DNA of 63,324 nt, counting the filler, from Candidatus Hydrogenedentota bacterium (GTDB lineage: Bacteria > JBFMHD01): the NCBI GenBank assembly GCA_040752395.1. It is 9 parts of 9 records of this genome, joined end to end, with 100 filler letters (N's around TTAATTAATTAA, not from the genome) between each part and the next. Parts side by side here need not be neighbours in the genome. Positions count along the whole stretch, not along the records: positions 1 to 20,325 come from JBFMHD010000019.1; 8 more parts are not named here. The stretch is one strand, 5' to 3'. Both the position numbers and the translations under genes were made by a program. This document shows positions 1 to 63,324 of this stretch, one piece after another; the first letter of the stretch is position 1; each line of letters begins with the position of its first letter. The notes below the pieces were generated by a model that saw only the letters and a list, made by a program, of their open reading frames with translations, had not been told where the DNA came from and made no database searches.

Positions 1-131
1 CCGGCTGTAGTCCGTAGCCTGTAGCCTGTAGCCAACATATCATCCTTAGTTTTTCATACTTTGTGCCTTTGTGCCTCTGTGCCTCTTGCTTCTACTTGAT
101 ATCATCAGAGTTACAATGTTTTTCAGAGGAG
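1..131 (+). repeat. Modular intergenic element (partial copy with inverted internal block), ending in the lpxC Shine-Dalgarno
   Basis: CCGGCTGTAGTCCGTAGCCTGTAGCC block, an inverted copy of the GGCACAAA/TATGAAAAACTAAAGATGATATG block, then the shared terminus TTGATAT..AGAGTTACAATGTTTTTCAGAGGAG. Confidence 0.9.
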
Positions 132-140
132 GTTTACGCC

Positions 141-1439
141 ATTCAAAGGACTATAAAAAAAGAGGTTGAATTCAAAGGTAAGGGTCTGCATACAGGAACC
201 GATACGAGAGTGGTTCTAAAGCCCGCTAAACCAAATACAGGTATAATCTTTATTAGAAAAGATTTACCAGAAGAACCGGTTATTGAGGCTATAGGTAATA
301 ATGTTGTGGATTCAGATAGGGGAACGGTTCTTGGAGCATCGTCTGTCAAGATTCGCACAGTTGAACATTTGCTCTCGGTATGTGCAGGCTTATTTATTGA
401 TAATCTCTATATAGATGTTTATGGCGAGGAGATACCTGCATTTGATGGGAGTGCAAAAGAGCTGGTGGATGAGATTATTAAAGTTGGTTTTGACGATGAA
501 CACATAGCAAAACAGATTTACAGGCTAAAAGAACCAATATTTATGAAAGAAGGCGAGAGTTTATTAATCGCTTTACCTTCGAATGAGTTGACTGTTCAAA
601 TGACCATACAACATAATAAAACTACAAATATTCTACAATACAAGAATATAAAAATAACAGAGGAGAATTTTATAAAGGAGATAGCGCCTGCAAGGACTTA
701 TGGATTCTTTGAAGAGATAGAGGAATTAAGGAGCAGAGGATTGATAAAAGGTGGTGAACTTTCTAATGCCATAGTTATTACAAAAGACGGTATAATGAAT
801 AAAGAAGGGTTAAGATTTGAGGACGAGTTTGTAAGGCATAAGATACTTGATTTGTTAGGTGATTTGAAGCTACTCGGTGCTGATATCTGTGCAAACATTA
901 TAGGTATAAAATCAGGTCATAAATTAAATCTAAAATTTGTAAAAAAAATATTACGATTATATCAAATAGATGCTTCTCAATATTTGAAAATACCTGATAT
1001 CGGCGAAGAACAACTTGATATAAAAGAGATAAAAAAGATACTACCTCATCGCTATCCATTTCTTCTGGTTGACAGGATATTATCGATAGACGGTGATGAA
1101 AAAATTATAGGAGTAAAGAATGTTACTATTAATGAAGAATTTTTTCAGGGACATTTCCCGAATTATCCTATAATGCCCGGCGTCTTAATAGTTGAAGCCA
1201 TGGCTCAGGTCGGTGGCGTTTTACTCCTTTCGAAAAAAGAGAACGCTGGCAAAATCGTCTTTTTTATGGGATTGGATAATGTTAAGTTCAGAAGACCCGT
1301 GGTACCAGGTGACCAGATTATATTTGAAGTTGTAAAAATAAAACTAAAAGCTAAAACAGGCGTTATGCACGGCTCCGCCTATGTTAATGGTCAGCTCGCT
1401 GCTGAAGCAGATTTAAAATATTCTATAGTGGATGAATAA
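141..1439 (+). CDS. lpxC-fabZ: Bifunctional LpxC deacetylase / FabZ dehydratase fusion
   Basis: QRTI..GKGLHTG, TVEHLL and HKILDLLGD (LpxC); LPHRYPFLLVD and FFQGHFP..PIMPGVLIVEAMAQ (FabZ). The ORF-track N-terminus is translated repeat; the likely start is ATT at 141, 7 nt after GAGGAGGT. Confidence 0.95.
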   Translation: MQRTIKKEVEFKGKGLHTGTDTRVVLKPAKPNTGIIFIRKDLPEEPVIEAIGNNVVDSDRGTVLGASSVKIRTVEHLLSVCAGLFIDNLYIDVYGEEIPAFDGSAKELVDEIIKVGFDDEHIAKQIYRLKEPIFMKEGESLLIALPSNELTVQMTIQHNKTTNILQYKNIKITEENFIKEIAPARTYGFFEEIEELRSRGLIKGGELSNAIVITKDGIMNKEGLRFEDEFVRHKILDLLGDLKLLGADICANIIGIKSGHKLNLKFVKKILRLYQIDASQYLKIPDIGEEQLDIKEIKKILPHRYPFLLVDRILSIDGDEKIIGVKNVTINEEFFQGHFPNYPIMPGVLIVEAMAQVGGVLLLSKKENAGKIVFFMGLDNVKFRRPVVPGDQIIFEVVKIKLKAKTGVMHGSAYVNGQLAAEADLKYSIVDE

Positions 1440-1441
1440 TT

Positions 1442-2224
1442 ATGTCTGAAATACATAAAACAGCAATAGTATCAAAAAAAGCCGAGATAGGTGAGAACGT
1501 TAAAATCGGACCTTATAGTATAATAAATGACTTTGTTATCATAGGGAACGGTGTTGAGATACAAAATAGTGTTTATGTTGATTCGGGTGTAAAGATTGGG
1601 AATAATTGTAAAATAAGTGTGGGTGCTGTACTTGGTACTCAACCACAGGATACTAAATATAAAGGAGCAACTACCAAAGTCGAGATAGGTGAGAATACAA
1701 TAATAAGAGAATATGCAACGATAAACAGAGGGACAGAGCACGGCGGTGGAATTACAAGGATAGGAAAAGGATGTTACATAATGGCTTATTCTCATATAGC
1801 TCATGATTGTATTTTAGGTAACGAAGTTGTTATGGCTAATGTTGCTACACTTGCAGGACATGTAGTAATTGAAGATTATGCAGTAGTGGGTGGGCTTACG
1901 CCTGTTCATCAATTTGTGAGAATAGGTAAATATGCGTTTATTGGAGGCGCGTCGAGGGTACCGATGGATGTTCTGCCTTTTGTTCGTGCAGCAGGTATCC
2001 CATTAAAAATAATCGGGTTGAATCTTATAGGATTAAAACGCCGCGGTTTTACTTCTGAAAGATTACAGATACTTGAAAAGATTTTTAGATTGTTGCTCCG
2101 ATCCGGCTATAATACCTCAAAAGCAGTGGAGAAGATAAAAGAGAATATCACACTGAACGAAGATGTTGAGAATGTACTTAATTTTATTAAGAACTCTAAA
2201 CGAGGGATTACACGAAGACTTTAG
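1442..2224 (+). CDS. lpxA: UDP-N-acetylglucosamine acyltransferase
   Basis: Hexapeptide repeats, IREYATINRGT, HIAHDC, VHQFVRIG, GLNLIGLKRRGF. Confidence 0.97.
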   Translation: MSEIHKTAIVSKKAEIGENVKIGPYSIINDFVIIGNGVEIQNSVYVDSGVKIGNNCKISVGAVLGTQPQDTKYKGATTKVEIGENTIIREYATINRGTEHGGGITRIGKGCYIMAYSHIAHDCILGNEVVMANVATLAGHVVIEDYAVVGGLTPVHQFVRIGKYAFIGGASRVPMDVLPFVRAAGIPLKIIGLNLIGLKRRGFTSERLQILEKIFRLLLRSGYNTSKAVEKIKENITLNEDVENVLNFIKNSKRGITRRL

Positions 2225-2268
2225 ATTGTAAGTGTCGTTATACAGGTCTCTTTTAAAACCATTTTTAT

Positions 2269-2291
2269 CGCATCTAAAGATGCTCACTACA
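2269..2291 (-). repeat. GTAG-type REP-like palindrome
   Basis: TGTAGTGAGCATCTTTAGATGCG on the minus strand, identical to 43728-43750 on the plus strand. Confidence 0.75.
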
Positions 2292-2403
2292 TTTTTTTGT
2301 TTCTCGTAATTTCAATATAATGTTGTGTGGTGAGGGTCCCAAGACACGTTCTTTAGTCTTTAGACCTGTTTTTAAAAATTTTGTGCCTTTGTGCCTGAAA
2401 AAT

Positions 2404-3234
2404 ATGTCTTTTAAAAAATTAGGAATAATTGCAGGTAGTGGTGAATACCCGAGAGTAGTTGCAGCAAGGGCTAAAGAAGAAGGGTTTGACGTTTATTGTG
2501 TGGCCCTTTCAAATGATTTTATCGACGATTTAAAAGAAGTATCCTCAGAGATTGTATATTTATCACCAGGTGAATTAGGTAAAATAAAAGATTTTTTTAT
2601 AAAACACAGGTTAAAACGAATCGCACTTACTGGTAAGATAGAAAAGAGGATAATGTATAATACCGTTCCTGATACCGAGGCGTTACGTTTATTGAATAAA
2701 ATTAGTGACCATCGAGACAATTCTATCTTGCAGGGTATATGTGAATATTTTTTAGATTATAGAATAGAGGTCTGTGATTCTACACTTTTTGTAAAAGATT
2801 TAATAATTAAAGAAGGATTAATAGCAGGTAGAGCTCTGGATAGCACAGATTGGGATGAGATTGCATTTGGGTATAGAATGGCAAAAGGTATAGCAGCTCT
2901 TGATATTGGACAGACAGTGGTTGTAAAAAACAGGGCTGTTTGCGCTTCTGAATCCATTGAAGGTACTGATGAAACAATCAGGCGTGGTGCAAGATATGGC
3001 GGTTGTGGAGTTTATATAATAAAAGTATCAAAACCAGATCAGGATATGCGGTTTGATTTACCGGTTATTGGTAAAACTACAATTAGTTTAGCTATAGAAA
3101 ATAAAGCAAGTTGTATCGCTATTGAATCTTTAAAATCTTTATTTTTTCAGAGAGAAGACTCCATTGATTTGGCTAACAAACATAAATTAAGTATAATCGG
3201 GTTACCATATAATTGGGATTATAAATGGAGATAA
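2404..3234 (+). CDS. lpxI: UDP-2,3-diacylglucosamine diphosphatase
   Basis: KLGIIAGSGEYP, DIGQTVVV, ESIEGTD, KPDQDMRFDLPVIG; follows lpxA; start moved to ATG 2404. Confidence 0.93.
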   Translation: MSFKKLGIIAGSGEYPRVVAARAKEEGFDVYCVALSNDFIDDLKEVSSEIVYLSPGELGKIKDFFIKHRLKRIALTGKIEKRIMYNTVPDTEALRLLNKISDHRDNSILQGICEYFLDYRIEVCDSTLFVKDLIIKEGLIAGRALDSTDWDEIAFGYRMAKGIAALDIGQTVVVKNRAVCASESIEGTDETIRRGARYGGCGVYIIKVSKPDQDMRFDLPVIGKTTISLAIENKASCIAIESLKSLFFQREDSIDLANKHKLSIIGLPYNWDYKWR

Positions 3235-3986
3235 TTTTTCTTGGCACAGGGACTGCAATATTTACTAAAAAACGTGGTGCCCCTGGAATAATAATAAAAA
3301 ACAAAAACGAGACATTGCTTTTTGATCCTGGCACAGGCACAGGACAGAGACTTGTTTTAAATAATATTGATCCGCGTGAAATCTCAGCTATATTTATCAC
3401 ACATTTTCATATAGATCATACCGCTGATTTAATACCACTTTTTTTCGCTTTTAAAACACCAGGATATAAACCATATAAAAGATATTTGAATATTTATGGG
3501 CCTGTAGGATTAAGAAGGCTTATATCAGAATTAAAGAAAATTTATGGGGATTGGATCAAGGCAGATGAATATAAAAGAAATTTTGTCGAGTTAAAGAAGC
3601 GTTGTAAAGTAAACACAGAAGAGTTTACGATAGAAACATTTCCAGTACCTCATACAACAACAAGTTTAGGATTTAAAATAAGAGAGCGGAAAACAGGTGT
3701 TGTAGTTTCATATTCAGGTGATACGGGTTTCAGTAGTGGCTTTGCTAAATTTGTTAATAATTCAGATATACTTATTCTTGAGTGTTCCCTACCAGACACT
3801 ATGGCGATAAGAACGCATTTGACACCAAAAGATGTATGCGAGTTTCTCAAATTAGCGGATGTAAACAAAGTGGTTCTTACTCATTTTTATCCTCCAGTAG
3901 ATATACCATCGTATTTTAGAAAAATCAGCAAAATTACAAAAAGAGATATTATTCAGGCTTATGACGGTATGAAAATTAAAATGTAA
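3225..3986 (+). CDS. MBL-fold metallo-hydrolase (RNase Z-like)
   Basis: FLGTG, THFHIDHTAD, YSGDT, LTHFYP. Confidence 0.85.
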   Translation: MEIIFLGTGTAIFTKKRGAPGIIIKNKNETLLFDPGTGTGQRLVLNNIDPREISAIFITHFHIDHTADLIPLFFAFKTPGYKPYKRYLNIYGPVGLRRLISELKKIYGDWIKADEYKRNFVELKKRCKVNTEEFTIETFPVPHTTTSLGFKIRERKTGVVVSYSGDTGFSSGFAKFVNNSDILILECSLPDTMAIRTHLTPKDVCEFLKLADVNKVVLTHFYPPVDIPSYFRKISKITKRDIIQAYDGMKIKM

Positions 3987-4071
3987 CTGATTAGAGGCCA
4001 ATAATTTTATTGACAGAAAGCTTAAAATAGTTATTAAATAAATTAAAATCAAGAAAGGAGGTATGTACTCG

Positions 4072-4137
4072 ATGAGTTGCGGAAAGAAGCAATGTACAAA
4101 GAAGAAACCAGCAAGAAAAAAGGCGGGCAAAAAATAA
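4072..4137 (+). CDS. 21-aa Lys-rich micropeptide MSCGKKQCTKKKPARKKAGKK
   Basis: Strong SD AAGGAGGT (4055-4062) 9 nt before the ATG, TTGACA at 4010, ends in TAA TAA; below the ORF-track cutoff. Confidence 0.55.
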   Translation: MSCGKKQCTKKKPARKKAGKK

Positions 4138-4158
4138 TAATATAGGAGGTCAAGGCTT

Positions 4159-4326
4159 ATGTTAGTAGTTCAGAGGCAAATTAAAGAGGTTATAAAACAA
4201 GCAGGTTTAAATACATCGTCTGAGTTAGCTAAGGAATTAAACAAAGTTGTTGATGAGATAATTAAAAAAGCAATAGAGCGTGCCAGAGCAAATGATAGAA
4301 AAACAGTAAGGTCGTGTGATATATAA
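4159..4326 (+). CDS. Bacterial histone-fold protein, 55 aa, alpha3-truncated (DUF1931-like)
   Basis: MLVVQRQIKEVIKQAGLNTSSELAKELNKVVDEIIKKAIERARANDRKTVRSCDI with the histone L2 motif RKTV...D; SD AGGAGGT; missed by the ORF track. Confidence 0.88.
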   Translation: MLVVQRQIKEVIKQAGLNTSSELAKELNKVVDEIIKKAIERARANDRKTVRSCDI

Positions 4327-4479
4327 TAATAATCACAATCCATAATACTTACAAGGCAACCGTGATTCAGACACTTTCACTTTAGACTTTAGACATCAGA
4401 CTTTTTTGTGTAATTTCTGGCTACTTTCTTCCTTTAAGTCTAACGTCTGATGTCGATGGTCTACTGTTTAAATTGCAGA

Positions 4480-5532
4480 ATGAATAGAGAGATTTTACAA
4501 AAATATTTTCTCCCCCATTTTTTATTTTCAAACAAAGATTTGCTTATAATTCTCATACTAATAATCGTAGTAATATTATTGTTGATTATTACCTTACTTA
4601 TAATAAAATTAAAGAATGTAAAGAGAGTTAAAATAGACAGAGAAATATTATTAAGAAAAATCTTTAATGAAAAAAATATTGACAGAGAAGAAGAAGAACT
4701 TATTAAAAAAATGTCAAGACTCTCAAATTGCGATGAATTATTGATTATAAGTCAATCTGCAATGTTCGAAGTGGGGGTTGATGAGATAATAAAAACCGAG
4801 ATAGAAGTAGATAAAGAGCTGAATGAAAAGATAGGTGGTCTGAGAAAAAAACTTGGTTTTACAAAACATTTATCCAGTACCTACTTGAAATCTTCAAGAC
4901 AATTTAAAACAGGTTCTAAAGTAAAAATATATCTAAATAAAGAAAACTTCAAAGACGGGAGTATAAAAAAAATTGATGAACTCGATTGGCGGATTGAAAT
5001 AAAAGATATAGAAACTATAAAAAAGAGTGGGAAGCAAAATTTTGAGGTTGAGGTCATAAGGCAGGACGATGGGATATATAATATGATTTTACCTGTGAAA
5101 GAGTGTAATATTTCTTTGAATACCATAGTCTTTCCACATACTTTAAAGTTAGAAAGAAAACAGATAAGAGAATATAGAAGATTCAAGTTCGAGACAGAGG
5201 TTATAATTGTTCCTTTATTTACGAGCGAAAATTACAGAGAAGTAGAGTATATGGGTAAAGTAGGGGAATGGGCTGAGGGATATGTCTATAAATCCGTAAC
5301 AAAAGATATATCCGGTGGCGGAATCTCTCTCTCGATAAAAGAGGAGATACCTGAGGCTGAATATTATGCTGTAAAAATATATTTCGAAAAAGATAAACTG
5401 CCGTTTATAATAGCAAAAATAAAACAGAGAGTCGATCTGGAAGATGAGAGTATACTAAGAATGGAATTTTATAACATCCAGCCAGGCATACAGGATAGAA
5501 TTATTAAACAGATGATGGAATACGAAAGATAG
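4480..5532 (+). CDS. Membrane-anchored PilZ-domain (YcgR-like) c-di-GMP receptor
   Basis: N-terminal TM helix; REYRR (RxxxR) and DISGGG (DxSxGG); start uncertain. Confidence 0.8.
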   Translation: MNREILQKYFLPHFLFSNKDLLIILILIIVVILLLIITLLIIKLKNVKRVKIDREILLRKIFNEKNIDREEEELIKKMSRLSNCDELLIISQSAMFEVGVDEIIKTEIEVDKELNEKIGGLRKKLGFTKHLSSTYLKSSRQFKTGSKVKIYLNKENFKDGSIKKIDELDWRIEIKDIETIKKSGKQNFEVEVIRQDDGIYNMILPVKECNISLNTIVFPHTLKLERKQIREYRRFKFETEVIIVPLFTSENYREVEYMGKVGEWAEGYVYKSVTKDISGGGISLSIKEEIPEAEYYAVKIYFEKDKLPFIIAKIKQRVDLEDESILRMEFYNIQPGIQDRIIKQMMEYER

Positions 5533-5627
5533 AAATTTTGATTGACTGAAATAAATCAAAAAATAAAATTATTATCCAGGACTTGATAATTTGAATCACT
5601 CGTACTTATCGCTTATTATTTTTTTAC

Positions 5628-5749
5628 GAGGAGTCGTTATGAGCGTAGTTTGCGCTCTACACTAGTGGGTTATTGCGTTCTTGCGTTATCTTGCCTCTTG
5701 CCTCTTGCTTCTACTTGATATTATTAAGTTACAATGTTTTTCAGAGGAG
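5628..5749 (+). repeat. Modular intergenic element, internally deleted copy
   Basis: Begins GAGGAGTCGTTATGAGCG..GCGCTCTACACT, jumps to the CTCTTGC array, ends TTTTTCAGAGGAG. Confidence 0.9.
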
Positions 5750-5761
5750 GTTTCATTTTTT

Positions 5762-6988
5762 ATGAAAAGAACTTTATGCATTATATTTATTTTTTATTTA
5801 GTCTCACCTTTGATGGGATGGAATACAAAAGTAAAGGATTCAATCATAGAAGATGCGATTAAATCTATATCACCATCAAGAATAGAGGTGTTAGAATCTA
5901 AAAAAGACGCTCTGTTTACAGAACAAGCAAGAAAAGCAGATATTGTATTTTCAAGTTACAGTCAGGCTGCGTATAAATTAAATATAGAAGTTGTTGAACT
6001 TTTTAGGAATGTTACAGATGAAGATGCATACCTTGAACAGTTAGCAGTTATTGTGAATCAGGTGACAGAATTGTTCGACCCGTTTATCATATCAAGAGAA
6101 AGAGGTATTTATGAAACAAGGGACAGAGAATTCCACAATGAGGTCCAAGAGGTTCTTACTGATTTAAGAACCCACCATATAGCACCCTCTTATTACCCCT
6201 ACTCAACCCCATGGATGACACCTTCTTATGGCAACCAGATGATGACTCATCCTTATGCTGTCCAGAGTATTGTCCCTGAAGCGATCAGGGTAGCTGAGTT
6301 GAGAGGGAAAAGAGTTCTGGCTTTGTATTTACGTGGATATAATATCTACGATTTAAAAGGTGAAATTATCGCACTTTATGCTGAAACTGTAAGAACAGTT
6401 GCAAGAGTTATTGATGGTTTTCTTTATTATTATCAAATACGAAACAGGATGATGCCAGCTATGTATGGCTCTGGTATGTATGGTCATAATATTGTGGAGG
6501 TTAAGATTGGTGACTGGTATAAAGAGATAGGAACGTTTTATGGTAAGAAAGTTTCAGGATTGAAAGGATTTGGTAGCATTGAGGTTGAAACAGAAAAGGG
6601 ACAGAAACAGGAACAGGCGATTGAGAATGCTTTAAGGATTGCGCTTGAATCTGAGGCGGTAAGAAAAAATATTAAAAGTTTATATAAGGTTTCTGATAAA
6701 GATATAAATACCTCTGGTATAGAAGTTAAAATCAGGGCAGGTGGTTATTCTCCTTTTGGGCAATATCAGATGATGCCAAATCTCCATTTATTACCTTATC
6801 AAGAACAGTACTCTTATCCTTATGGATATGAAAGTATGTATCCTTATCCAGGTTATTATGGTATGCCTGAACCTTATTATGATTATACGTATGGTATGCC
6901 ATATTACTATGGTTATCAGCCATATTATCCATTATATCCTGAATGGGGTATGTATAATTATCCATACTATTATCCGTATTGGTATTAA
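5762..6988 (+). CDS. Secreted hypothetical protein with a Tyr/Pro/Gly/Met-rich C-terminal tail
   Basis: Signal peptide MKRTLCIIFIFYLVSPLMG; ATG follows the element SD; tail about 40% Tyr. Confidence 0.8.
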   Translation: MKRTLCIIFIFYLVSPLMGWNTKVKDSIIEDAIKSISPSRIEVLESKKDALFTEQARKADIVFSSYSQAAYKLNIEVVELFRNVTDEDAYLEQLAVIVNQVTELFDPFIISRERGIYETRDREFHNEVQEVLTDLRTHHIAPSYYPYSTPWMTPSYGNQMMTHPYAVQSIVPEAIRVAELRGKRVLALYLRGYNIYDLKGEIIALYAETVRTVARVIDGFLYYYQIRNRMMPAMYGSGMYGHNIVEVKIGDWYKEIGTFYGKKVSGLKGFGSIEVETEKGQKQEQAIENALRIALESEAVRKNIKSLYKVSDKDINTSGIEVKIRAGGYSPFGQYQMMPNLHLLPYQEQYSYPYGYESMYPYPGYYGMPEPYYDYTYGMPYYYGYQPYYPLYPEWGMYNYPYYYPYWY

Positions 6989-7122
6989 AAGGTCTCTCTA
7001 ATGGATAGCTTACTGGTAGGCACAAAGTAGTAAAGGCACAAAGGCACAAAGAAGAAAAAAACTTTGTGCCTAAAACAATCGATTTTAGTAGGCGGATACT
7101 TTTGGGCAAGAGCAACAAAGAA

Positions 7123-7195
7123 GCCGAGGTAGCTCAGTCGGTAGAGCGACGGACTGAAAATCCGTGCGTCGGCGGTTCGATTCCGTCCCTCGGCA
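7123..7195 (+). tRNA. tRNA-Phe (GAA), CCA not encoded
   Basis: GCCGAGG/CCTCGGC acceptor stem, D arm, CTGAAAA anticodon loop, GGTTCGATTCC T arm. Confidence 0.97.
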
Positions 7196-7246
7196 GTTAA
7201 TAAGAAGCAAGAGGCAAGATGCAAGAAGCGAGAGAGTGTAGAACCA

Positions 7247-7279
7247 TAGTAGGGATGAGCCGGTGGCTCACCCCTACTA
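7247..7279 (+). repeat. GTAG...CTAC REP-like hairpin
   Basis: TAGTAGGGATGAGCCGGTGGCTCACCCCTACTA, imperfect palindrome. Confidence 0.65.
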
Positions 7280-7314
7280 CTGAGTTGGTGGTGGTAGCTG
7301 GCAGGAGATGAAAA

Positions 7315-8244
7315 ATGAGTAAAAAGATTTGTTATTTATTCCCGGGCCAGGGTGCTCAATTTGTTGGGATGGGTAAAGATTTATATGATAATTATGAAGA
7401 AACAAGATTAATATTTAAAGAGATAAAGGATGTCTTACCTGATAATATTTTATCAATAATGTTTGAAGGTAGCGAAGAGACTTTAAAACAGACTATATAT
7501 ACGCAGCCTGCGATTTTTTTGCACAGTATTTTTGTTTTAAATATTATCGAAAAAAGAGAACAAATCCGACCAACCTTTGTTTGTGGTCATAGCGTTGGTG
7601 AATATGCTGCTTTAGTTGCTGCTTCAGTATTAAGTATAAGAGATGCTGCTTATTTAGTTTCAAACAGAGCTAAATTTATGGATGAAGAAGCAAGAAAAAC
7701 AGAAGGCACTATGGCGGCTGTAATCGGGCTTGATGATGAGATTATCATTGAGTCTTGTAGAGAAACTCAAGGGGTCTGCATACCAGCTAATTTTAATTCA
7801 CCTGGCCAGGTGGTTATCTCTGGTGAGAGACAAGCAGTCGAGAAAACATCTCAGATTTTAAAAGACAAGGGTGCAAAGCGAGTTATCCCGCTTGTAGTAA
7901 GCGGAGCCTGGCATTCTCCTTTAATGAAAAAAGCTGAAGAAAATCTGAAAGGTTTGATAGAGAAAGTTGTGTTTAAAAAACCAGAATGTTTTGTCGTCTC
8001 AAACGTATCAGCTGAACCATTAGATAATGAAAATATTTTAAAAGAAAATTTAAAAGTTCAGATAACGAGTTCTGTGCAATGGGCCAAATCTATGAAAAAT
8101 ATTATGAATAATAATGTAGATTTGTTTATAGAGATGGGACCTGGGAACGTTCTTTCAGGACTTTTAAAAAGAATTGATAAAGATAAAAAAGCTATATCGA
8201 TATCAAAGATTGAAGATATAAAAAATCTCGGAGAAGTATTATGA
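7315..8244 (+). CDS. fabD: Malonyl-CoA:ACP transacylase
   Basis: FPGQGAQ, GHSVGEY, NSPGQVVISG, VSGAWHS. Confidence 0.97.
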   Translation: MSKKICYLFPGQGAQFVGMGKDLYDNYEETRLIFKEIKDVLPDNILSIMFEGSEETLKQTIYTQPAIFLHSIFVLNIIEKREQIRPTFVCGHSVGEYAALVAASVLSIRDAAYLVSNRAKFMDEEARKTEGTMAAVIGLDDEIIIESCRETQGVCIPANFNSPGQVVISGERQAVEKTSQILKDKGAKRVIPLVVSGAWHSPLMKKAEENLKGLIEKVVFKKPECFVVSNVSAEPLDNENILKENLKVQITSSVQWAKSMKNIMNNNVDLFIEMGPGNVLSGLLKRIDKDKKAISISKIEDIKNLGEVL

Positions 8245-8987
8245 GTTACTGGGATGAGAGAGTTGCATTAATTACAGGTGGGGCACAGGGGATAGGCAAA
8301 GTCATTGCTACTTTACTTGCAAAAGAAAAGGTCAAGATTGTTATTACTGATATAAACGAGCAAGCTTTAATTAATACCGAAGAAGAAATAAAAAAGTCAC
8401 ATAATACAGAAATATTAATTTTAACAGGGGATGTGAGTAAAAGAGACGTTGTTGAGAACTGGTTTAATAGAACGATGGAGAAATTTGGACGGATAGATTT
8501 TCTTATAAACAATGCTGGCATAACACGAGATGGGCTTATAATCAGAATGAAGGAGGAAGATTGGGAGAGTGTGATTAACATAAATTTAAAAGGGAGTTTT
8601 TTATGTGCCAAGCAGGCAGCTAAATTAATGATGAAATCGCGATTCGGCAGGATAGTGAATATATCTTCAGTTGTAGGTGTGTATGGAAACGCTGGCCAGG
8701 TGAATTATTCTGCTTCAAAAGCTGGTTTGATAGGTTTAACGAAAACGCTTGCTAAAGAGTTAGCATCAAGAAACATTTTAGTGAATGCTGTTGCCCCAGG
8801 CTTCATAGAAACAGAGATGACAAAAAACTTACCAGAGAATTATATCGAAGAGATAAAAAAGAGGATACCGCTTGCCAGACTTGGACTTCCTTTAGATGTG
8901 GCAAACCTTGTCAAATTTTTATTATCACAGGATGCTTCATATATTACAGGCCAGATAATTTGTATTGACGGTGGTCTGGTTATTTGA
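8241..8987 (+). CDS. fabG: 3-oxoacyl-ACP reductase
   Basis: TGGAQGIG, NNAGITRD, YSASKAG. Confidence 0.96.
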   Translation: MSYWDERVALITGGAQGIGKVIATLLAKEKVKIVITDINEQALINTEEEIKKSHNTEILILTGDVSKRDVVENWFNRTMEKFGRIDFLINNAGITRDGLIIRMKEEDWESVININLKGSFLCAKQAAKLMMKSRFGRIVNISSVVGVYGNAGQVNYSASKAGLIGLTKTLAKELASRNILVNAVAPGFIETEMTKNLPENYIEEIKKRIPLARLGLPLDVANLVKFLLSQDASYITGQIICIDGGLVI

Positions 8988-9008
8988 TATTAAGTTTGAT
9001 GATATATT

Positions 9009-9110
9009 GGCTTCAGGCTCCGAGCTCCGGGCTCCAGCCAGCTGTAGGCCGTAGCCTGTAGCCTGTCCTGATACTTCTCACTTCTTACTTCTTACTTTTT
9101 TATAGGGAGG
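9009..9110 (+). repeat. Modular intergenic element, partial, upstream of acpP
   Basis: GGCTCCAGCC..GTAGCCTGTAGCCTGTCCTGATAC plus CTTCTTA array, ending at SD GGGAGG. Confidence 0.85.
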
Positions 9111-9117
9111 TAGTGTG

Positions 9118-9351
9118 ATGCCAGATACTTTTGAAAGATTAAGAGACTTGATTGTTGACCAGTTAGGAGTTAAAGCCGAAGAGGTTACTCCTGAAGCTAA
9201 GTTTACCAGTGATCTTGGTGCTGATTCACTTGATATTGCTGAGCTTGTGATGGCGTTGGAAGAAGAATTCGGGGTTGAGATCCCTGAGGAAGAAGCACAG
9301 AAAATTGAAACTGTCCAGGATGCTGTAAATTATATTGATGCAAATAAATGA
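9118..9351 (+). CDS. acpP: Acyl carrier protein
   Basis: DLGADSLD motif. Confidence 0.97.
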
Positions 9352-9437
9352 GCAGCTGATTCGATTGTAAGAGCGAGGAGAAGGCAGGGTATGTAAAAAA
9401 CTCCTCGACTATTTAGATATTTATTTAAGAGGGAATT

Positions 9438-10667
9438 ATGAGAAGAGTAGTAATAACAGGGTTTGGTGTGGTTACACCAATAGGTAATGATGTTAAGTCA
9501 ATGTGGCAGTCAATACTTGAGTCAAGAAGCGGGACCGCCAGGCTTACCGCTTTTGACCCAACCCCTTTTTCAAGCCACGTAGCAGCTGAAGTTAAAAATT
9601 TTGACCCTTTACAGTTCTTTGATAAAAAAGAAGCAAGGCGTATGGACAGGTTTGTTCAGTTCGCTATGAAAGCTACTATAGAAGCTATGGAGATGTCAGG
9701 GATTGATCTAAGTAAAGAGAATCTTGATAGGATCGGTGTGATAGTTGGTTCTGGTATAGGAGGCTTGAACATTATTGAAAAGACGCATTCAGCATATCTT
9801 GAAGCAGGACCTAAGAAGATTACGCCATTACTGATACCTATGTTGATTATAAACATGGCTTCAGGGATGATAGCAATGAGGTATGGTCTTCGTGGCCCAA
9901 ATGAGTCAATTGTTACAGCCTGCGCTTCAGCTACTCATTCTATAGGTGATGCTTTTAAGGTTATCCAGCGTGGCGATGCTGATATTATGGTAGCTGGTGG
10001 GACAGAAGCCGCGACTACGCCACTTGGGTTTGGTGGATTTTGTTCAATGGGTGCTTTATCAACAAGAAATGACCAGCCGGAAAAAGCAAGCAGACCGTTC
10101 GATAAGAACAGGGACGGATTTGTAATGGGGGAAGGTGCTGGTATATTGATTCTTGAAGAATACGAACATTCAAAAAAAAGAAATGCAGAGATACTCGCAG
10201 AGATTTGTGGTTATGGCTTAACCTGTGATGCGTATCATATCACAGCGCCTGACCCGAATGCTTATGGCGCTACAAAATGTATGGAAAACGCATTATTGGA
10301 TGCAAGAATAGATAGGACCGAGGTCGATTATATTAACGCACATGGGACATCAACTGATTTAAATGATAAACTCGAGACTCTGGCAATAAAAAATCTTTTT
10401 ACCAAAGAAAAAAGTCCGCTTGTATCGTCAACCAAATCAAACATAGGTCATTTACTTGGTGCCGCTGGTGCTGCTGAGGCTGTTGTATGTATTCTTGCTA
10501 TTAAAAATAAAATAGTACCACCAACTATAAATTATGAGACGCCTGACCCTGAATGCGACCTTGATTATGTCCCAAATCTGCCAAGAGAGAAAGAATTAAA
10601 AGTAGTTATGAGCAATTCATTCGGGTTTGGTGGTCATAATGCAACCCTTGTTTTCAGAAAGATTTGA
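9438..10667 (+). CDS. fabF: Beta-ketoacyl-ACP synthase II
   Basis: [30 protein letters not shown]. Confidence 0.97.
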
Positions 10668-10680
10668 TGTAACCACTTAT

Positions 10681-10816
10681 ATCTTGCTTCTTGCTTCTTT
10701 TGTTATCTTGCTTCTAAATAAAGCAATTTACAATGGAGCGAAGCGACAGCCGGGGTTTAAGATGTCAGGGGCTCCAGTGAATTTTTTTCACTTGAACCCC
10801 TGACCCCTTGAACCTC
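10681..10816 (+). repeat. Mosaic of short repeats
   Basis: CTTCTTG array, AATTTACAATGGAGCGAAGCGACA (related copies at 44844-44867 and 45511-45546 on minus) and TTGAACCC array. Confidence 0.75.
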
Positions 10817-10832
10817 TAATTTATTATGTGAA

Positions 10833-11564
10833 ATGATATACAACAAAATAGACGCAGAGTATAAAAAAGAGTTATCAGGGTTTTTAAAAGAATATAATCT
10901 AAAACCAGACAATATTGAGACAATTATACTGGCTTGTACCCACTGTTCGTTTGCTTATGAATCCGGTCATGGAGAGCTAAATAATGAGCGGTTAGAATTT
11001 CTTGGTGATGCAGTTGTAGAACTGATTATCAGTGATTATTTTTTTAAAACAAGGCAGGGAACTGGAGAAGGTTTACTTACTAAAATGAGATCAGCTGTTG
11101 TTAATGCTGAACGAATGGCAGAAACATCAAAAAGAATAGGGTTAGAGAGATTTCTGCTGCTGGCCTCCAGTGCAGATAAATCTGGTGATAGAAAGCGTAT
11201 CTCAATCTTATCTGATTTATATGAAGCTTTTGTCGGTGCAATTTATCTAACCTGCCATTTCAAAAATGTATATAAATTTGTCTTAAAAACTTTGAAGCCA
11301 AATGATGTGAGATGGAGTGATCCCAAAAGCGAGTTACAGGAATATTGTCAGGCAAATTTCAAAAATATTCCGCAGTATAACCTGATTGATACTTTCGGTC
11401 CACAGCACAGAAAGAGCTTTGTAGTAGAGGTTGTGGTAAACAAAATTAAGTATGGGCCTGCTATAGGTTTGACAAAGAAAGAGGCAGAACAGGAAGCAGC
11501 ACGCATAGCGTTAAACGACATTCTGCGAATCTCAACAGGTGAAATGAGTATTGAGCAATTATAA
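10833..11564 (+). CDS. rnc: Ribonuclease III
   Basis: NERLEFLGDAV; dsRBD DPKSELQE..KKEAEQEAA. Confidence 0.96.
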   Translation: MIYNKIDAEYKKELSGFLKEYNLKPDNIETIILACTHCSFAYESGHGELNNERLEFLGDAVVELIISDYFFKTRQGTGEGLLTKMRSAVVNAERMAETSKRIGLERFLLLASSADKSGDRKRISILSDLYEAFVGAIYLTCHFKNVYKFVLKTLKPNDVRWSDPKSELQEYCQANFKNIPQYNLIDTFGPQHRKSFVVEVVVNKIKYGPAIGLTKKEAEQEAARIALNDILRISTGEMSIEQL

Positions 11565-13695
11565 CATATTGGACGATTTAAATGAGAAACAAAGAGAGGC
11601 TGTGACCTGTACAGAGGGGCCGCTTTTAATTTTTGCAGGTGCAGGCACCGGCAAGACGAGGGTAATAACTTACAGAATAGCTTATTTAATCAGTGAATGC
11701 AATATCGCTCCTGAAACAATACTTGCTGTTACATTCACAAATAAAGCAGCAATTGAAATGAAAAACAGGGTGAGAAAACTGCTTGGTCGTGAAAGTTTGA
11801 ATGTTTTTGTTTCAACGTTTCATTCATTCGGAGCAAGATTATTACGAAGATATGGTCAGAAAATTGATATCTCAAATGATTTTGTCATTTATGATGAGAC
11901 AGACTCAGAACTCTTAATAAAAAGAATCCTATTAGATTTTAATATTGACCCGAAAAAAATAAGGTCAGCCGGCATCCTGAACATCATAGAGAGAGCAAAG
12001 GATAGACTTTTATCTACTTTAGAATTTGATAAACTTTATGAAAAGGGAGACAGAGACAATTATTATGAAATCGCCAAAACAGTTTATTCTGAATATGAAA
12101 AAAATTTAAGGAAAAACAATGCTTGTGATTTCGGAGACCTTATTTATCTCGCTGTAAAATTATTAAATGAGAATCATACTACATTAGAAAAAGTTAGAAA
12201 AAGGTTTCAGTATGTTATGGTTGATGAATATCAGGATACTAATTATGCTCAATTTATGTTGATTTATCTTATAAGTCAGGAACATAGAAATATAGCTGTT
12301 GTTGGTGATGACGATCAGGCTATTTATGGCTGGCGCGGGGCGGATATTACTAATATCCTGAATTTTGAAAAGGTTTTTTCTGAAAGTAATATTGTAAAAC
12401 TTGAACAGAACTACCGTTCAACAAGCAGCATACTTGATTCAGCATACGCTGTTGTAAGAAATAACAGGGACAGAAAAGAGAAAAGATTATGGACAGAGCG
12501 AGAGCGAGGCAGACCACCCACAGTAAAACTACTGGCAGACGAAAAAGAAGAAGCAAGATATGTTTTAAAAAACATATATAAGTTTATAAATGCTGGCTAT
12601 AAATATAGAGACATAGCTATCTTTTACAGGATACATTCGTTATCTCGGGTATTTGAAGATATTTTGAGGAAAGAGAATATACCATATAAGGTTGTTGGCG
12701 GCATAGGATTTTATCAGAGAAAAGAGATAAAAGATATCCTTGCTTATTTAAAGTTCATAATAAATTTTAATGATGATGTATCTTTATCAAAAATAATAAA
12801 TATTCCTTCCCGAGGCATCGGCCATACTACTTTAAAAAAAGCACGTGACATAAGTTTACTTGAGAATAAAGCGCTCTTTGATGTTTTAAAAGATGGAGCA
12901 TTCTTGCAGAGTTTAGGACCACAGACGGCGAAATCAGTAATAGATTTTGTTAATATGATTTATAACTGGAAAAAGACAATTAAAAAGAAGAAGGTTTCAG
13001 AAATTATTAACGATATTTTAAAAGAAACAGGTTATATAGATGGGCTTAAAGATGAGGCTACGATTGAGGCAGTCTCCAGGATAGAAAACCTGCAGGAATT
13101 TTTAAATGTAGCTGTAGAGTTTGAAGAGAAGAAGCAAGGGGATTTAATAGAATTTCTGATGGAGATGGCATTATTAACTGACTTAGACTTTTTAGCGGAT
13201 GAGAGTGATTATGTAACGCTTATGACGATGCATATGGCAAAAGGATTAGAGTTCCCTTGTGTATTCATTGTTGGTATGGAGGCTGGTATATTTCCACACA
13301 GCTCGAGTGAATTTGATATTTTTGAATTATCTGAAGAGAGGAGACTATGTTATGTGGGTATAACGCGGGCTAAAGATTATCTTTTTATCAGTCATTGTGC
13401 CTCGCGAATGATTTATGGGAAACGTATCTTCCAAGAACCATCAATGTTTATTGATGAACTCAGAGGTGATACCGTAAAAAGAGACCACAAAAATGATGGT
13501 TTTACAATAAAAGATGAAACAAAAGAGGTATGCGATTTCAAGAAAGATGATATCGTATTCCACAGCAGGTATGGTAAAGGTGTGGTTTTATCGCGACGTG
13601 GTGCCGGAGAAGACGCTGTTTACAGAGTTCGCTTCAGTAATAATAATGAAAAAACACTTATACATAAATATGCCAGACTGAGTTTAGCTGAATGA
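11551..13695 (+). CDS. pcrA: ATP-dependent DNA helicase PcrA/UvrD
   Basis: AGAGTGKT, VDEYQDTN, LEQNYRS, HMAKGLEF, EERRLCYVGITRA. Confidence 0.95.
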   Translation: MSNYNILDDLNEKQREAVTCTEGPLLIFAGAGTGKTRVITYRIAYLISECNIAPETILAVTFTNKAAIEMKNRVRKLLGRESLNVFVSTFHSFGARLLRRYGQKIDISNDFVIYDETDSELLIKRILLDFNIDPKKIRSAGILNIIERAKDRLLSTLEFDKLYEKGDRDNYYEIAKTVYSEYEKNLRKNNACDFGDLIYLAVKLLNENHTTLEKVRKRFQYVMVDEYQDTNYAQFMLIYLISQEHRNIAVVGDDDQAIYGWRGADITNILNFEKVFSESNIVKLEQNYRSTSSILDSAYAVVRNNRDRKEKRLWTERERGRPPTVKLLADEKEEARYVLKNIYKFINAGYKYRDIAIFYRIHSLSRVFEDILRKENIPYKVVGGIGFYQRKEIKDILAYLKFIINFNDDVSLSKIINIPSRGIGHTTLKKARDISLLENKALFDVLKDGAFLQSLGPQTAKSVIDFVNMIYNWKKTIKKKKVSEIINDILKETGYIDGLKDEATIEAVSRIENLQEFLNVAVEFEEKKQGDLIEFLMEMALLTDLDFLADESDYVTLMTMHMAKGLEFPCVFIVGMEAGIFPHSSSEFDIFELSEERRLCYVGITRAKDYLFISHCASRMIYGKRIFQEPSMFIDELRGDTVKRDHKNDGFTIKDETKEVCDFKKDDIVFHSRYGKGVVLSRRGAGEDAVYRVRFSNNNEKTLIHKYARLSLAE

Positions 13696-15242
13696 AATAT
13701 TTATCATTGGATAGAATAAAAGAGAGTTTCATTGTAGCTTTTAGAAAAGGATATAAATATTATCTAATCTCTGCTTTCGTAATATTTATACCATTTTACG
13801 ATTATCTTCAAACCCTCGGACTCTCACTTACCCCCTTCTTATTACTAACCGCGATATTACTCTTTTTAGTTAAAGAGAATAATTTTGATATAAAAAGCGC
13901 CTCCTCATTTCTAATCTTTTTAATTTTCTGTTTTAGTCGGATCGAAAATAAAAACGCAGAAAAATTTTTTGAAATAATGATTTTATTTATTATTTTTATT
14001 TTCGGCTATTTAGCCGGCAGCAATAAACGTATAACAATTATGCTGCATATTATCGGTATTATAGCAGTAATTTATGCAATATACCAGATAGGGGTTGCTT
14101 ATAAAGATTACATCGCTATGGTAAAAATGATGGATATACCGTACAAAGAAAAGATTATTGCACGATTACAGGATAGACGAGCCTACTCATTTTTTATTTT
14201 ACCCTCGTTATTTGCTAATTTTCTGGTCTTTCTTACAGCATTATCTTTTGATAAAAAATTAATCCAGAATAAAATTATAAACTATTTATTTACAATGGTA
14301 TATTTTTGCGGAATATTGTTATCAAAAAGCATAGGGGGTATCTTGATTTTTAGTTTAATATTTATAGTAAATTTATTAAAGGATAATATAAACAGACTAT
14401 TTAAGATTATGGTTGTTTTTATTCTCATTCTTGGAACTTCTTTTCTGATAATTAATAGAAAAGATGAGTTAGCAAGTAAAAATAACCCAGTTATCCAGCG
14501 AACATACAACTGGTATTCAACAATAGAGATGACAAAAGACTATTATTTACATGGTGTAGGGTTTGGAAATTTTTATCGCGTTTATCCAGCCTATGTTTTT
14601 AAAGAAAAGAATATACCTCAATATACACACAATCTCTATTTACAGATGATTTCAGAGACTGGAATTTTTATTGCAAGTCTATTTTTTACTTTTTTAGTGA
14701 TAATTTTGTATCTCTGTTATGTAAAAAGAAAATTATTTGTGTATATAAGTTTTTTATTATTTAATTTTATAGACATCGGTTTTTATTTTATATCAATCTC
14801 AGGGCTCTATTTTTATTATTTTGGCAGCATTTTGAAAAATAGAGATAAGAGAAAAGAACCACCTCTTAAGAGGTTAAATTATTATATTATTGCAATATGT
14901 ATAGTCTGTTTATTTACCGCCTCGGTCTCGAAAAACATAAGTAAGATGACATCAGATATCGGTACACGATATTATGATTATGTTTATGATAAATACAGGG
15001 AATTTGTTATAAATAATCCTGCATGGATGTTAAATTATCTCCAATCCGCTACAAATATGAATTTAATAGAAGAGTTAATAAAATACGTTCCAGCTGAAGG
15101 GTTTTATTTTAGTATAAAAGAACGATACAAACGTGAATTATATTTAAAAAATCGAGAATTTGATAAATACAGAATCTCATTATTAAAAGAGAAGCGTTTT
15201 AAAGAATTTGGGTCTGACCAAACTATAAATTTTAGTAAATAA
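13692..15242 (+). CDS. O-antigen ligase family membrane protein (possible pilin oligosaccharyltransferase)
   Basis: Multiple TM helices; R..NW, GVGFGNF, HNLYLQ..SETG; lies upstream of pilM. Confidence 0.75.
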   Translation: MKYLSLDRIKESFIVAFRKGYKYYLISAFVIFIPFYDYLQTLGLSLTPFLLLTAILLFLVKENNFDIKSASSFLIFLIFCFSRIENKNAEKFFEIMILFIIFIFGYLAGSNKRITIMLHIIGIIAVIYAIYQIGVAYKDYIAMVKMMDIPYKEKIIARLQDRRAYSFFILPSLFANFLVFLTALSFDKKLIQNKIINYLFTMVYFCGILLSKSIGGILIFSLIFIVNLLKDNINRLFKIMVVFILILGTSFLIINRKDELASKNNPVIQRTYNWYSTIEMTKDYYLHGVGFGNFYRVYPAYVFKEKNIPQYTHNLYLQMISETGIFIASLFFTFLVIILYLCYVKRKLFVYISFLLFNFIDIGFYFISISGLYFYYFGSILKNRDKRKEPPLKRLNYYIIAICIVCLFTASVSKNISKMTSDIGTRYYDYVYDKYREFVINNPAWMLNYLQSATNMNLIEELIKYVPAEGFYFSIKERYKRELYLKNREFDKYRISLLKEKRFKEFGSDQTINFSK

Positions 15243-15415
15243 AAGTGCAGAGGCACCTGCCTGCGCCGCACTCCGCTTACTTCTTTCGTTATCTTGCTTC
15301 TTAACTCCAACTATAACTGAGTGGTTACATTGTCAAGCAGGTTTCTATTGACATTTTATATGAAACTTACATTATATATTGATTGGGTATAATCATTAAA
15401 TAATGGGGTTAATCA

Positions 15416-17548
15416 GTGATTAGTTTAGGAAAGAGAAAACAGCCTGTATTGGGGATTGATATAGGCAATAATTATTTAAAAGTTGCTATTGTGGAAGCAA
15501 AAAAATCAGGATTTAAATTATCTCGCGCACTGAGTCTACCATTACCATCTGATGATACTATTAAACCTGAGGAACGAAAAACTCTTATTGTTAATACCCT
15601 GAAACAATTATTAAAAGAGAATAAAATAAAAGAAAAACGAGCTGTTGTCTCTATCCCGGGTCAGTTTATGCTTTTTAGAACATTGCAACTCCCTGCAACT
15701 GCAATGGAAAAATTGGATCAGATGGTTCAATATGAAGCAGAACAGGTTATCCCGTTCCCTATAAATGAAGTGATATATGATTATAAAGTTGTTCAAAAGA
15801 AAAAAGAAGCCAGTGAAGAAACAGAACAACCAGATGAAAAGAAACAACAGGAATTAATTGAGATAGCACTCGTTGCTGTGAAAAGAGATAAGATAGATGA
15901 ATATTTAGATATACTTGATGAATGCAGACTAAAACCTATTGGTGTTGATATAACGCCATTTTCTGTGGCTAACTCATTATTGATAAAATATCCACAAAAA
16001 AAAGATGAGGTCTTTGTAATAATTGATATCGGTGCAGGCGCTACTGATATAACCATCGTTAATAAAGGAATAATAGATTTTACAAGGGCAACCTCTATCG
16101 CAGGAAATGCTTTAACACAAGCAATAGCAAATAAAAAGGGATGTGATTTGAAACAAGCTGAAGAAATTAAAAAAACTCAAGCACAGGCTTTACTCGGACT
16201 TAAAAAAGAAGGGCTCCCTGGTGCCCTAAAACCAAGTGTTGCAAAAACAATAGGGTTACCTAAACGTGCAGCCCCAAAACCACTACCTGAAACTAAACCC
16301 ACTTTAATAGAAGAGGAATTATTAAAAGTTCCGAAACCGCCAGCCATAGCAAAACCAGTTATACCACCAGTAGGTGCGCCAGTACCTCCTAAACCATTAG
16401 GTGTACCAAAACCGGTGCCACCTGCAATAAAGCCGATAGTAGCTCCGGGTGTAACAGAGCCAGTAAAGCCCAAGATAGCTGAAGCAAAGCCCGTGGTTCC
16501 GAAACCGCCATTGCCGCCAAAACTTGATAATTTAAAAAGTTACACAGATTTATTAAAAGATAAAAAAGAAGATGATGTACCGAGCGGTGAGGAAACACCC
16601 ATTGTTGATAAGGATTATGATAAAGGCGAGATATCAGGTTTTATTATGCCTGTTATAGACAGATTGATACTTGAGATAAGGCGTTCTTTAGATTATTACG
16701 CTACGCAATCTCAAGGAACGGAGATTAATCAGATATATTTAACCGGGGGCTCTGCGCTACTTAAAAATATTGACAAACTATTATCAGAGAGGCTGGGAGT
16801 AGAAGTTTCATTATTTAATCCGGTACAGGATATTGAAGCACCTGAGATCGAATCACCCTTTGGTTTCAGCGCAGCACTTGGATTAAGTATGCGTGGTATT
16901 TTCGAGACACCGGTCTCTTATAATTTAATTCCAAAGGATATATTTATCAGGGAACAGATAGCTAATTTTAAAAAGAATATTATTACAGCAAGCATATTTG
17001 CATTTCTTATTATTGTTGAGATAATAACAGGGTTATATATGCATTACACTAAGACAGCAAAATTTAAAGATTTTTTACAGAATGAGATAAAAGGATATAT
17101 TATTGATTTAAAAACAAGAAAACCTTTGCAAATTGATGATAAACCTATAACATATAAAGATGTTGTTGAAACAGTTAACAAACTGGAGAAGGAGAACCAG
17201 GAGTTACAGAAGAGGTTTAATGCTATAGAGAAACTTCAGTCAGGCAAAGTTAAGTGGCTTGATGTTATGTTGTACGTGAAGAGGTTTATTCCGCAGGACA
17301 TACGTCTATTAAGCATAACATTTTCTTCAAAAAATCGGCTTCAGATGAGATTAATGGCTCCGAGCTACCCGAAGATGTCTGAATTTTATAAAAAAGTTAC
17401 TGAGGAGACATTCTTTCCTATGACAGATATTGAAAAACAGCAAAAATTACCGAATGGTACCAAAACGCCTGATGGCATAGAGTTTAGTTTAGATTTAACT
17501 TTTGATCAGTCTAAAATTGTATTAACAGAGATAATGAAGAAGGAATAG
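15416..17548 (+). CDS. pilM: Type IV pilus PilM with Pro-rich insert, fused to a PilN-like domain
   Basis: GIDIG, IDIGAG.T and LTGGSA actin-like motifs; then YNLIP (PilN-type NLLP), TM helix and coiled coil. Confidence 0.85.
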   Translation: MISLGKRKQPVLGIDIGNNYLKVAIVEAKKSGFKLSRALSLPLPSDDTIKPEERKTLIVNTLKQLLKENKIKEKRAVVSIPGQFMLFRTLQLPATAMEKLDQMVQYEAEQVIPFPINEVIYDYKVVQKKKEASEETEQPDEKKQQELIEIALVAVKRDKIDEYLDILDECRLKPIGVDITPFSVANSLLIKYPQKKDEVFVIIDIGAGATDITIVNKGIIDFTRATSIAGNALTQAIANKKGCDLKQAEEIKKTQAQALLGLKKEGLPGALKPSVAKTIGLPKRAAPKPLPETKPTLIEEELLKVPKPPAIAKPVIPPVGAPVPPKPLGVPKPVPPAIKPIVAPGVTEPVKPKIAEAKPVVPKPPLPPKLDNLKSYTDLLKDKKEDDVPSGEETPIVDKDYDKGEISGFIMPVIDRLILEIRRSLDYYATQSQGTEINQIYLTGGSALLKNIDKLLSERLGVEVSLFNPVQDIEAPEIESPFGFSAALGLSMRGIFETPVSYNLIPKDIFIREQIANFKKNIITASIFAFLIIVEIITGLYMHYTKTAKFKDFLQNEIKGYIIDLKTRKPLQIDDKPITYKDVVETVNKLEKENQELQKRFNAIEKLQSGKVKWLDVMLYVKRFIPQDIRLLSITFSSKNRLQMRLMAPSYPKMSEFYKKVTEETFFPMTDIEKQQKLPNGTKTPDGIEFSLDLTFDQSKIVLTEIMKKE

Positions 17549-17554
17549 AAATCT

Positions 17555-18127
17555 ATGACGATTGGTAAAAAGGAACAGATGTATATAGTGATTTTAGTTG
17601 GTGCTTTGATTTATGCTTTATATACGTATGGCTGGCAGCCTTTATATAAGAAACATACAGAAAATTTATCACAGATAGCAGAATTATCAAAAGAATTAGA
17701 GCAAGCACGTAGAAACGCAAGAAAGCTACCAGAGATACTTGCCCAGAGTCAGCGCGTTAAAAAGCAGCTTGAAGAAACAAAGAAAATACTTGTGGAGAAA
17801 ATAGAGGTTGAGGGTCTTTATAAATTGTTTGATCCTATATTTGAGAAAGTAGGTATTGACAAAAAGAATGAGCTTTTAGGAATCAACAGAGCTGGCGGAA
17901 TGACAGGAGATTTTTATATTGAGGATAGATGGGTCATTTCTTTACAGGTACCGTTTGAAAAACTCTCGCTTATTTTACTTGAATTTTATCAGTATGAGAG
18001 GTTATTAGATGTTACCTCTCTCCCTATAAACATTGTTGGCAAAACAAAGACCGGACAGCCTGTAATAAATGTTCAATTGCCTATTTCAACATACACATAT
18101 AAAGGAGGAGAGACACTCAGTAAATGA
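17555..18127 (+). CDS. pilO: PilO-like protein
   Basis: N-terminal TM, coiled coil, YERLLDV; position after pilMN. Confidence 0.7.
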   Translation: MTIGKKEQMYIVILVGALIYALYTYGWQPLYKKHTENLSQIAELSKELEQARRNARKLPEILAQSQRVKKQLEETKKILVEKIEVEGLYKLFDPIFEKVGIDKKNELLGINRAGGMTGDFYIEDRWVISLQVPFEKLSLILLEFYQYERLLDVTSLPINIVGKTKTGQPVINVQLPISTYTYKGGETLSK

Positions 18128-19035
18128 AAGTAAATATTTCCAAATACGATATATTACGATGGTTGCTTATTTTTTTAGCTATTATTTTTATTGGTGGCAT
18201 TGGTGGTTTATATTTTATTTACATTAAAAGTTACACCGAGGGTGGTATTATGGCTGGCATAGGTGGCAGCATAACTATAAAAACTACAACCGCCGATGTT
18301 TCAGACACTGAGATTATCGGCAGAAAGAACGTTTTAACTATGAGTCAGGCAAGAGAATTATATAAAGACATTATATATGGTCAGTTATTTGTTCCTGATA
18401 AACCGCGGCTAAGAGAGATGCAGCCAGGTGATGGGATTGATAATGATGGCGATGACGTTATAGATGAAGAGCTAATGAACGGAGCTGATGATGATGGTGA
18501 CGGCCAGATTGACGAAGACGTGAAAGAAATTTCGCCAGATGATATTATAGGTATGATGTGGCCTGGTGATGGTATAGATAATGACAAAGACGGTAAAATA
18601 GATGAAGAGATAGAAAACGAGGAAGATGATGATGGTGACGGAAAGATAGATGAAGATTTAAAAGTGCAGTTAAAAAACATAGACCTATCTATAATAGAAT
18701 TATATGGAACTATTAAAAGTTCTAAGGGATGGAAGGCTATGGTTAAACTTACTAATTTAGCACCTGATCCCAATACCCCGGCTACACGCATAGTGGGCAT
18801 AGGTGAAGTTATACCAGGTACCGAGCCTGAATTGAAAGTTATTGACATAAAAGAAAACAGGATATGTCTTTCTGCTGAAGGTTTTGAAAACACCTGGCTT
18901 GAAAACGTTATTACTTATAAGGCAAACCCATGGTTATTGAATAAATCGCTTTTAGGGACACTGGGTGAAAAGGATTCTTCCTGGACATTAAAATTTAATG
19001 CCAGAGATGTTACAAAGAATGAGAGTAAGAAATGA
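18124..19035 (+). CDS. PilP/GspC-like membrane protein with acidic DxDGDG repeats
   Basis: TM helix, four D(N/D)D(G/K)D(G/D)xIDE units, LYGTI..KAMV..RIVGIGEVI. Confidence 0.6.
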   Translation: MKVNISKYDILRWLLIFLAIIFIGGIGGLYFIYIKSYTEGGIMAGIGGSITIKTTTADVSDTEIIGRKNVLTMSQARELYKDIIYGQLFVPDKPRLREMQPGDGIDNDGDDVIDEELMNGADDDGDGQIDEDVKEISPDDIIGMMWPGDGIDNDKDGKIDEEIENEEDDDGDGKIDEDLKVQLKNIDLSIIELYGTIKSSKGWKAMVKLTNLAPDPNTPATRIVGIGEVIPGTEPELKVIDIKENRICLSAEGFENTWLENVITYKANPWLLNKSLLGTLGEKDSSWTLKFNARDVTKNESKK

Positions 19036-19037
19036 TA

Positions 19038-19129
19038 GCTGGCTACAGATTGCAGACTACGGGCTCTTCAGGCTCCAGGCTTCGGGCTTTTTGCTCCAGC
19101 CGGCTGTAGTCCGTAGCCCGTAGAAGGAG
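19038..19129 (+). repeat. Modular intergenic element, partial, upstream of pilT
   Basis: GGCTCCA-type array plus GCTCCAGCCGGCTGTAGTCCGTAGCC, ending at SD AAGGAG. Confidence 0.8.
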
Positions 19130-19137
19130 AATTTTCG

Positions 19138-20271
19138 ATGAACGTTCAATATGATGGATATGATGATTATACCAAAGAAGGTCAAACAACTTATTATTCC
19201 TCACATCAGATGCATTATGATATGCTTGAGCTTATGCAATTATGCTATGATAGAAACGCATCAGATATACATGTTGCAGTAAACACACCACCTGTATTAC
19301 GTATTGATGGTCATCTCGAGCCACTTGATGGACCACCATTAACCCCAGCTGATACTGAAAGGCTTGTCAAACAAATAACCTCAGAAATTTATTTACAAAA
19401 GATAGCAGAAGTAGGTGCAGCTGATTTTGCTTATGCGTTTGGTGATATAGCGCGTTTCAGGGTTAGTGCTTTTAGACAGAAGGGTTTGTATCAGGGCTGT
19501 CTTCGGCTTATACCACAGACACTTATGAGTTGGGAACAACTTGGGTTACCACAGATGATAAAAGATTTATTATATCTTCCGCGCGGATTGATAGTTGTAA
19601 CAGGGCCAACCGGCAGTGGTAAAACAACGACGCTTGCATCTATGGTTGATTATATAAATACAGAACGTGACTGCCACATCGTTACTATTGAAGACCCTAT
19701 AGAGTTTTATCATCATCATAAAAAGAGCATAGTTACCCAAAGGGAACTCGGGGTTGATACCCCGTCGTTTGCTACCGCGTTAAAACACGTATTAAGACAA
19801 AACCCTGATATAATACTTGTGGGTGAGATGCGAGACCTTGAGACGATCCAGGCAGCCATAACTGCTGCTGAAACAGGACATCTTGTATTTGCTACACTTC
19901 ATACAAGCACAGCACCAGGAACCATCAACCGTGTTATTGATGCTTTCCCGATGGACCAGCAGGCACAGATACGAACACAGCTGTCAGTCTCATTAGTTGC
20001 GGTTATCTGTCAGACATTATTGCCGAGAATAAAGGGTGGTCGCTGTGCAGCGTTTGAAATCCTTGTTGCCACAGATGCGGTTAAAGCTATGATACGTGAT
20101 AATAAAATCCCAAATATTGTTTCAGCTATCCAGACAGGTCAGAAACTCGGGATGCAGACACTTGAACAGGGGTTATTCAATCTTTATCAGAGAGGCTGGG
20201 TTTCGTATCAGGATGCGATAAGAAAGGCACAACGTCCTGATGAATTCGAGAAACTTGTGAAAGGCGATTAG
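19138..20271 (+). CDS. pilT: Twitching motility retraction ATPase
   Basis: GPTGSGKTTT, TIEDPIE, VGEMRDLET, ETGHLVFATLHT, GMQT. Confidence 0.95.
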   Translation: MNVQYDGYDDYTKEGQTTYYSSHQMHYDMLELMQLCYDRNASDIHVAVNTPPVLRIDGHLEPLDGPPLTPADTERLVKQITSEIYLQKIAEVGAADFAYAFGDIARFRVSAFRQKGLYQGCLRLIPQTLMSWEQLGLPQMIKDLLYLPRGLIVVTGPTGSGKTTTLASMVDYINTERDCHIVTIEDPIEFYHHHKKSIVTQRELGVDTPSFATALKHVLRQNPDIILVGEMRDLETIQAAITAAETGHLVFATLHTSTAPGTINRVIDAFPMDQQAQIRTQLSVSLVAVICQTLLPRIKGGRCAAFEILVATDAVKAMIRDNKIPNIVSAIQTGQKLGMQTLEQGLFNLYQRGWVSYQDAIRKAQRPDEFEKLVKGD

Positions 20272-20325
20272 GTACAAAGGTATAAACTAAATGAAAAGAT
20301 AGTGAAGACTCAAGACTTTTCAGCA

Positions 20326-20425
20326 NNNNNNNNNNNNNNNNNNNNNNNNNNNNNNNNNNNNNNNNNNNNTTAATTAATTAANNNNNNNNNNNNNNNNNNN
20401 NNNNNNNNNNNNNNNNNNNNNNNNN
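20326..20425. other. Artificial contig linker; the same linker occurs at 25822-25921, 31269-31368, 36690-36789, 42095-42194, 47483-47582, 52847-52946 and 58086-58185
   Basis: 100 nt of N with a central all-frame-stop TTAATTAATTAA. Confidence 0.99.
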
Positions 20426-20702
20426 GGAGTAGTCATGAGTGCGGGTTGCGCTCTACACTATTGGGTTATTGGGTTATTGGGTTATTGCGTTTTTGCGCTC
20501 TACACAAGGTATGAAAAACTAAAGATGATATGAAAAGAGTCACAAGTCGCAAGTCGTGAGTCAAAACAGGACTCGAGACTCAAGACTCAAGACTTTTCAG
20601 CAGGCTTTTGGCTTTTGGCTCCAGCCGGCTGTACTCCGTAACCTGTAGCCTGTCCTGCTACTTCTCACTTCCCACTTCTTACTTCTTACTTTTTCAGAGG
20701 AG
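20426..20702 (+). repeat. Modular intergenic element, near full-length
   Basis: GGAG..ATGAG..GCGCTCTACAC, TTGGGTTA array, TATGAAAAACTAAAGATGATATG, GACTCAA array, GGCTTTT, GTAGCCT-type block, CTTCTTA, ending TTTTTCAGAGGAG. Confidence 0.92.
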
Positions 20703-20729
20703 TAGTGAGGGTCAAAAGACCCGTAGTAG
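20700..20729 (+). repeat. GTAG-type REP-like palindrome
   Basis: GAGTAGTGAGGGTCAAAAGACCCGTAGTAG; near-identical at 62201-62230 (minus), related at 43879-43899 (minus). Confidence 0.75.
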
Positions 20730-20741
20730 GCTTTTTACTAT

Positions 20742-22274
20742 ATGGGTATGAACAGAGATAGAAAAAAAGTATTTTTACTTGGTATGGATGGTGTACCATT
20801 AGAACTTATTCAGCCATGGCTTGATTCAGGTGAGATGCCGACTTTGAAACAAATCCAGGAGCAGAGCCGATATGGCACTATTGTATCGTGTATCCCGCCA
20901 TCGACATCTGCTGCGTTTGCTTCGATTATGACCGGGAAAAATCCAGGTAAACACGGTATATATGATTTCTTTGCAAAAAAAGATGTTTCTTATGATTTCG
21001 GGATTAATACCTTTTCAGATATAAAAGCTGAAACCGTCTGGCATATACTTTCAAGACACGGTAAAAAAGTTAATATTTTAAATCTGCCATTCACTTATCC
21101 GATAAAACCGGTCAATGGCTGTATTATAAGCGGATTGATAACGCCACATGGTGCAAAAGATTATTGTTATCCTGAAGGGTTACTGGATGAGCTGTCACTT
21201 AATGTGGGAGACTATTATCTGCATCTTGATGAAAAATATGAAAAAGGCAATGTTCATAAATTTATCGATGAACAGAATAAGTCAAACAAGATTATGGTTG
21301 ACTATGCTCTCTATATGATGGAGAAAAAAGAATGGGATTTCTTTTTTATGCATTTTATAACAACAGACAGGGTCTTACATGAGGTATGGCATTTTAACGA
21401 TCCAACACATCCTCAATATGACCCCAAAGAGGTGAGACGCGATGGGAATGTTCTAAAGGAGTTCTATATAAGGCTTGACAGAGAAATCAAACGAGTTATT
21501 GATAGACTTGAAGACAATACTACTTTGATTATTTTTTCTGACCATGGTTTTTGTGGGATAGAAAGATTTATTAATATGAATACATGGCTTTTACTTAATG
21601 GCTATATTACATTAAAAAACAGCATACTTACTAAAATAAAATATATTTTCAATCGATACGGATTTAACTATTATTCAATTGGTAAACTTCTTTTGAAAAT
21701 GAAATTAACCAAATATCTTATGAGGAAAGACTTTGAGGGGCGTCAGGCAGGACAGCAAAAATTTTTTCTCTCATTAATGGATGTTGACTGGCGCAAAACT
21801 TTGGCTTTTTCATCTGGCTTCTGGAGTCAAATTTATATTAACCGCAAAAATTATTTTAAAAATGGGATAGTTGATGAAAATGAATACCCACGATTACTTG
21901 AAGAAATTAAAGAAAAACTATTTACATTGAGAGACCCTGATACCGGTGAAAAATTAATAGATAAGGTCTATTTTAAAAAAGAGATTTATAGCGGAGCATG
22001 GCTTGATTATGCCCCGGATATTTTGTTTGAGATGAAAAATAAAAGATATAAACCGTTAGGACTTGCTGATTTCCCTTCAACTGCTATTATTGAGGATATC
22101 TTTGGCTGCACCGGAAATCATTCTCACACAGGATTGATTATGATTAAAGGACCAGAAGTAAATAATTACGGATATACAATTCATAATGCTTCGATTTATG
22201 ACATTGCTCCGACTGTTCTGAAATTATTTAATATATTACCTGATAATGATATGGATGGTAAACCCCTGATATGA
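20742..22274 (+). CDS. Alkaline phosphatase superfamily / nucleotide pyrophosphatase-phosphodiesterase
   Basis: LGMDG, MTGKNPGKHGIYDF, SDHGF, GNH, IYDIAPT. Confidence 0.85.
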   Translation: MGMNRDRKKVFLLGMDGVPLELIQPWLDSGEMPTLKQIQEQSRYGTIVSCIPPSTSAAFASIMTGKNPGKHGIYDFFAKKDVSYDFGINTFSDIKAETVWHILSRHGKKVNILNLPFTYPIKPVNGCIISGLITPHGAKDYCYPEGLLDELSLNVGDYYLHLDEKYEKGNVHKFIDEQNKSNKIMVDYALYMMEKKEWDFFFMHFITTDRVLHEVWHFNDPTHPQYDPKEVRRDGNVLKEFYIRLDREIKRVIDRLEDNTTLIIFSDHGFCGIERFINMNTWLLLNGYITLKNSILTKIKYIFNRYGFNYYSIGKLLLKMKLTKYLMRKDFEGRQAGQQKFFLSLMDVDWRKTLAFSSGFWSQIYINRKNYFKNGIVDENEYPRLLEEIKEKLFTLRDPDTGEKLIDKVYFKKEIYSGAWLDYAPDILFEMKNKRYKPLGLADFPSTAIIEDIFGCTGNHSHTGLIMIKGPEVNNYGYTIHNASIYDIAPTVLKLFNILPDNDMDGKPLI

Positions 22275-22291
22275 ACTAAGGAAATTAATTT

Positions 22292-23329
22292 ATGAATTAT
22301 TTAAACCTCCTTGTGAAAATAGTGCGTTCCCGCTTGGGGTTAATCAATATGCCTTCATTATGTATTTTTTTAGTAACCGGACATTGTAATTGTCGATGCC
22401 CAGGATGCGATATATGGAAATATCCCGATAGAGTTAATGACATGACTCTCGACGAGATTAAGAATGTATTTAATGAAGATTTACGCTGTTTGGAAGTATT
22501 ACGGTTATCAGGTGGCGAGCCTTTTATGAGAAGTGATTTCCCTCAAATAGTACAACATTTACTGAAAGTTATTAAACCATCATATATACAAATAACAACC
22601 AATGGTCTTTTATATGAAAGAATCCTGTCTTTTATGGAGGAATTTGGAAATCAGGCGTTACACCTGATAGTTTCTATTGACGGGATCGGAGAGGCACATG
22701 ACAGAAGTCGAGGAATCAATGGTGCTTTTGATAAAGTGATAAAAACTGCAACACAGTTAGCTAAACTTCGGCTTAAAAAGAAGTTTTTTCTTGCTGTAAC
22801 TCAGATAGTTTCTCCAGACCGACTAGAAGAAATTCCAAAGCTAAGAGAGATCCTTGAATCTATAGGAATATCAAATATTAATTATTCACCTTTTACCTAT
22901 CTCTTAAAGAAAGATATCTCAATAGAACAAAAATTTGATTTTCTAAAGATACCAAAAGAAAAAGCTAAAGCTATTTTTACTGAATTGGAAAAAGCAAAAC
23001 CACAGGATGTATTTATTCGTAAACTAATTTATAAATATTATCATAAAGGATTAAAGAATCGTTTATTATATGAAAAATATACCCCTAAATTTATCTGTAC
23101 TGTACTCTCAAATTATTTTCGCATATTATCAACTGGTGACGTTGTTATCTGTAATATCTATGATAAGCCCATAGGAAATCTTAAAAAGACTTCATTTAGA
23201 CAATTGTGGTATTCACCTGAGGCTGATACAGCCCGTAAAATTGCACGGAACTGTCGAGGCTGCTGGTACGGCTGTGAAGTGATCCCTAATGCAGTATATA
23301 CAGGTGATATCATTAGAGCATTATTTTAG
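22292..23329 (+). CDS. Radical SAM protein with SPASM/twitch domain
   Basis: CNCRCPGC, SGGEPF, C..GDVVIC..CRGCWYGC. Confidence 0.88.
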   Translation: MNYLNLLVKIVRSRLGLINMPSLCIFLVTGHCNCRCPGCDIWKYPDRVNDMTLDEIKNVFNEDLRCLEVLRLSGGEPFMRSDFPQIVQHLLKVIKPSYIQITTNGLLYERILSFMEEFGNQALHLIVSIDGIGEAHDRSRGINGAFDKVIKTATQLAKLRLKKKFFLAVTQIVSPDRLEEIPKLREILESIGISNINYSPFTYLLKKDISIEQKFDFLKIPKEKAKAIFTELEKAKPQDVFIRKLIYKYYHKGLKNRLLYEKYTPKFICTVLSNYFRILSTGDVVICNIYDKPIGNLKKTSFRQLWYSPEADTARKIARNCRGCWYGCEVIPNAVYTGDIIRALF

Positions 23330-23404
23330 GGGAGTTTCTTTATCTTGCCTCTCGCCTCTAATATATCACCTATAACTGCGGGGTTACACTCATTCTGAGG
23401 AGTT

Positions 23405-24823
23405 ATGGTATCAGTTCTTTTAGCCAATGCCCCGTATTCACTTGAAGAACGCTACGGTAAATTAGCTACTATCGGTGCTACTTTACCAAATATTGGTTTA
23501 TTAATGCTCGGTGCTGTATTACGTAAGGCAGGATATAATGTAAAAATACTTGATGCCTCGGCACTGGGATTGAATTATGATGAAACTATTTACGAAGTAA
23601 AAAATTTTAAACCAGATATAGTTGGTTTGTCCACATTGACACCTCTAATTAATAGAACCGTTAAGCTATCAAAGAAGATTAAATCAATATTTCCAGAAGT
23701 ACCCATTATCATAGGAGGGGCTCATATAACAGCTATACCTGAGGAAACCCTCAAGAATCAGTGTTTTGACTATGGTGTAATTGGCGAAGGTGAGGTAACC
23801 ATAGTAGAATTAGTTGAAAAGCTTGCTTCTAATCAGCCAGTCCATAATATCAAAGGCATTGTTTTTAGAGAAAATAGCAGAATAAGAATTACTGATACGC
23901 GACCACCAATCCCTGATATTGATACATTGCCTTTTCCAGCATGGGAGATGCTTGAGGATTTTCCTGAAAATTATCATCCGGCAATCTTTAAATATAAAAA
24001 ACTGCCTTCAACTCATATTATCTCATCTCGTGGTTGTCCATATCGTTGTATATTTTGTGATACTTCAGTATTTAGTCGCAATGTGCGTTACCATAGCCCC
24101 GAATATGTTTTAGAGATGATTACTCATCTTAAAAATAAATTTGGGATAAAAGAGATTATATTTGAGGATGACCAATTTCTTGCTAATAAGGAACGTGTTG
24201 AAACTATATGTAAGAACTTAATAGAGACCAGAGTGAATATCAGCTGGTGCTGCAGCGCCAGAGTTAATTCTGCTAACGATATTAATTTACTCAGACTGAT
24301 GAAACGGGCTGGATGCTGGCAGATAAATTATGGGATTGAATCAGGTAATCAACAGATTCTCAATAATATTAAAAAAGGGATTACACTGGAGCAGATTGAA
24401 AGAGCTGTTACATTAACTCATAAAGCAGGTATCTCGGCTAAAGGATATTTTATTTTCGGCTCACCGCAAGAAACAGAAGATACAATGCAGGATACAATCC
24501 AATTAGCCAAACGTCTCCCTTTAGACGATATCAGTGTTTTTATGATGACACCGCTGCCAGGGTCAGAGATTTATGCACTCGCAGATAAATATGGGTTCTT
24601 TGAAAAAGAGTTTGATAAAATGAATATCCTTGATATAGTATTTGTGCCCAAGGGGCTTTCAAAAGAAATATTACTTCGGTATCAAAAACGACTTATGAAA
24701 GAATTTTATCTTCGACCACGGATTATATTAAATTATTTACTGAAAATATTATTTAACCCCTTACTTGTTAATGATATGGTTAAAGCGTTTGCTGGTTTTA
24801 TCAGATATGTTTTTAAGTTTTAA
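23405..24823 (+). CDS. B12-binding radical SAM protein
   Basis: Cobalamin-binding domain (GGAH, GEGE), SRGCPYRCIFC, GIESG. Confidence 0.9.
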   Translation: MVSVLLANAPYSLEERYGKLATIGATLPNIGLLMLGAVLRKAGYNVKILDASALGLNYDETIYEVKNFKPDIVGLSTLTPLINRTVKLSKKIKSIFPEVPIIIGGAHITAIPEETLKNQCFDYGVIGEGEVTIVELVEKLASNQPVHNIKGIVFRENSRIRITDTRPPIPDIDTLPFPAWEMLEDFPENYHPAIFKYKKLPSTHIISSRGCPYRCIFCDTSVFSRNVRYHSPEYVLEMITHLKNKFGIKEIIFEDDQFLANKERVETICKNLIETRVNISWCCSARVNSANDINLLRLMKRAGCWQINYGIESGNQQILNNIKKGITLEQIERAVTLTHKAGISAKGYFIFGSPQETEDTMQDTIQLAKRLPLDDISVFMMTPLPGSEIYALADKYGFFEKEFDKMNILDIVFVPKGLSKEILLRYQKRLMKEFYLRPRIILNYLLKILFNPLLVNDMVKAFAGFIRYVFKF

Positions 24824-24846
24824 TATTATTCAAAGGAATAAAAGAA

Positions 24847-25557
24847 ATGCCAGAGTCAACAAAAGAAGTAATTGTTATTATACCTGCTTATAACGAAGGA
24901 GGACGCATAGCTCAGGTTCTTTGCAACGTGAAAAAAGCGATGCCTCAAGCAGACCTGCTGGTGATTGATGATGGTTCAACTGATACTACTGAAGAGGAGT
25001 CCAGAAGATTTGGGGCTGGTGTGGTCTCACTGATGTTTAATATGGGTTATGGAGTTGCGCTACAAACAGGATATAAATACGCTAAAGAAGGGGGTTATAG
25101 ATATATACTTCAAATAGATGCTGATGGCCAGCACGAACCTGAATATTTAAATAATATTCTAAAAGAACTTAAGTTAGATAGCGCTGATGTGATTATTGGC
25201 TCCAGATTTATGGGAACAGGAAGTTATAGACCAACGATTGTGAGACGAGTTGGTATGCTATTCTTTTCCTTCTTAACCTCAATTATAACCAAGCAGAAAA
25301 TATCAGATTCAACCTCTGGTTTTCTTGGATTTAATCATAAAGTCCTTGAATTTCTAACCTCTGAATTCTTTCCAATAGATTACCCAGATGCTGATTCAAT
25401 AGTTATGATACATAGATATGGTTTTAGAATAAAAGAGGTCCCGGTAGTAATGAAAGCAGGTACCGGAAAAACAATGCATAGTGGACTCAAACCCGTATAT
25501 TATGTCTTTAAAATGTTATTATCAGTATTTGTTACGCTTTTACGAAAATACCGTTAA
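24847..25557 (+). CDS. Glycosyltransferase family 2 (DPM1-like)
   Basis: IPAYNE, DDGSTD, DADGQH, IGSRF, DSTSGF. Confidence 0.9.
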   Translation: MPESTKEVIVIIPAYNEGGRIAQVLCNVKKAMPQADLLVIDDGSTDTTEEESRRFGAGVVSLMFNMGYGVALQTGYKYAKEGGYRYILQIDADGQHEPEYLNNILKELKLDSADVIIGSRFMGTGSYRPTIVRRVGMLFFSFLTSIITKQKISDSTSGFLGFNHKVLEFLTSEFFPIDYPDADSIVMIHRYGFRIKEVPVVMKAGTGKTMHSGLKPVYYVFKMLLSVFVTLLRKYR

Positions 25558-25659
25558 TGTATATTTCTTATTTTATTCAAAAATTCAAAGATTCACAGAT
25601 TAAAAGAGTAAAAAATTCAAAATTCAAAATTAAAAATTAGGAGTCAGGGGTCAGACTTC

Positions 25660-25821
25660 TTGCTTCTATTTTCTGATACTTCTTACTTTCAAAGGCACAG
25701 AGGCACAAAGGTACAAAGGCACAAAGTATGAAAAACTAAAGATGATATGAAAAGAGTCACAAGTCGCAAGTCGTGAGTCAAAACAGGACTCGAGACTCGA
25801 GACTCAAGACTTTTCAGCAGG
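25660..25821 (+). repeat. Modular intergenic element running into the contig end
   Basis: GGCACAAA array, TATGAAAAACTAAAGATGATATG, GACTCGA/GACTCAA array. Confidence 0.9.
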
Positions 25822-25921
25822 NNNNNNNNNNNNNNNNNNNNNNNNNNNNNNNNNNNNNNNNNNNNTTAATTAATTAANNNNNNNNNNNNNNNNNNNNNNN
25901 NNNNNNNNNNNNNNNNNNNNN

Positions 25922-28900
25922 TATCAGCTGGCTGAACAAACTTAAGTTTCCGAACGACAGTTACCCTATTAGTATCAAGTTCTTTAACTACATCAGCTAT
26001 TTTAGTGTATATCTTTTCATCATCGATAAATGCTACGGCATTCTGCTGGTCTAATGCAAAAAAATTGATTCCCGGGAATAAATCTGTAAGGGTTGTTTGA
26101 ACATTTGATGCAGTAGCATTTTTAAGATATATAATTCTATATTTATCCGAATCAAGAGCCTTAATCGTCTCAGAGACAGCATCGATCATTTTTTTACTCG
26201 GTGCACCGATAACTAATCTATGGCCTGGACCCGTTGTTATAGTGAGTGAGGGGAAATGGGTCTGAAGAACAGTCTGTATCTCTGATAAACTCCTGTGATA
26301 GATTTCAAAAACCTCAATCTCTCTGCTTGCTTCAAGTTTATCCACAAGGTATTTAATCTCTGACACTGTTTCGGGATTAGCTAAAACAAGAAGCTTATCT
26401 TCATATTGATTTAGAATAGCGTTAGGATATAATGTTTGAATAGTAGACATTACAGTAGAGATATTAGTTCTTGGTGATAGTATCTCAAGTTTTTTACCTG
26501 CTTCTAATTCATTAACAGTCTTTCTAATGTCATCTAACATTTCAGCTGGAGCAAGTACTACGAGTTTATCCAGATGCTGTATCGGTGTTATATTTTTATA
26601 AATATTCTGCAAGGTGGTCATTACTGTTGATATAGTTGTTTTTGGTAGAAAAATTTCAATCTTCTTGCCAGCATCAAGTTCCTGAACAACTTTTAATATT
26701 TTTTCAATCTCGCCTTTTTTAGCGAATAATAAAACTGCTTTAATATTATCATCACTGATAAACCAGCCGCCATAAACAGGGAATTTTGTCAGGGTTTGTT
26801 CTAATACGGTTGGGGAGACTGTTTTAGGATAATAAGCTTTAAATTCAATCTCGCCCTTTTGTTCATCAATCTGTTTTATTATATCACCTACTCTGCCGAG
26901 TCCTTCCGGGTCACCAAAAATAATAAGATAATTAGCGTCTTGCCACCAGATAATCCTTGCCTCAACGTTCTCTTTTCCTGCTCTTGCAATTTCGAGGAAT
27001 ATTTCTTCCATATTTGATGTAATAAAATCACGTGCAGAAGCATTTTTTAAATAAAAAATTTTGTATGAGAGGTCAGCGACTTGAGGAACATCTACTTTTT
27101 TTATGAATTCTTCTAAATCATCGAGCTTAGAAGATAGGTCTATTACTGTAATACTCTTATTTTCCGGGAATACAAAAGTAAGCCCGTTCTCTGATAATAA
27201 CGGTTTTATCATTTTGTCAATTGCAAATATATTCGCATTCTCTACTTTAAAACTCTCAACAGATAATTGCCCAATTTTCGTAAATTCAGGTTTATCAAGT
27301 TCGTCAATTAATGTCTTTATCTGAGAATGATACCCTGTATTAGCATATATAACCAAACTTGGGGGTTCGGAAATCGGTACTGCGATCACGTCTTTTTCCA
27401 TCAACTTTTTATATTTTTCAATATCTTCCATTTTAAACTCTTTTTGTAGAAATACCCATGATGGTATATAAACTTCAGGACTTCTCAAAGTACCTATATC
27501 AAAGATAGAGCTTAACATTTGAAGAAATTTATCAGGGTCTGCATATTTCAAATTATATCTTTCTATATATTTATAGTTTGCCTGTTTTACATCAAGTGCT
27601 TCAAGTAATGTGAGTGCAGCTCTTAATTCATTCTCAGTTTTAGATATTATCACGACCTGGTTTGAAGACTTGATACTCAAAATAATGCTATTGGGAAATA
27701 CGCGTGAAAGTATCTGACTAAAATCTGCTGCCTGTCCGTTTTTAATATTGTAAATCTTTGGTTCGATAGTCGGCAGGCCGGCATACTGAGCTATTTCTGA
27801 TTCCATTCTTTCAATCAAACTTTTTAGTTGTTCGTAACTGGTATGGGGAGCAAGAACTAAAATAGAATTGCTCTGCGGCAGTGCTTCAAGTCGGATAAGT
27901 TCAGGTTGTAATGATAAAACGTTCTGGCTTATTTCTGCTGGCACCTCGAATTTGGTCTTTCTTTCAGGCCGTTTTATTTCGGCCGTACGTTCAGCAGCAC
28001 TCACACGTCTCGCTGTAGCTTCTACCGTTGTTTCAACGGTCTTTATCTGACCCAATAAATTGTTCAATGTCGTAACTACTTGCTGAGCATCCATATTTTT
28101 TAAATGTACAATATTTATCTCGAGCTGAAGACCCGTTGCCCTGAACTGGTCCAGCATATTAAGTATTTCTTCGATCCTTTTTATATTGGATGCGATATCA
28201 GTTATTATTAACGAGTTAGATTTTGAATCATCTATAACTGTGCCACCATCTGATATCATAGATGACAATTTTGCAGCGAGCTCAGTTGCATTTGAATATT
28301 TTAAACTGAATACACGTGTTACCATATTATCTTTTGCCTCAAGAACTTCATCTTCTTTAATAATGGGTAATGCCTTTTGTAATGCCTCGGTCTTTGTCAC
28401 GATTTTTGTCAAACCGTCCTCGGTTTCAACACGTGTTAAATTTTTCATCTCAAGTATGTGGTCAAGCGCTTCACGAACATTCATATTTTCAAGATGTATT
28501 GTAACCTCGGGCGCTGTTGCAATAGCAGCGTCTGATACTATTATGTTCCAACCCGCATAATCAGCCAGGAATCTTATAATATCAAGAAGCGGCGTATTAT
28601 AAAAATTCATTGAAATAAGAAGTGGTTCATTCTCTATGTTAAAATATTTCTCTTTGAGATTGGGGAATAAAGGAGAATAAACCTTTATTCTTACCTTCCC
28701 CTCTTTGGGACCTGTTCTTACCTTATATACACTCCCTTCACCTTTAATGTCAGTAATAACATTTAAAGTTCTTACATCAGGTGCGTCATCAGCTGAGAGT
28801 AAATAAGCATCACCCTCTACTACTTCGAAAGTTATTGGTACACCTGATACTACATTACCATGTTTATCTTCCACACCTGCTATAAGACTCGAATCTATCA

Positions 28901-30146
28901 GGGTATTAACAAAAACTTTTAATTCATCACCCTGGATCAAAGTTATATTATAAGGTTCTTCTGGTATGACATTGATTTTTATTTTTGTTTCAGCTTCTGG
29001 TGTTATAGTTGAACCTATTTTTACATCTATATACGAGGGTCCGGCTAAAGAGGTTGTTCTTACTTCTTCGAGTTTAACAATCCCACCTTCATCACTATAG
29101 GTATAATCCTGTAACCCACCTGCTATAGGGTCAGCATCAATAATTAAACCTTTGGCCGGGATAAAATAAACTGTTTTTTTAGAGACGAGTTTATTCTCAG
29201 TATCCCGAAGTCTTAAAATGATAGGGACACCAATTTTACTATTAACCCGTACATCCTGTCCCTCACCTGCTAATTTTTCAATAAATACTCTTGGTTTTAT
29301 TTCTTCTTTTGGTAACTGTGGTTCTCTTCTTTTTTCAAGTGCTGTAATAACCGGTATAGGTTGAGCTTTGGGGTCATCAGGTACAGATAGATAGATTTTA
29401 TTTTTTTCTTGTTTAACCGTGTAATTTTCTGCACTCTTTTTTAAATCAAAAACAATCCTTGCGACTGGTTCTGGCTCGCTCTTAAACCTTGAATGCCTGA
29501 TCCTTATAACATTTCCCAAATTCCATTCCAGTTTTTGAGCTGGTAATGCATCGTATATCCCTGGTAAATCAATAATAATCCATGGTGGCTGATTAGATGA
29601 TTTAACATCTGGTTTGGCTTCACCTGTAAGCGTTAAAACAAATTGCGATACGTCTTTATATTTAAAAGCCTCTATAGCAACCACACCTGGTATTTTTGTT
29701 GTTTTAGTAACATCACCCAGGATTTCTGTTTTTTCTATACCCGCAGTGATTTGTTTTACTTTTTCTGGTTTCTTAGTTTCTAATAATTTCTTCTCCTCAA
29801 CTCTCTTCTCAAATTTTTCTATTACAGGTTTTTCTTTTAATTCAGGTTCTCTTCCTCTCAGTTCGTCAACTACTATTTCATAAAGTCTTCTTACTTTTAT
29901 ATTATCCGGGTCTATCTCAAGTGCTTTTTTAAGTTCATTAATAGCTTCCTCATATCTGCCTATGCCATAATAAAATTTGGCTCTATTATAATACTCATCG
30001 ATGTTTTCAGCGAAGCAAGGAGTAGCAGGCTCTAATCTCAGACTCGAAAACCTTTTTTCCAGGTGAATAAAGTTCCTATTTAAGGGTTTTAAATTAAAAA
30101 TAAAGAGAAATAATAAGGTACTGCAAATAAGCTTCAAATTTTTCAT
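25922..30146 (-). CDS. Very large secretin-type (PilQ/GspD) protein, 3' truncated
   Basis: TPR, AMIN (IRIRHSRF..ARIVFDL), Ig-like domains, STN (ISMNFYNTPLLDII), many N-domain repeats (LKYSNA, LKNMDA, LKYADP, LKNASA); the secretin barrel is not on the contig. Confidence 0.8.
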
Positions 30147-30149
30147 CGT

Positions 30150-30539
30150 TCATATCTCCATTTTAAGTTCCATAAGAACCATAGGAAGTGGCTTGAGTTC
30201 TCTTGAAATCGGGTCAAGAATCATCCCTAATGCTTCTAATGCTGTTGCTCCTAATAAAAACACTCCTTTTTCTCCAAAAACAACAGGTGCGGCACTAACA
30301 ATGCCCTTGTATTCAAAATAAGCATTGCCAACAGGCTTTTTGATTACCTCGCCATTGGCTAATATAAATTCGCGGGAAGACGATGGTTTTATGTCTAAAT
30401 TTTTTAAGATATATTCCGGGACTACAGAATAAATTGCGCCTGAATCTACAAGGAATTTTATCTTTCTTGATTTTTTAAGATGCTCTGGATTAATTACTCT
30501 TGCTTTCAGGAATGTAATAGCCATCTTTAGATTATTCAC
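30150..30539 (-). CDS. Clan AA (retropepsin-like) aspartyl protease
   Basis: FLVDSGAIYSVVP, LANG, LLGATALEALG. Confidence 0.85.
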   Translation of the reverse strand: MNNLKMAITFLKARVINPEHLKKSRKIKFLVDSGAIYSVVPEYILKNLDIKPSSSREFILANGEVIKKPVGNAYFEYKGIVSAAPVVFGEKGVFLLGATALEALGMILDPISRELKPLPMVLMELKMEI

Positions 30540-31268
30540 TCAAAAATATCAAATTTTTAACTCTACGTAAATATTCTTTTGCTCTTTTTTCTTCAGGCTC
30601 AATGCTTAAAATATAATTTACCTCAGCTAGTGCTTTATCGTATCGCTGGAACCTTATCAAATGGTCAATATACTGAAATCTCACCTCTAAATCAACAATT
30701 CTTTTTTTAGGTTCTTCTTTTACTTCTTTTTTTTGTTCTTCTTTCACAAACGAGAGATCGGGTGATGGACTTTTCATATTTACATAGCAAATATTGTTAT
30801 CTTTATTTAATTCAAGAATAACAGGGTTTTTAAAATATAATTTTATTCTTACACCTTTGTTTCCTGTGTGTAATTGTTTAGCGTATACCCGAGCAAGTGG
30901 TCCCTGTTCAAAATCAGCGCTTGTGGGTAAAATCGGGTTTAAGAGACCATCTTTAATATCTATAACTTTAACCATCTCGTCAGGAAATATAATCTCGCTA
31001 AAATCAATGATGCTATTCGAGACTATTAACATTTTGGCTTCTGTAATGCCTGGATAATATTTGATAAGATTAACCTCTTTTTCACAACTAACACCGATGT
31101 TTAGTTCAGGAACAATCTCTATCTCTCCTATCTCCAGAGAAACAAAATGTCCTTTGAATAACCCTTCATTAAAATCTGAGAAATTTATTTTTTCAGGAAC
31201 AAGTTTTATATTAGAATTAGTTGTTAATGAAACCATACCCTTTCTTTTATTTAAATCGACACATCTAT
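30532..31268 (-). CDS. Pilus-associated protein (AMIN-like plus C-terminal TPR), probably 5' partial
   Basis: Frame open to the contig edge; GVRIKLYF; TPR-like C-terminus. Confidence 0.5.
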
Positions 31269-31368
31269 NNNNNNNNNNNNNNNNNNNNNNNNNNNNNNNN
31301 NNNNNNNNNNNNTTAATTAATTAANNNNNNNNNNNNNNNNNNNNNNNNNNNNNNNNNNNNNNNNNNNN

Positions 31369-31530
31369 ACGGTCTGTTTGTTTGTTTCGCACGCTATACG
31401 TGCTTTGTCAGGTGGCTTCAACTTTACAGATTACTCCATAAGTTGCACCTCAAACTAAATCGTTTACAGACTTTTACGATTACTGACACCTTGCACTCAG
31501 TTAGATTTCAAAGAGCTTATCTTGGCACGC
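31369..31530 (-). mobile_element. Probable group II intron 5' end (domain I), cut by the contig end
   Basis: Starts GCGTGCCAAGATAAG (GUGYG variant); nested stems; GAGGTGCAACTTATGGA-GTAA-TCTGTAAAGTTGAAGCCACCTGACAA resembles domain Ic with a GNRA loop. Confidence 0.55.
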
Positions 31531-31546
31531 TTGAATCTTTTAATCT

Positions 31547-32056
31547 TTATTTCCCACTTGACCCAAAACCTCGCTCCCCTCTTTCTGTTGGACTTAATAA
31601 AGGTACAATAACAGGTTCGAATCGTTCGTATCGCTGAACAATAAGCTGTGCGATTCTATCACCTTTTTGTATCTGAAAATCTCTTTTATTATTGTTCATC
31701 AATACCACCTTAAGCTCGCCACGATAATCACTATCAATCACACCTGCAAGCGTATCAATTCCGTATTGTGCAGAAAGCCCGCTCCGAGGCCAGATTAAAC
31801 CAACACAACCTGGTGATATCTCAATTGAGATACCAGTTCTTACGGTATCATATGATTTTGCTTTTAATACCTTCTTTTCGCAGGAATATACATCGAGCCC
31901 TGCCGAATGTCCTGATACCCGTGTAGGCAATTTAGAATTTTTGTCAATTATCTTTATTTTAAGTTTCTTGTGTCCCAGAGTTCTCTGATGAAACTCATTT
32001 ATCCTGCTTCTTACCTCTCGTTTCTTTTTTCTGATACTTCTCACTTTTTTTACCAC
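31547..32056 (-). CDS. dut: dUTP diphosphatase
   Basis: AGLDV, PRSGL, GVIDSDYRGE, RIAQL, RGERGFGSSG. Confidence 0.96.
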   Translation of the reverse strand: MVKKVRSIRKKKREVRSRINEFHQRTLGHKKLKIKIIDKNSKLPTRVSGHSAGLDVYSCEKKVLKAKSYDTVRTGISIEISPGCVGLIWPRSGLSAQYGIDTLAGVIDSDYRGELKVVLMNNNKRDFQIQKGDRIAQLIVQRYERFEPVIVPLLSPTERGERGFGSSGK

Positions 32057-32083
32057 TCTAATTGATAAATTTTTAGTCTCTTT

Positions 32084-33379
32084 TTATTTTATCCCGAGAC
32101 GTCTGTAGATAATATCGATATTTTTTAGAAACTTTTTAATATCTGTTAAACTATCAATCTCGCTATCGGTCAAATATTTCTTAATCACAGGGTCATTCTT
32201 TAATACCTCATTAAAATCCAGTTGTTTTTTCATAGATTTAAAAGCGATTTTCTGAACGATCTCATACGCTTTTTCTCGAGGGAACCCCTTATCAGTTAAC
32301 GCAAGGAGTACAGCCTGAGTAAAAATCCGTCCTCTGGATTTTTCTAAATTTAATTTAAGATTATCTGTAAAAATTACTATGTCTTTTACCACTGCGGTGG
32401 TTTTATAAATAATGTAATCAAGCAGTATTAATGCATCCTGGAGTATAATCCTTTCAGATGATGAATGAGATATATCCCGTTCAAACCACAGAGCTACATT
32501 TGATAATTCAACATTTGCATAACCTTTGATAGTTCGTGCGAGTCCGCAGATACGTTCGCATATAACAGGATTACGTTTATGCGGCATCGCACTTGAACCC
32601 TTCTGTTTTTTACCAAAGGGTTCCTCTGCCTCGCTTATCTCGGTTATTTGCATCAATCGGATATTGATAGCTATAAGCTCTATTGTAGCAGCAATAACCG
32701 CGATTTCGTTTAAAAGTTCTGCGTGTCTATCACGTTGTAAAATCTGGGTTGATATCTGTGCAGGTCTTAATCCTAATTTTTTACACACATATCGCTCTAT
32801 GAATGGATCGATATTCGAATACGTTCCTACGGGTCCTGATATTTTACCAACTGAAATGATTTCTTTGCATCGGCTTAGGCGCTCGATATTTCGGTTGTTT
32901 ATTGAATACCAGTTAGCAAACCGAAGTCCCATGGTCATCGGTTCGGCATGAACCCCATGTGTCCGACCTATACATACAGCATCTTTATATTTTAATGCTT
33001 TTTCTTTAAGAACCTTATTTAATTCTTTCAAATTTTTTTCAATTATTCTTAATGCATCTATTAATATAAGCGACGTAGCAGTATCAATAATGTCAGATGA
33101 CGTCATACCGATATGGATGTATTTTGATAAATCACCAACATAATAAGCAACAGATTCAAGAAACGCTATAACGTCATGATTCGTTCGTTCTTCTATCTTC
33201 TGTATCTGTTTTACATTAAAATCCGCTAATCTTTCAATCTTTAAAAGATCTGATTTTTTGATTCTTCCAAGTTTTGACCATGCCTCACATACCAGCATCT
33301 CTATCTCAAGATACTTTTCAAATTTATTCTCTTCGCTGAATATCCTCCCCATCTCTTTCCGTGTATAACGTTCTATCAT
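32084..33379 (-). CDS. purB: Adenylosuccinate lyase
   Basis: MIERY, GRTHGVHAEP, GSSAMPHKRNP. Confidence 0.97.
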   Translation of the reverse strand: MIERYTRKEMGRIFSEENKFEKYLEIEMLVCEAWSKLGRIKKSDLLKIERLADFNVKQIQKIEERTNHDVIAFLESVAYYVGDLSKYIHIGMTSSDIIDTATSLILIDALRIIEKNLKELNKVLKEKALKYKDAVCIGRTHGVHAEPMTMGLRFANWYSINNRNIERLSRCKEIISVGKISGPVGTYSNIDPFIERYVCKKLGLRPAQISTQILQRDRHAELLNEIAVIAATIELIAINIRLMQITEISEAEEPFGKKQKGSSAMPHKRNPVICERICGLARTIKGYANVELSNVALWFERDISHSSSERIILQDALILLDYIIYKTTAVVKDIVIFTDNLKLNLEKSRGRIFTQAVLLALTDKGFPREKAYEIVQKIAFKSMKKQLDFNEVLKNDPVIKKYLTDSEIDSLTDIKKFLKNIDIIYRRLGIK

Positions 33380-34182
33380 ATATCCTTAAACTCCTTTCTC
33401 TTTTTATTTATAAACTCTTTATTAATTCTTTCAGCCTCTGTCTCTATATTGTAAATATCTTTAACTCCGAGATCATCTAAAATAACCTTAAAATTAATAG
33501 TATTTCTGTCTTCTTTTTTTATAGCAGAAAGCAAAGCTGATTCATTAAATATTTTTTGAAACCCTGCATTTATTGAGACAGCTATCACTTTATCTGCCGG
33601 GACTGTATCCGTCTTAATAGAAAAATCAATTCCAAGTAATTCGAATAACCCTTTCTCAATCTCCTCTGTCTCTTTATATATCTTTTTTGCCACATCAACC
33701 ATCTTAATACAATAAAATATCTTTTCAGCTATAGTGTATATTTCAAAGTTAAATTCAGCGGTTTTGATCTCTATCTCTCTTATTTTACTTAAATCTTCTT
33801 TTGTTGCTATAACAATATTACCGACTGTCTTTAATAAGAGTTTATCTTTCATCACATTCTCTTGTGGGAACTCAATAATGACTCTTCTTAAATACTCATA
33901 AGTTTTAGAATATTTGTTTTCATAAAAATAAGTTTTAGCTATATAATATAAACTCTCGTCTCGTAAATCCGAAAATGACCTTTTATAAACTTTATCAAGT
34001 AATATGCGAGCCTGTCTGAACTCTTTTAATGGATAATGTGTTTCTATTGCTCTTGTATATAATTCTTTAGCTTCTTCATTTGAGATATAATGCGTATATG
34101 GCTTCTTATTTATATCAGTAAACCCACACACCATAGCCCTGAGGCCGATGTATAAAAGTAGAATAAAAGAGATTTTTTTCAT
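33376..34182 (-). CDS. Secreted TPR-containing hypothetical protein
   Basis: Signal-like N-terminus; DESLYYIAKTYF..IIEFP. Confidence 0.6.
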   Translation of the reverse strand: MKKISFILLLYIGLRAMVCGFTDINKKPYTHYISNEEAKELYTRAIETHYPLKEFRQARILLDKVYKRSFSDLRDESLYYIAKTYFYENKYSKTYEYLRRVIIEFPQENVMKDKLLLKTVGNIVIATKEDLSKIREIEIKTAEFNFEIYTIAEKIFYCIKMVDVAKKIYKETEEIEKGLFELLGIDFSIKTDTVPADKVIAVSINAGFQKIFNESALLSAIKKEDRNTINFKVILDDLGVKDIYNIETEAERINKEFINKKRKEFKDI

Positions 34183-35516
34183 CTTGCTTCGTTAAGATAT
34201 TCTTTAATCTTTTTCTCTGTGGTAACTAATATTTCGTCTCTGTCTAAATCTTTAATACTTTCACCATGTATTTTCTTTTCTCGTTTCACATCTCTTTCTT
34301 TAGAACTCTTTATTAGTTTTAAATAATCATTGAATATCTTTCCCTGTCTTGTGCCATCAACCACTTTTGAAACCATCTTTGCTATATCGTTATGTAATCT
34401 ATCTTCAGCTTTCATAATAAAATAACATAACCTGATAAAAAATTTATAAGCATTGATGGCCTGGAACAAATTATCCTCACAAAGAAAATTTTTCCCTAAC
34501 CCTGTATAATCCTCATCAGTATAAACCTTTTTTTTCGAAAAAGAACATAATCGTTTGTAAGCATTAAATACTTCTCTTAATATCTCCTCGCGAAAAATAG
34601 ACTTATACTCGCAGATATCCCGACTGCGTTTCTCAAACTTTATCTCGTTTCTTGCGATAATATATGCCCCATTATCTATTACCCACCCTGGTAGTATTTC
34701 ATTATACGCGGGCGAAATTTTATTATATAAGAAAGAAGGAGAATTTATCAGAGAGAACGGCATCTCTAATCTCTGCGGTAATAATGTTAAACCCGTTGCG
34801 ATAATAGTGTAAGGTGCGTAAATAAAATTACAAGGATATTTTATATTAACACCGATACCGAAAAATAATCCTTCACCCACATCACACTCCTGGTCAGGTG
34901 CTTTGCCGGTATGATTTGAACCTATCAATGCCCCGGCTCCAACGTTTCCCCTGCCCTCAAACCATCTTACCGCGATAATAAGAGATTTATGATGAATCCC
35001 TGTTAGAGATCCTATCAGTGATGCCGTTATTTCAGCCTGCTCAACCACACTCCCTTTATCTATAAAACTATTTTTAACTATTGCATAATGTTTAACCTCA
35101 GCATAAGAGTTTATCACACTCTCAATAATAATGGCACCTGTATCAATAATTGCATTATTCTTTATAAGGCTGTTTTTTATCGTAACATTATTACCGATAT
35201 ATGCATTATCCAGAATAGTAGAATTCTCTATAAATACGTTCCCATCTATCCTCACACCCTTCCCTATCCGACAATTCCTTATTATACCGCTGCCTGTAAT
35301 AATAGTGCCATTATCAATGGACGTTTTCTGTTTTACAATACTCTTTTTTTGTATCGCATCTTTCTTGATATCGCTAATCTCAGTATCCTCATAAACTTCC
35401 ATCTCTCTGTGCATCTCATTACCCGCAAGAATTCTAACCGGCAGTCCGCAGCAGGTCTCTTCTTTGTCTTCTATAATAAAATTGCCTGATATCAAAACGT
35501 CTTTCTTATTTTTCAT
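34179..35516 (-). CDS. Left-handed beta-helix protein, DUF4954-like
   Basis: Hexapeptide repeats, GSNHTGKAPDQE, GLFFGIG..KYPCNF, PFSLINSP. Confidence 0.65.
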   Translation of the reverse strand: MKNKKDVLISGNFIIEDKEETCCGLPVRILAGNEMHREMEVYEDTEISDIKKDAIQKKSIVKQKTSIDNGTIITGSGIIRNCRIGKGVRIDGNVFIENSTILDNAYIGNNVTIKNSLIKNNAIIDTGAIIIESVINSYAEVKHYAIVKNSFIDKGSVVEQAEITASLIGSLTGIHHKSLIIAVRWFEGRGNVGAGALIGSNHTGKAPDQECDVGEGLFFGIGVNIKYPCNFIYAPYTIIATGLTLLPQRLEMPFSLINSPSFLYNKISPAYNEILPGWVIDNGAYIIARNEIKFEKRSRDICEYKSIFREEILREVFNAYKRLCSFSKKKVYTDEDYTGLGKNFLCEDNLFQAINAYKFFIRLCYFIMKAEDRLHNDIAKMVSKVVDGTRQGKIFNDYLKLIKSSKERDVKREKKIHGESIKDLDRDEILVTTEKKIKEYLNEAR

Positions 35517-35552
35517 TTAGCCTCTTTTGGCAGGAACAAAAGCTAAACAAGC

Positions 35553-35939
35553 TCAGCTAGTCTTTACTACAATGTCGCTTATAATATTAGCAGCTTCATT
35601 ACAGCGGTCAGCAGCATTCGAAAGATGCCTGTAAACCTCTCGGTATTTTAATACAAAAATAACATCAGTGGAGTTAAAAAGTTCTGCAAGCGCTTCTCTA
35701 TACCTGTGCTCAATAAAATTCTCAGCCTTTTTTGCTCTAACCACGTGTTCCTCAACTGCTTGTGGATTATCATTTAAAAGAGTTATAGAACAAGTAATCT
35801 CTTTAGCAGCATTAGCAATCGCATTTATTATATCCTTAATAAAAATGTTTGGAATTATCTTGAAAAGTCGCACTTCTTCAACAGTAGATTTAGCGTAATC
35901 AATCATATCCTCGGTTTTTTCTGCATGCTCTTTTAGCAT
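35553..35939 (-). pseudogene. DUF47/PhoU-like phosphate transport regulator, apparently internally deleted
   Basis: DMIDYAKSTVEE, KYREVYRHLSNAAD, DIVVK; only 128 aa; N-terminal FFKMLKEHAEK joins directly to the mid-protein motif. Confidence 0.6.
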
Positions 35940-35952
35940 CTTAAAAAAATCC

Positions 35953-36083
35953 CTCCTCTGAAAAACGCTGTAACTCTAATGATATCAAGTAGAAGCAAGA
36001 AGCAAGAGGCAAGAAGCAAGATAACGGAAGAAGTGAGAGGTATCAGGACAGGCTACAGGCTACGGGCTACCCGTAGTCTGCAA
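35953..36083 (-). repeat. Modular intergenic element, 3' half
   Basis: Reverse complement of GTAGCCTGTCCTGATAC..CTTCTTG array..TTTTTCAGAGGAG. Confidence 0.9.
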
Positions 36084-36789
36084 ATTGAGAGATAGTTGCT
36101 GTAAGCAACCGTCAAAAATACATAGTGTCTTATCTTTAATATGGTGTCAATAAAATATTTTCCTTTTCAAAAACAAGAGACCCCATTTTTATTTATCATA
36201 CATATCGCCTGGCCAGGTATCAGGAGAACACGTGCCAGAAGGACAATACGAACTATCAGGACAGGTATCCCTTACTCTAACCCGTAAACTGTGTCGCCAC
36301 TGGCGTTATATCTCACCTCTTTCGTAAACTGATATATGTCGTCGTATAGTTTACTATCCTTAAGGTATTACTTACCTGTTTTTATACCTTAAGAAACGGG
36401 CTATTTATTCCGAATTGTGCTGAAGTCAAACATTTTGTGGACACTTTCAATAATGTTCCTATTAAAATACATATTATAGATATAATACATAATATATTCT
36501 CAACCATTTGAAATAAATAATTAAAAAACCGATAACTATAATTAAAAATATAATTTAATAACTATACTTTAGCAGAAAATAAGTCAATGGATTTCATTTA
36601 AGCAGCCATTTTCAAGGTATTAAATAATGATTCTAATTTTTTATGGTTCACAGGGAAGTGATATAAACTATCAAAAATTAATTAGTGATNNNNNNNNNNN
36701 NNNNNNNNNNNNNNNNNNNNNNNNNNNNNNNNNTTAATTAATTAANNNNNNNNNNNNNNNNNNNNNNNNNNNNNNNNNNNNNNNNNNNN

Positions 36790-36977
36790 TCGCAAGTCGT
36801 GAGTCAAAACAGGACTCAAGACTCAAGACTTTTCAGCAGGCTCTGGGCTTTTGTCTCCAGCCGGCTATAGTCCGTAGCCTGTAGCCTGTCCTGATACTTC
36901 TCACTTCTTCCGTTATCTTGCTTCTTGCCTCTTGCTTCTACTTGATATTATTATAGTTACAATGTTTTTCAGAGGAG
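36790..36977 (+). repeat. Modular intergenic element at the contig start
   Basis: GACTCAA, GTAGCCT and CTTCTTG blocks plus terminus TTTTTCAGAGGAG; no start codon follows this copy. Confidence 0.9.
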
Positions 36978-37044
36978 ATATACTAACTATTAACTTTCAA
37001 CATAATTATTGACATAACAAAGTGGAAAAAGTAAAAATTAGATA

Positions 37045-37073
37045 TTGACTTTTGAGAATAAAGTAGATATAAT
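37045..37073 (+). promoter_or_regulatory. Sigma70-type promoter for secG (near-leaderless transcript)
   Basis: TTGACT-17 nt-TATAAT, 12 nt before the ATG. Confidence 0.65.
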
Positions 37074-37085
37074 ATAAAAAAGTTT

Positions 37086-37403
37086 ATGTTAGCCACTATA
37101 TTGACTATAATTTATTTAATTGTTTGTGTTTTGCTTATTATCGCGATACTTCTTCAGCAGGACAAAACAGCAGGGAGCGGTTTAGGTGCTGCGTTTGGCG
37201 GGTCATCACAAACTGTATTCGGGTCTCACAGCGGTGATATTCTTTCTAAAGCCACAACCTGGCTGGCTGTAGGATTTATGGTGATAGCTTTACTTTTATC
37301 ATTTACTTATACAAAGAAATCTTCTATTACGCAGGAAGCTGGCGCTTTTTCTCCAGAGGAACATCCAACGGTACCAGTGAGTACCCCAGAAGCAGGGAAA
37401 TGA
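37086..37403 (+). CDS. secG: Preprotein translocase subunit SecG
   Basis: ILLQQ..GLGAAFGG.SQTVFG..LSKAT, two TM helices. Confidence 0.95.
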   Translation: MLATILTIIYLIVCVLLIIAILLQQDKTAGSGLGAAFGGSSQTVFGSHSGDILSKATTWLAVGFMVIALLLSFTYTKKSSITQEAGAFSPEEHPTVPVSTPEAGK

Positions 37404-37475
37404 GTTTCTCGATGCATTAATCACAGCCCAAAGACATCACAGCAATCTCTGAAGTATAAATATATGAAACCAGTC

Positions 37476-37590
37476 TCTGGAGTCTTGAGTTTTTAGCTGG
37501 AGCCCATAGCCTGTACCTTGTCCTGATACTTCTTACTTCTCACTTCTTACTTCGTGAAATTATTAGAGTTTACAAAGTTTTTTGGAGAGA
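37476..37590 (+). repeat. Degenerate modular element
   Basis: GTCCTGATACTTCTTACTTCTCAC and decayed terminus TTAGAGTTTACAAAGTTTTTTGGAG. Confidence 0.7.
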
Positions 37591-37594
37591 AAGT

Positions 37595-38146
37595 ATGAGA
37601 CTTGGTGTGTTTAGATGTGTTTCAAAATGTGCTAATTATGAATATAAATACGAATGTCCTTATTTTTTTGAAAGGAGCATCGATTATTATCCTTATTTCA
37701 GAGAATGTTGTCAGAAATATACCTTGATAGGGATAATAAAATTTATACTCTATGTTATTTTTCATCCTTTTTATTTACTCCAATTATTATGTGGTTATGG
37801 AGGCGAAATTTATGCAAGGAAATATGAAACGACTCGAAATATTAAAAATAATGAGGATTTGTTATTTAAAGAGATAAAATTGAATCAGGTTACGTTACCC
37901 CAAGAAAGAAAGATTGAAAAAAAAGAGGCTGTTATAAAGAAAGAGGTTGAGATAGATGAGGAGTTAGAGGTACTGGAATTAATAAAGAATGAGATTATTC
38001 AGCTAAAGAAAGTGAAAAATTTATATCCTTACAGACACGATTTAATATCCATGAAAGAGGAAGCGATTGATATATTTATCGATGAATTAAGAAAGATAGA
38101 AACAAAGAAAAAGAAAGGAGAGTTTTCAATTAGAAGGATTAAGTAG
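37595..38146 (+). CDS. Hypothetical protein (Cys-rich N-terminus, TM, charged C-terminus)
   Basis: 183-aa ORF with SD-like GGAGAG; no family recognised. Confidence 0.55.
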   Translation: MRLGVFRCVSKCANYEYKYECPYFFERSIDYYPYFRECCQKYTLIGIIKFILYVIFHPFYLLQLLCGYGGEIYARKYETTRNIKNNEDLLFKEIKLNQVTLPQERKIEKKEAVIKKEVEIDEELEVLELIKNEIIQLKKVKNLYPYRHDLISMKEEAIDIFIDELRKIETKKKKGEFSIRRIK

Positions 38147-38228
38147 CAATATTCTCTTGATATTTTTATAATATTTTTTAGAAATTTAAATATCAAAACC
38201 ATTATGATATAGACGCAAAAGGAGTTTA

Positions 38229-38394
38229 ATGAGACTTAATAAAAGAGAGTTAGAAATTATTATTAATGAGGCAAAATCAATCTTTGGGGAGGATGCAGAG
38301 ATTAGATTATTTGGCAGCCGCACTTCAATACTCAATAGATAAGATTCAAAAATTATTCCCATTAAGTAAAGAAAAGATTGAAGATATTAAAGAA
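38229..38394 (+). pseudogene. Collapsed MNT (nucleotidyltransferase) / HEPN-type toxin-antitoxin remnant
   Basis: MRLNKRELEIIINEAKSIFGEDAEIRLFGSR, then in another frame LQYSIDKIQKLFPLSKEKIEDI, cut by the element. Confidence 0.6.
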
Positions 38395-38758
38395 GGAGTC
38401 AACATGAGCGCGGTTTGCGCTCTACACTATTGGGTTCTTGGGTTCTTGGGTTATTGCGTTTTTGGGTTTTTGCGCTCTACACAAAGCATGAAAAACTAAA
38501 GATGATATGAAAAGAGTCGTGAGTCAAAACAGGACTCAAGACTCAAGACTTTTCAGCCAGGCTTTTGGCTTCTGGCTCCAGCCGGCTGTAGTCCGTAGCC
38601 TGTAGCCTGTCCTGATACCTCTCACTTCCCACTTCTTACTTCTTACTTTTTTCGTTATCTTGCTTCTTGCTTCTTGCTTCTTTCGTTATCTTTCTTTCCG
38701 TTATCTTGCCTCTTGCTTCTATTTGATATTATTAGAGTTAGAATGTTTTTCAGAGGAG
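38395..38758 (+). repeat. Modular intergenic element, longest copy (about 365 bp), ending in the rpsC SD
   Basis: All core modules in order, from GGAGTCAACATGAGCGCG to TTTTTCAGAGGAG. Confidence 0.93.
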
Positions 38759-38764
38759 AGTCTA

Positions 38765-39427
38765 ATGGGTCAGAAGGTGCCACCAAAAATTCAGAGACTG
38801 AAAATTATTGAAGACTGGGATTCCAAATGGTATGCAAACAAAAATATCTATGCTAATTATCTTCACGAAGACATACGGATACGTGAATGGGTCAGAAAAG
38901 AGTATGGTCAGGCCGGGATATCTAAGATAGTTGTTCAGAGGTATCCGCAGTTTATAGTTATAAATATACACACAGCGAGACCTGCTATTTTAATTGGGAG
39001 AAAAGGTGCAGAGATAGAGAGGATAAGAGGATGGTTAACCAGGATAAGCGGAAAGAAGTCAGATGTCAATGTTATAGAGATAGAGAATCCTCTGCTTGAT
39101 GCCCAGCTTGTAGCTGAGAGTATAGCAAGAGCATTAAAAAGAAAGATCACTTATAGAAGGGCTATGAAACAGGCTATGGGTTTAGCATTAAAAGCAGGTG
39201 CACATGGCATAAAAGTTATGTGTTCCGGCAGGCTTGGTGGTGCTGAGATTGCAAGGTCTGTCTGGTATCGAGAAGGAAGGGTACCTTTACATACATTAAG
39301 AGCAAATATAGATTATGGCTTTTCACAATGTTTTGCTAATTATGGTGTTATCGGTGTAAAGGTATGGATTTTTAAAGGTGAAATTATACCTAAAAAAGAG
39401 ACCAGAGCCGAGTCAAAGGAAGGTTAA
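38765..39427 (+). CDS. rpsC: 30S ribosomal protein S3
   Basis: MGQKV, IGRKG, SGRLGGAEIAR, GRVPLHTLRA; true start at ATG 38765. Confidence 0.98.
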   Translation: MGQKVPPKIQRLKIIEDWDSKWYANKNIYANYLHEDIRIREWVRKEYGQAGISKIVVQRYPQFIVINIHTARPAILIGRKGAEIERIRGWLTRISGKKSDVNVIEIENPLLDAQLVAESIARALKRKITYRRAMKQAMGLALKAGAHGIKVMCSGRLGGAEIARSVWYREGRVPLHTLRANIDYGFSQCFANYGVIGVKVWIFKGEIIPKKETRAESKEG

Positions 39428-39433
39428 GATAAG

Positions 39434-39847
39434 ATGTTATTGCCTAAAAGAGTAAAATACAGAAAAAAGCAGAAAGGCAGGATGCGGGGTAAAGCTAAAC
39501 GCGGGACTGAATTACATTTTGGCGACTATGGTTTAAAAGCTATCGAAGCGAACTGGGTTACTAATAAACAGATCGAGGCTGCTCGGGTCGCTATTATGAG
39601 ACATATTAAACAAATTGGTAAACTCTGGATAAAAATATTTCCGGATAAACCGATTACCAAAAAACCCTTAGAGACAAGGATGGGTAAAGGCAAAGGTAAT
39701 GTTGAGGGCTGGGTCTGTGTTGTAAAGCCTGGGAGGATACTTTTTGAGCTTGCCGGGTTACCAAAAGAATCAGCTATTGAAGCATTAAGAATAGCTTCAT
39801 ATAAGCTACCTATCAAAACAAGGATTATCAGTGCAGGTGCATCATAA
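39434..39847 (+). CDS. rplP: 50S ribosomal protein L16
   Basis: [18 protein letters not shown]. Confidence 0.98.
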
Positions 39848-40065
39848 TGTTAGCAAGAGAATTAAGAGAATTCAGCAATGATGAATTAACTGAGAAACTG
39901 CTTGATTTTAAGAGAGAACTTTTTAATTTAAGAGTACAGCGTGTGTCAGGTGAGATTAAAAACCCGCGAAGGATTAGAGAGGTAAAAAGGACTATTGCGC
40001 GGATATTGACTATTATGAATACCCGGAAAAAGCAGGAGGCATTAAAGATTCAGAATGCAAAATAA
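39847..40065 (+). CDS. rpmC: 50S ribosomal protein L29
   Basis: ELFNLR..IARILT. Confidence 0.97.
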
Positions 40066-40393
40066 AAAATTAAAAGTTAAACCCATAAAAAGGAAAATTT
40101 TAGAGGGTGTTATTGTTTCTGATAAAATGGATAAAACACGGGTTGTTTTAGTACAATCACGAGTTATTCATCCTCTGTATAAAAAGGTTATAACAAAAAG
40201 AAAGAAGTATTATGCCCATGATGAGAAAAACAAGTATAAAAATGGTGATGTAGTTAAGATTATTGAATCGAGACCTATTTCGCGGCTGAAACGATGGCGA
40301 ATATTAAAAAAGATTGGTGAAAGAGAAGAACCGACTCCGGTGACTGAGTTACCGGGAGGGTTAGAAGATGATACAGCAGGAATCAAGACTTAA
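40055..40393 (+). CDS. rpsQ: 30S ribosomal protein S17
   Basis: [24 protein letters not shown]. Confidence 0.97.
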
Positions 40394-40736
40394 CGTGGCT
40401 GATAATACTGGTGTAAAAGAGATCAGCTGTATTAGAATCCCTAAATATTCTAAACGCAGATATGCAACTATTGGTGATATTATTATCGCATCAGTCAAGG
40501 ATGCTGTACCAACTTCAAATATTAAAAAGGGTTCGATAGTCAAAGCTGTCATTGTGAGAACTAAACGAGGATTGAGGAGAAGAGATGGAACATACATTAA
40601 ATTTGATAATAATGCTGCAGTGTTAATACAGGATGACGGGACGCCTATTGGAACAAGGATATTTGGTCCTATTGCAAGAGAATTAAGAGAAAAAGAGTTT
40701 ATGAAGATAGTTTCATTAGCACCTGAGGTGCTCTGA
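40368..40736 (+). CDS. rplN: 50S ribosomal protein L14
   Basis: [22 protein letters not shown]. Confidence 0.98.
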
Positions 40737-40747
40737 TGGGGTAACAG

Positions 40748-41071
40748 ATGACAGGTTTATTTGTTAAGAAAGGCGATACTGTAAAAATTTTATCTGGTAA
40801 AGACAAAGGGAAAACAGGTAAAATTTTGAGAGCATTTCCTAAACAGGGCAGACTTATTGTTGAACATATTAATTTTCAGAAAAAGCATCAGCGACCAACT
40901 CGTGATAATCCTAAAGGTGGGATATTAGAAAAAGAGGGACCTATTTATGCAGCAAAAGTAATGGTGATATGCCCAAACTGTAGTAAACCCACACGGATAA
41001 GCAGAAGATTTTTAGCTGATGGTAGAAAAGTAAGATACTGCAGGAAATGTAAAGAAGATATTGATAAATGA
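40748..41071 (+). CDS. rplX: 50S ribosomal protein L24
   Basis: KKGDTV..GKDKGK, with CxxC pairs. Confidence 0.97.
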   Translation: MTGLFVKKGDTVKILSGKDKGKTGKILRAFPKQGRLIVEHINFQKKHQRPTRDNPKGGILEKEGPIYAAKVMVICPNCSKPTRISRRFLADGRKVRYCRKCKEDIDK

Positions 41072-41099
41072 GAAAAGGATGAAAAACAAGGAGATGTAA

Positions 41100-41660
41100 A
41101 TGGTTGCGAAGAAGTATGTGCCGAGAATAAAGAAAAAATATTATGAGGAAGTAGTACCAGAACTAAAAAAAAGGTTAAAAAGAGAGAACGTGTTATCTTT
41201 ACCGAGGTTGAAGAAGATAGTTGTAAATATGGGTGTTGGCGATGCGTTAAAAGACCCAAAAACTCTTGATGGAGCCATGAAAGATTTAAGAGATATAACA
41301 GGTCAACAACCGATTATAACGCGTGCCAAAAAATCAGTATCTAATTTTAAACTGCGAGCGGGTCAATCCATAGGTTGCTGTGTCACACTTACAGGGAATA
41401 AGATGTATGAGTTTTTTGATAGATTTGTAAATTTTGCGATACCTCGAATCAGGGATTTTAAAGGATTGGACCCGAAAAGTTTTGATAAGAGAGGGAATTA
41501 TAATTTAGGGATTAAAGAGCAAACGATTTTTCCTGAGGTTTCTTATGATTCTATTTACAAAATAAGAGGTATGGATGTGGCAGTTGTTACTTCGAGTGAT
41601 AAGGATGGCGAAGCAATGCTTCTTCTTGCTCTTTTAGGGTTCCCCTTTAAAAAAACGTAA
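41100..41660 (+). CDS. rplE: 50S ribosomal protein L5
   Basis: KIVVNMGVG, PRIRDFKG, EQTIFPE. Confidence 0.98.
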   Translation: MVAKKYVPRIKKKYYEEVVPELKKRLKRENVLSLPRLKKIVVNMGVGDALKDPKTLDGAMKDLRDITGQQPIITRAKKSVSNFKLRAGQSIGCCVTLTGNKMYEFFDRFVNFAIPRIRDFKGLDPKSFDKRGNYNLGIKEQTIFPEVSYDSIYKIRGMDVAVVTSSDKDGEAMLLLALLGFPFKKT

Positions 41661-41729
41661 TTCATCACTTAGAGGTGAGATTAAGAAGTAAGAAGTTCGA
41701 GGTGGAAAGAAGTAGGAATTATAAACATT

Positions 41730-41915
41730 ATGTCAACAACAGCAAAAATGGCTAAATTAAGAAAGAAACCTAAATTTAAAATCCGACATCATAACAGATG
41801 TCCCATCTGTGGTCGTGCTCGCGGCTATATACGTAGATTTAATATGTGTCGTCTTTGTTTCAGAGAGATGGCTCATCGAGGCTTTATACCAGGTGTAGTA
41901 AAGGCAAGCTGGTGA
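41730..41915 (+). CDS. rpsN: 30S ribosomal protein S14, zinc-binding type Z
   Basis: [23 protein letters not shown]. Confidence 0.97.
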
Positions 41916-41923
41916 GTTATATT

Positions 41924-42094
41924 TAGAGGCAAGAGGCAAGATAACGATATTTCTTGCGTTATTGGGTTATTGCGTTTTTGCGTTCTTGCGCTCTACACAA
42001 TATATGAAAAACTAAAGATGATATGAAAAGAGTCGTGAGTCAAAACAGGACTCGAGACTCAAGACTCAAGACTTTTCAGCAGGCTTTTGGCTTT
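41924..42094 (+). repeat. Modular intergenic element after rpsN, running into the contig end
   Basis: Inverted GAGGCAA array, TTGCGTTA array, TATGAAAAACT block, GACTCAA array. Confidence 0.9.
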
Positions 42095-42200
42095 NNNNNN
42101 NNNNNNNNNNNNNNNNNNNNNNNNNNNNNNNNNNNNNNTTAATTAATTAANNNNNNNNNNNNNNNNNNNNNNNNNNNNNNNNNNNNNNNNNNNNTGGGCC

Positions 42201-42833
42201 ATGAAACAAGAGATAGAAAGCAGTGATGGCATCCTTATTGAGATTGCAAACAAAATGATTAATCATTTTGAAAGATTATCTTCAAAAATAACCACTCGAA
42301 AATATGTTAAAGAAAAAATATTATACATTACTCAATGCGAGATCATCTCTGAAGGAATGGATATATCAACCAATGCAAAAGTAAGAAAAATTATAGAAAC
42401 ATTAATGGAATGTACTCAAAAGCTTTTAACCCATTGGTTTGGTAGCCACATCGAGATGTCAGCACTTGAGAAAATAGTCTGTTTTTACTCGGCCGACTAC
42501 GCTTTCTCATTCAGTATTAAATTCTTAGAAGCAATAATAAATGAAACGATGGACAATGATATTGATAATCTCTATTGTAAAATAAAAATTATTCCCTATG
42601 TCTTAACCGAGTCTTCAAAGTTCCCTAATTACGAGAAATCAAGGGTCGCTTTATCAAAAATCCCATCTACTTTATGTACACCAAATTGTGTAGTCGTTCT
42701 TCCTGAAACCTATGAGATACTCGATCCTCAATTCAAAAGGGGTTTACAAAAAGTCTACGGCGACCTTGACACAAAAACAGGCTCATCCGAGGTCTTCTAT
42801 AGATACTCACCGCTATCCGAAGAATCTACCTAA
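42201..42833 (+). CDS. Hypothetical protein, possibly 5' partial
   Basis: 210-aa ORF open to the contig edge; no family recognised. Confidence 0.5.
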   Translation: MKQEIESSDGILIEIANKMINHFERLSSKITTRKYVKEKILYITQCEIISEGMDISTNAKVRKIIETLMECTQKLLTHWFGSHIEMSALEKIVCFYSADYAFSFSIKFLEAIINETMDNDIDNLYCKIKIIPYVLTESSKFPNYEKSRVALSKIPSTLCTPNCVVVLPETYEILDPQFKRGLQKVYGDLDTKTGSSEVFYRYSPLSEEST

Positions 42834-42907
42834 CGTGGTATAGCTGTGCCTCTGTGCCTGACATCTGATGTCTAAATATTTTTACATACGTAGGAACAAA
42901 TAAGTAT

Positions 42908-43612
42908 TCACGTAAGTCTTAATATCTCTTGGGACATTTCGTCCATAACTTTGATAACGTTAATATTTGCTTTTATTGCATTCTCATTAATAATTGAGTG
43001 CACAAACTCGCTCGCTAAATCTACATTTGATGACTCTAAATAACCCTGAACTATCTCACCTAAACCACCAAAACCAGGTAAACCAGGTACAGGCTCACCA
43101 GAATTAGCACTCTTGTAATACAAATTTTCCCCGGCAGCAATTAATCCTGAAGGATTGGTAAATTTTACTAATTCTATCTGCCCAACTCTCTGAGATTCAC
43201 CATTGGTATAAGCAAAGACTTCGCCTTTTTTAGTTATAGTAAGATTCTCAGTGTTTTCTGGTAGTTTTATTTCGGGTGTGATTGGGTAACCCGAAGAAGT
43301 AACAACTCTACCCGTGGCATCAATGTTAAAATTACCGTCTCTTGTATAAGCCGTGGCCTTAGGGGTTAAAACCTTGAAAAATCCATCACCCGCAACCGTT
43401 AAACTCAAATTATCTCCAGTCAACATCATAGACCCCTGGGTGAAGTCTCTGCTTATACTTGAAATCTGAGTACCGCTAATATTTAATCCATTCTGATAAA
43501 CATCCGAGGACTTGAAACCCGTAGTATTAACATTGGCTACATTATTTGCTATAACATTTTCCCGTGATAGACCTGTTTTTATTGCAGAAAGCGGTGTAGA
43601 AAAATCAATCAT
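42908..43612 (-). CDS. Flagellar hook/basal-body rod family protein (FlgG-like)
   Basis: ANNVANVNTTGFK, GDGFF, YTRDGNF, LESSNVDL. Confidence 0.9.
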   Translation of the reverse strand: MIDFSTPLSAIKTGLSRENVIANNVANVNTTGFKSSDVYQNGLNISGTQISSISRDFTQGSMMLTGDNLSLTVAGDGFFKVLTPKATAYTRDGNFNIDATGRVVTSSGYPITPEIKLPENTENLTITKKGEVFAYTNGESQRVGQIELVKFTNPSGLIAAGENLYYKSANSGEPVPGLPGFGGLGEIVQGYLESSNVDLASEFVHSIINENAIKANINVIKVMDEMSQEILRLT

Positions 43613-43727
43613 AAAAACACCTCCATGTAAAATATTAAAACTTCCTATGTCATATTATAATGAATTTTAAAAATATTTCAAATGAATTTTTAAAATTTCT
43701 GTAACCCCTCAAAACGTGTGAAAAAAT

Positions 43728-43750
43728 TGTAGTGAGCATCTTTAGATGCG
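43728..43750 (+). repeat. GTAG-type REP-like palindrome
   Basis: Identical to 2269-2291 on the minus strand. Confidence 0.75.
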
Positions 43751-44036
43751 TCTTTAAGATAAGGTATTTATATTATTTTTAACAAATTATGGTTCATTCG
43801 TAAAAAACCGGCCGCCTCCCATACAATTTATTAATTTAAATTGCAACTTAATTACGAAGGACCCCAAATTATTAAAATGGGTCTTTTGTCCCTTACTACA
43901 TTTAATCGTTCTTAGTCTTCGAGGAAGTTTTTTAGATTCTTATATCGTGAGCTCTGGGCAATTCGCGCAGAATTTTAACTCAACTATATAGCGTCAAAAG
44001 TCCCTATATAGAAGTTTGGTTGGTGGCGCCGCCACC

Positions 44037-44840
44037 TTAGGTTTGTGGTACAAATTTCTCTAATTTACTTAACACTTCTCTATTTTTATCAGGAAAAGTT
44101 AAAACCACATTGCCTATGTTAATCAGGGCAACCATATCCTCAAAATGAACTGATAATTTCCTGTCTTCTGTAACAACTGTCCATTTATCATCCTGCACCT
44201 TTGCTTTCCAGGTACCGACATTCACCATAGGCTCGAAACATAATACCATCCCGGGTTTTAATTCTTCACCTGTGCCGGGGGTACCAAAATTCGGTATCTG
44301 TGGCTCCTCGTGCAGTTTCTCACCTATTCCATGGCCAACCCAGTCCCTTATAACACTGAACCCCTGATATTCTGCATAACTCTGGATAGCATTTGATATA
44401 TCACCAAGCCTGTTCCCTGGTTGTGCAAGCTGGATGGCTCTACGTAAACATTCTTTTCCTGTTCTTATTAATCTTTTTGCAGTGCGTGATATTTTACCAA
44501 CTGCATATGTTCTTGTTGCATCTCCATATACCCCCTTATAAAATACCCCTATATCAATTGAAAGGATATCACCATTTTTTATAACTCGATTTTTTGACGG
44601 GAGGCCATGAACAACCTCTTCGTTGATTGAGATACAAATAGAAAACGGATAATTCATATATCCCAAAAAAGCCGGTTTTGCATTGAAGCCTGTTATAATT
44701 CCATAAGCTATCTCATCAATCTCGGCAGTAGATATACCATCTCTTATATATTCTTTTATTTTTTCGAATACCCGAACAACTATCTGACCTGCTTCGTACA
44801 TCAATATTAATTGTTCTTTAGTTTTAAGCGGGATAGCCAT
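44037..44840 (-). CDS. map: Methionine aminopeptidase type I
   Basis: SINEEVVHGLP, GHGIG..HEEP, EPM, HFED. Confidence 0.97.
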   Translation of the reverse strand: MAIPLKTKEQLILMYEAGQIVVRVFEKIKEYIRDGISTAEIDEIAYGIITGFNAKPAFLGYMNYPFSICISINEEVVHGLPSKNRVIKNGDILSIDIGVFYKGVYGDATRTYAVGKISRTAKRLIRTGKECLRRAIQLAQPGNRLGDISNAIQSYAEYQGFSVIRDWVGHGIGEKLHEEPQIPNFGTPGTGEELKPGMVLCFEPMVNVGTWKAKVQDDKWTVVTEDRKLSVHFEDMVALINIGNVVLTFPDKNREVLSKLEKFVPQT

Positions 44841-44853
44841 TCTTGTCGCTTCG

Positions 44854-45501
44854 CTACATTGTAAATTCAGACTTCAGCCGAAACAACGTAGCTTTTATCT
44901 CGTTGTATATTTCAAATGGAGTGCCCTCACCATTCACTTCGTATAGAACCTTTTTCTTTTTATAATATTCAATAAGCGGTGTTGTCTGATTTAAATAAAC
45001 CGTTATCCTTTTTTTAACTGTTTCTACATTATCATCTGCCCGTTTAACAAAATTACCGCCACACTTTTTACATTTATCGCCGGTATCAGATGGATCCTTG
45101 TTGATACCGCATTTTTCACATATAAAGCGATTGGTTAATCTGTCTAAAATCGTTCTTTGTGAAACCGATATAAGTAGAACACCTGTTAAAGGTTTTTTAT
45201 TCTTTAAAAGAAACTTATCAAGCTCTTCAGCCTGAACAATAGTTCTTGGATATCCATCAAGTAAAAAGCCTTCTAAAATACTACTTAGTTTTTCATTAAC
45301 GATACCGACAACGATATCATCTGGAACAAGCTGTCCCCTGTCTATATATTCTTTTGCTTTAATCCCTAAATCGGTTTCTTTAGCTATAGCTTCCCGAAAA
45401 ATATCGCCTGTTGCTATATGGGGCAATTTAAAATCTTTTACAATTCGTTCAGCCTGCGTGCCCTTACCTGAACCCGGTGCTCCTAATAAAACCCATCGCA
45501 T
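44854..45501 (-). CDS. adk: Adenylate kinase with zinc lid
   Basis: GAPGSGKGTQ, LDGYPRT, CxxC..CxxC. Confidence 0.97.
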   Translation of the reverse strand: MRWVLLGAPGSGKGTQAERIVKDFKLPHIATGDIFREAIAKETDLGIKAKEYIDRGQLVPDDIVVGIVNEKLSSILEGFLLDGYPRTIVQAEELDKFLLKNKKPLTGVLLISVSQRTILDRLTNRFICEKCGINKDPSDTGDKCKKCGGNFVKRADDNVETVKKRITVYLNQTTPLIEYYKKKKVLYEVNGEGTPFEIYNEIKATLFRLKSEFTM

Positions 45502-45619
45502 ATTATTCTACCCCCTGGCGCTTCGTTCCATTGTAAATTGTAAATTTATCCACCCTTCTCTAAAAAAATGCGGAAGTAATCTCCTTATCCAGAATTTAAA
45601 ACGCAATAACGCAATAACG

Positions 45620-46951
45620 CTACCTGCCACGTATCCTGCCCCTCTTTACAAAACCATCATAATGCCGCATAAGTAAATGAGATTCTATCTGTCTCATAGT
45701 ATCAAGGGCTACCCCTACAATAATAAGTATCGAGGTACCACCAAAAATATTAGTGAGTCTTGAGGGCAGTTTTAAATATATAACTAAAAAATCAGGGAGA
45801 ATAGAGATAAGAGCAAGAAAAATAGCTCCTGCAAGCGTTATTCTCGTAAGTATAAAATCTATGTATTGAGCAGTTGTTTTACCTGGCCTTATACCAGGGA
45901 TAAATCCGCCATGCTTTTTTAAATTATCCGCAACGTCCTTGGGATTGAATTGTATAGCTGTATAAAAATAAGCAAAAAGTATAATTAATACAGAATACGC
46001 AACAAACCAGAAAACCGACCCATATCCCATATGTAAAGCGATCCATGCAAGAAATTTGTTAGCAGTATAATCTCTTGAAAACATCGCCATCATACTCATC
46101 GGAAACATAAGAAACGACGATGCAAATATAACAGGCATAACACCTGCGCTGTTAACCCGTAAAGGTAAACTTGTCCCTGCACCACCATAAACTTTTCTCC
46201 CGATTATCCGTTTTGCATATTGAATGGGTATCTTTCTATGACCCTCTGTTATTACCACAGATGCCGCAGTAATAAATGTGAAAAGAGCCCCTATGGCTAT
46301 TAATGAAAATAAACCAAGTTCTCCCATCGTGAAGATTCGATATGTCTCATATAAAGCCTGTGGAAATCTGGAAATTATCCCTACAAATATTAATAACGAG
46401 ATACCGTTACCAATCCCTCGCTCAGTTATCTGTTCACCCATCCACATAAGAAAAGTTGTACCGCAGGTCATAGTCACAACAGCTACTAAGTAAAACATAA
46501 ACGTCTTTTCAGGTACCACAGGCCCTGTTGCACCTACCTGATTCGAGACATAAATAGACCAGCCTATGGCCTGTATCATTGATAATACAATTGTTCCATA
46601 ACGAGTATATTGCGTTATCTTTCGCCTGCCATACTCACCTTCTTTCATCAAAGCCTCTAATTGAGGTATAACAACAGCAAGAAGCTGAAGTATTATCGAG
46701 GCACTTATATAAGGCATTATACCCAATGAAAATATAGAAAACTCAAATAATGCACCACCAGTAAACATATTCGCAAAACCTAATAACCCGCCTGCCATCG
46801 TTCCAGCAAGCGATTTTAATGCTATGGGGTCAACACCCGGGGTTGGAATGTGAGCACCTAGTCTGTAAATAAAAATCATTGTCAGAGTAAAAATAAACTT
46901 TTTTTTCAGGTCAGGTATTTTAATAGCATTTAATATGGCTTCTTTAATCAA
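45620..46951 (-). CDS. secY: Preprotein translocase subunit SecY
   Basis: LGIMPYISASII, GIGNGISL, IPGIRPG, GGTSILI; likely TTG start at 46951. Confidence 0.98.
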   Translation of the reverse strand: MIKEAILNAIKIPDLKKKFIFTLTMIFIYRLGAHIPTPGVDPIALKSLAGTMAGGLLGFANMFTGGALFEFSIFSLGIMPYISASIILQLLAVVIPQLEALMKEGEYGRRKITQYTRYGTIVLSMIQAIGWSIYVSNQVGATGPVVPEKTFMFYLVAVVTMTCGTTFLMWMGEQITERGIGNGISLLIFVGIISRFPQALYETYRIFTMGELGLFSLIAIGALFTFITAASVVITEGHRKIPIQYAKRIIGRKVYGGAGTSLPLRVNSAGVMPVIFASSFLMFPMSMMAMFSRDYTANKFLAWIALHMGYGSVFWFVAYSVLIILFAYFYTAIQFNPKDVADNLKKHGGFIPGIRPGKTTAQYIDFILTRITLAGAIFLALISILPDFLVIYLKLPSRLTNIFGGTSILIIVGVALDTMRQIESHLLMRHYDGFVKRGRIRGR

Positions 46952-47388
46952 ATCTTTAACACCTCGGCTATGCCTTCGCAAGAGTGTATTTTTGATAAAG
47001 CCTGTTTTGAAAAATTATGAGCTTTTATAGTGAGCCTCTTTTGCAAATTACCATCAGCTAAAATTTTCACAGGTTTGTTGCTCCGTATTATGTTTGACTG
47101 TTTTAATGTTTCAGGTGTTATAACAGAACCTTCTTCGAAAATATTCAAATCCTGCAATTTTACACTTTCATACTCTTTCCGATTAAATTTATTAAACCCT
47201 CGTTTAGGAAGCCTTCTTAAAAGCGGCATCTGCCCCCCCTCAAACCCCGGGCTTTTCTTTGAACCCGAGCGTGATAACTGTCCCTTATTCCCGCGACCAC
47301 AGGTTCTTCCCCGGCCACTTCCTGGTCCGCGTCCTACACGTTTCGACTTTTTCTTACTTCCTGGTGGTGGTTTAAGATTGTTTAACAT
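46948..47388 (-). CDS. rplO: 50S ribosomal protein L15
   Basis: [28 protein letters not shown] 6 nt after the element GAGGAG. Confidence 0.98.
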
Positions 47389-47394
47389 CAATTA

Positions 47395-47482
47395 CTCCTC
47401 TGAAAAACGTTGTAACTCTAATAATATCAAATAGAAGCAAGAGGCAAGAAGCAAGAAGCAAGATAACGGAAGAAGTGAGAGG
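47395..47482 (-). repeat. Modular element terminus supplying the rplO SD; runs to the contig end
   Basis: Reverse complement of CTTCTTG array..TTGATATTATTAGAGTTACAACGTTTTTCAGAGGAG. Confidence 0.92.
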
Positions 47483-47582
47483 NNNNNNNNNNNNNNNNNN
47501 NNNNNNNNNNNNNNNNNNNNNNNNNNTTAATTAATTAANNNNNNNNNNNNNNNNNNNNNNNNNNNNNNNNNNNNNNNNNNNN

Positions 47583-49189
47583 AACCTGATTTTAATGGGT
47601 TTATTGTTTTTATCAAATTTAACTATAAACAGACCAGGGTCAAAATATTCAGCATAAACCTTTTCATCTCTTGTATTTGATAACAGGTCATAACCTCGTA
47701 TTTCTACTGGTTTACTAATTTTTAAAACACCAAGTATCGTTGGGAATATATCAAGTATAGTTGCGATAGAGTTATCCTCACCTGTTATTAATCTGTCAGG
47801 ATATAAAATCACCAGAGGTATTTTCAGTAGGTTATTATGTAAGGACCCCATATGTCCCCAGAGATTATGTTCAAAGATATTCTCTCCGTGGTCCGAAGTA
47901 ATGATTATCATTGATTTGTCAAATCTTTGTTTATCTCTGCTTAATATTTCGAAGAGATTTTTCAGGCAATCATCAAGATAATTTATAGCTGCGAGATAGT
48001 ATTTATAAAAAAACGTTCTATCTTCTTGGGTATAAGTCAGTTTTGTATTTTTATCATATCTAATTTTTTTATATCTATTCATATATTCATCTTTTGGTGG
48101 CTGATAACCCAGCCATTTATTTTTATAAGAATATGGCGAGACGTAAGGTTTATGGCATTCGAGCCAGTTAATAAAAATAAATCTTGGTCCTTTTTTATAA
48201 AAAAGCAAATTTTTAAGAAACTGTAACGACTGGTTAGCACCCATATCATGATCATCTAAATTCATAAAATAATGAAACAATCTTAATAAAACAAAGTTAT
48301 TTCTTACAAAGGGGAGAGAATAAAATCCTTTAAACCCGAGTATATTATGTATATTCAGAGCAACGATCGGATTAGCGCAGAGTGCGTATGTGTTATAATC
48401 ATTTTCAAGGAGTATCTCCTGGAGTGTAACCCAATCAGGGGACTCATCAAGCGTTTTATCACCGCTTACAGCTCCATGTTCGGTTGTGTATTTAGAGGTA
48501 AAGAGCGAGGTATGAGCAGGGAGCGTCCAGGGCGAGACTGTGTAAGCATTATTATATACAACTGCTTTGTCTTTAAGTGTTTCAAGGAAGGGTGTGGTTT
48601 TTCTTTCTTTATAATAGAGCGAAACGTCTTTTTGTCTTAAAGTATCAAGGACTATTAAATATATATCAGGCTTCTCATTTTTGGTTGGTGCATCAAAACT
48701 GAGTAAACCCCAGAGAGTAATTAAAACTGCAAATATAAGAAAAAGGAGTCTGTTTTTCACTTCTAAATGGAGATTACGTTTAAGTCCTGATAATATAAGA
48801 TAGATGCTTATAGCTAATAACGCTACACCCGAAGTCGCACCTGCTCCATGTAACGAAAAGATAGTGCATCTGGACGGCAATACATCCCAGTTAATAACCA
48901 GTCCAACGGCTATAAATATAAAAAAAGCAAGTAGTAAAAGTTCGATATCTATTTTAAATTTTAAAAGCCTGTTAATTAACTTAAGGAAGAAACCAGAGGA
49001 GATAAAAAATAACGTATAAACAGCAAGAACATAAAGAAAGAATAAAATTTCATTGATAAGATGGTTCGGAAAGAGGTATAATATTTGTGGTCTATAAAGA
49101 AGATAGATATGTGTAGAGAAGATAAGATAAATTGTTTCAATAATGAGACAGATAAAACCTACTCTCAAAAAATCTTTGAAATCTTTCAT
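47583..49189 (-). CDS. Membrane-anchored sulfatase-like hydrolase, 3' truncated
   Basis: About five N-terminal TM helices; LDTLR, PWTLPAHTSLFT (Thr at the nucleophile position), TSDHGE, DIFPT. Confidence 0.85.
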
Positions 49190-49573
49190 CTCTTTTTTCT
49201 GTTTTGTTATGCTCTATATTTCAGAGTATATATTTTTATTTTACTAAAGACAAAGGGTCTTGATAAAGTACTGAGATCAATCAAGCCGCTTAATAATTTT
49301 TTTTCTTTTTTTATAAACTATATTAAAACCATTGAAAACTCAAGAATTTTAAATTTAATTAATTATACCTGCCTCTATAGGGCGCTTCTTATCTATAAGA
49401 TATTATTAATTTCAGATGAGAAGCTCGAGTTTATTATAAGCGTCAAAAAAGATAGTAGTATTTTCAGTGCGCATAGCTGGATAAAACATAAGAATACAAT
49501 CCATCTTACTCCAAAAATAGAGGAATATAGTGAGATTTACGTTTTTAACAATAGGAGCAGAACTCAGGTATAG
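49109..49573 (+). CDS. Lasso-peptide B2-like (transglutaminase-like) leader peptidase
   Basis: TCLYRAL..ISVKK..FSAHSWI matches the CLxRAL/AHAWV pattern; start uncertain; antisense to its neighbours. Confidence 0.7.
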   Translation: MCREDKINCFNNETDKTYSQKIFEIFHLFFLFCYALYFRVYIFILLKTKGLDKVLRSIKPLNNFFSFFINYIKTIENSRILNLINYTCLYRALLIYKILLISDEKLEFIISVKKDSSIFSAHSWIKHKNTIHLTPKIEEYSEIYVFNNRSRTQV

Positions 49574-49727
49574 CGGTTCCGACAGTCTGCGTGGTGCATC
49601 CACCTCCTCCTGCACAGCTTACATTAAGTGTCTCAGTGGGCGAGACCAGTGTTACTTTATCAATACTGCCGTATTTAATAAGAACAGGTTTTATAAATTT
49701 CTTCTTTTTTTTATAATTATCTTTCAT
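49545..49727 (-). CDS. RiPP precursor peptide
   Basis: Leader KKFIKPVLIKYGSIDKVT fits (Y/F)xxPxLxxxGxxxxxT; core VSPTETLNVSCAGGGGCTTQTVGTAIPEFCSYC with 4 Cys; overlaps the rSAM stop. Confidence 0.78.
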   Translation of the reverse strand: MKDNYKKKKKFIKPVLIKYGSIDKVTLVSPTETLNVSCAGGGGCTTQTVGTAIPEFCSYC

Positions 49728-50739
49728 ACCTCAATTTTGTGAACAGACACGATTGTTTAAATGGTTTTCTAAAATCACCATTATTATCGCTATGTGCTAA
49801 TCCCGGGCAAATAAAACAATCAGTTTTGAGCTTACATTTTGCGAAGCAACGTGTTTCAGTCAGAGAAAAATCAGCTAATTCCTTTAATTTTTCGTTATCA
49901 TTCCAGAGCATTCCAAATCTTTTTTTAAACACATTCCCTGTTTTTAATCTCATACTTATACAGGGTAGAAGATCACCTGCTGCTGTGATCCCGGCAGTCG
50001 ATTTAGCGAGACTGCAGCTTGTCTTTTTAACCTCACTCTCAATAATCTTTGCGCAATCTTTATACTCAACTAAATCACCTGTAATATTAATTATACTCTT
50101 TAATTGTGATTTTGCAAGTAAATGTTTCTGAATTTTTTTATTACCATTCCAATCAGGTGATATAAAATGCGAGTATCTAAATGGGCATCCGAGTTTTTTA
50201 GAAAAATCCAGAACCGCTTCAAACTCTTTATAATTTTCTTTTAATAACTGCATTTTGAGATTTAATTTCAAGCCTTTATTTTTTGATAAGATGATATTAT
50301 TAAAGACTATATCTCTTACCTCTTTTCCTGTGACATTTAAGTAAGTTTTTCCTGTGAACCCATAAATTGTTATATCCAGAGAAAAATAAGGATATTCCTT
50401 TAATTTATCTATCAGTTGAGGTGTCAGCAGCACCGCATTTGTAAATAAAATAACATTCATCTTCTTTTCCTGAATTATATAATCAAGAATTTTTAAGATA
50501 TCTTTATGCATCAGTGGTTCGCCGCCAGTGATAACAACTTCCAATGTCCCGGCCTCATAAACCTGCTCTATAACGTTTTTAACTCTATCAAGTGTCATGA
50601 ATAAATTTCTTTTATCAGGTGGTATATAACAATGGATACAATGTAGATTACATTTATTTGTAATTTCAAGCGAGATAAAAAGCGGGATTCTCTTTTTATT
50701 AAGTTTTGATTTAAGTACCGAGAATGGTCTAATCCTCAT
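49717..50739 (-). CDS. Radical SAM/SPASM peptide maturase
   Basis: CNLHCIHC, TGGEPL, SPASM C..GDLLPC..CFAKC..CFICPG..C. Confidence 0.9.
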   Translation of the reverse strand: MRIRPFSVLKSKLNKKRIPLFISLEITNKCNLHCIHCYIPPDKRNLFMTLDRVKNVIEQVYEAGTLEVVITGGEPLMHKDILKILDYIIQEKKMNVILFTNAVLLTPQLIDKLKEYPYFSLDITIYGFTGKTYLNVTGKEVRDIVFNNIILSKNKGLKLNLKMQLLKENYKEFEAVLDFSKKLGCPFRYSHFISPDWNGNKKIQKHLLAKSQLKSIINITGDLVEYKDCAKIIESEVKKTSCSLAKSTAGITAAGDLLPCISMRLKTGNVFKKRFGMLWNDNEKLKELADFSLTETRCFAKCKLKTDCFICPGLAHSDNNGDFRKPFKQSCLFTKLRYER

Positions 50740-51017
50740 ATAACCTGAATAAATCCTTCTTTAACCAGATCATTTAATAAATCATCTATAGAAGCGGTTA
50801 CAAGATCGATATCAGCATCATATTCATCACAACAGATATCAATGATTTCCTCGTATATTTTATTTTCAAAGAGTAGTTCCCAGATTCTCATACCGGTACT
50901 ATTCAAGCTATAATAATGTTGTGTTTTAAAATTTAAAAATACGATCTCGTCACCGAAATTTTTCCATATCACCTTATCTGAATTAATTTTAAACCTTTTT
51001 TTATTGAATTTTTTCAT
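50736..51017 (-). CDS. PqqD family RiPP recognition element
   Basis: YYSLNSTGMRIWELL..EYD..LNDLVKEGFI. Confidence 0.92.
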   Translation of the reverse strand: MKKFNKKRFKINSDKVIWKNFGDEIVFLNFKTQHYYSLNSTGMRIWELLFENKIYEEIIDICCDEYDADIDLVTASIDDLLNDLVKEGFIQVI

Positions 51018-51181
51018 AGAATATATTATATAATTCTTTCAGGAACAATTCAATATTAAATTTCGGTTATTGATGTTCGGTGTTCGGTTCACCAATAACA
51101 TAAAACCCAAAACCCATAACCAAAAACAAAAACACCGAATTTAAGAACTCTACTTGGGATTGAGAAAGTATGGATTAAAAA

Positions 51182-51463
51182 ATGCAGAAGGTAAAATATG
51201 TTTGTAAAAGCTGTAATAAAATTATACCGGATAAAAAGACACGATATATACTTCAGATACAGCTGTTCGCAGATGGTGGCGTGTTTGAGCCTGATATTAA
51301 TGATATGAATCGTGATTTAATAAAAGAGATGAAAGATTGTATAGCGCTTGCAAAGGACAAGAGTGAGGAAGAACTTAACTCTGAGATTTATGATGAATTT
51401 TATTTTATTTTATGTAAAAGCTGTCGTGATGAATTCTATAAAAAAATCAAGAAATTAATATGA
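51182..51463 (+). CDS. Small zinc-ribbon hypothetical protein
   Basis: Two CKSC motifs. Confidence 0.65.
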   Translation: MQKVKYVCKSCNKIIPDKKTRYILQIQLFADGGVFEPDINDMNRDLIKEMKDCIALAKDKSEEELNSEIYDEFYFILCKSCRDEFYKKIKKLI

Positions 51464-51464
51464 A

Positions 51465-52082
51465 TCAACTCAGGAACTCTAACATTTTTCTTATTGCGCG
51501 GGCACGATGTGATAACTCATCCTTTTCTTTAGGTTCCATTTCAGCGAACGTTCGGCCATCACCTTCATCTGGAACAAATATAGGGTCATAACCAAACCCA
51601 TTCTTACCCCGTGGTTCAGATGCTATCTTACCTCTGACTTCGCCTCTGAACTTATAAACTTTATCGTTTCTGGAATTATATAATACTAAAACACAGACAA
51701 ATTTCGCTTTTCTATTTTTTTTATTTTTTAGTTTTTTAAGGAGATATTGACATCGTTCTTTATCATCTTTAATACCGCCATACCGCGATGAATTTATTCC
51801 TGGTTCTCCTTTTAATGCGCTAACACATAAACCAGAATCATCAGAGACTATATGGAGGTGTTCAAAATTTTGAACCACTCCATAAGCATCTGCAAACACC
51901 CTTGCTTTTAATAATGCATTCTTATAAAAACTTCTCGCTGTCTCAATCTCGTTTGTATCAATGTTTTTTATTTTGAGATACTCATTTATTATTTTTATTA
52001 ATTTGTTGTTCCCTATAATTCGTTTGATTTCTTTTATCTTTGCTTTATTCGTAGTTGCAACAATGACTTCTATTGTTTTCAT
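51465..52082 (-). CDS. rdgB: Non-canonical purine NTP pyrophosphatase
   Basis: ATTNKAK, DDSGL, GFGYDPIF, SHRARA. Confidence 0.96.
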   Translation of the reverse strand: MKTIEVIVATTNKAKIKEIKRIIGNNKLIKIINEYLKIKNIDTNEIETARSFYKNALLKARVFADAYGVVQNFEHLHIVSDDSGLCVSALKGEPGINSSRYGGIKDDKERCQYLLKKLKNKKNRKAKFVCVLVLYNSRNDKVYKFRGEVRGKIASEPRGKNGFGYDPIFVPDEGDGRTFAEMEPKEKDELSHRARAIRKMLEFLS

Positions 52083-52106
52083 AAAGCTATAATCGCAGAG
52101 TTCTTG

Positions 52107-52832
52107 TTATAATAATTGGTGTGCGAGTAAATTCTTTTCTGCTTTGATCAGCTGTTGTATGCCGTACCAGCCATATTCTATCATTCTATCAAGCTGTTTT
52201 TTATCAAAGACCTCTTCTTCACCAGTTGCCTGTACCTCAACCAATTCTTTCTTATCAGTCATAACAAGATTCATATCAACGCTACAAGCAGAATCTTCTT
52301 CATAGTTAAGATCAAGTATAACCTCGCCATCAAGTATGCCAACACTTATAGCAGCTAAATATCTTTCAACAGGCATTTTTTCAATAACATTCTCTTTTAA
52401 AAGTTTTCTCAAAGCTAAAACAAGTGCAATAAATCCACCTGTAATAGAAGCTGTCCGTGTGCCGCCATCTGCCTGCAATACATCACAATCAATTATTATG
52501 TGTTTCTCCGGGATAAGGCTTAAATCAACAACTGCTCTCAAACTTCTTCCTATCAGTCTTTGAATCTCATGGGTTCTGCCTTTTATCTTGCCTTTTACCG
52601 ATTCCCGAGGCACCCTTGTCTGTGAAGACCTCGGCAACATCGAATATTCAGCATCGATCCAGCCTTTACCTGTATCTTTAATAAAAGGCGGCACATATTC
52701 ATCAAGTGTTGCGCAACATAAAACCTGCGTGCTACCCATTTTAATAAGAGATGAACCTTCAGCGTATTTATTTGGGTTTAAAATAATCTCAAATGGTCTA
52801 ATTTCTTTTTGTTTTCGTCTGTCAGCTCTCAC
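52107..52832 (-). CDS. rph: Ribonuclease PH
   Basis: EYSMLPR, EIQRLIGRSLR, QADGGTRTA. Confidence 0.97.
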   Translation of the reverse strand: MRADRRKQKEIRPFEIILNPNKYAEGSSLIKMGSTQVLCCATLDEYVPPFIKDTGKGWIDAEYSMLPRSSQTRVPRESVKGKIKGRTHEIQRLIGRSLRAVVDLSLIPEKHIIIDCDVLQADGGTRTASITGGFIALVLALRKLLKENVIEKMPVERYLAAISVGILDGEVILDLNYEEDSACSVDMNLVMTDKKELVEVQATGEEEVFDKKQLDRMIEYGWYGIQQLIKAEKNLLAHQLL

Positions 52833-52946
52833 GATAGTTATCTCCTNNNNNNNNNNNNNNNNNNNNNNNNNNNNNNNNNNNNNNNNNNNNTTAATTAATT
52901 AANNNNNNNNNNNNNNNNNNNNNNNNNNNNNNNNNNNNNNNNNNNN

Positions 52947-55900
52947 CATCTATCGATGCAGAGCCAATGTTCCCGGCACCATCCTTACACCGAACCGTTA
53001 TCGTATGTTCTCCTTCCACTAAACCCAAACCCCCAACCCCTAACCCCTGTATTATTATATACTCTCCATCATCGATTTTATACGCAGTCTCTACTACACC
53101 TGTTAGATTGTCTGTTGCATTAATTGTAAACGGAGTTTGTGAGGTTACAAACGTCGGATTTGAACTGTATTTCGGATCTCCGATATCAATTGAGATTACA
53201 GGCGGAGTTAAGTCTATGATAAACGATACTGAAACACTCGTCTGGTTACCAACTAAATCTGTTGCTGTGATTGTCTCTGTATATATCCCTTCAGAAGTAT
53301 AAGGACTATTATCACCTGTGATAACTATGTTCTCTACAGGCGTGTAATTATCTGATACTGTAATGTTCAAAGTTACAGACTGATTAGTCGGCGTAGTAAC
53401 AGGCTCAATACTTAATACAGGTGGTGAATTATCTACTATAAGGCTTAGAATTTTTGTGGTCTCTACATTGCCAATAACGTCTATCGCAAGGTACTGAAAA
53501 TAATATATCCCTTCGCTTGTTATATTAATTGGCGTTGTATAGGTTATGTATTCACTACTATTGATGCTGTATTCTATACTACTTACACCAAGACCGATGC
53601 CATCACCGTAATTTATAAGATCATCTATAGCTGATAGTGTAATTGAAGTTGCTGATGTTATGTACACTGCTGTCTGCGATTCAAAATATGGTGCACTAAA
53701 ACTAACTGTGGTTCGTGGTGCCTGGATATCATGAATTACTTCAAACCGAGCAGAATGTAATTCAGTAATATGACCCAAAAAATCCTTGGCTGATACTACT
53801 AATCTCCAGAATCCGTCATCAAGTGTTAAGGGTTCAATTATTTCACCATTTGTAACATTAATTACAGTACTCTCTTCAAGGTCTATAAGATAAGATATCA
53901 CTGTCGGATTATTGTCAAAATTATCTATTACCGAAAAATCTATCACAATAGAATCCTGAAGAGCTACATAACTCTTTGCACCAGGAGATTCAATCACAAT
54001 CTCAGGTGCTTTATTATCAATTGTAACAACAACTGTTGAATCAGCCTGATTGCCTAACAAGTCCCGGGCACTAAAAACAAGTGTATGAAGACCTTCAGTA
54101 ACAGGAACATCAGGAGAACTAAATTTTAACATGCCAACACCAGCATCACTTGCTGACGCAGTAACAGGTGTAAGAGAAGTAATGTATGTCATACTTGCTT
54201 TCTTGTAACGCGGTTCACCTATTGAAACCACAAGTCCCGGTGCGGTATTATCCACCCATAGATTCACGCTCTGTCTTGGCTCAACGTTCCCAAACTTATC
54301 CATTGACCAGTATTGAATAATGTGCTTGCCATCACTCAAGCCCTGTAATGTAAATGTTTCTTTATACTCATATTCAAACATTGTATCAACTAAATAGCAG
54401 ATACTCTTTACACCATAGCCAGCATTATCTCCAATCGTATATAGGTCATCGATAGTATTGAATGTAAATCTGGTCATTGTTGTAACAAACGTATCGCCTG
54501 GTGACTGTCCATCTACACCACCTGTTGCTTGAGGTGATCCGATGATGAGGGATGTTCTTGCTGGCTGGATGTCTGCCGGAGCCAGACTAACCTCAATCAT
54601 AGAACTGTAATTCATCCCAGCTGATGCAAAAATGTATAATAAGCCGGTATCAAGCGTTCCTTCGGCAGAACTAATCTCAAGATTTATGGCTCGTTCTTCC
54701 CCTCTTTGTAAACATATATTACGTTCCTTTAAAACAGTATGTATACCCTCAGGAATTATTGAAAAAAACGTATCTAACAAAAAGCTCACTGATGAAACAC
54801 CATCTAAAGGATTCTTTACAGGAATAGAAACATTAGTTATTCCTCCAATCGGCGAATAATATACTACAGTTTCACTTGCAAGCGAATAGTTGTTATCTTC
54901 ATCACTTTCTTTAACCGTGTTTTGCGGATCAATCAATGCTTTAAAAAAAGTTTTGTTCATCGAAGAACTCCACGGTATATCCATAAAAATATTTAAAGTA
55001 TCACCAGGATTAAACACCGGGATAGTTTTTATTCCTATCATTTCTTCTTCCTGGAAGAACCCGAATTCAGTTCTTCGAAATTCTACTGTAAAGTTCTCTG
55101 CAGGCAATGAACCATCGTTTGCCATCTGGAATTCAAGCTCTCTTGTTTCTGCCTCAGTTGTTGTATGAATACTCATACCTCTTGCTTCTAAATCAGCGAT
55201 TTCTGTGCTTAAATGAAGATAAACATCAAATGGCGTAGTATCTATATTAACGCCGTAAAAATCTATCCTGACTAAAATATTCTCGTTTTCTTTCAAAGGC
55301 GCGATTATAATAATTTCTACACTATCCTCCTCGTTTTCAGCTAATAAGAACTGGGTTTCGGTCATTGTTATCTGCCATCCATCAGGGATTAAACCACCCA
55401 ATCGTGCTTCAATAAGAGTTCTCTCTTCCCTGTAAGTTCTTATAGGTATATATGTCCTGTATCTTTTACCGCCCCAGACTCTAATGTATCTCACACAATT
55501 ATGAACAGCATTATTACTATAATTGGTCTCTATTATTTTTCTTGGAGATATCGCCGGATTAACTTCTACGTCATAGTTTGCATCCCAGTTTGGTACGATG
55601 AACGTATGTATATATGTATCTCCTGGCCCAAGGTTACCGATGTTTATTATGTGATCAGGTCTGCCAGGCGGTGGCAGCCAGGGTAACCCTGCACCCCACC
55701 ACGTAGCCCTTAATCGCAATAAAACATTCTCTGCTAATGCACCACCAATATTATCAACCATTGCTTTTACCTCAACCCATTGTACACCAGGACGATAGTA
55801 TACCCTTCTTGGTATTACCCAGACAACTCGTAAATCAGGATAAACTTTTATTGTTATTACTTTATCATCAATACTTGAGTTACCATCGCCATCTTCAACT

Positions 55901-58085
55901 TTAAGCCAGTATCTAAACTGGCTTGTTCCAGCTGGACCACCATTTATAATAGTATCTGTTGTTATGGCTTCTTTAATTAATACATCATTTAATTCGCTAA
56001 ATATACCATCTCCATTATCCATATACCATTTATAATTTAACGGCCTTGTATCGCCAAGCAATTGGTCAGGGTCAAAAGACGCAGAGCCGTCAAGTATAAC
56101 TTTTACATTTTGCGGATTGTTTAATGTAACGTCACTGCCAGCATTGGCAACCGGCGTTCTGTTAAAATAGATGCTCTTGCTATCCATACTGATATTTCCT
56201 GCAAAATCATATACCCTCAAAATCAAATCGCCTTTTCGAAGCGGTATCACATTCGCATTAATGATACCTATTACTCCACCTGATAAAACGTTATTAGAAC
56301 CAATTGAAATCAAATATGTATCCCCTGTTTCTCCTTTTATAAAAAGTTCAAAACACATAAGGTCAGAATCCCTTACCTCACCAGTCACAGTCTTTGAATC
56401 CGTTATTATCTCTTCATTAACCGGCTCATCTATTCTTACAGTAGGCGGTATTTTTGAGGTGTCTGTTATGATAAACCTGTTCTCTTTAATCGAAAAAAAT
56501 ATATTACCTGCATTGTCAATAACTATGACATCGACGTAATAATTTACCATAGGATTTAAAATACCTTCTGCGTTAAAAAAATAACTTTGATCAGACGTTA
56601 TTTTTGTATCCGTTGAATAAACAATATTATTGAATAAATCATCTGTACCTATAATTATTCTATATCCTTTCTGTCCAAACTTTTGAGGTTGATCAAAGTC
56701 CCAGGATATTGTTATATTGTAATTACTTAAAGTTTGAGGCGGTAGTTGACCATTTATGTATATCGGGTCAGGTACCGCATCTTTCCCTGGTATAGCTATT
56801 ATAAAATATTCTGTTCCACTACTCCATCCACTCCATTTATTACCATTGTCCCTTGTTCTTATTCTTACGTAATACTTACCTTCAGCAAGATAAAATGGAA
56901 TGTCAAACCAGGTATCAGAAGAGTTTACAACTCCTGAAGTGTAAAAAATATTCGTAAAGTTCGTGTCATTTGATAACTGAAGTTCAAAACCATTTTGCGT
57001 ACCGTTATATTTGTCGATAAATTCCCAGGATACTGTTTTTAGTGTATTAGTGTCAAACGTCTGCGGGAACGTAAGCCCGTTTATCCGCAGGTTTTGCGGT
57101 GGCTCAGGAGCTGGATTATTATCAACTTTGTATTTCCTTATGCTGTTTACTCCTTCCTGGATTGAATCAAACGGCTTCACCCTGATATAAACATCCTCGG
57201 GTTCTGTCAGTGCAATGCTGTCTGCAACTGAATCCCAGACAAATAAATGCGGAACACCGTAATTATCTGACGAAAGATTTGTCTTCCCCTCGCTTCCTGT
57301 TCCTGTCTTTTCTGTAAGACTTTTATAATTTACACCATCTAAGCTGTATTCAATGCTTATGCTCAGGTTTTCATTCTCACGGTCAGTCAGGTAATAGTTA
57401 ATGCTAACATCACCTTCATAAACATCCAAATCATCAGGCATTAAATTATCTGCATTGTATAACGCATTGATTTCATCCTGAGATAATTGTCTGTTGTAAA
57501 CACCAAAATCATCATAGATACCGTACAGATTGATCTTTGGGTTCCAACAGGATAAACGTGGATAATAATTTACATATAGCTCGCCTGAATAATTATAACT
57601 GGCAATAAATGTAGTATTTTCATAGATTTTCATACCATCAGGACCCCATGTAAAAGTAATCATTATCGGAATCCCATTAGTATTAAAAAATTTAGAATCA
57701 TTATTAAATGCAATCGTAGGTCGACCAGGAATAAAAAATTCCTGCATGAGAAAATATAGTTGCATTTTACTAAAAGATGCATCTGGACCATAATATATAT
57801 CTTGCCAAATTTTTGGATAGTCATTAGTTTTGCCTGACCCCATCCTGAACATCGAGCCTGCTTGTTCTGGTATTACCCAAAAAGTAACTGAACCAACGCT
57901 TATATCGAATTTGTCAGTTGGGAAATAGATGTATCTTAGTTCATCCACATCCATACCCTCATTAAATACTGCATCCGCATATTTCTGCGAGTAGTTCATT
58001 GTTCCAACAGTATAATTTTTGTCTATAGGGTCAAACAAAGTATTATTGTATAAGCTTGTAACTCGGCTCTGCCAGAGATTTGCAA
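52947..58085 (-). CDS. Giant multidomain surface/secreted protein, partial at both ends
   Basis: LamG-like (YNRQLSQDEI), FN3-like, PKD (PVANAG..LDGSASFDPD), two CARDB (PDL.., VKESDEDNN), repeated Ig-like D..GN..DNTAP units. Confidence 0.8.
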
Positions 58086-58185
58086 NNNNNNNNNNNNNNN
58101 NNNNNNNNNNNNNNNNNNNNNNNNNNNNNTTAATTAATTAANNNNNNNNNNNNNNNNNNNNNNNNNNNNNNNNNNNNNNNNNNNN

Positions 58186-59427
58186 CTGATTGACTTCATT
58201 TGGCGAGGTACCGCTACCAGCGGCAATCCGGCTTCGGCGTGAACCATTAATTATCTGCGGGTCTTCTCTTTCATCTTTTGTCATAGCTTGAATTATAGCC
58301 TTTATTCTGCTTATTTCCTTTCCTGATACCTGAAGATTCTTAATGGGAATCTTTGAGACTCCTGGTAAATATTGCAACATATCCTGTAAAGAGCCCATCT
58401 TCTGTATCTGCTCAATCTGAGAGAGAAAATCTGTAAAATCAAAATCAGCTCTTTTAATTTTCTTTTGCAATTTTAATGCTATCTCTTTATCAAGGCTACT
58501 TTCAGCCTTTTCTACAAACGATATAATGTCTCCCATCCCGAGTATTCTTGAAGCTATTCTTTGAGGATAAAATATTTCAAAATCAAGAATCTTCTCACCG
58601 CTACCATAAAAGTAAATAGGCATCCCTGTTATCTCTTTAAAACTTAAAGCTGCGCCCCCCCTTGCATCGCTATCAAGTTTAGTAAGTATCGCACCTGTGA
58701 TCGGGATTTTTTCTTTGAAAGTCATTGTCATAGTTGCGGCTTGCTGACCTGTCATAGCATCTAAAATCAAAAATGAACTATCAGGTTTTAAAATCTCGTT
58801 AATTAATACTAATTCATCCATCATCTCGTGGTCTATCTCCATTCTGCCTGCTGTATCAAAAATTAGAACATCTTTTTTAATATCATTAAATATATTGATT
58901 ACCCTTTTTGTAAAAGTATCGATAAGCTCATTTTTTTCAGGTAAAATAGTAGTGAGTCCTAATTTCTCTCCCAGAATCCTGAGCTGCTCCTGTGCTGCGG
59001 GTCGATAAATATCTGCAGCTGCTAATAAAACAGTTAATTTCTTTTTGTTGATAAGATAATTTGCTAATTTAGCTGCTGTGGTAGTTTTACCTGAACCCTG
59101 TAAACCTATAAATAAAACCCTGTGCGGTAACTCTCTCTCAAGATTCCAAATTTTTTCAGTATTACCAAGAATATCAACAAGTTCATTATAAATAATCTTT
59201 ATAAACATCTGTCCAGGCGTAACACTTTTAATAACCTCGCTACCTAATGCTTTTTCTTTTACCCTGTTAATAAATTTTTTCACAATGCTAAAATGTACAT
59301 CAGCCTCAAGTAAAGCAAACTGTACCTCTCTACAGGCTTCCTCTATGTTGTTTTCAGATAAACGACCAACACCAGTAACCATTCTAATTATCTTTTCAAA
59401 TTTTTCAGTCAATAACGAGCCGAACAT
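58186..59427 (-). CDS. ffh: Signal recognition particle protein, 3' truncated
   Basis: ALLEADV, GLQGSGKTT, DTAGR, TKLDSDARGG, RILGMGD. Confidence 0.97.
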
Positions 59428-59435
59428 TCATAGGT

Positions 59436-59669
59436 CTCCTCTGAAAAACGTTGTAACTCTAATAATATCAAATAGAGGCAAGAAGCAAGATAACGGAAGA
59501 AGTAAGAGGTATCAGGACAGGCTACAGGCTACGGACTACAGCCGGCTGGAGTCAAAAGCCCAAAGCCTGCTGAAAAGTCTTGAGTCTTGAGTCTTGAGTC
59601 TCGAGTCCTGTTTTGACTCACGACTCTCGACTCTTTGACTTCTATACCCCATCCCCTATACCCTATCCC
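59436..59669 (-). repeat. Modular element supplying the ffh SD
   Basis: GGGGATA/GGGTATA array, GACTCAA array, GTAGCCT, CTTCTTG, terminus TTTTTCAGAGGAG. Confidence 0.92.
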
Positions 59670-60359
59670 CTAATATCCTTTGTGCCTTTTCCTCCTGAGA
59701 GGTATGTGTAGAGCGCTTTGTTTTAAAATTTTAATTGGTTCTCGTAGATTATGGAAAGAATATACAAACGAACCAGCCACAAGTACATCCACTCCTCTAT
59801 TTACAGCATCTCTATAAGTCTCTCTGTTTATGCCGCCATCAACTTCAATTAAATATTTATAACCTTCTTTCGCTCTGATCCCCTTTAATATGCTTATTTT
59901 TTTTGCACTGTTTTTTATATATTTCTGACCACCGTAACCCGGCTGAACAGTCATAACAAGCACAAGGTCTACAACATCCAAAAAAGATAGCAATTTTTCT
60001 ACTCTTGTATCAGGGTTTAACGAGATTCCTGTTTTACACCCATACGATTTTATAGTTTCAATAACTTTATAGGGGTTATTCTCTGATTCTATATGAAACG
60101 TTATTAAATTAGCACCTGCTAAAGAAAATTTTTTTATGTAGTTCAATGGATGAGCTAACATCAGGTGAACATCAAAAAATAAATCTGTATCTTTTCTAAC
60201 AGATTTTATCACATCTGGACCAACTGTCAGATTAGGCACAAAATGGCCATCCATAATATCCCAGTGTATCCAGTCAGCACCCGCCTCTTCAGTCCTTTTA
60301 ATCTCTTTTCGGAGATTCCCAAAATCACAAGAAAGAAGCGAAGGAGCAATGATTACCAT
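59670..60359 (-). CDS. rpe: Ribulose-phosphate 3-epimerase
   Basis: IAPSLLS, HWDIMDGHFVPN, DVHLM, EVDGG, VAGS. Confidence 0.97.
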   Translation of the reverse strand: MVIIAPSLLSCDFGNLRKEIKRTEEAGADWIHWDIMDGHFVPNLTVGPDVIKSVRKDTDLFFDVHLMLAHPLNYIKKFSLAGANLITFHIESENNPYKVIETIKSYGCKTGISLNPDTRVEKLLSFLDVVDLVLVMTVQPGYGGQKYIKNSAKKISILKGIRAKEGYKYLIEVDGGINRETYRDAVNRGVDVLVAGSFVYSFHNLREPIKILKQSALHIPLRRKRHKGY

Positions 60360-60367
60360 AATTCACC

Positions 60368-61339
60368 TTACAGTCTTTCCTCACGATACCATTTGTTGTC
60401 AAGATAGATTATAACTTTTGCTGGTGGATAATAGTCTATACTTATATCAACCTTTCTACCCGACTTGATTGAAGAGTTATATACCTCTTTTACACCTTTT
60501 TTGTCATCAACTATAACTTTTAAATGATGGTTACGATTATCCATTGGGGCAACAAACGGAAATATTGTACTGCGTCGGCTGCTTATGTCTTTGTATTTTT
60601 CATATACATAAATTACAACATTGTCACCCGATTTAACAAAGCTCCCGAACCCGGGTTTTTGAGCAAAAACTTTTCCTTCCTCTGTATCAGGTACAGCTTT
60701 TCGTTGGACCTTTACATTTAACCCGATATTGTTTAGAAGCTCCCTTGCTTCTTCTTCAAAAAGCCCTGCTAAATCCGGCATTAAAAAATCTTTCTCTTGC
60801 TTACCACGTGATACAACAAGCGCTGCGTTGACCCCCTTTGGTATCTCACTTCGCGGCTCAGGAGACTGGGCTATTACATAGCCTGCAGGAATAATGTCAT
60901 CATAGATATAAATTATTTTATTTAAAACAATCAGATTTGAGATGTTCTTATCAGCCTCATATTTCCTGATCACATCTTTAACCTCTACTAAAGACTTACA
61001 GGTGAAATCAAGCATTCTATCTCTTAGAACTTTCTGACTGATTTTAAGCCTTATTTTTCTTCCCTGTTTAATCTTTTCACCTGCTAAAGGCTCCTGTGAA
61101 ACAACAGTGCCGATCTCATAATTTTCATTATAAATACCTATTTCCTCAATATCGAGTTTCTTTTCTTTTAATATCTCTCTTGCTTTTTCAATCCGCATTT
61201 TGGAGACCTCTGGAACTATCACCTCATTGCTACTCATAATATCACAGGTATACCACCATGCAATAAACCCGGCTACCACGGCGATAAATAATATAAATAT
61301 TATAAATAAAAAAAATCTAAAAATATATTTCATAATCAT
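60368..61339 (-). CDS. Membrane protein with three PASTA domains
   Basis: TM helix, VPEV..VVSQEP, VIAQSP, MPDL..VFAQKP. Confidence 0.88.
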   Translation of the reverse strand: MIMKYIFRFFLFIIFILFIAVVAGFIAWWYTCDIMSSNEVIVPEVSKMRIEKAREILKEKKLDIEEIGIYNENYEIGTVVSQEPLAGEKIKQGRKIRLKISQKVLRDRMLDFTCKSLVEVKDVIRKYEADKNISNLIVLNKIIYIYDDIIPAGYVIAQSPEPRSEIPKGVNAALVVSRGKQEKDFLMPDLAGLFEEEARELLNNIGLNVKVQRKAVPDTEEGKVFAQKPGFGSFVKSGDNVVIYVYEKYKDISSRRSTIFPFVAPMDNRNHHLKVIVDDKKGVKEVYNSSIKSGRKVDISIDYYPPAKVIIYLDNKWYREERL

Positions 61340-62044
61340 TCTTCGATAAGTAATTGTTGCGATTTTAGAAGAATAAGTCTAAATTTTGCCTCCTCATAAA
61401 AAAAAGCTTCTTCACCTTTATCAACAAATTCTTGATAAATCTTTTCTGCTTCCTCTACTTTATTAGTCTCACGGTAAAGGTCACCCAAACGAAGTTTTGC
61501 TTCTGAAATAATACTTGATTCCTCATATTTATTAATAAAATCTATGAGATTCTGTATTATCTTCTCTTTATCATTACTATTTAATTCTTCTGCGATAATC
61601 ATCATATATTCTGCTTTAATTTTCTCATCTTTTGTAAGATCACCTGATTTTAAACCAATGTTGAGTATCTTTATAGCATTATCAGGATCTCCCTTTTCTA
61701 TAAATTTTGATGCCATCTTTAAAACAGCCTGACCATAGACAAATGTCCCTTTATAATTCTTTATTATATATTCAAGATTTTCTATAACATTTACATCTTT
61801 ACCTTTGTTCTCTAAATCAATCGCCTGCCTGTACCTCCCAAACGCTTCTAATTCCATTGTTTCTCTCCTTGTTCTCAAGCCATATATCAAAAAATAAACT
61901 ATAACTACACCAATTATTCCATATATCACCTGCCTTGAATATTTATTCCAAAATTCTTTTGTCTTTACAATAAACTCAGATATATATTCCTTAAGCTCAT
62001 TTCTTTTTAATTCTTCTCTTGTTAATTTTACCTTCTTGGCCAAT
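61336..62044 (-). CDS. YfgM-like TPR membrane protein
   Basis: LTREELKRNE N-terminus, TM helix, TPR helices; likely TTG start after AGGAG. Confidence 0.7.
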
Positions 62045-62253
62045 TTATTGTCTCCTGCTCCACACTTATAACAGCTTGTAATTACCACCAATTCGACATA
62101 TCCAGCGTGTCACTCGGCTGATGGCTTATACCGTTGTGTTATTATTAATTATTATAAATTTAGTAAATTTGTAAATTGTTTTTTTTGATATCCCCTCAGT
62201 CTACTACAGGTCTTGTGACCCTCACTACTCTGTGCTTTATCTTGCTTCTAATA

Positions 62254-63006
62254 TTAAAACAAATATGTTATACCTGTGCTTCCCCTGAAATCTGAACTTC
62301 CTTTACCCATACCTACCCCGATACCGAAATCTACAATAAAATTGCTGGAACTACAATATTTAAAGCCAAGAAAAATGTTGGCAAGGCTATCATCTCTTCC
62401 TGGTAAATTGCTGCTCCTTGCTTCAAGCTCAGAGACTAAAAACAAAAAACTATTCAACTTTTTTTCCATTCCTAAACCCGCATTAACGACGTTTTTCGTA
62501 TTCATACTCTCTGATTTACTAACAATAGTATAACCAATATTCTCATAAAGCTTGAATCGGGCGTAATCCTGCGTAAAACTTAAATTCATACCGGTCTTTA
62601 ATACGTCCTCCCACTGGCTAAACCCTCTTGTAGAAAAAGAAGGTAGATATACAATAAATTCAAGTGCTGTTTTCTGGTTTCTTGTATTTCTAAAAAACGG
62701 AAGCACATATTTTGTATGAAATGATACACTACTTAGCATCTTCAGCCCACTGCGATAATCTACAAAAGGAACGGTAACAGCTGCCTCCCATTCTCTCGTG
62801 AGACCGTATGAATATTTTAATGGAACAAATATGCTTTCAATATTACCTGCTCTCCGTGAATAAAGATGATACTCCAACCCTGTCTCAAGCTCGCTCTTTC
62901 TGTATGAGGCTATATCAGAATCGTCTACTCTTAATGGCCTCCTTGCAAAGAGAGGGTTTGAAAAAAGAAATAATAGCATAAGTATAGCTAAATTCTTCTT
63001 AAACAT
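62254..63006 (-). CDS. Outer-membrane beta-barrel (transporter-like) protein
   Basis: Signal peptide, RPLRVDD, amphipathic strands, C-terminal GITYLF; start moved to ATG 63006. Confidence 0.7.
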   Translation of the reverse strand: MFKKNLAILMLLFLFSNPLFARRPLRVDDSDIASYRKSELETGLEYHLYSRRAGNIESIFVPLKYSYGLTREWEAAVTVPFVDYRSGLKMLSSVSFHTKYVLPFFRNTRNQKTALEFIVYLPSFSTRGFSQWEDVLKTGMNLSFTQDYARFKLYENIGYTIVSKSESMNTKNVVNAGLGMEKKLNSFLFLVSELEARSSNLPGRDDSLANIFLGFKYCSSSNFIVDFGIGVGMGKGSSDFRGSTGITYLF

Positions 63007-63324
63007 CTTCTTAATAATCCTCTGGCATTCTTCTCTATTATATTGCATTCACTTTTATCAAATCCAGCCCCTATTAATACCTTTCTATACATCTCTTCGG
63101 TTAATAGATCATCAGCTGAATGAGCATCCGAAGAACAAATAACAGGGAAATTATATTTTTGAAAGTATTTGTATAAATATCCATTGAAAAGAGAATGTCC
63201 TTTTCGTGCTGTAATCTCAAGATAAACATTATTATCAATAGTCATCTTTATTTCTTCTAAAGTAATATGACCTGGATGTGCGAGAATATCAGCGCCAGCG
63301 ATTATTGCCTCTTTATTAGTGCCT
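62988..63324 (-). CDS. PHP-domain (histidinol-phosphatase-like) protein, 5' partial
   Basis: ILAHPG, LEITARKGH, SDAH. Confidence 0.8.
   Translation of the reverse strand, partial: GTNKEAIIAGADILAHPGHITLEEIKMTIDNNVYLEITARKGHSLFNGYLYKYFQKYNFPVICSSDAHSADDLLTEEMYRKVLIGAGFDKSECNIIEKNARGLLRRCLRRI

Follow-up and report, generated by a model that had tools for sequence, protein, structure and literature searches.

Does a lysine-rich small open reading frame (sORF) lying directly ahead of a bacterial histone gene encode a tail that has come apart from its fold? Bacterial histones, with their positively charged N-terminal tails, have been recognised only recently. If tail and fold are carried here by naturally separate cistrons, the locus would offer a ready test of the prokaryotic histone tail, fused or split. 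The window, by which we mean the whole analysed stretch of DNA at its full length of 63,324 bases (34.9% G+C), was scanned for small ORFs on both strands.

Anatomy of the locus

The preliminary description had read from this DNA a TTGACA, a Shine-Dalgarno site (SD), a Lys-rich peptide, two TAA codons, a second SD and the histone ATG, with both ORFs in one frame and 87 nt apart. All of these elements were recovered at the positions given there (Table 1). The distance from ATG 4072 to ATG 4159 is 87 nt, and the sORF and the histone ORF therefore share one frame. The gap between them amounts to about 21-24 nt: the sORF stops 18 nt ahead of the histone ATG, and the second SD begins 4 nt past the second stop of the sORF. 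The TTGACA sits inside a 68-nt spacer of 22% G+C on the 3′ side of the upstream gene. It was omitted by the promoter consensus scan because no downstream hexamer agreed with the −10 rule of that scan, which recorded 8 promoter-like sites against 3.4 ± 1.9 in shuffled sequences. A second ATG, at 4063, was considered as the start of the sORF and rejected, since it directly abuts the first SD and is unusable with it.

Table 1. Positions of the features of the sORF-histone locus, counted along the window
Feature	Position	Strand	Basis and remarks
−35-like hexamer TTGACA	4010-4015	+	Sequence; perfect consensus, putative promoter element
Possible −10 hexamer TATTAA	4032-4037	+	Sequence; weak, putative; 16 nt past TTGACA
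Alternative −10 hexamer TTAAAT	4034-4039	+	Sequence
Alternative promoter pair TTAAAA and TAAAAT	4022-4027 and 4044-4049	+	Listed by the consensus scan
Shine-Dalgarno site 1 (SD1), AAGGAGGT	4055-4062	+	8-base anti-SD match; 9 nt ahead of the sORF ATG
sORF, 21 codons, MSCGKKQCTKKKPARKKAGKK	4072-4137 (TAA 4135-4137; second TAA 4138-4140)	+	Sequence
Shine-Dalgarno site 2 (SD2), AGGAGGT	4144-4150	+	7-base match; 8 nt ahead of the histone ATG
Histone ORF, 55 aa	4159-4326, then in-frame TAA TAA 4327-4332 (three TAA, 4324-4332)	+	Sequence

The peptide MSCGKKQCTKKKPARKKAGKK contains 9 Lys, 1 Arg and 2 Cys and no acidic residue, giving a net charge of +10 at a mass of 2.3 kDa, and its cysteines form a CX4C pair (C3, C8). 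The strength of the two ribosome-binding sites was assessed against the rest of the window by taking the longest match to AAGGAGGT within 17 bases 5′ of the start listed for each of 43 long ORFs. No match of at least 4 bases was present at 23 of these starts, while 8 had a 4-base match, 8 a 5-base match and 4 a 6-base match. At no listed start of a long ORF does the match go beyond 6 bases, compared with 8 for the sORF and 7 for the histone; SD1 and SD2, 89 nt apart, are the strongest SDs in the window. The full AAGGAGGT is found once per strand in the 63,324 bases. Runs resembling AGGAGG without any gene downstream are numerous in the window, and the motif by itself therefore proves nothing. 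Across both strands the window holds 598 ORFs of 12-45 aa that start with ATG, and the sORF, at 0.48, has the highest K+R content among them. Only 5 of the 598 reach a K+R of at least 0.40; two of these five are the sORF itself read from its two ATGs, and an SD is present only for the start at 4072. Tandem in-frame stops close both the sORF and the histone ORF, as against 2 of the 43 long ORFs. This combination of SD, charge and position is unusual. Codon choice adds little: AAG encodes 5 of the 9 Lys of the sORF, compared with 23% (329/1419) in the long ORFs, a weak deviation (binomial P = 0.036), and it is no expression signature here because the Lys codons of the histone itself are 6 AAA and 1 AAG. 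On the evidence of its sequence, the sORF bears every intrinsic mark of a translated cistron and is probably translated.

The downstream ORF among α3-truncated histones

The downstream ORF had been named a histone in the preliminary description, and the comparisons confirm that identification. The best match among solved structures is HBb of Bdellovibrio (8fvx, E 5e-7; 8cmp, E 5.6e-7), with 42% identity over 55 aligned residues, followed by full-length matches to HLp of Leptospira perolatii (9qt0, E 4.2e-4) and HTkC (9f2c, E 0.0094). Family profiles score below their cut-offs, with E values of 0.025 for CBFD_NFYB_HMF and 0.069 for DUF1931 in Pfam, and 28 bits against a cut-off of 50 (E 1.7e-6) for the archaeal histone superfamily of NCBIfam. 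An AlphaFold2 model computed with an alignment of 31 relatives has a pLDDT of 91.9 and comprises helices at residues 5-14 and 23-44 and a one-turn α3 at residues 52-54. Foldseek superimposes this model on HLp with a TM score of 0.91 (rmsd 0.9 Å, 35% identity) and on HBb and HTkC with 0.89 each, within a range of 0.88-0.92, and ranks HLp, HBb and HTkC above the archaeal and eukaryotic histones. The RxTxxxxD motif of α3-truncated histones is present as R47, T49 and D54; T49 and D54 are invariant across the 31 aligned relatives and R47 is nearly so. Sequence and model together identify the 55-aa ORF as an α3-truncated bacterial histone that starts at the fold, without an N-terminal tail.

According to the available text of Schwab et al. 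[quoted passage not shown] The FtF group is defined there by a predicted tetramer together with an Arg and an Asn at the dimer-dimer contact (R48 and N52 of the logo, corresponding to R41 and N45 in D4GZE0), and both of these residues are absent from the bacterial dimers (PMC11390915, available part). The Arg is described as decisive in HTkC, where its loss produces an HBb-like dimer (bioRxiv 10.64898/2025.12.06.692711, as far as its accessible text goes). In our alignments, the present histone carries both FtF residues, R41 and N45, as does HLp; the corresponding HBb residues are S and D. A complex model with four copies scored 0.93, compared with 0.00 for the best of three controls, with run agreement on at least 98% of contacts and a partner pLDDT of at least 93. 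Besides the handshake dimer, it places dimer-dimer contacts at residues 40-41, 44-45, 51 and 53-54. Of 30 solved pairs, 20 attain the mark applied to such models, as does 1 of 23 single chains, and the use of four copies with a custom alignment departs from the calibration of the tool. Because solved FtF tetramers exist, the high score may reflect likeness or memory and not independent evidence. Assignment to the HBb-type dimers was rejected, given the presence of R41 and N45 and the score of the tetramer model, although HBb is still the best sequence match. From its sequence and the predicted assembly, the histone is filed as FtF-type, though its nearest solved-structure sequence is HBb.

The closest structural counterpart is HLp (9QT0-9QT2; archaeal counterpart HTkC, 9F2C), with which the histone has in common the fold, the one-turn α3, the R41/N45/R47/T49/D54 signature and the region forming the tetramer. 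HLp forms a tetramer that wraps DNA, according to the accessible part of its report (PMC12701072), and by analogy the tetramer modelled here may wrap or compact DNA in an HLp-like manner. The two proteins differ at the N-terminus. HLp carries a short extension on the same chain, the first six residues of which are invisible in the crystals as described in the available portion of that work, whereas the present histone begins at the fold. Furthermore, sequence similarity between them reaches only E 4.2e-4, and the 21-aa polycation at the present locus is a separate upstream cistron. HBb (Bd0055 of Bdellovibrio bacteriovorus; 8FVX, 8CMP) resembles the histone in its truncated α3 and the RKTxxxxD motif, yet S and D replace R41 and N45, and it is a single gene for which an upstream peptide is not described.

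An exhaustive HMMER search over 1.84 billion representatives returned 135 proteins at E ≤ 0.001, of which 100 are single folds, 34 are doublets and 1 falls outside both classes. A word-index protein search with the histone gave no match. The closest single-fold protein shows 55% identity across the full fold, and a 39-residue fragment (P0123) shows 56%; no relative above 55% identity over the full fold is among the matches listed. By these sequence comparisons, the histone is a new and rather isolated member of the known FtF histones.

Fused tails in relatives and the search for a conserved sORF

The R...N FtF signature is present in 85 of the 100 single-fold representatives. N-terminal extensions of at most 5 residues occur in 43 of these 85, basic extensions in 16 and other extensions in 26; under a stricter rule for basic tails, 9 of the 100 single folds qualify. 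Several of the 26 other extensions resemble wrong starts or signal peptides. Examples of fused Lys-rich tails are MAGKKKTTKKQPRE-M, MAGKKKAKKELE-M, MAKKKAAKKGV-M, MAKKKKKKSGA- and MARKVKKAKRAKKGKKAKGAKVDVG-, and the genomes of one phylum sample contribute MAKGKAKGKAKTKD-M and MAKGKKKE-M. A Met where the fold restarts after the fused tail is frequent in the relatives, and the present histone also begins with Met. The occurrence of fused Lys-rich tails in 16 of 85 relatives makes a detached tail plausible, and the 43 relatives that are free of a tail indicate that the histone requires none. A survey, in its available text, describes the tails of bacterial FtF histones as common, without conserved sequence and in "the majority" positively charged (PMC11390915). 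The tailed FtF histones carry a tail of the same composition as the sORF peptide directly ahead of the fold, but within one polypeptide (PMC11390915, accessible part), whereas here two TAA and a second ribosome-binding site divide the tail-like peptide from the fold. The same source states, in the portion available, that α3 histones are single-gene operons (PMC11390915).

The preliminary description had likened the composition of the peptide to that of histone tails, and this comparison stands in part. The fused Lys-rich tails of the 16 relatives speak for it. The segment KKPARKKAGKK likewise recalls, by composition, the Lys/Ala/Pro-rich, low-complexity DNA-binding tails of the H1 kind in other bacterial nucleoid proteins, of which the disordered C-terminus of mycobacterial MDP1 is an example; tails of the MDP1 type far exceed the sORF peptide in length and belong to the same chain as an HU fold. 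The closest individual likeness pairs GKKQCTKKKP of the sORF peptide with GKKKTTKKQP of the relative P0027, at 7 of 10 residues. Taken by itself, this pair was bettered in 7 of 2000 shuffles, but against all 16 tails it was matched in 258 of 2000. The likeness of the sORF to the fused tails is thus compositional and statistically non-significant at the sequence level. The CX4C pair is absent from all 16 fused tails.

A search was made for a conserved basic sORF upstream of related histone genes, as the preliminary description had proposed. The metagenome scan, based on an 8-row alignment, yielded 308 confirmed histone relatives, and the best 80 of these (40-55% identity) were taken, 75 of which had at least 120 nt of 5′ sequence. 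A loose filter (8-60 aa, K+R of at least 0.33, few acidic residues) retained 13 small ORFs at these 75 loci, none of which joins length, charge and SD or resembles the peptide. Accordingly, no comparable SD-led Lys-rich upstream sORF was found at any of the 75 loci from the best 80 of 308 relatives, nor at 18 others, of which two phylum samples supplied 16 and viral contigs 2. Upstream conservation of the sORF thus failed to appear at 93 related loci with at most 55% histone identity among the matches listed. The histone profile had detected 5 of 301, 11 of 401 and 0 of 87 genomes in three phylum samples, with at most 48% identity in the searched genomes, and the 2 histone loci on viral contigs are distant. 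tblastn of the sORF peptide against all retrieved loci and the window gave low-complexity noise only. Searches of Pfam (E ≤ 1) and NCBIfam (E ≤ 10) returned no family for the peptide, with low power at 21 aa. The proposed fused form related to the peptide fared no better: a query reading through from sORF to histone found no tailed relative among 4 candidates, its sole match being a 57-aa protein that covers the fold only. In view of the fused tails of the family, fission of a tailed histone gene is nevertheless a reasonable origin for the pair. Judged from these sequences, the sORF-histone pair is not a feature of the family at or below 55% histone identity. The sORF could be a one-off, and close relatives may lie beyond the matches listed.

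The genomic setting is equally isolated in the collections compared. Around the locus lie lipid A genes and genes for an MBL-fold hydrolase and a PilZ protein, and ribosomal or translation genes are absent nearby. LpxI, compared with species genomes, showed at best 42% identity among the matches listed, and PcrA showed at most 42% in 5 genomes taken from the LpxI matches. A histone was found at none of 80 LpxI loci among the matches listed. Conversely, LpxA, LpxI, MBL-fold, PilZ, Tyr/Pro-rich or FabD neighbours were found at none of the histone loci L081-L176 (L177-L178 lay outside this comparison).

Readings of the two-ORF arrangement

The reading we favour, as a pair of histone and translated, co-transcribed free-tail peptide, is tentative and, taken as a whole chain, has somewhat less than even chances. 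A sigma-70-like promoter would give rise to one mRNA with both cistrons. The first cistron, led by SD1, would yield the 21-residue polycation and end at the two TAA, and ribosomes halting 4 nt short of SD2 and 18 nt short of the histone ATG would couple the synthesis of the two products. The second cistron would supply a tail-less FtF histone, whose handshake dimers would pair into a tetramer able to wrap or compact DNA as HLp does. The peptide would be the free counterpart of the Lys-rich N-terminal tail of the relatives, would most likely stem from a tailed histone gene that split in frame, and on DNA would serve as a charge-neutralising partner of the histone. Within this scheme, we infer the single transcript, the translation of the sORF, the fission origin and the action of the peptide on DNA or the histone. 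Fission of a tailed gene is suggested by the frame common to both ORFs, their 24-nt distance and the fused tails of the family. A maintained two-cistron state is favoured because adjacent stops, an exactly placed SD2 and an intact SD1 fit poorly with a recent accident. Much counts against this reading: none of the 93 related loci shows a comparable sORF, the read-through query drew no tailed relative, the likeness to fused tails is non-significant, and 43 of 85 FtF-type relatives do without a tail. A G+C content of 35% and a purine-rich leader make Lys codons cheap, 21 open codons are not rare, and a shared frame arises by chance in 1 of 3 cases.

If the favoured reading is true, gene fission has produced a functional micropeptide. 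A stronger version, in which the free 21-residue tail is made in fixed proportion to the tail-less FtF histone and acts in trans on DNA or the tetramer as part of a two-component chromatin unit, is unlikely. As a histone "tail in trans", such a unit would be without precedent in any domain of life, and the dosage of the tail could be set apart from that of the core. In this two-component version, the CX4C pair and Cys53 of the histone at the tetramer interface could tether the peptide by a metal or a disulfide. The preliminary description had known of no account of such a two-gene unit, and our search of open-access papers and preprints likewise found no sORF-histone unit. As far as can be judged from the sequence of this one locus, the split arrangement of tail and fold differs from those described.

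The arrangement might instead be a device for expression, in which only the translation of the sORF matters: its strong SD and short, A-rich, unstructured cistron would load ribosomes, these would re-initiate at the histone ATG by coupling or standby, and the peptide would have no role of its own. We regard this explanation as rather doubtful. It would account for the two strongest SDs lying 89 nt apart with the stops 4 nt ahead of SD2, and for a peptide that has no relatives in the searches made. It also suits the listing of FtF and HBb histones among the most highly expressed genes in the available part of PMC11390915. A terminating ribosome could open the weak hairpin that covers SD2 and the histone ATG. 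This hairpin is, however, no more stable than shuffled sequences (z = −0.76), and neither is the fold of the whole leader (z = +1.0) or another regional fold (z = −0.26). In addition, no device of this kind is seen at the 93 related histone loci, the histone already owns a 7-base SD, and both the compositional match to the fused tails and the shared frame would go unexplained. Two related regulatory readings were rejected. A leader-peptide attenuator would call for alternative terminator and antiterminator hairpins, but 3800-4600 holds no terminator-like site, no Rfam family matches the region and its folds do not surpass those of shuffles. Pairing of SD1 and the sORF with a complementary 3′ segment, considered as an RNA element, gains no support from the fold statistics.

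It is improbable that the sORF is the decaying relic of a tailed histone gene struck by nonsense mutations, with the fold now produced from an internal Met. The shared frame and the 24-nt distance are what such a history would leave, in relatives an internal Met does open the fold behind a fused tail, and an AAA Lys codon is one step from TAA. The failure to find a conserved counterpart of the sORF at the 93 loci also agrees with decay. On the other hand, adjacent stops and a perfect 7-base SD between those stops and the Met would have taken several changes to arise. SD1, G-rich and 8 bases long, is still intact amid 22-38% G+C, where an unused SD should decay fast, and the sORF is free of frameshifts and internal stops. 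Should the sORF serve expression alone or be a relic, the locus would still contribute a clean new FtF histone from a lineage without a close relative in the collections searched.

Chance offers a distinctly improbable explanation, according to which an ATG and 21 open codons happen to lie in a purine-rich leader, with a fortuitous SD-like run or a ribosome standby site before them. The base composition of 34.9% G+C, the 598 small ATG-started ORFs, a Lys share of 8.3% of codons, the many AGGAGG-like runs of the window that precede no gene and the absence of a homologue of the sORF from the collections searched are all in keeping with it. Chance would nevertheless have to place an 8-base SD that occurs once per strand at a working distance from the ATG, give the K+R content that tops the 598 small ORFs, close the ORF with tandem stops, and set it upstream, and in the frame, of a histone whose family has fused tails of like composition. 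Very short Lys/Arg-rich ribosomal proteins exist, and an unrelated ribosome- or RNA-associated micropeptide merely sharing the operon of the histone would fit the size, charge and strong SD typical of highly expressed small basic proteins as well as a CX4C pair (C3, C8) seen in none of the 16 fused tails, but it is highly improbable, with no match in Pfam or NCBIfam at the thresholds above (of low power at this length) and with lipid A, MBL-fold and PilZ genes instead of ribosomal or translation genes nearby.

Readings that would join the two ORFs into one product were set aside. A tailed histone made as one chain is contradicted by the TAA TAA at 4135-4140, which separates the peptide from the fold, and TAA ends 22 of the 43 long ORFs. 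Recoding of TAA was rejected on the finding that TAA, TGA and TAG each terminate long ORFs. Frameshifting or sliding on the A6 run was likewise discarded, as both shifted frames meet stops ahead of the histone ATG. A minus-strand ORF at 3852-4130 (92 aa) is taken as spurious; it is Phe-rich, lies antisense to the purine-rich leader and runs into the end of the upstream gene. With the stops written as X, the frame common to the sORF and the histone runs ...AGKK XX YRRSRL MLVV... (MLVVQ...), and the basic YRRSRL spacer is the SD2 sequence read as Arg-Arg.

N-terminal regions of the histone relatives

A short Lys-rich tail is fused to the histone in four genomes of the 401-genome phylum sample (loci L168, L170, L171, and L172), and the tails found in this set are MAKGKAKGKAKTKD-, MAKGKSKD-, MAKGKKKE-, and MAKEKQKE-. 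Since a Met at the start of the fold, following the tail, is conserved at these four loci, alternative starts could, judging from the sequences, give rise to both the tailed and the tail-less histone forms. Among the relatives of the window histone, the proteins P0022, P0070, P0099, P0106, P0004, and P0021 carry a hydrophobic, signal-peptide-like N-terminus, which is followed by a conserved ...ARSSKPKE-IVVVGSKVK junction. Such an export-like appearance would be odd for histone-fold proteins.

Possible RNA pairing around the sORF-histone unit

The pyrimidine-rich stretch at 4414-4442, located 3' of the histone, exhibits 73-81% complementarity with both the SD1 leader (4039-4060) and a part of the sORF (4098-4118). 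In the minimum-energy fold of 4040-4450, SD1 is paired with 4425-4432, and this fold is not better than those of shuffled sequences (z = +1.0).

Lipid A genes preceding the histone unit

The histone unit is preceded by a row of lipid A genes, in which the fused LpxC-FabZ protein matches NF009667 with an E-value of 4.9e-147. LpxA adjoins LpxI in 37 of the 80 LpxI loci (among the matches listed). An MBL-fold gene lies 3' of the row and is RNase Z-like, with a score below the cut-off; this gene and the histone unit after the lipid A row are not shared with these 80 listed loci. Two genomes, G001 and G004 (loci L001 and L007), are MAGs, one titled 'uncultured Planctomycetia' and one 'Candidatus Omnitrophota'. 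Both give the same 401-genome phylum sample, and therefore one of the two record labels conflicts with the genome-collection taxonomy.

Other elements of the window

The 408-aa ORF has a longer form of 435 aa, starting from TTG at 5681, and its C-terminal tail is extremely rich in Tyr, Pro, Gly, and Met (…YPYGYESMYPYPGYYGMPEPYYDYTYGMPYYYGYQPYYPLYPEWGMYNYPYYYPYWY). It matched no Pfam family (searched as the 435-aa form) and no NCBIfam family. The group II intron match adjoins a 234-aa ORF.

Positions of the described features (window coordinates)
Feature	Position	Strand	Remark
Fused LpxC-FabZ	63-1439		Lipid A row
LpxA	1442-2224		Lipid A row
LpxI	2320-3234		Lipid A row
408-aa ORF	5762-6988		7-base SD
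234-aa ORF	30532-31236
Group II intron domain D1-D4 match	31362-31502	(-)	RF02003, 62.3 bits
Repeat family copies	1-137, 5629-5765, 9014-9100, 19075-19123, 20426-20694, 25699-25821, 35939-36070, 36790-36983, 37495-37582, 38394-38759, 41951-42094, 47395-47482, 59435-59640		Self-BLAST

Self-BLAST of the window also revealed one family of dispersed intergenic repeats, with at least 12 copies of approximately 50-280 nt sharing 72-98% identity. No copy in the window overlaps the sORF-histone unit. The copies occur in both orientations, mostly immediately 5' of genes, and the family may represent a MITE- or REP-like element.

Follow-up and report, generated by a model that had tools for sequence, protein, structure and literature searches.

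A dispersed, sense-oriented composite of tandem arrays that ends on a Shine-Dalgarno sequence in a Candidatus Hydrogenedentota genome

The intergenic spacers of the DNA analysed here contain a discrete, oriented and dispersed element that ends on, and supplies, a Shine-Dalgarno (SD) sequence, and we consider this conclusion to be well founded. The best explanation of its features would be an abundant, non-coding and non-autonomous dispersed element of fixed orientation, which is joined to its surroundings at GGAG and co-transcribed as a leader; judged from the sequence, we place the probability of this reading slightly above even. A first-pass annotation had proposed a non-autonomous element or a portable leader cassette, and of this proposal the discrete, non-coding and dispersed nature of the element, a 3' end fixed on GAGGAG and a uniform sense orientation (11 of 11 multi-module copies with a known downstream gene) were borne out. 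The evidence as a whole stems from 63 kb of one fragmented assembly.

The window, i.e., the whole stretch of DNA that was analysed (63,324 nucleotides, filler included), consists of nine whole contigs (1-20325, 20426-25821, 25922-31268, 31369-36689, 36790-42094, 42195-47482, 47583-52846, 52947-58085 and 58186-63324) with N44-TTAATTAATTAA-N44 linkers between them. Eight of the nine are 5.1-5.4 kb long, and the G+C content is about 35%. The contigs carry an ordinary Gram-negative gene set, among others an lpxC/fabZ fusion, lpxA, lpxI, fabD-fabG-acpP-fabF, rnc, uvrD, type IV pilus genes, flgG, part of the S10/spc ribosomal operon, secY, adk, map, ffh and rph. In a search of 5.8 billion proteins, the nearest Ffh was 51% and the nearest LpxC/FabZ 55% identical; the best RpsC locus among genome contigs reached at most 57% identity and the best LpxC/FabZ locus in metagenomes at most 50%. 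These Ffh, LpxC/FabZ and RpsC searches of proteins, genome contigs and metagenomes thus yielded no relative above about 50-55% protein identity, too distant for comparison at the DNA level, and the host belongs to an isolated, deep-branching Gram-negative lineage. The Rfam gathering score was reached in the window only by tRNA-Phe and a group II intron domain, the latter RNA domain being located at 31362-31502.

The reported copy, which lies upstream of rpsC (TIGR01009, E 1.4e-81), displays the following modules:

38395-38427, plus strand: 5' module U1, consisting of GGAG, a 5-nt spacer, ATG, a 6-bp hairpin (GAGCGC-GGTTT-GCGCTC) and CTACAC; found in three copies (5630, 20426, 38395)
38428-38487, plus strand: H1, octamer/heptamer arrays (TTGGGTTC, TTGCGTT; TRF period 8, 5.4 copies) with the direct repeat TGCGCTCTACAC at the flanks (U2, 38470-38484)
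38488-38509, plus strand: unique segment U3, ATGAAAAACTAAAGATGATATG, with stops in all three sense frames as read from the sequence
38512-38553, plus strand: array hairpin A, (GAGTCnn)n, loop AAAACAG and (GACTCAA)n; inverted repeat I2/I5, 86-92% complementary
38558-38609, plus strand: array hairpin B, (GGCTTTT)n, palindrome CAGCCGGCTG and (GTAGCCT)n; 26-nt arms, 73% complementary, 0 nt apart
38612-38722, plus strand: pyrimidine tract of CTTCTTA, CTTGCTT and CGTTATCTTGC arrays; 30% C, 53% T, 8% G
38723-38758, plus strand: terminus U8 ending in GAGGAG, 6 nt before the rpsC ATG (38765)

The order of modules is thus U1, octamer arrays, U3, hairpin A, U5, hairpin B, U7, pyrimidine tract and terminus. 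The U1 hairpin begins 13 nt from the 5' end in all three copies, and both changes seen in its stem keep a G-U/G-T pair on the sense strand. A coding role of the ATG within U1 was considered and rejected, as frame and length differ in the three copies and one frame stops after eight codons. A single pattern fits U3 in four sense copies, and the segment occurs once in inverted form, in the copy at position 1. In both array hairpins each heptamer contributes 4-5 pairs followed by a 2-3-nt mismatch, so that the helices are periodically interrupted. The pyrimidine tract is 83% pyrimidine in the reported copy and has a G content of 0-10% in five other copies. A promoter within the terminus was likewise rejected: the candidate boxes TTGATA and TACAAT are just 10 nt apart, and a promoter scan of the sense strand of the reported copy was negative.

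Copies and fragments of this unit were located throughout the window:

1-131, plus strand: rearranged copy in front of lpxC/fabZ in which the internal segment 36-84 is inverted; terminus 9 nt before an ATT start
5630-5749, plus strand: short copy (U1, H1, H7, terminus); terminus 12 nt before gene 5762
7202-7233, plus strand: isolated antisense fragment, an AAGAAGC array between tRNA-Phe and fabD
9014-9100, plus strand: partial copy (hairpin B, U7, H6) ending beside the GGGAGG of acpP
19038-19123, plus strand: partial copy (variant left arm, hairpin B) ending beside the AAGGAG of pilT
20305-20325, plus strand: fragment (H3, U5) at the contig end after pilT
20426-20702, plus strand: copy with an intact 5' end and a short terminus, 39 nt to the next start codon
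25640-25821, plus strand: variant copy starting with GGAGTC, then a CAAAGGCA octamer array, then U3 to U5; runs to the contig end
32013-32047, plus strand: isolated pyrimidine-tract fragment, antisense to the flanking purB and dut
35953-36070, minus strand: copy from the right arm of hairpin B to the terminus, abutting a 5'-truncated DUF47 ORF
36790-36977, plus strand: copy that begins with the contig and extends to the terminus, 109 nt to secG
37496-37582, plus strand: degenerate copy; its terminus is diverged and ends at the GGAGAG of gene 37595
38395-38758, plus strand: full reported copy, 364 bp, upstream of rpsC
41924-42094, plus strand: copy behind rpsN, an inverted H7 piece followed by H1 to H4; runs to the contig end
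47395-47482, minus strand: terminus and pyrimidine tract, 6 nt before rplO; runs to the contig end
52842-52846, minus strand: AGGAG on which the rph contig terminates, 9 nt upstream of the GTG start codon of rph
59436-59668, minus strand: copy in the rpe-ffh spacer with other arrays, both hairpins (A and B), the pyrimidine tract and a terminus 8 nt from the ffh start

The 36-nt terminus occurs six times at up to three mismatches, compared to zero expected from 100 shuffles. Two further termini were recognized by reading the copies, one that lacks 1 nt (5714-5749) and a short form (20690-20702) in which TTTTTCAGAGGAG is fused directly to a CTTCTTA array. A blastn search with four copies as queries yielded 18 element-like intervals with a total of 2,257 bp, i.e., 3.6% of the sequence, which upholds the earlier count of at least 13 copies or fragments; the label of a heptamer array applies only in part, since several units are octamers (TRF period 8). 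The intervals occupy 17 of the 34 non-genic segments of at least 30 nt, with no more than 35 bp within an annotated ORF. They range from 21 to 364 bp, and the element is thus small, non-coding and present in many copies, as MITEs are.

In every copy that holds at least two of the unique modules these are colinear, as claimed in the first-pass annotation, and the unique linkers are 90-100% alike between loci with unrelated flanking genes. The unit numbers in the arrays differ between copies. In addition, copies start at different modules, lack internal blocks or contain inverted pieces (36-84; 41924-41946), and a decayed copy (37496-37582; 86% identity over 58 nt) coexists with near-identical ones. 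Tandem arrays of period 7-8 are frequent in this DNA: 47 were counted in the window, a density of 7.5 per 10 kb, which is 14 times that of 160 other bacterial loci (0.55 per 10 kb; 1.9 Mb), and unrelated units are numerous too (ATTCAAA, CTATACC, AAAACCC, ACTTTAG). This density, the variety of units and the variable unit numbers are what would be expected if replication slippage had made the arrays separately in each spacer, their resemblance being convergent. However, slippage cannot yield non-repetitive linkers of 11-36 nt that recur in identical or almost identical form at different loci and always in the same order, and we regard such a local origin as highly improbable.

The element also coincides with breaks in the assembly. 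Seven of the 18 contig ends fall inside recognizable modules (1, 20325, 20426, 25821, 36790, 42094 and 47482), more than the five noted before, and four of these seven are located at hairpin B. The end of the rph contig on AGGAG (52846) was confirmed as well. Short contigs and element-borne ends could be taken as signs that the copies are collapsed or chimeric repeats in a poor draft, produced during assembly or amplification. Against this, nine copies are assembled through with unique genes at both sides and differ from each other in sequence and unit number, and the flanking genes are intact and arranged in the expected operon order (fab, lpx and spc genes). An artefact is therefore given very little weight.

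Each of the 11 multi-module copies for which the downstream gene is known lies in sense orientation to it, and three more copies at contig ends point in the same direction as the upstream gene; antisense orientation was observed for the isolated short fragments 7202-7233 and 32013-32047. The last 13 bases (TTTTTCAGAGGAG) are the same in eight of eight termini, and beyond GAGGAG the identity of the columns drops to 3-5 of 8, save one column at 7 of 8. The sharp 3' boundary proposed earlier, with unrelated flanks behind it, is thus supported. That GAGGAG is the SD of the genes named in the first-pass annotation holds for six of the eight termini in the window, which are situated 6-13 nt before a start codon (rpsC 6 nt, rplO 6, ffh 8, lpxC/fabZ 9, gene 5762 12 and the DUF47 remnant 13). 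It does not hold for the remaining two, 20702 and 36977, which at 39 nt and 109 nt from the next start can therefore not be the SD of that gene. The former is followed by a phosphodiesterase-family gene and the latter by secG, which has its own promoter-like sequence (TTGACT-17-TATAAT). The end is intact also in these two gene-less termini, which speaks for a defined end of the element rather than for selection on ribosome-binding sites alone. Two of the genes named require qualification. A terminus does precede lpxC/fabZ, but the start behind it is ATT; in homologues the first residue falls on this position or no more than a few residues away, and the stored gene call starts 15 codons upstream, within the element. 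A terminus likewise precedes the DUF47 ORF, but the latter is a 5'-truncated remnant. Three partial or decayed copies end by another SD (GGGAGG of acpP, AAGGAG of pilT and GGAGAG of gene 37595). In the two copies at 9085 and 20686 the similarity seems to extend a few bases beyond the SD (TAGTG); the copied unit may therefore not always stop at GGAG.

At the opposite side, the three 5' ends with U1 read GGAGT, four nucleotides and ATGAG, and the variant at 25640 starts with GGAGTC; the claim that intact 5' ends begin at GGAG is thus in line with all ends available. The two internal full copies (5630 and 38395) have GGAG at both ends, the 3' one belonging to the conserved terminus. The copy at 5630 is bordered by GAGGAG at both flanks, and a promoter-like sequence (TTGAAT-17-TATTAT) ends 8 nt before the 5' one. 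If this predicted promoter is active, the copy would form the entire 5' leader of its gene. The 5' GGAG at 38395 is not located at a gene start, and its surroundings resemble gene debris with a weak NTP_transf_2 N-terminus (E 0.14). No terminal inverted repeat was identified, the best long-range pair in the reported copy being an 8-nt match between U3 and the terminus, and there is no clear 3' subterminal hairpin but just a 4-5-bp, A/T-rich pairing.

Two loci bear marks of movement or rearrangement. The DUF47 ORF behind the terminus of the copy at 35953 encodes 128 aa, while the homologues are 188-207 aa long in all but three of the 119 matches listed. Similarity begins at about residue 75-88 of the homologues, and the Pfam match covers model positions 80-213 only. 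Among the matches listed, the remnant is closest (55-64%) to proteins mostly named Elusimicrobiota. The missing N-terminal part is absent elsewhere in the window. The ORF lacks some 75-88 N-terminal codons, so that the first third of the gene has given way to the element or to a rearrangement there. A tblastn alignment extends the similarity into GAGGAG (R-x-D-x-F against the conserved REDIF) with a 4-residue gap; this would place the junction at an internal SD-like site, but the match may also be due to chance. The second locus is that of rpsC. Wherever a comparison locus included sufficient sequence on the 5' side of rpsC, the end of rplV was no more than 150 nt away (79 of 79 loci), the median gap being about 36 nt. 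The window contains no rplV, and the region in front of rpsC is taken up by the 364-bp element, gene debris, an unknown gene, secG and a further copy. The truncated DUF47 gene and the broken rplV-rpsC linkage are more in keeping with an element that moves or recombines than with a purely benign leader. The coexistence of near-identical and decayed copies and the exact end retained at the two gene-less termini point in the same direction. With regard to a mobilizer, none of the 54 ORFs scanned in the window belongs to a transposase, recombinase or reverse-transcriptase family, and neither a RAYT nor a TnpA gene was found among them. The absence of inverted ends and of a transposase from the window, as stated in the first-pass annotation, was thereby confirmed by an inverted-repeat search and this ORF scan.

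The strict sense orientation of all 11 copies and their position before ribosomal protein genes, ffh, lpxC and acpP are also what would be expected of a regulatory leader cassette under selection, the RNA of which serves the host and which was spread or homogenized by recombination or gene conversion rather than by transposition. Its roles could comprise coordinated translational control of numerous core genes via a heptamer-binding protein, loading of S1 or Rho on the pyrimidine tract, or RNase III cleavage at the array hairpins. A G-poor, C/U-rich tract ahead of the SD agrees with such roles. So does the folding of the hairpins, which is better than that of shuffled sequences, and rnc is encoded in the window: the region of hairpins A and B gave z-scores of -2.5, -2.8, -4.0 and -4.7 in the four copies with both hairpins, and four copies with one hairpin or part of one gave -1.4 to -3.8. 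A comparable idea has been put forward for TAACTGA repeats, as far as their description goes (PMC4679880), and inverted heptamer arrays occupy the space between stop codon and next SD also in a ribosomal protein operon of the Dadabacteria (see below). On the other hand, the wear typical of a selfish repeat is suggested by copies that are decayed, truncated or inverted in part, by two termini without a gene, by the truncation of one gene and by the disruption of one universal linkage; the downstream genes have no common function. At the level of RNA, the fold of the whole element was not significant (z -0.99 sense, -1.75 antisense), and compensatory changes in the hairpins, inspected by eye, were not convincing, as the changes in the arms of hairpin B sit at non-pairing positions. 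No Rfam model matched the element better than E 0.021, obtained with a microRNA model. Pairing of a conserved CCUCU with AGAGG of the SD was considered and rejected: it is weak (5 pairs, -3.3 kcal/mol) and covariation is absent. The predicted accessibility of the SD (0.01-0.27 at six gene-adjacent termini) equaled that of composition-matched shuffles of the upstream sequence. Taken together, we consider a host-serving cassette of this kind rather unlikely, and with these RNA-level results such a function is unsupported in the dispersed element as well.

For the preferred reading, that of a non-autonomous dispersed element, the following course of events can be envisaged. The element, of about 120-364 bp, would descend from one composite ancestor and would have multiplied into intergenic and intercistronic spacers, joining its target at GGAG and oriented such that its own terminal GGAG precedes whatever follows. 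Upon insertion at an SD the gene would stay translatable because the terminal GGAG of the element is left in front of it, and insertions elsewhere would lead to a truncated gene or loss of the copy. The element would then be transcribed as the leader of the downstream gene, with GAGGAG as the ribosome-binding site of this gene, and the pyrimidine tract may provide a landing site for the ribosome or S1 or an entry site for Rho. Recombination among the many copies may break both gene order and assembly. Insertion at SD sequences appears plausible, and the truncated gene and the copies bounded by GGAG lend it some support. A single-strand transposase of the HUH type acting in trans would fit better than a DDE-type MITE because the element has no inverted ends, a 4-base junction motif and a 5' subterminal hairpin. 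Several observations weigh against this reading: just three intact 5' ends are available and the 5' GGAG at 38395 is not the SD of a gene; the 54 ORFs scanned contain no mobilizer, the 3' end has no clear subterminal hairpin, and two termini are away from start codons. In addition, varying copy numbers in the arms and mosaic copies could arise from leader recombination without transposition.

A bolder version, which we put forward as tentative and below even probability, is that the element represents a new class of mobile elements that target the SD itself, being copied from SD to SD and exchanging native leaders for a portable one. If true, hairpins, a pyrimidine landing tract and a strong ribosome-binding site would together form a portable leader that in this lineage has colonized a large part of the core gene set, including ribosomal protein operons. 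An RNA copying mechanism, with reverse transcription primed where the 3' end of the 16S rRNA pairs with the SD, would explain why the element ends on the SD; a more conventional proposal is a single-strand HUH transposase that cuts at GGAG.

Searches for the element outside the window returned little. The element pattern was absent among the matches listed from the genome contig collection, a weak negative; a 31-mer of U3 had no match in metagenome contigs, and the terminus and the core of hairpin A had none in viral contigs. With blastn, the sole match to plasmids was a (TTGGGTT)n array in two records, and phages gave no match. In the literature searched, no such composite element is described and the motif strings do not appear in print.

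Related arrays were observed in Candidatus Dadabacteria CSP1-2, represented by one of 80 RpsC loci (L070), where 18 arrays of period 7/8 occur within 20.6 kb. They are arranged as inverted pairs which occupy the space from a stop codon to the SD that follows it in the ribosomal protein operon: several TTAGGAA units followed by several TAATTCC units, then AGGAGG and the start of the next ribosomal protein gene; ACATGAT units followed by TCATGCA units about 25 nt before another start; and an ACAAATT/AATTTGG pair between rpsC and the next gene. The core pattern of a recurring family had 13 matches at up to two mismatches against one in the control. A 350-kb sample of this genome contained 46 arrays (1.3 per 10 kb), 18 of which are located in the ribosomal protein region of about 20 kb. 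CSP1-2 is not close to the host of the window (mean identity of 52% over 10 proteins). Similar paired arrays lie beside lpxC in two metagenome contigs (L113 and L157). Heptamer-array hairpins before a ribosome-binding site are thus not unique to the window genome. The arrays of CSP1-2 differ from the element in that they are single hairpins of low copy number with neither a long composite nor a common terminus. What sets the window genome apart is that such hairpins are fused into a single long unit of constant order, that this unit has a fixed SD end and that its copy number is very high. The occurrence of array hairpins in an unrelated candidate phylum suggests a wider, undescribed leader feature of uncultured bacteria. 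If the preferred reading is true, one selfish sequence, which survives because it carries a ribosome-binding site along, would have rewritten about every second intergenic spacer of this lineage, essential operons included. This would be a clear case of a mobile element interlocked with the translation signals of its host and would account for the poor genome assembly and for broken linkages such as that of rplV and rpsC. It would also provide a natural portable 5' leader in which array hairpins, pyrimidine tract and SD can be tested separately.

Among known systems, MITEs share small size, lack of coding capacity and high copy number with the element, but the latter has no terminal inverted repeats. 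REP/BIME, REPIN-RAYT and IS200/IS605-derived elements are intergenic, mosaic, free of terminal inverted repeats and built from imperfect palindromes, and a short fixed junction motif together with insertion in one orientation is typical of single-strand HUH transposition. The element has GGAG, a candidate junction motif, at three of three intact 5' ends, a uniform orientation and no terminal inverted repeats. GTAG is a hallmark of REP sequences, and the heptamer GTAGCCT of hairpin B starts with it. REP-type units are single palindromes of 20-40 nt, whereas the arms in the element are heptamer arrays, the whole is 10 times longer, and no hairpin is present at the 3' end. Classical ends of the IS200/IS605 type carry a 3' subterminal hairpin; instead of hairpins at both ends, the element has a 5' hairpin only (three of three copies). 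The STRR of cyanobacteria and the long simple sequence repeats of prokaryotes are heptanucleotide arrays concentrated in the non-coding DNA of a few lineages (summarized in PMC4679880); such repeats are marked by an excess of tandem 5-11-nt units, mostly heptamers, and the window resembles them in its excess of period 7-8 arrays. These repeats consist of one array each, which has neither conserved unique flanks nor an SD end, and we know of no description of them as one ordered composite unit.

The BOX element of Streptococcus pneumoniae is described as a composite with terminal inverted repeats and target duplications that is transcribed with neighboring genes and can alter their expression (Croucher, 2011; PMC3049150). 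Going by this description, BOX and the element are alike in their constant end modules, variable tandem middle and size of tens to hundreds of bases; the element differs by its many array types, fixed orientation, SD terminus and lack of terminal inverted repeats. The closest published parallel, by its description, are the TAACTGA direct repeats of marine Beggiatoaceae, some Cyanobacteria and Bacteroidetes, for which a post-transcriptional role has been suggested (MacGregor, 2015; PMC4679880). TAACTGA arrays as such are absent from the window (two matches at two mismatches against 0.86 expected, both within ORFs). As described, these repeats and the element have in common tandem heptamers in sense orientation just 5' of start codons, an occurrence in ribosomal protein operons and before genes without shared function, and fragmented genomes of uncultured hosts. 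The TAACTGA repeats are presented in that account as a single favored heptamer without unique flanks, which overlaps the place of a missing SD (PMC4679880), whereas the element arranges at least eight different units in a constant succession and also contains unique linkers, two array hairpins and, at its end, a canonical SD.

In all 79 comparison loci with enough upstream sequence for this check, rplV lies directly 5' of rpsC. The gene was absent from the whole window, including the stretch upstream of rpsC, which is occupied as follows:

38147-38764: the element, a possible nucleotidyltransferase remnant and an unknown gene
38229-38339: possible nucleotidyltransferase N-terminal remnant (weak Pfam match, E 0.14)

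At another copy of the element, lpxC/fabZ appears to start at the ATT at position 141, 9 nt past the element's GAGGAG, whereas the stored gene call (447 aa) begins at a TTG within the element.

A further copy, at 35953-36070 on the (-) strand, abuts a shortened reading frame:

35553-35939, (-) strand: DUF47-family ORF, 128 aa

In all but 3 of the 119 homologues listed the protein measures 188-207 aa, and in comparison with these the window ORF lacks the N-terminal 75-88 residues, which were not found elsewhere within the window. The closest homologues among those listed (55-64%) mostly carry the name Elusimicrobiota. The adjoining 750 nt (35940-36689) contain no ORF of at least 60 aa and, outside the element copy, consist of AT-rich sequence.

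In the contig starting at position 42195, 6 nt precede the start codon (ATG) of an unknown gene. This contig start, like the end of the rph contig on AGGAG, suggests that an element terminus was where the assembly broke. Group II introns are present in the genome as well and also interrupt its assembly, as indicated by an intron domain located right at one contig's beginning:

31362-31502, (-) strand: group II intron domain (RF02003, 62 bits)

Another leader motif recurs in the window; it consists of TTTACAATG and, after it, a sequence resembling GAGCGAAGCGACA, and it has TTACAATG in common with the element terminus. Other window spacers also hold tandem 7-8-nt arrays.

10728, 44864 (-) and 45536 (-): second leader motif, preceding rnc, map and adk by 8-100 nt
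25575-25638, 59642-59672, 51102-51127, 4379-4404 and 40041-40081: arrays whose units have no relation to the element (ATTCAAA(A), CTATACC, AAAACCC, ACTTTAG and ATTAAAA)

Comparable arrays were found in other organisms:

L070 (Candidatus Dadabacteria CSP1-2 locus, LDXN01000025.1), 3552-20130, and its genome G001: tandem heptamer arrays in inverted pairs, ribosomal-protein operon
L113, 576-865, and L157, 1205-1325: clusters of differing tandem heptamer/octamer arrays adjoining lpxC homologues

In the Dadabacteria operon the inverted pairs fill the spacers from stop codon to next SD, and the octamer CACAAAGG is common to these arrays and the window; within a 350-kb sample of this genome, 18 of the 46 arrays fall in the 20-kb ribosomal-protein region. 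L113 and L157 are unrelated metagenome contigs (47% and 61% G+C), and some of the arrays in their clusters form complementary pairs.
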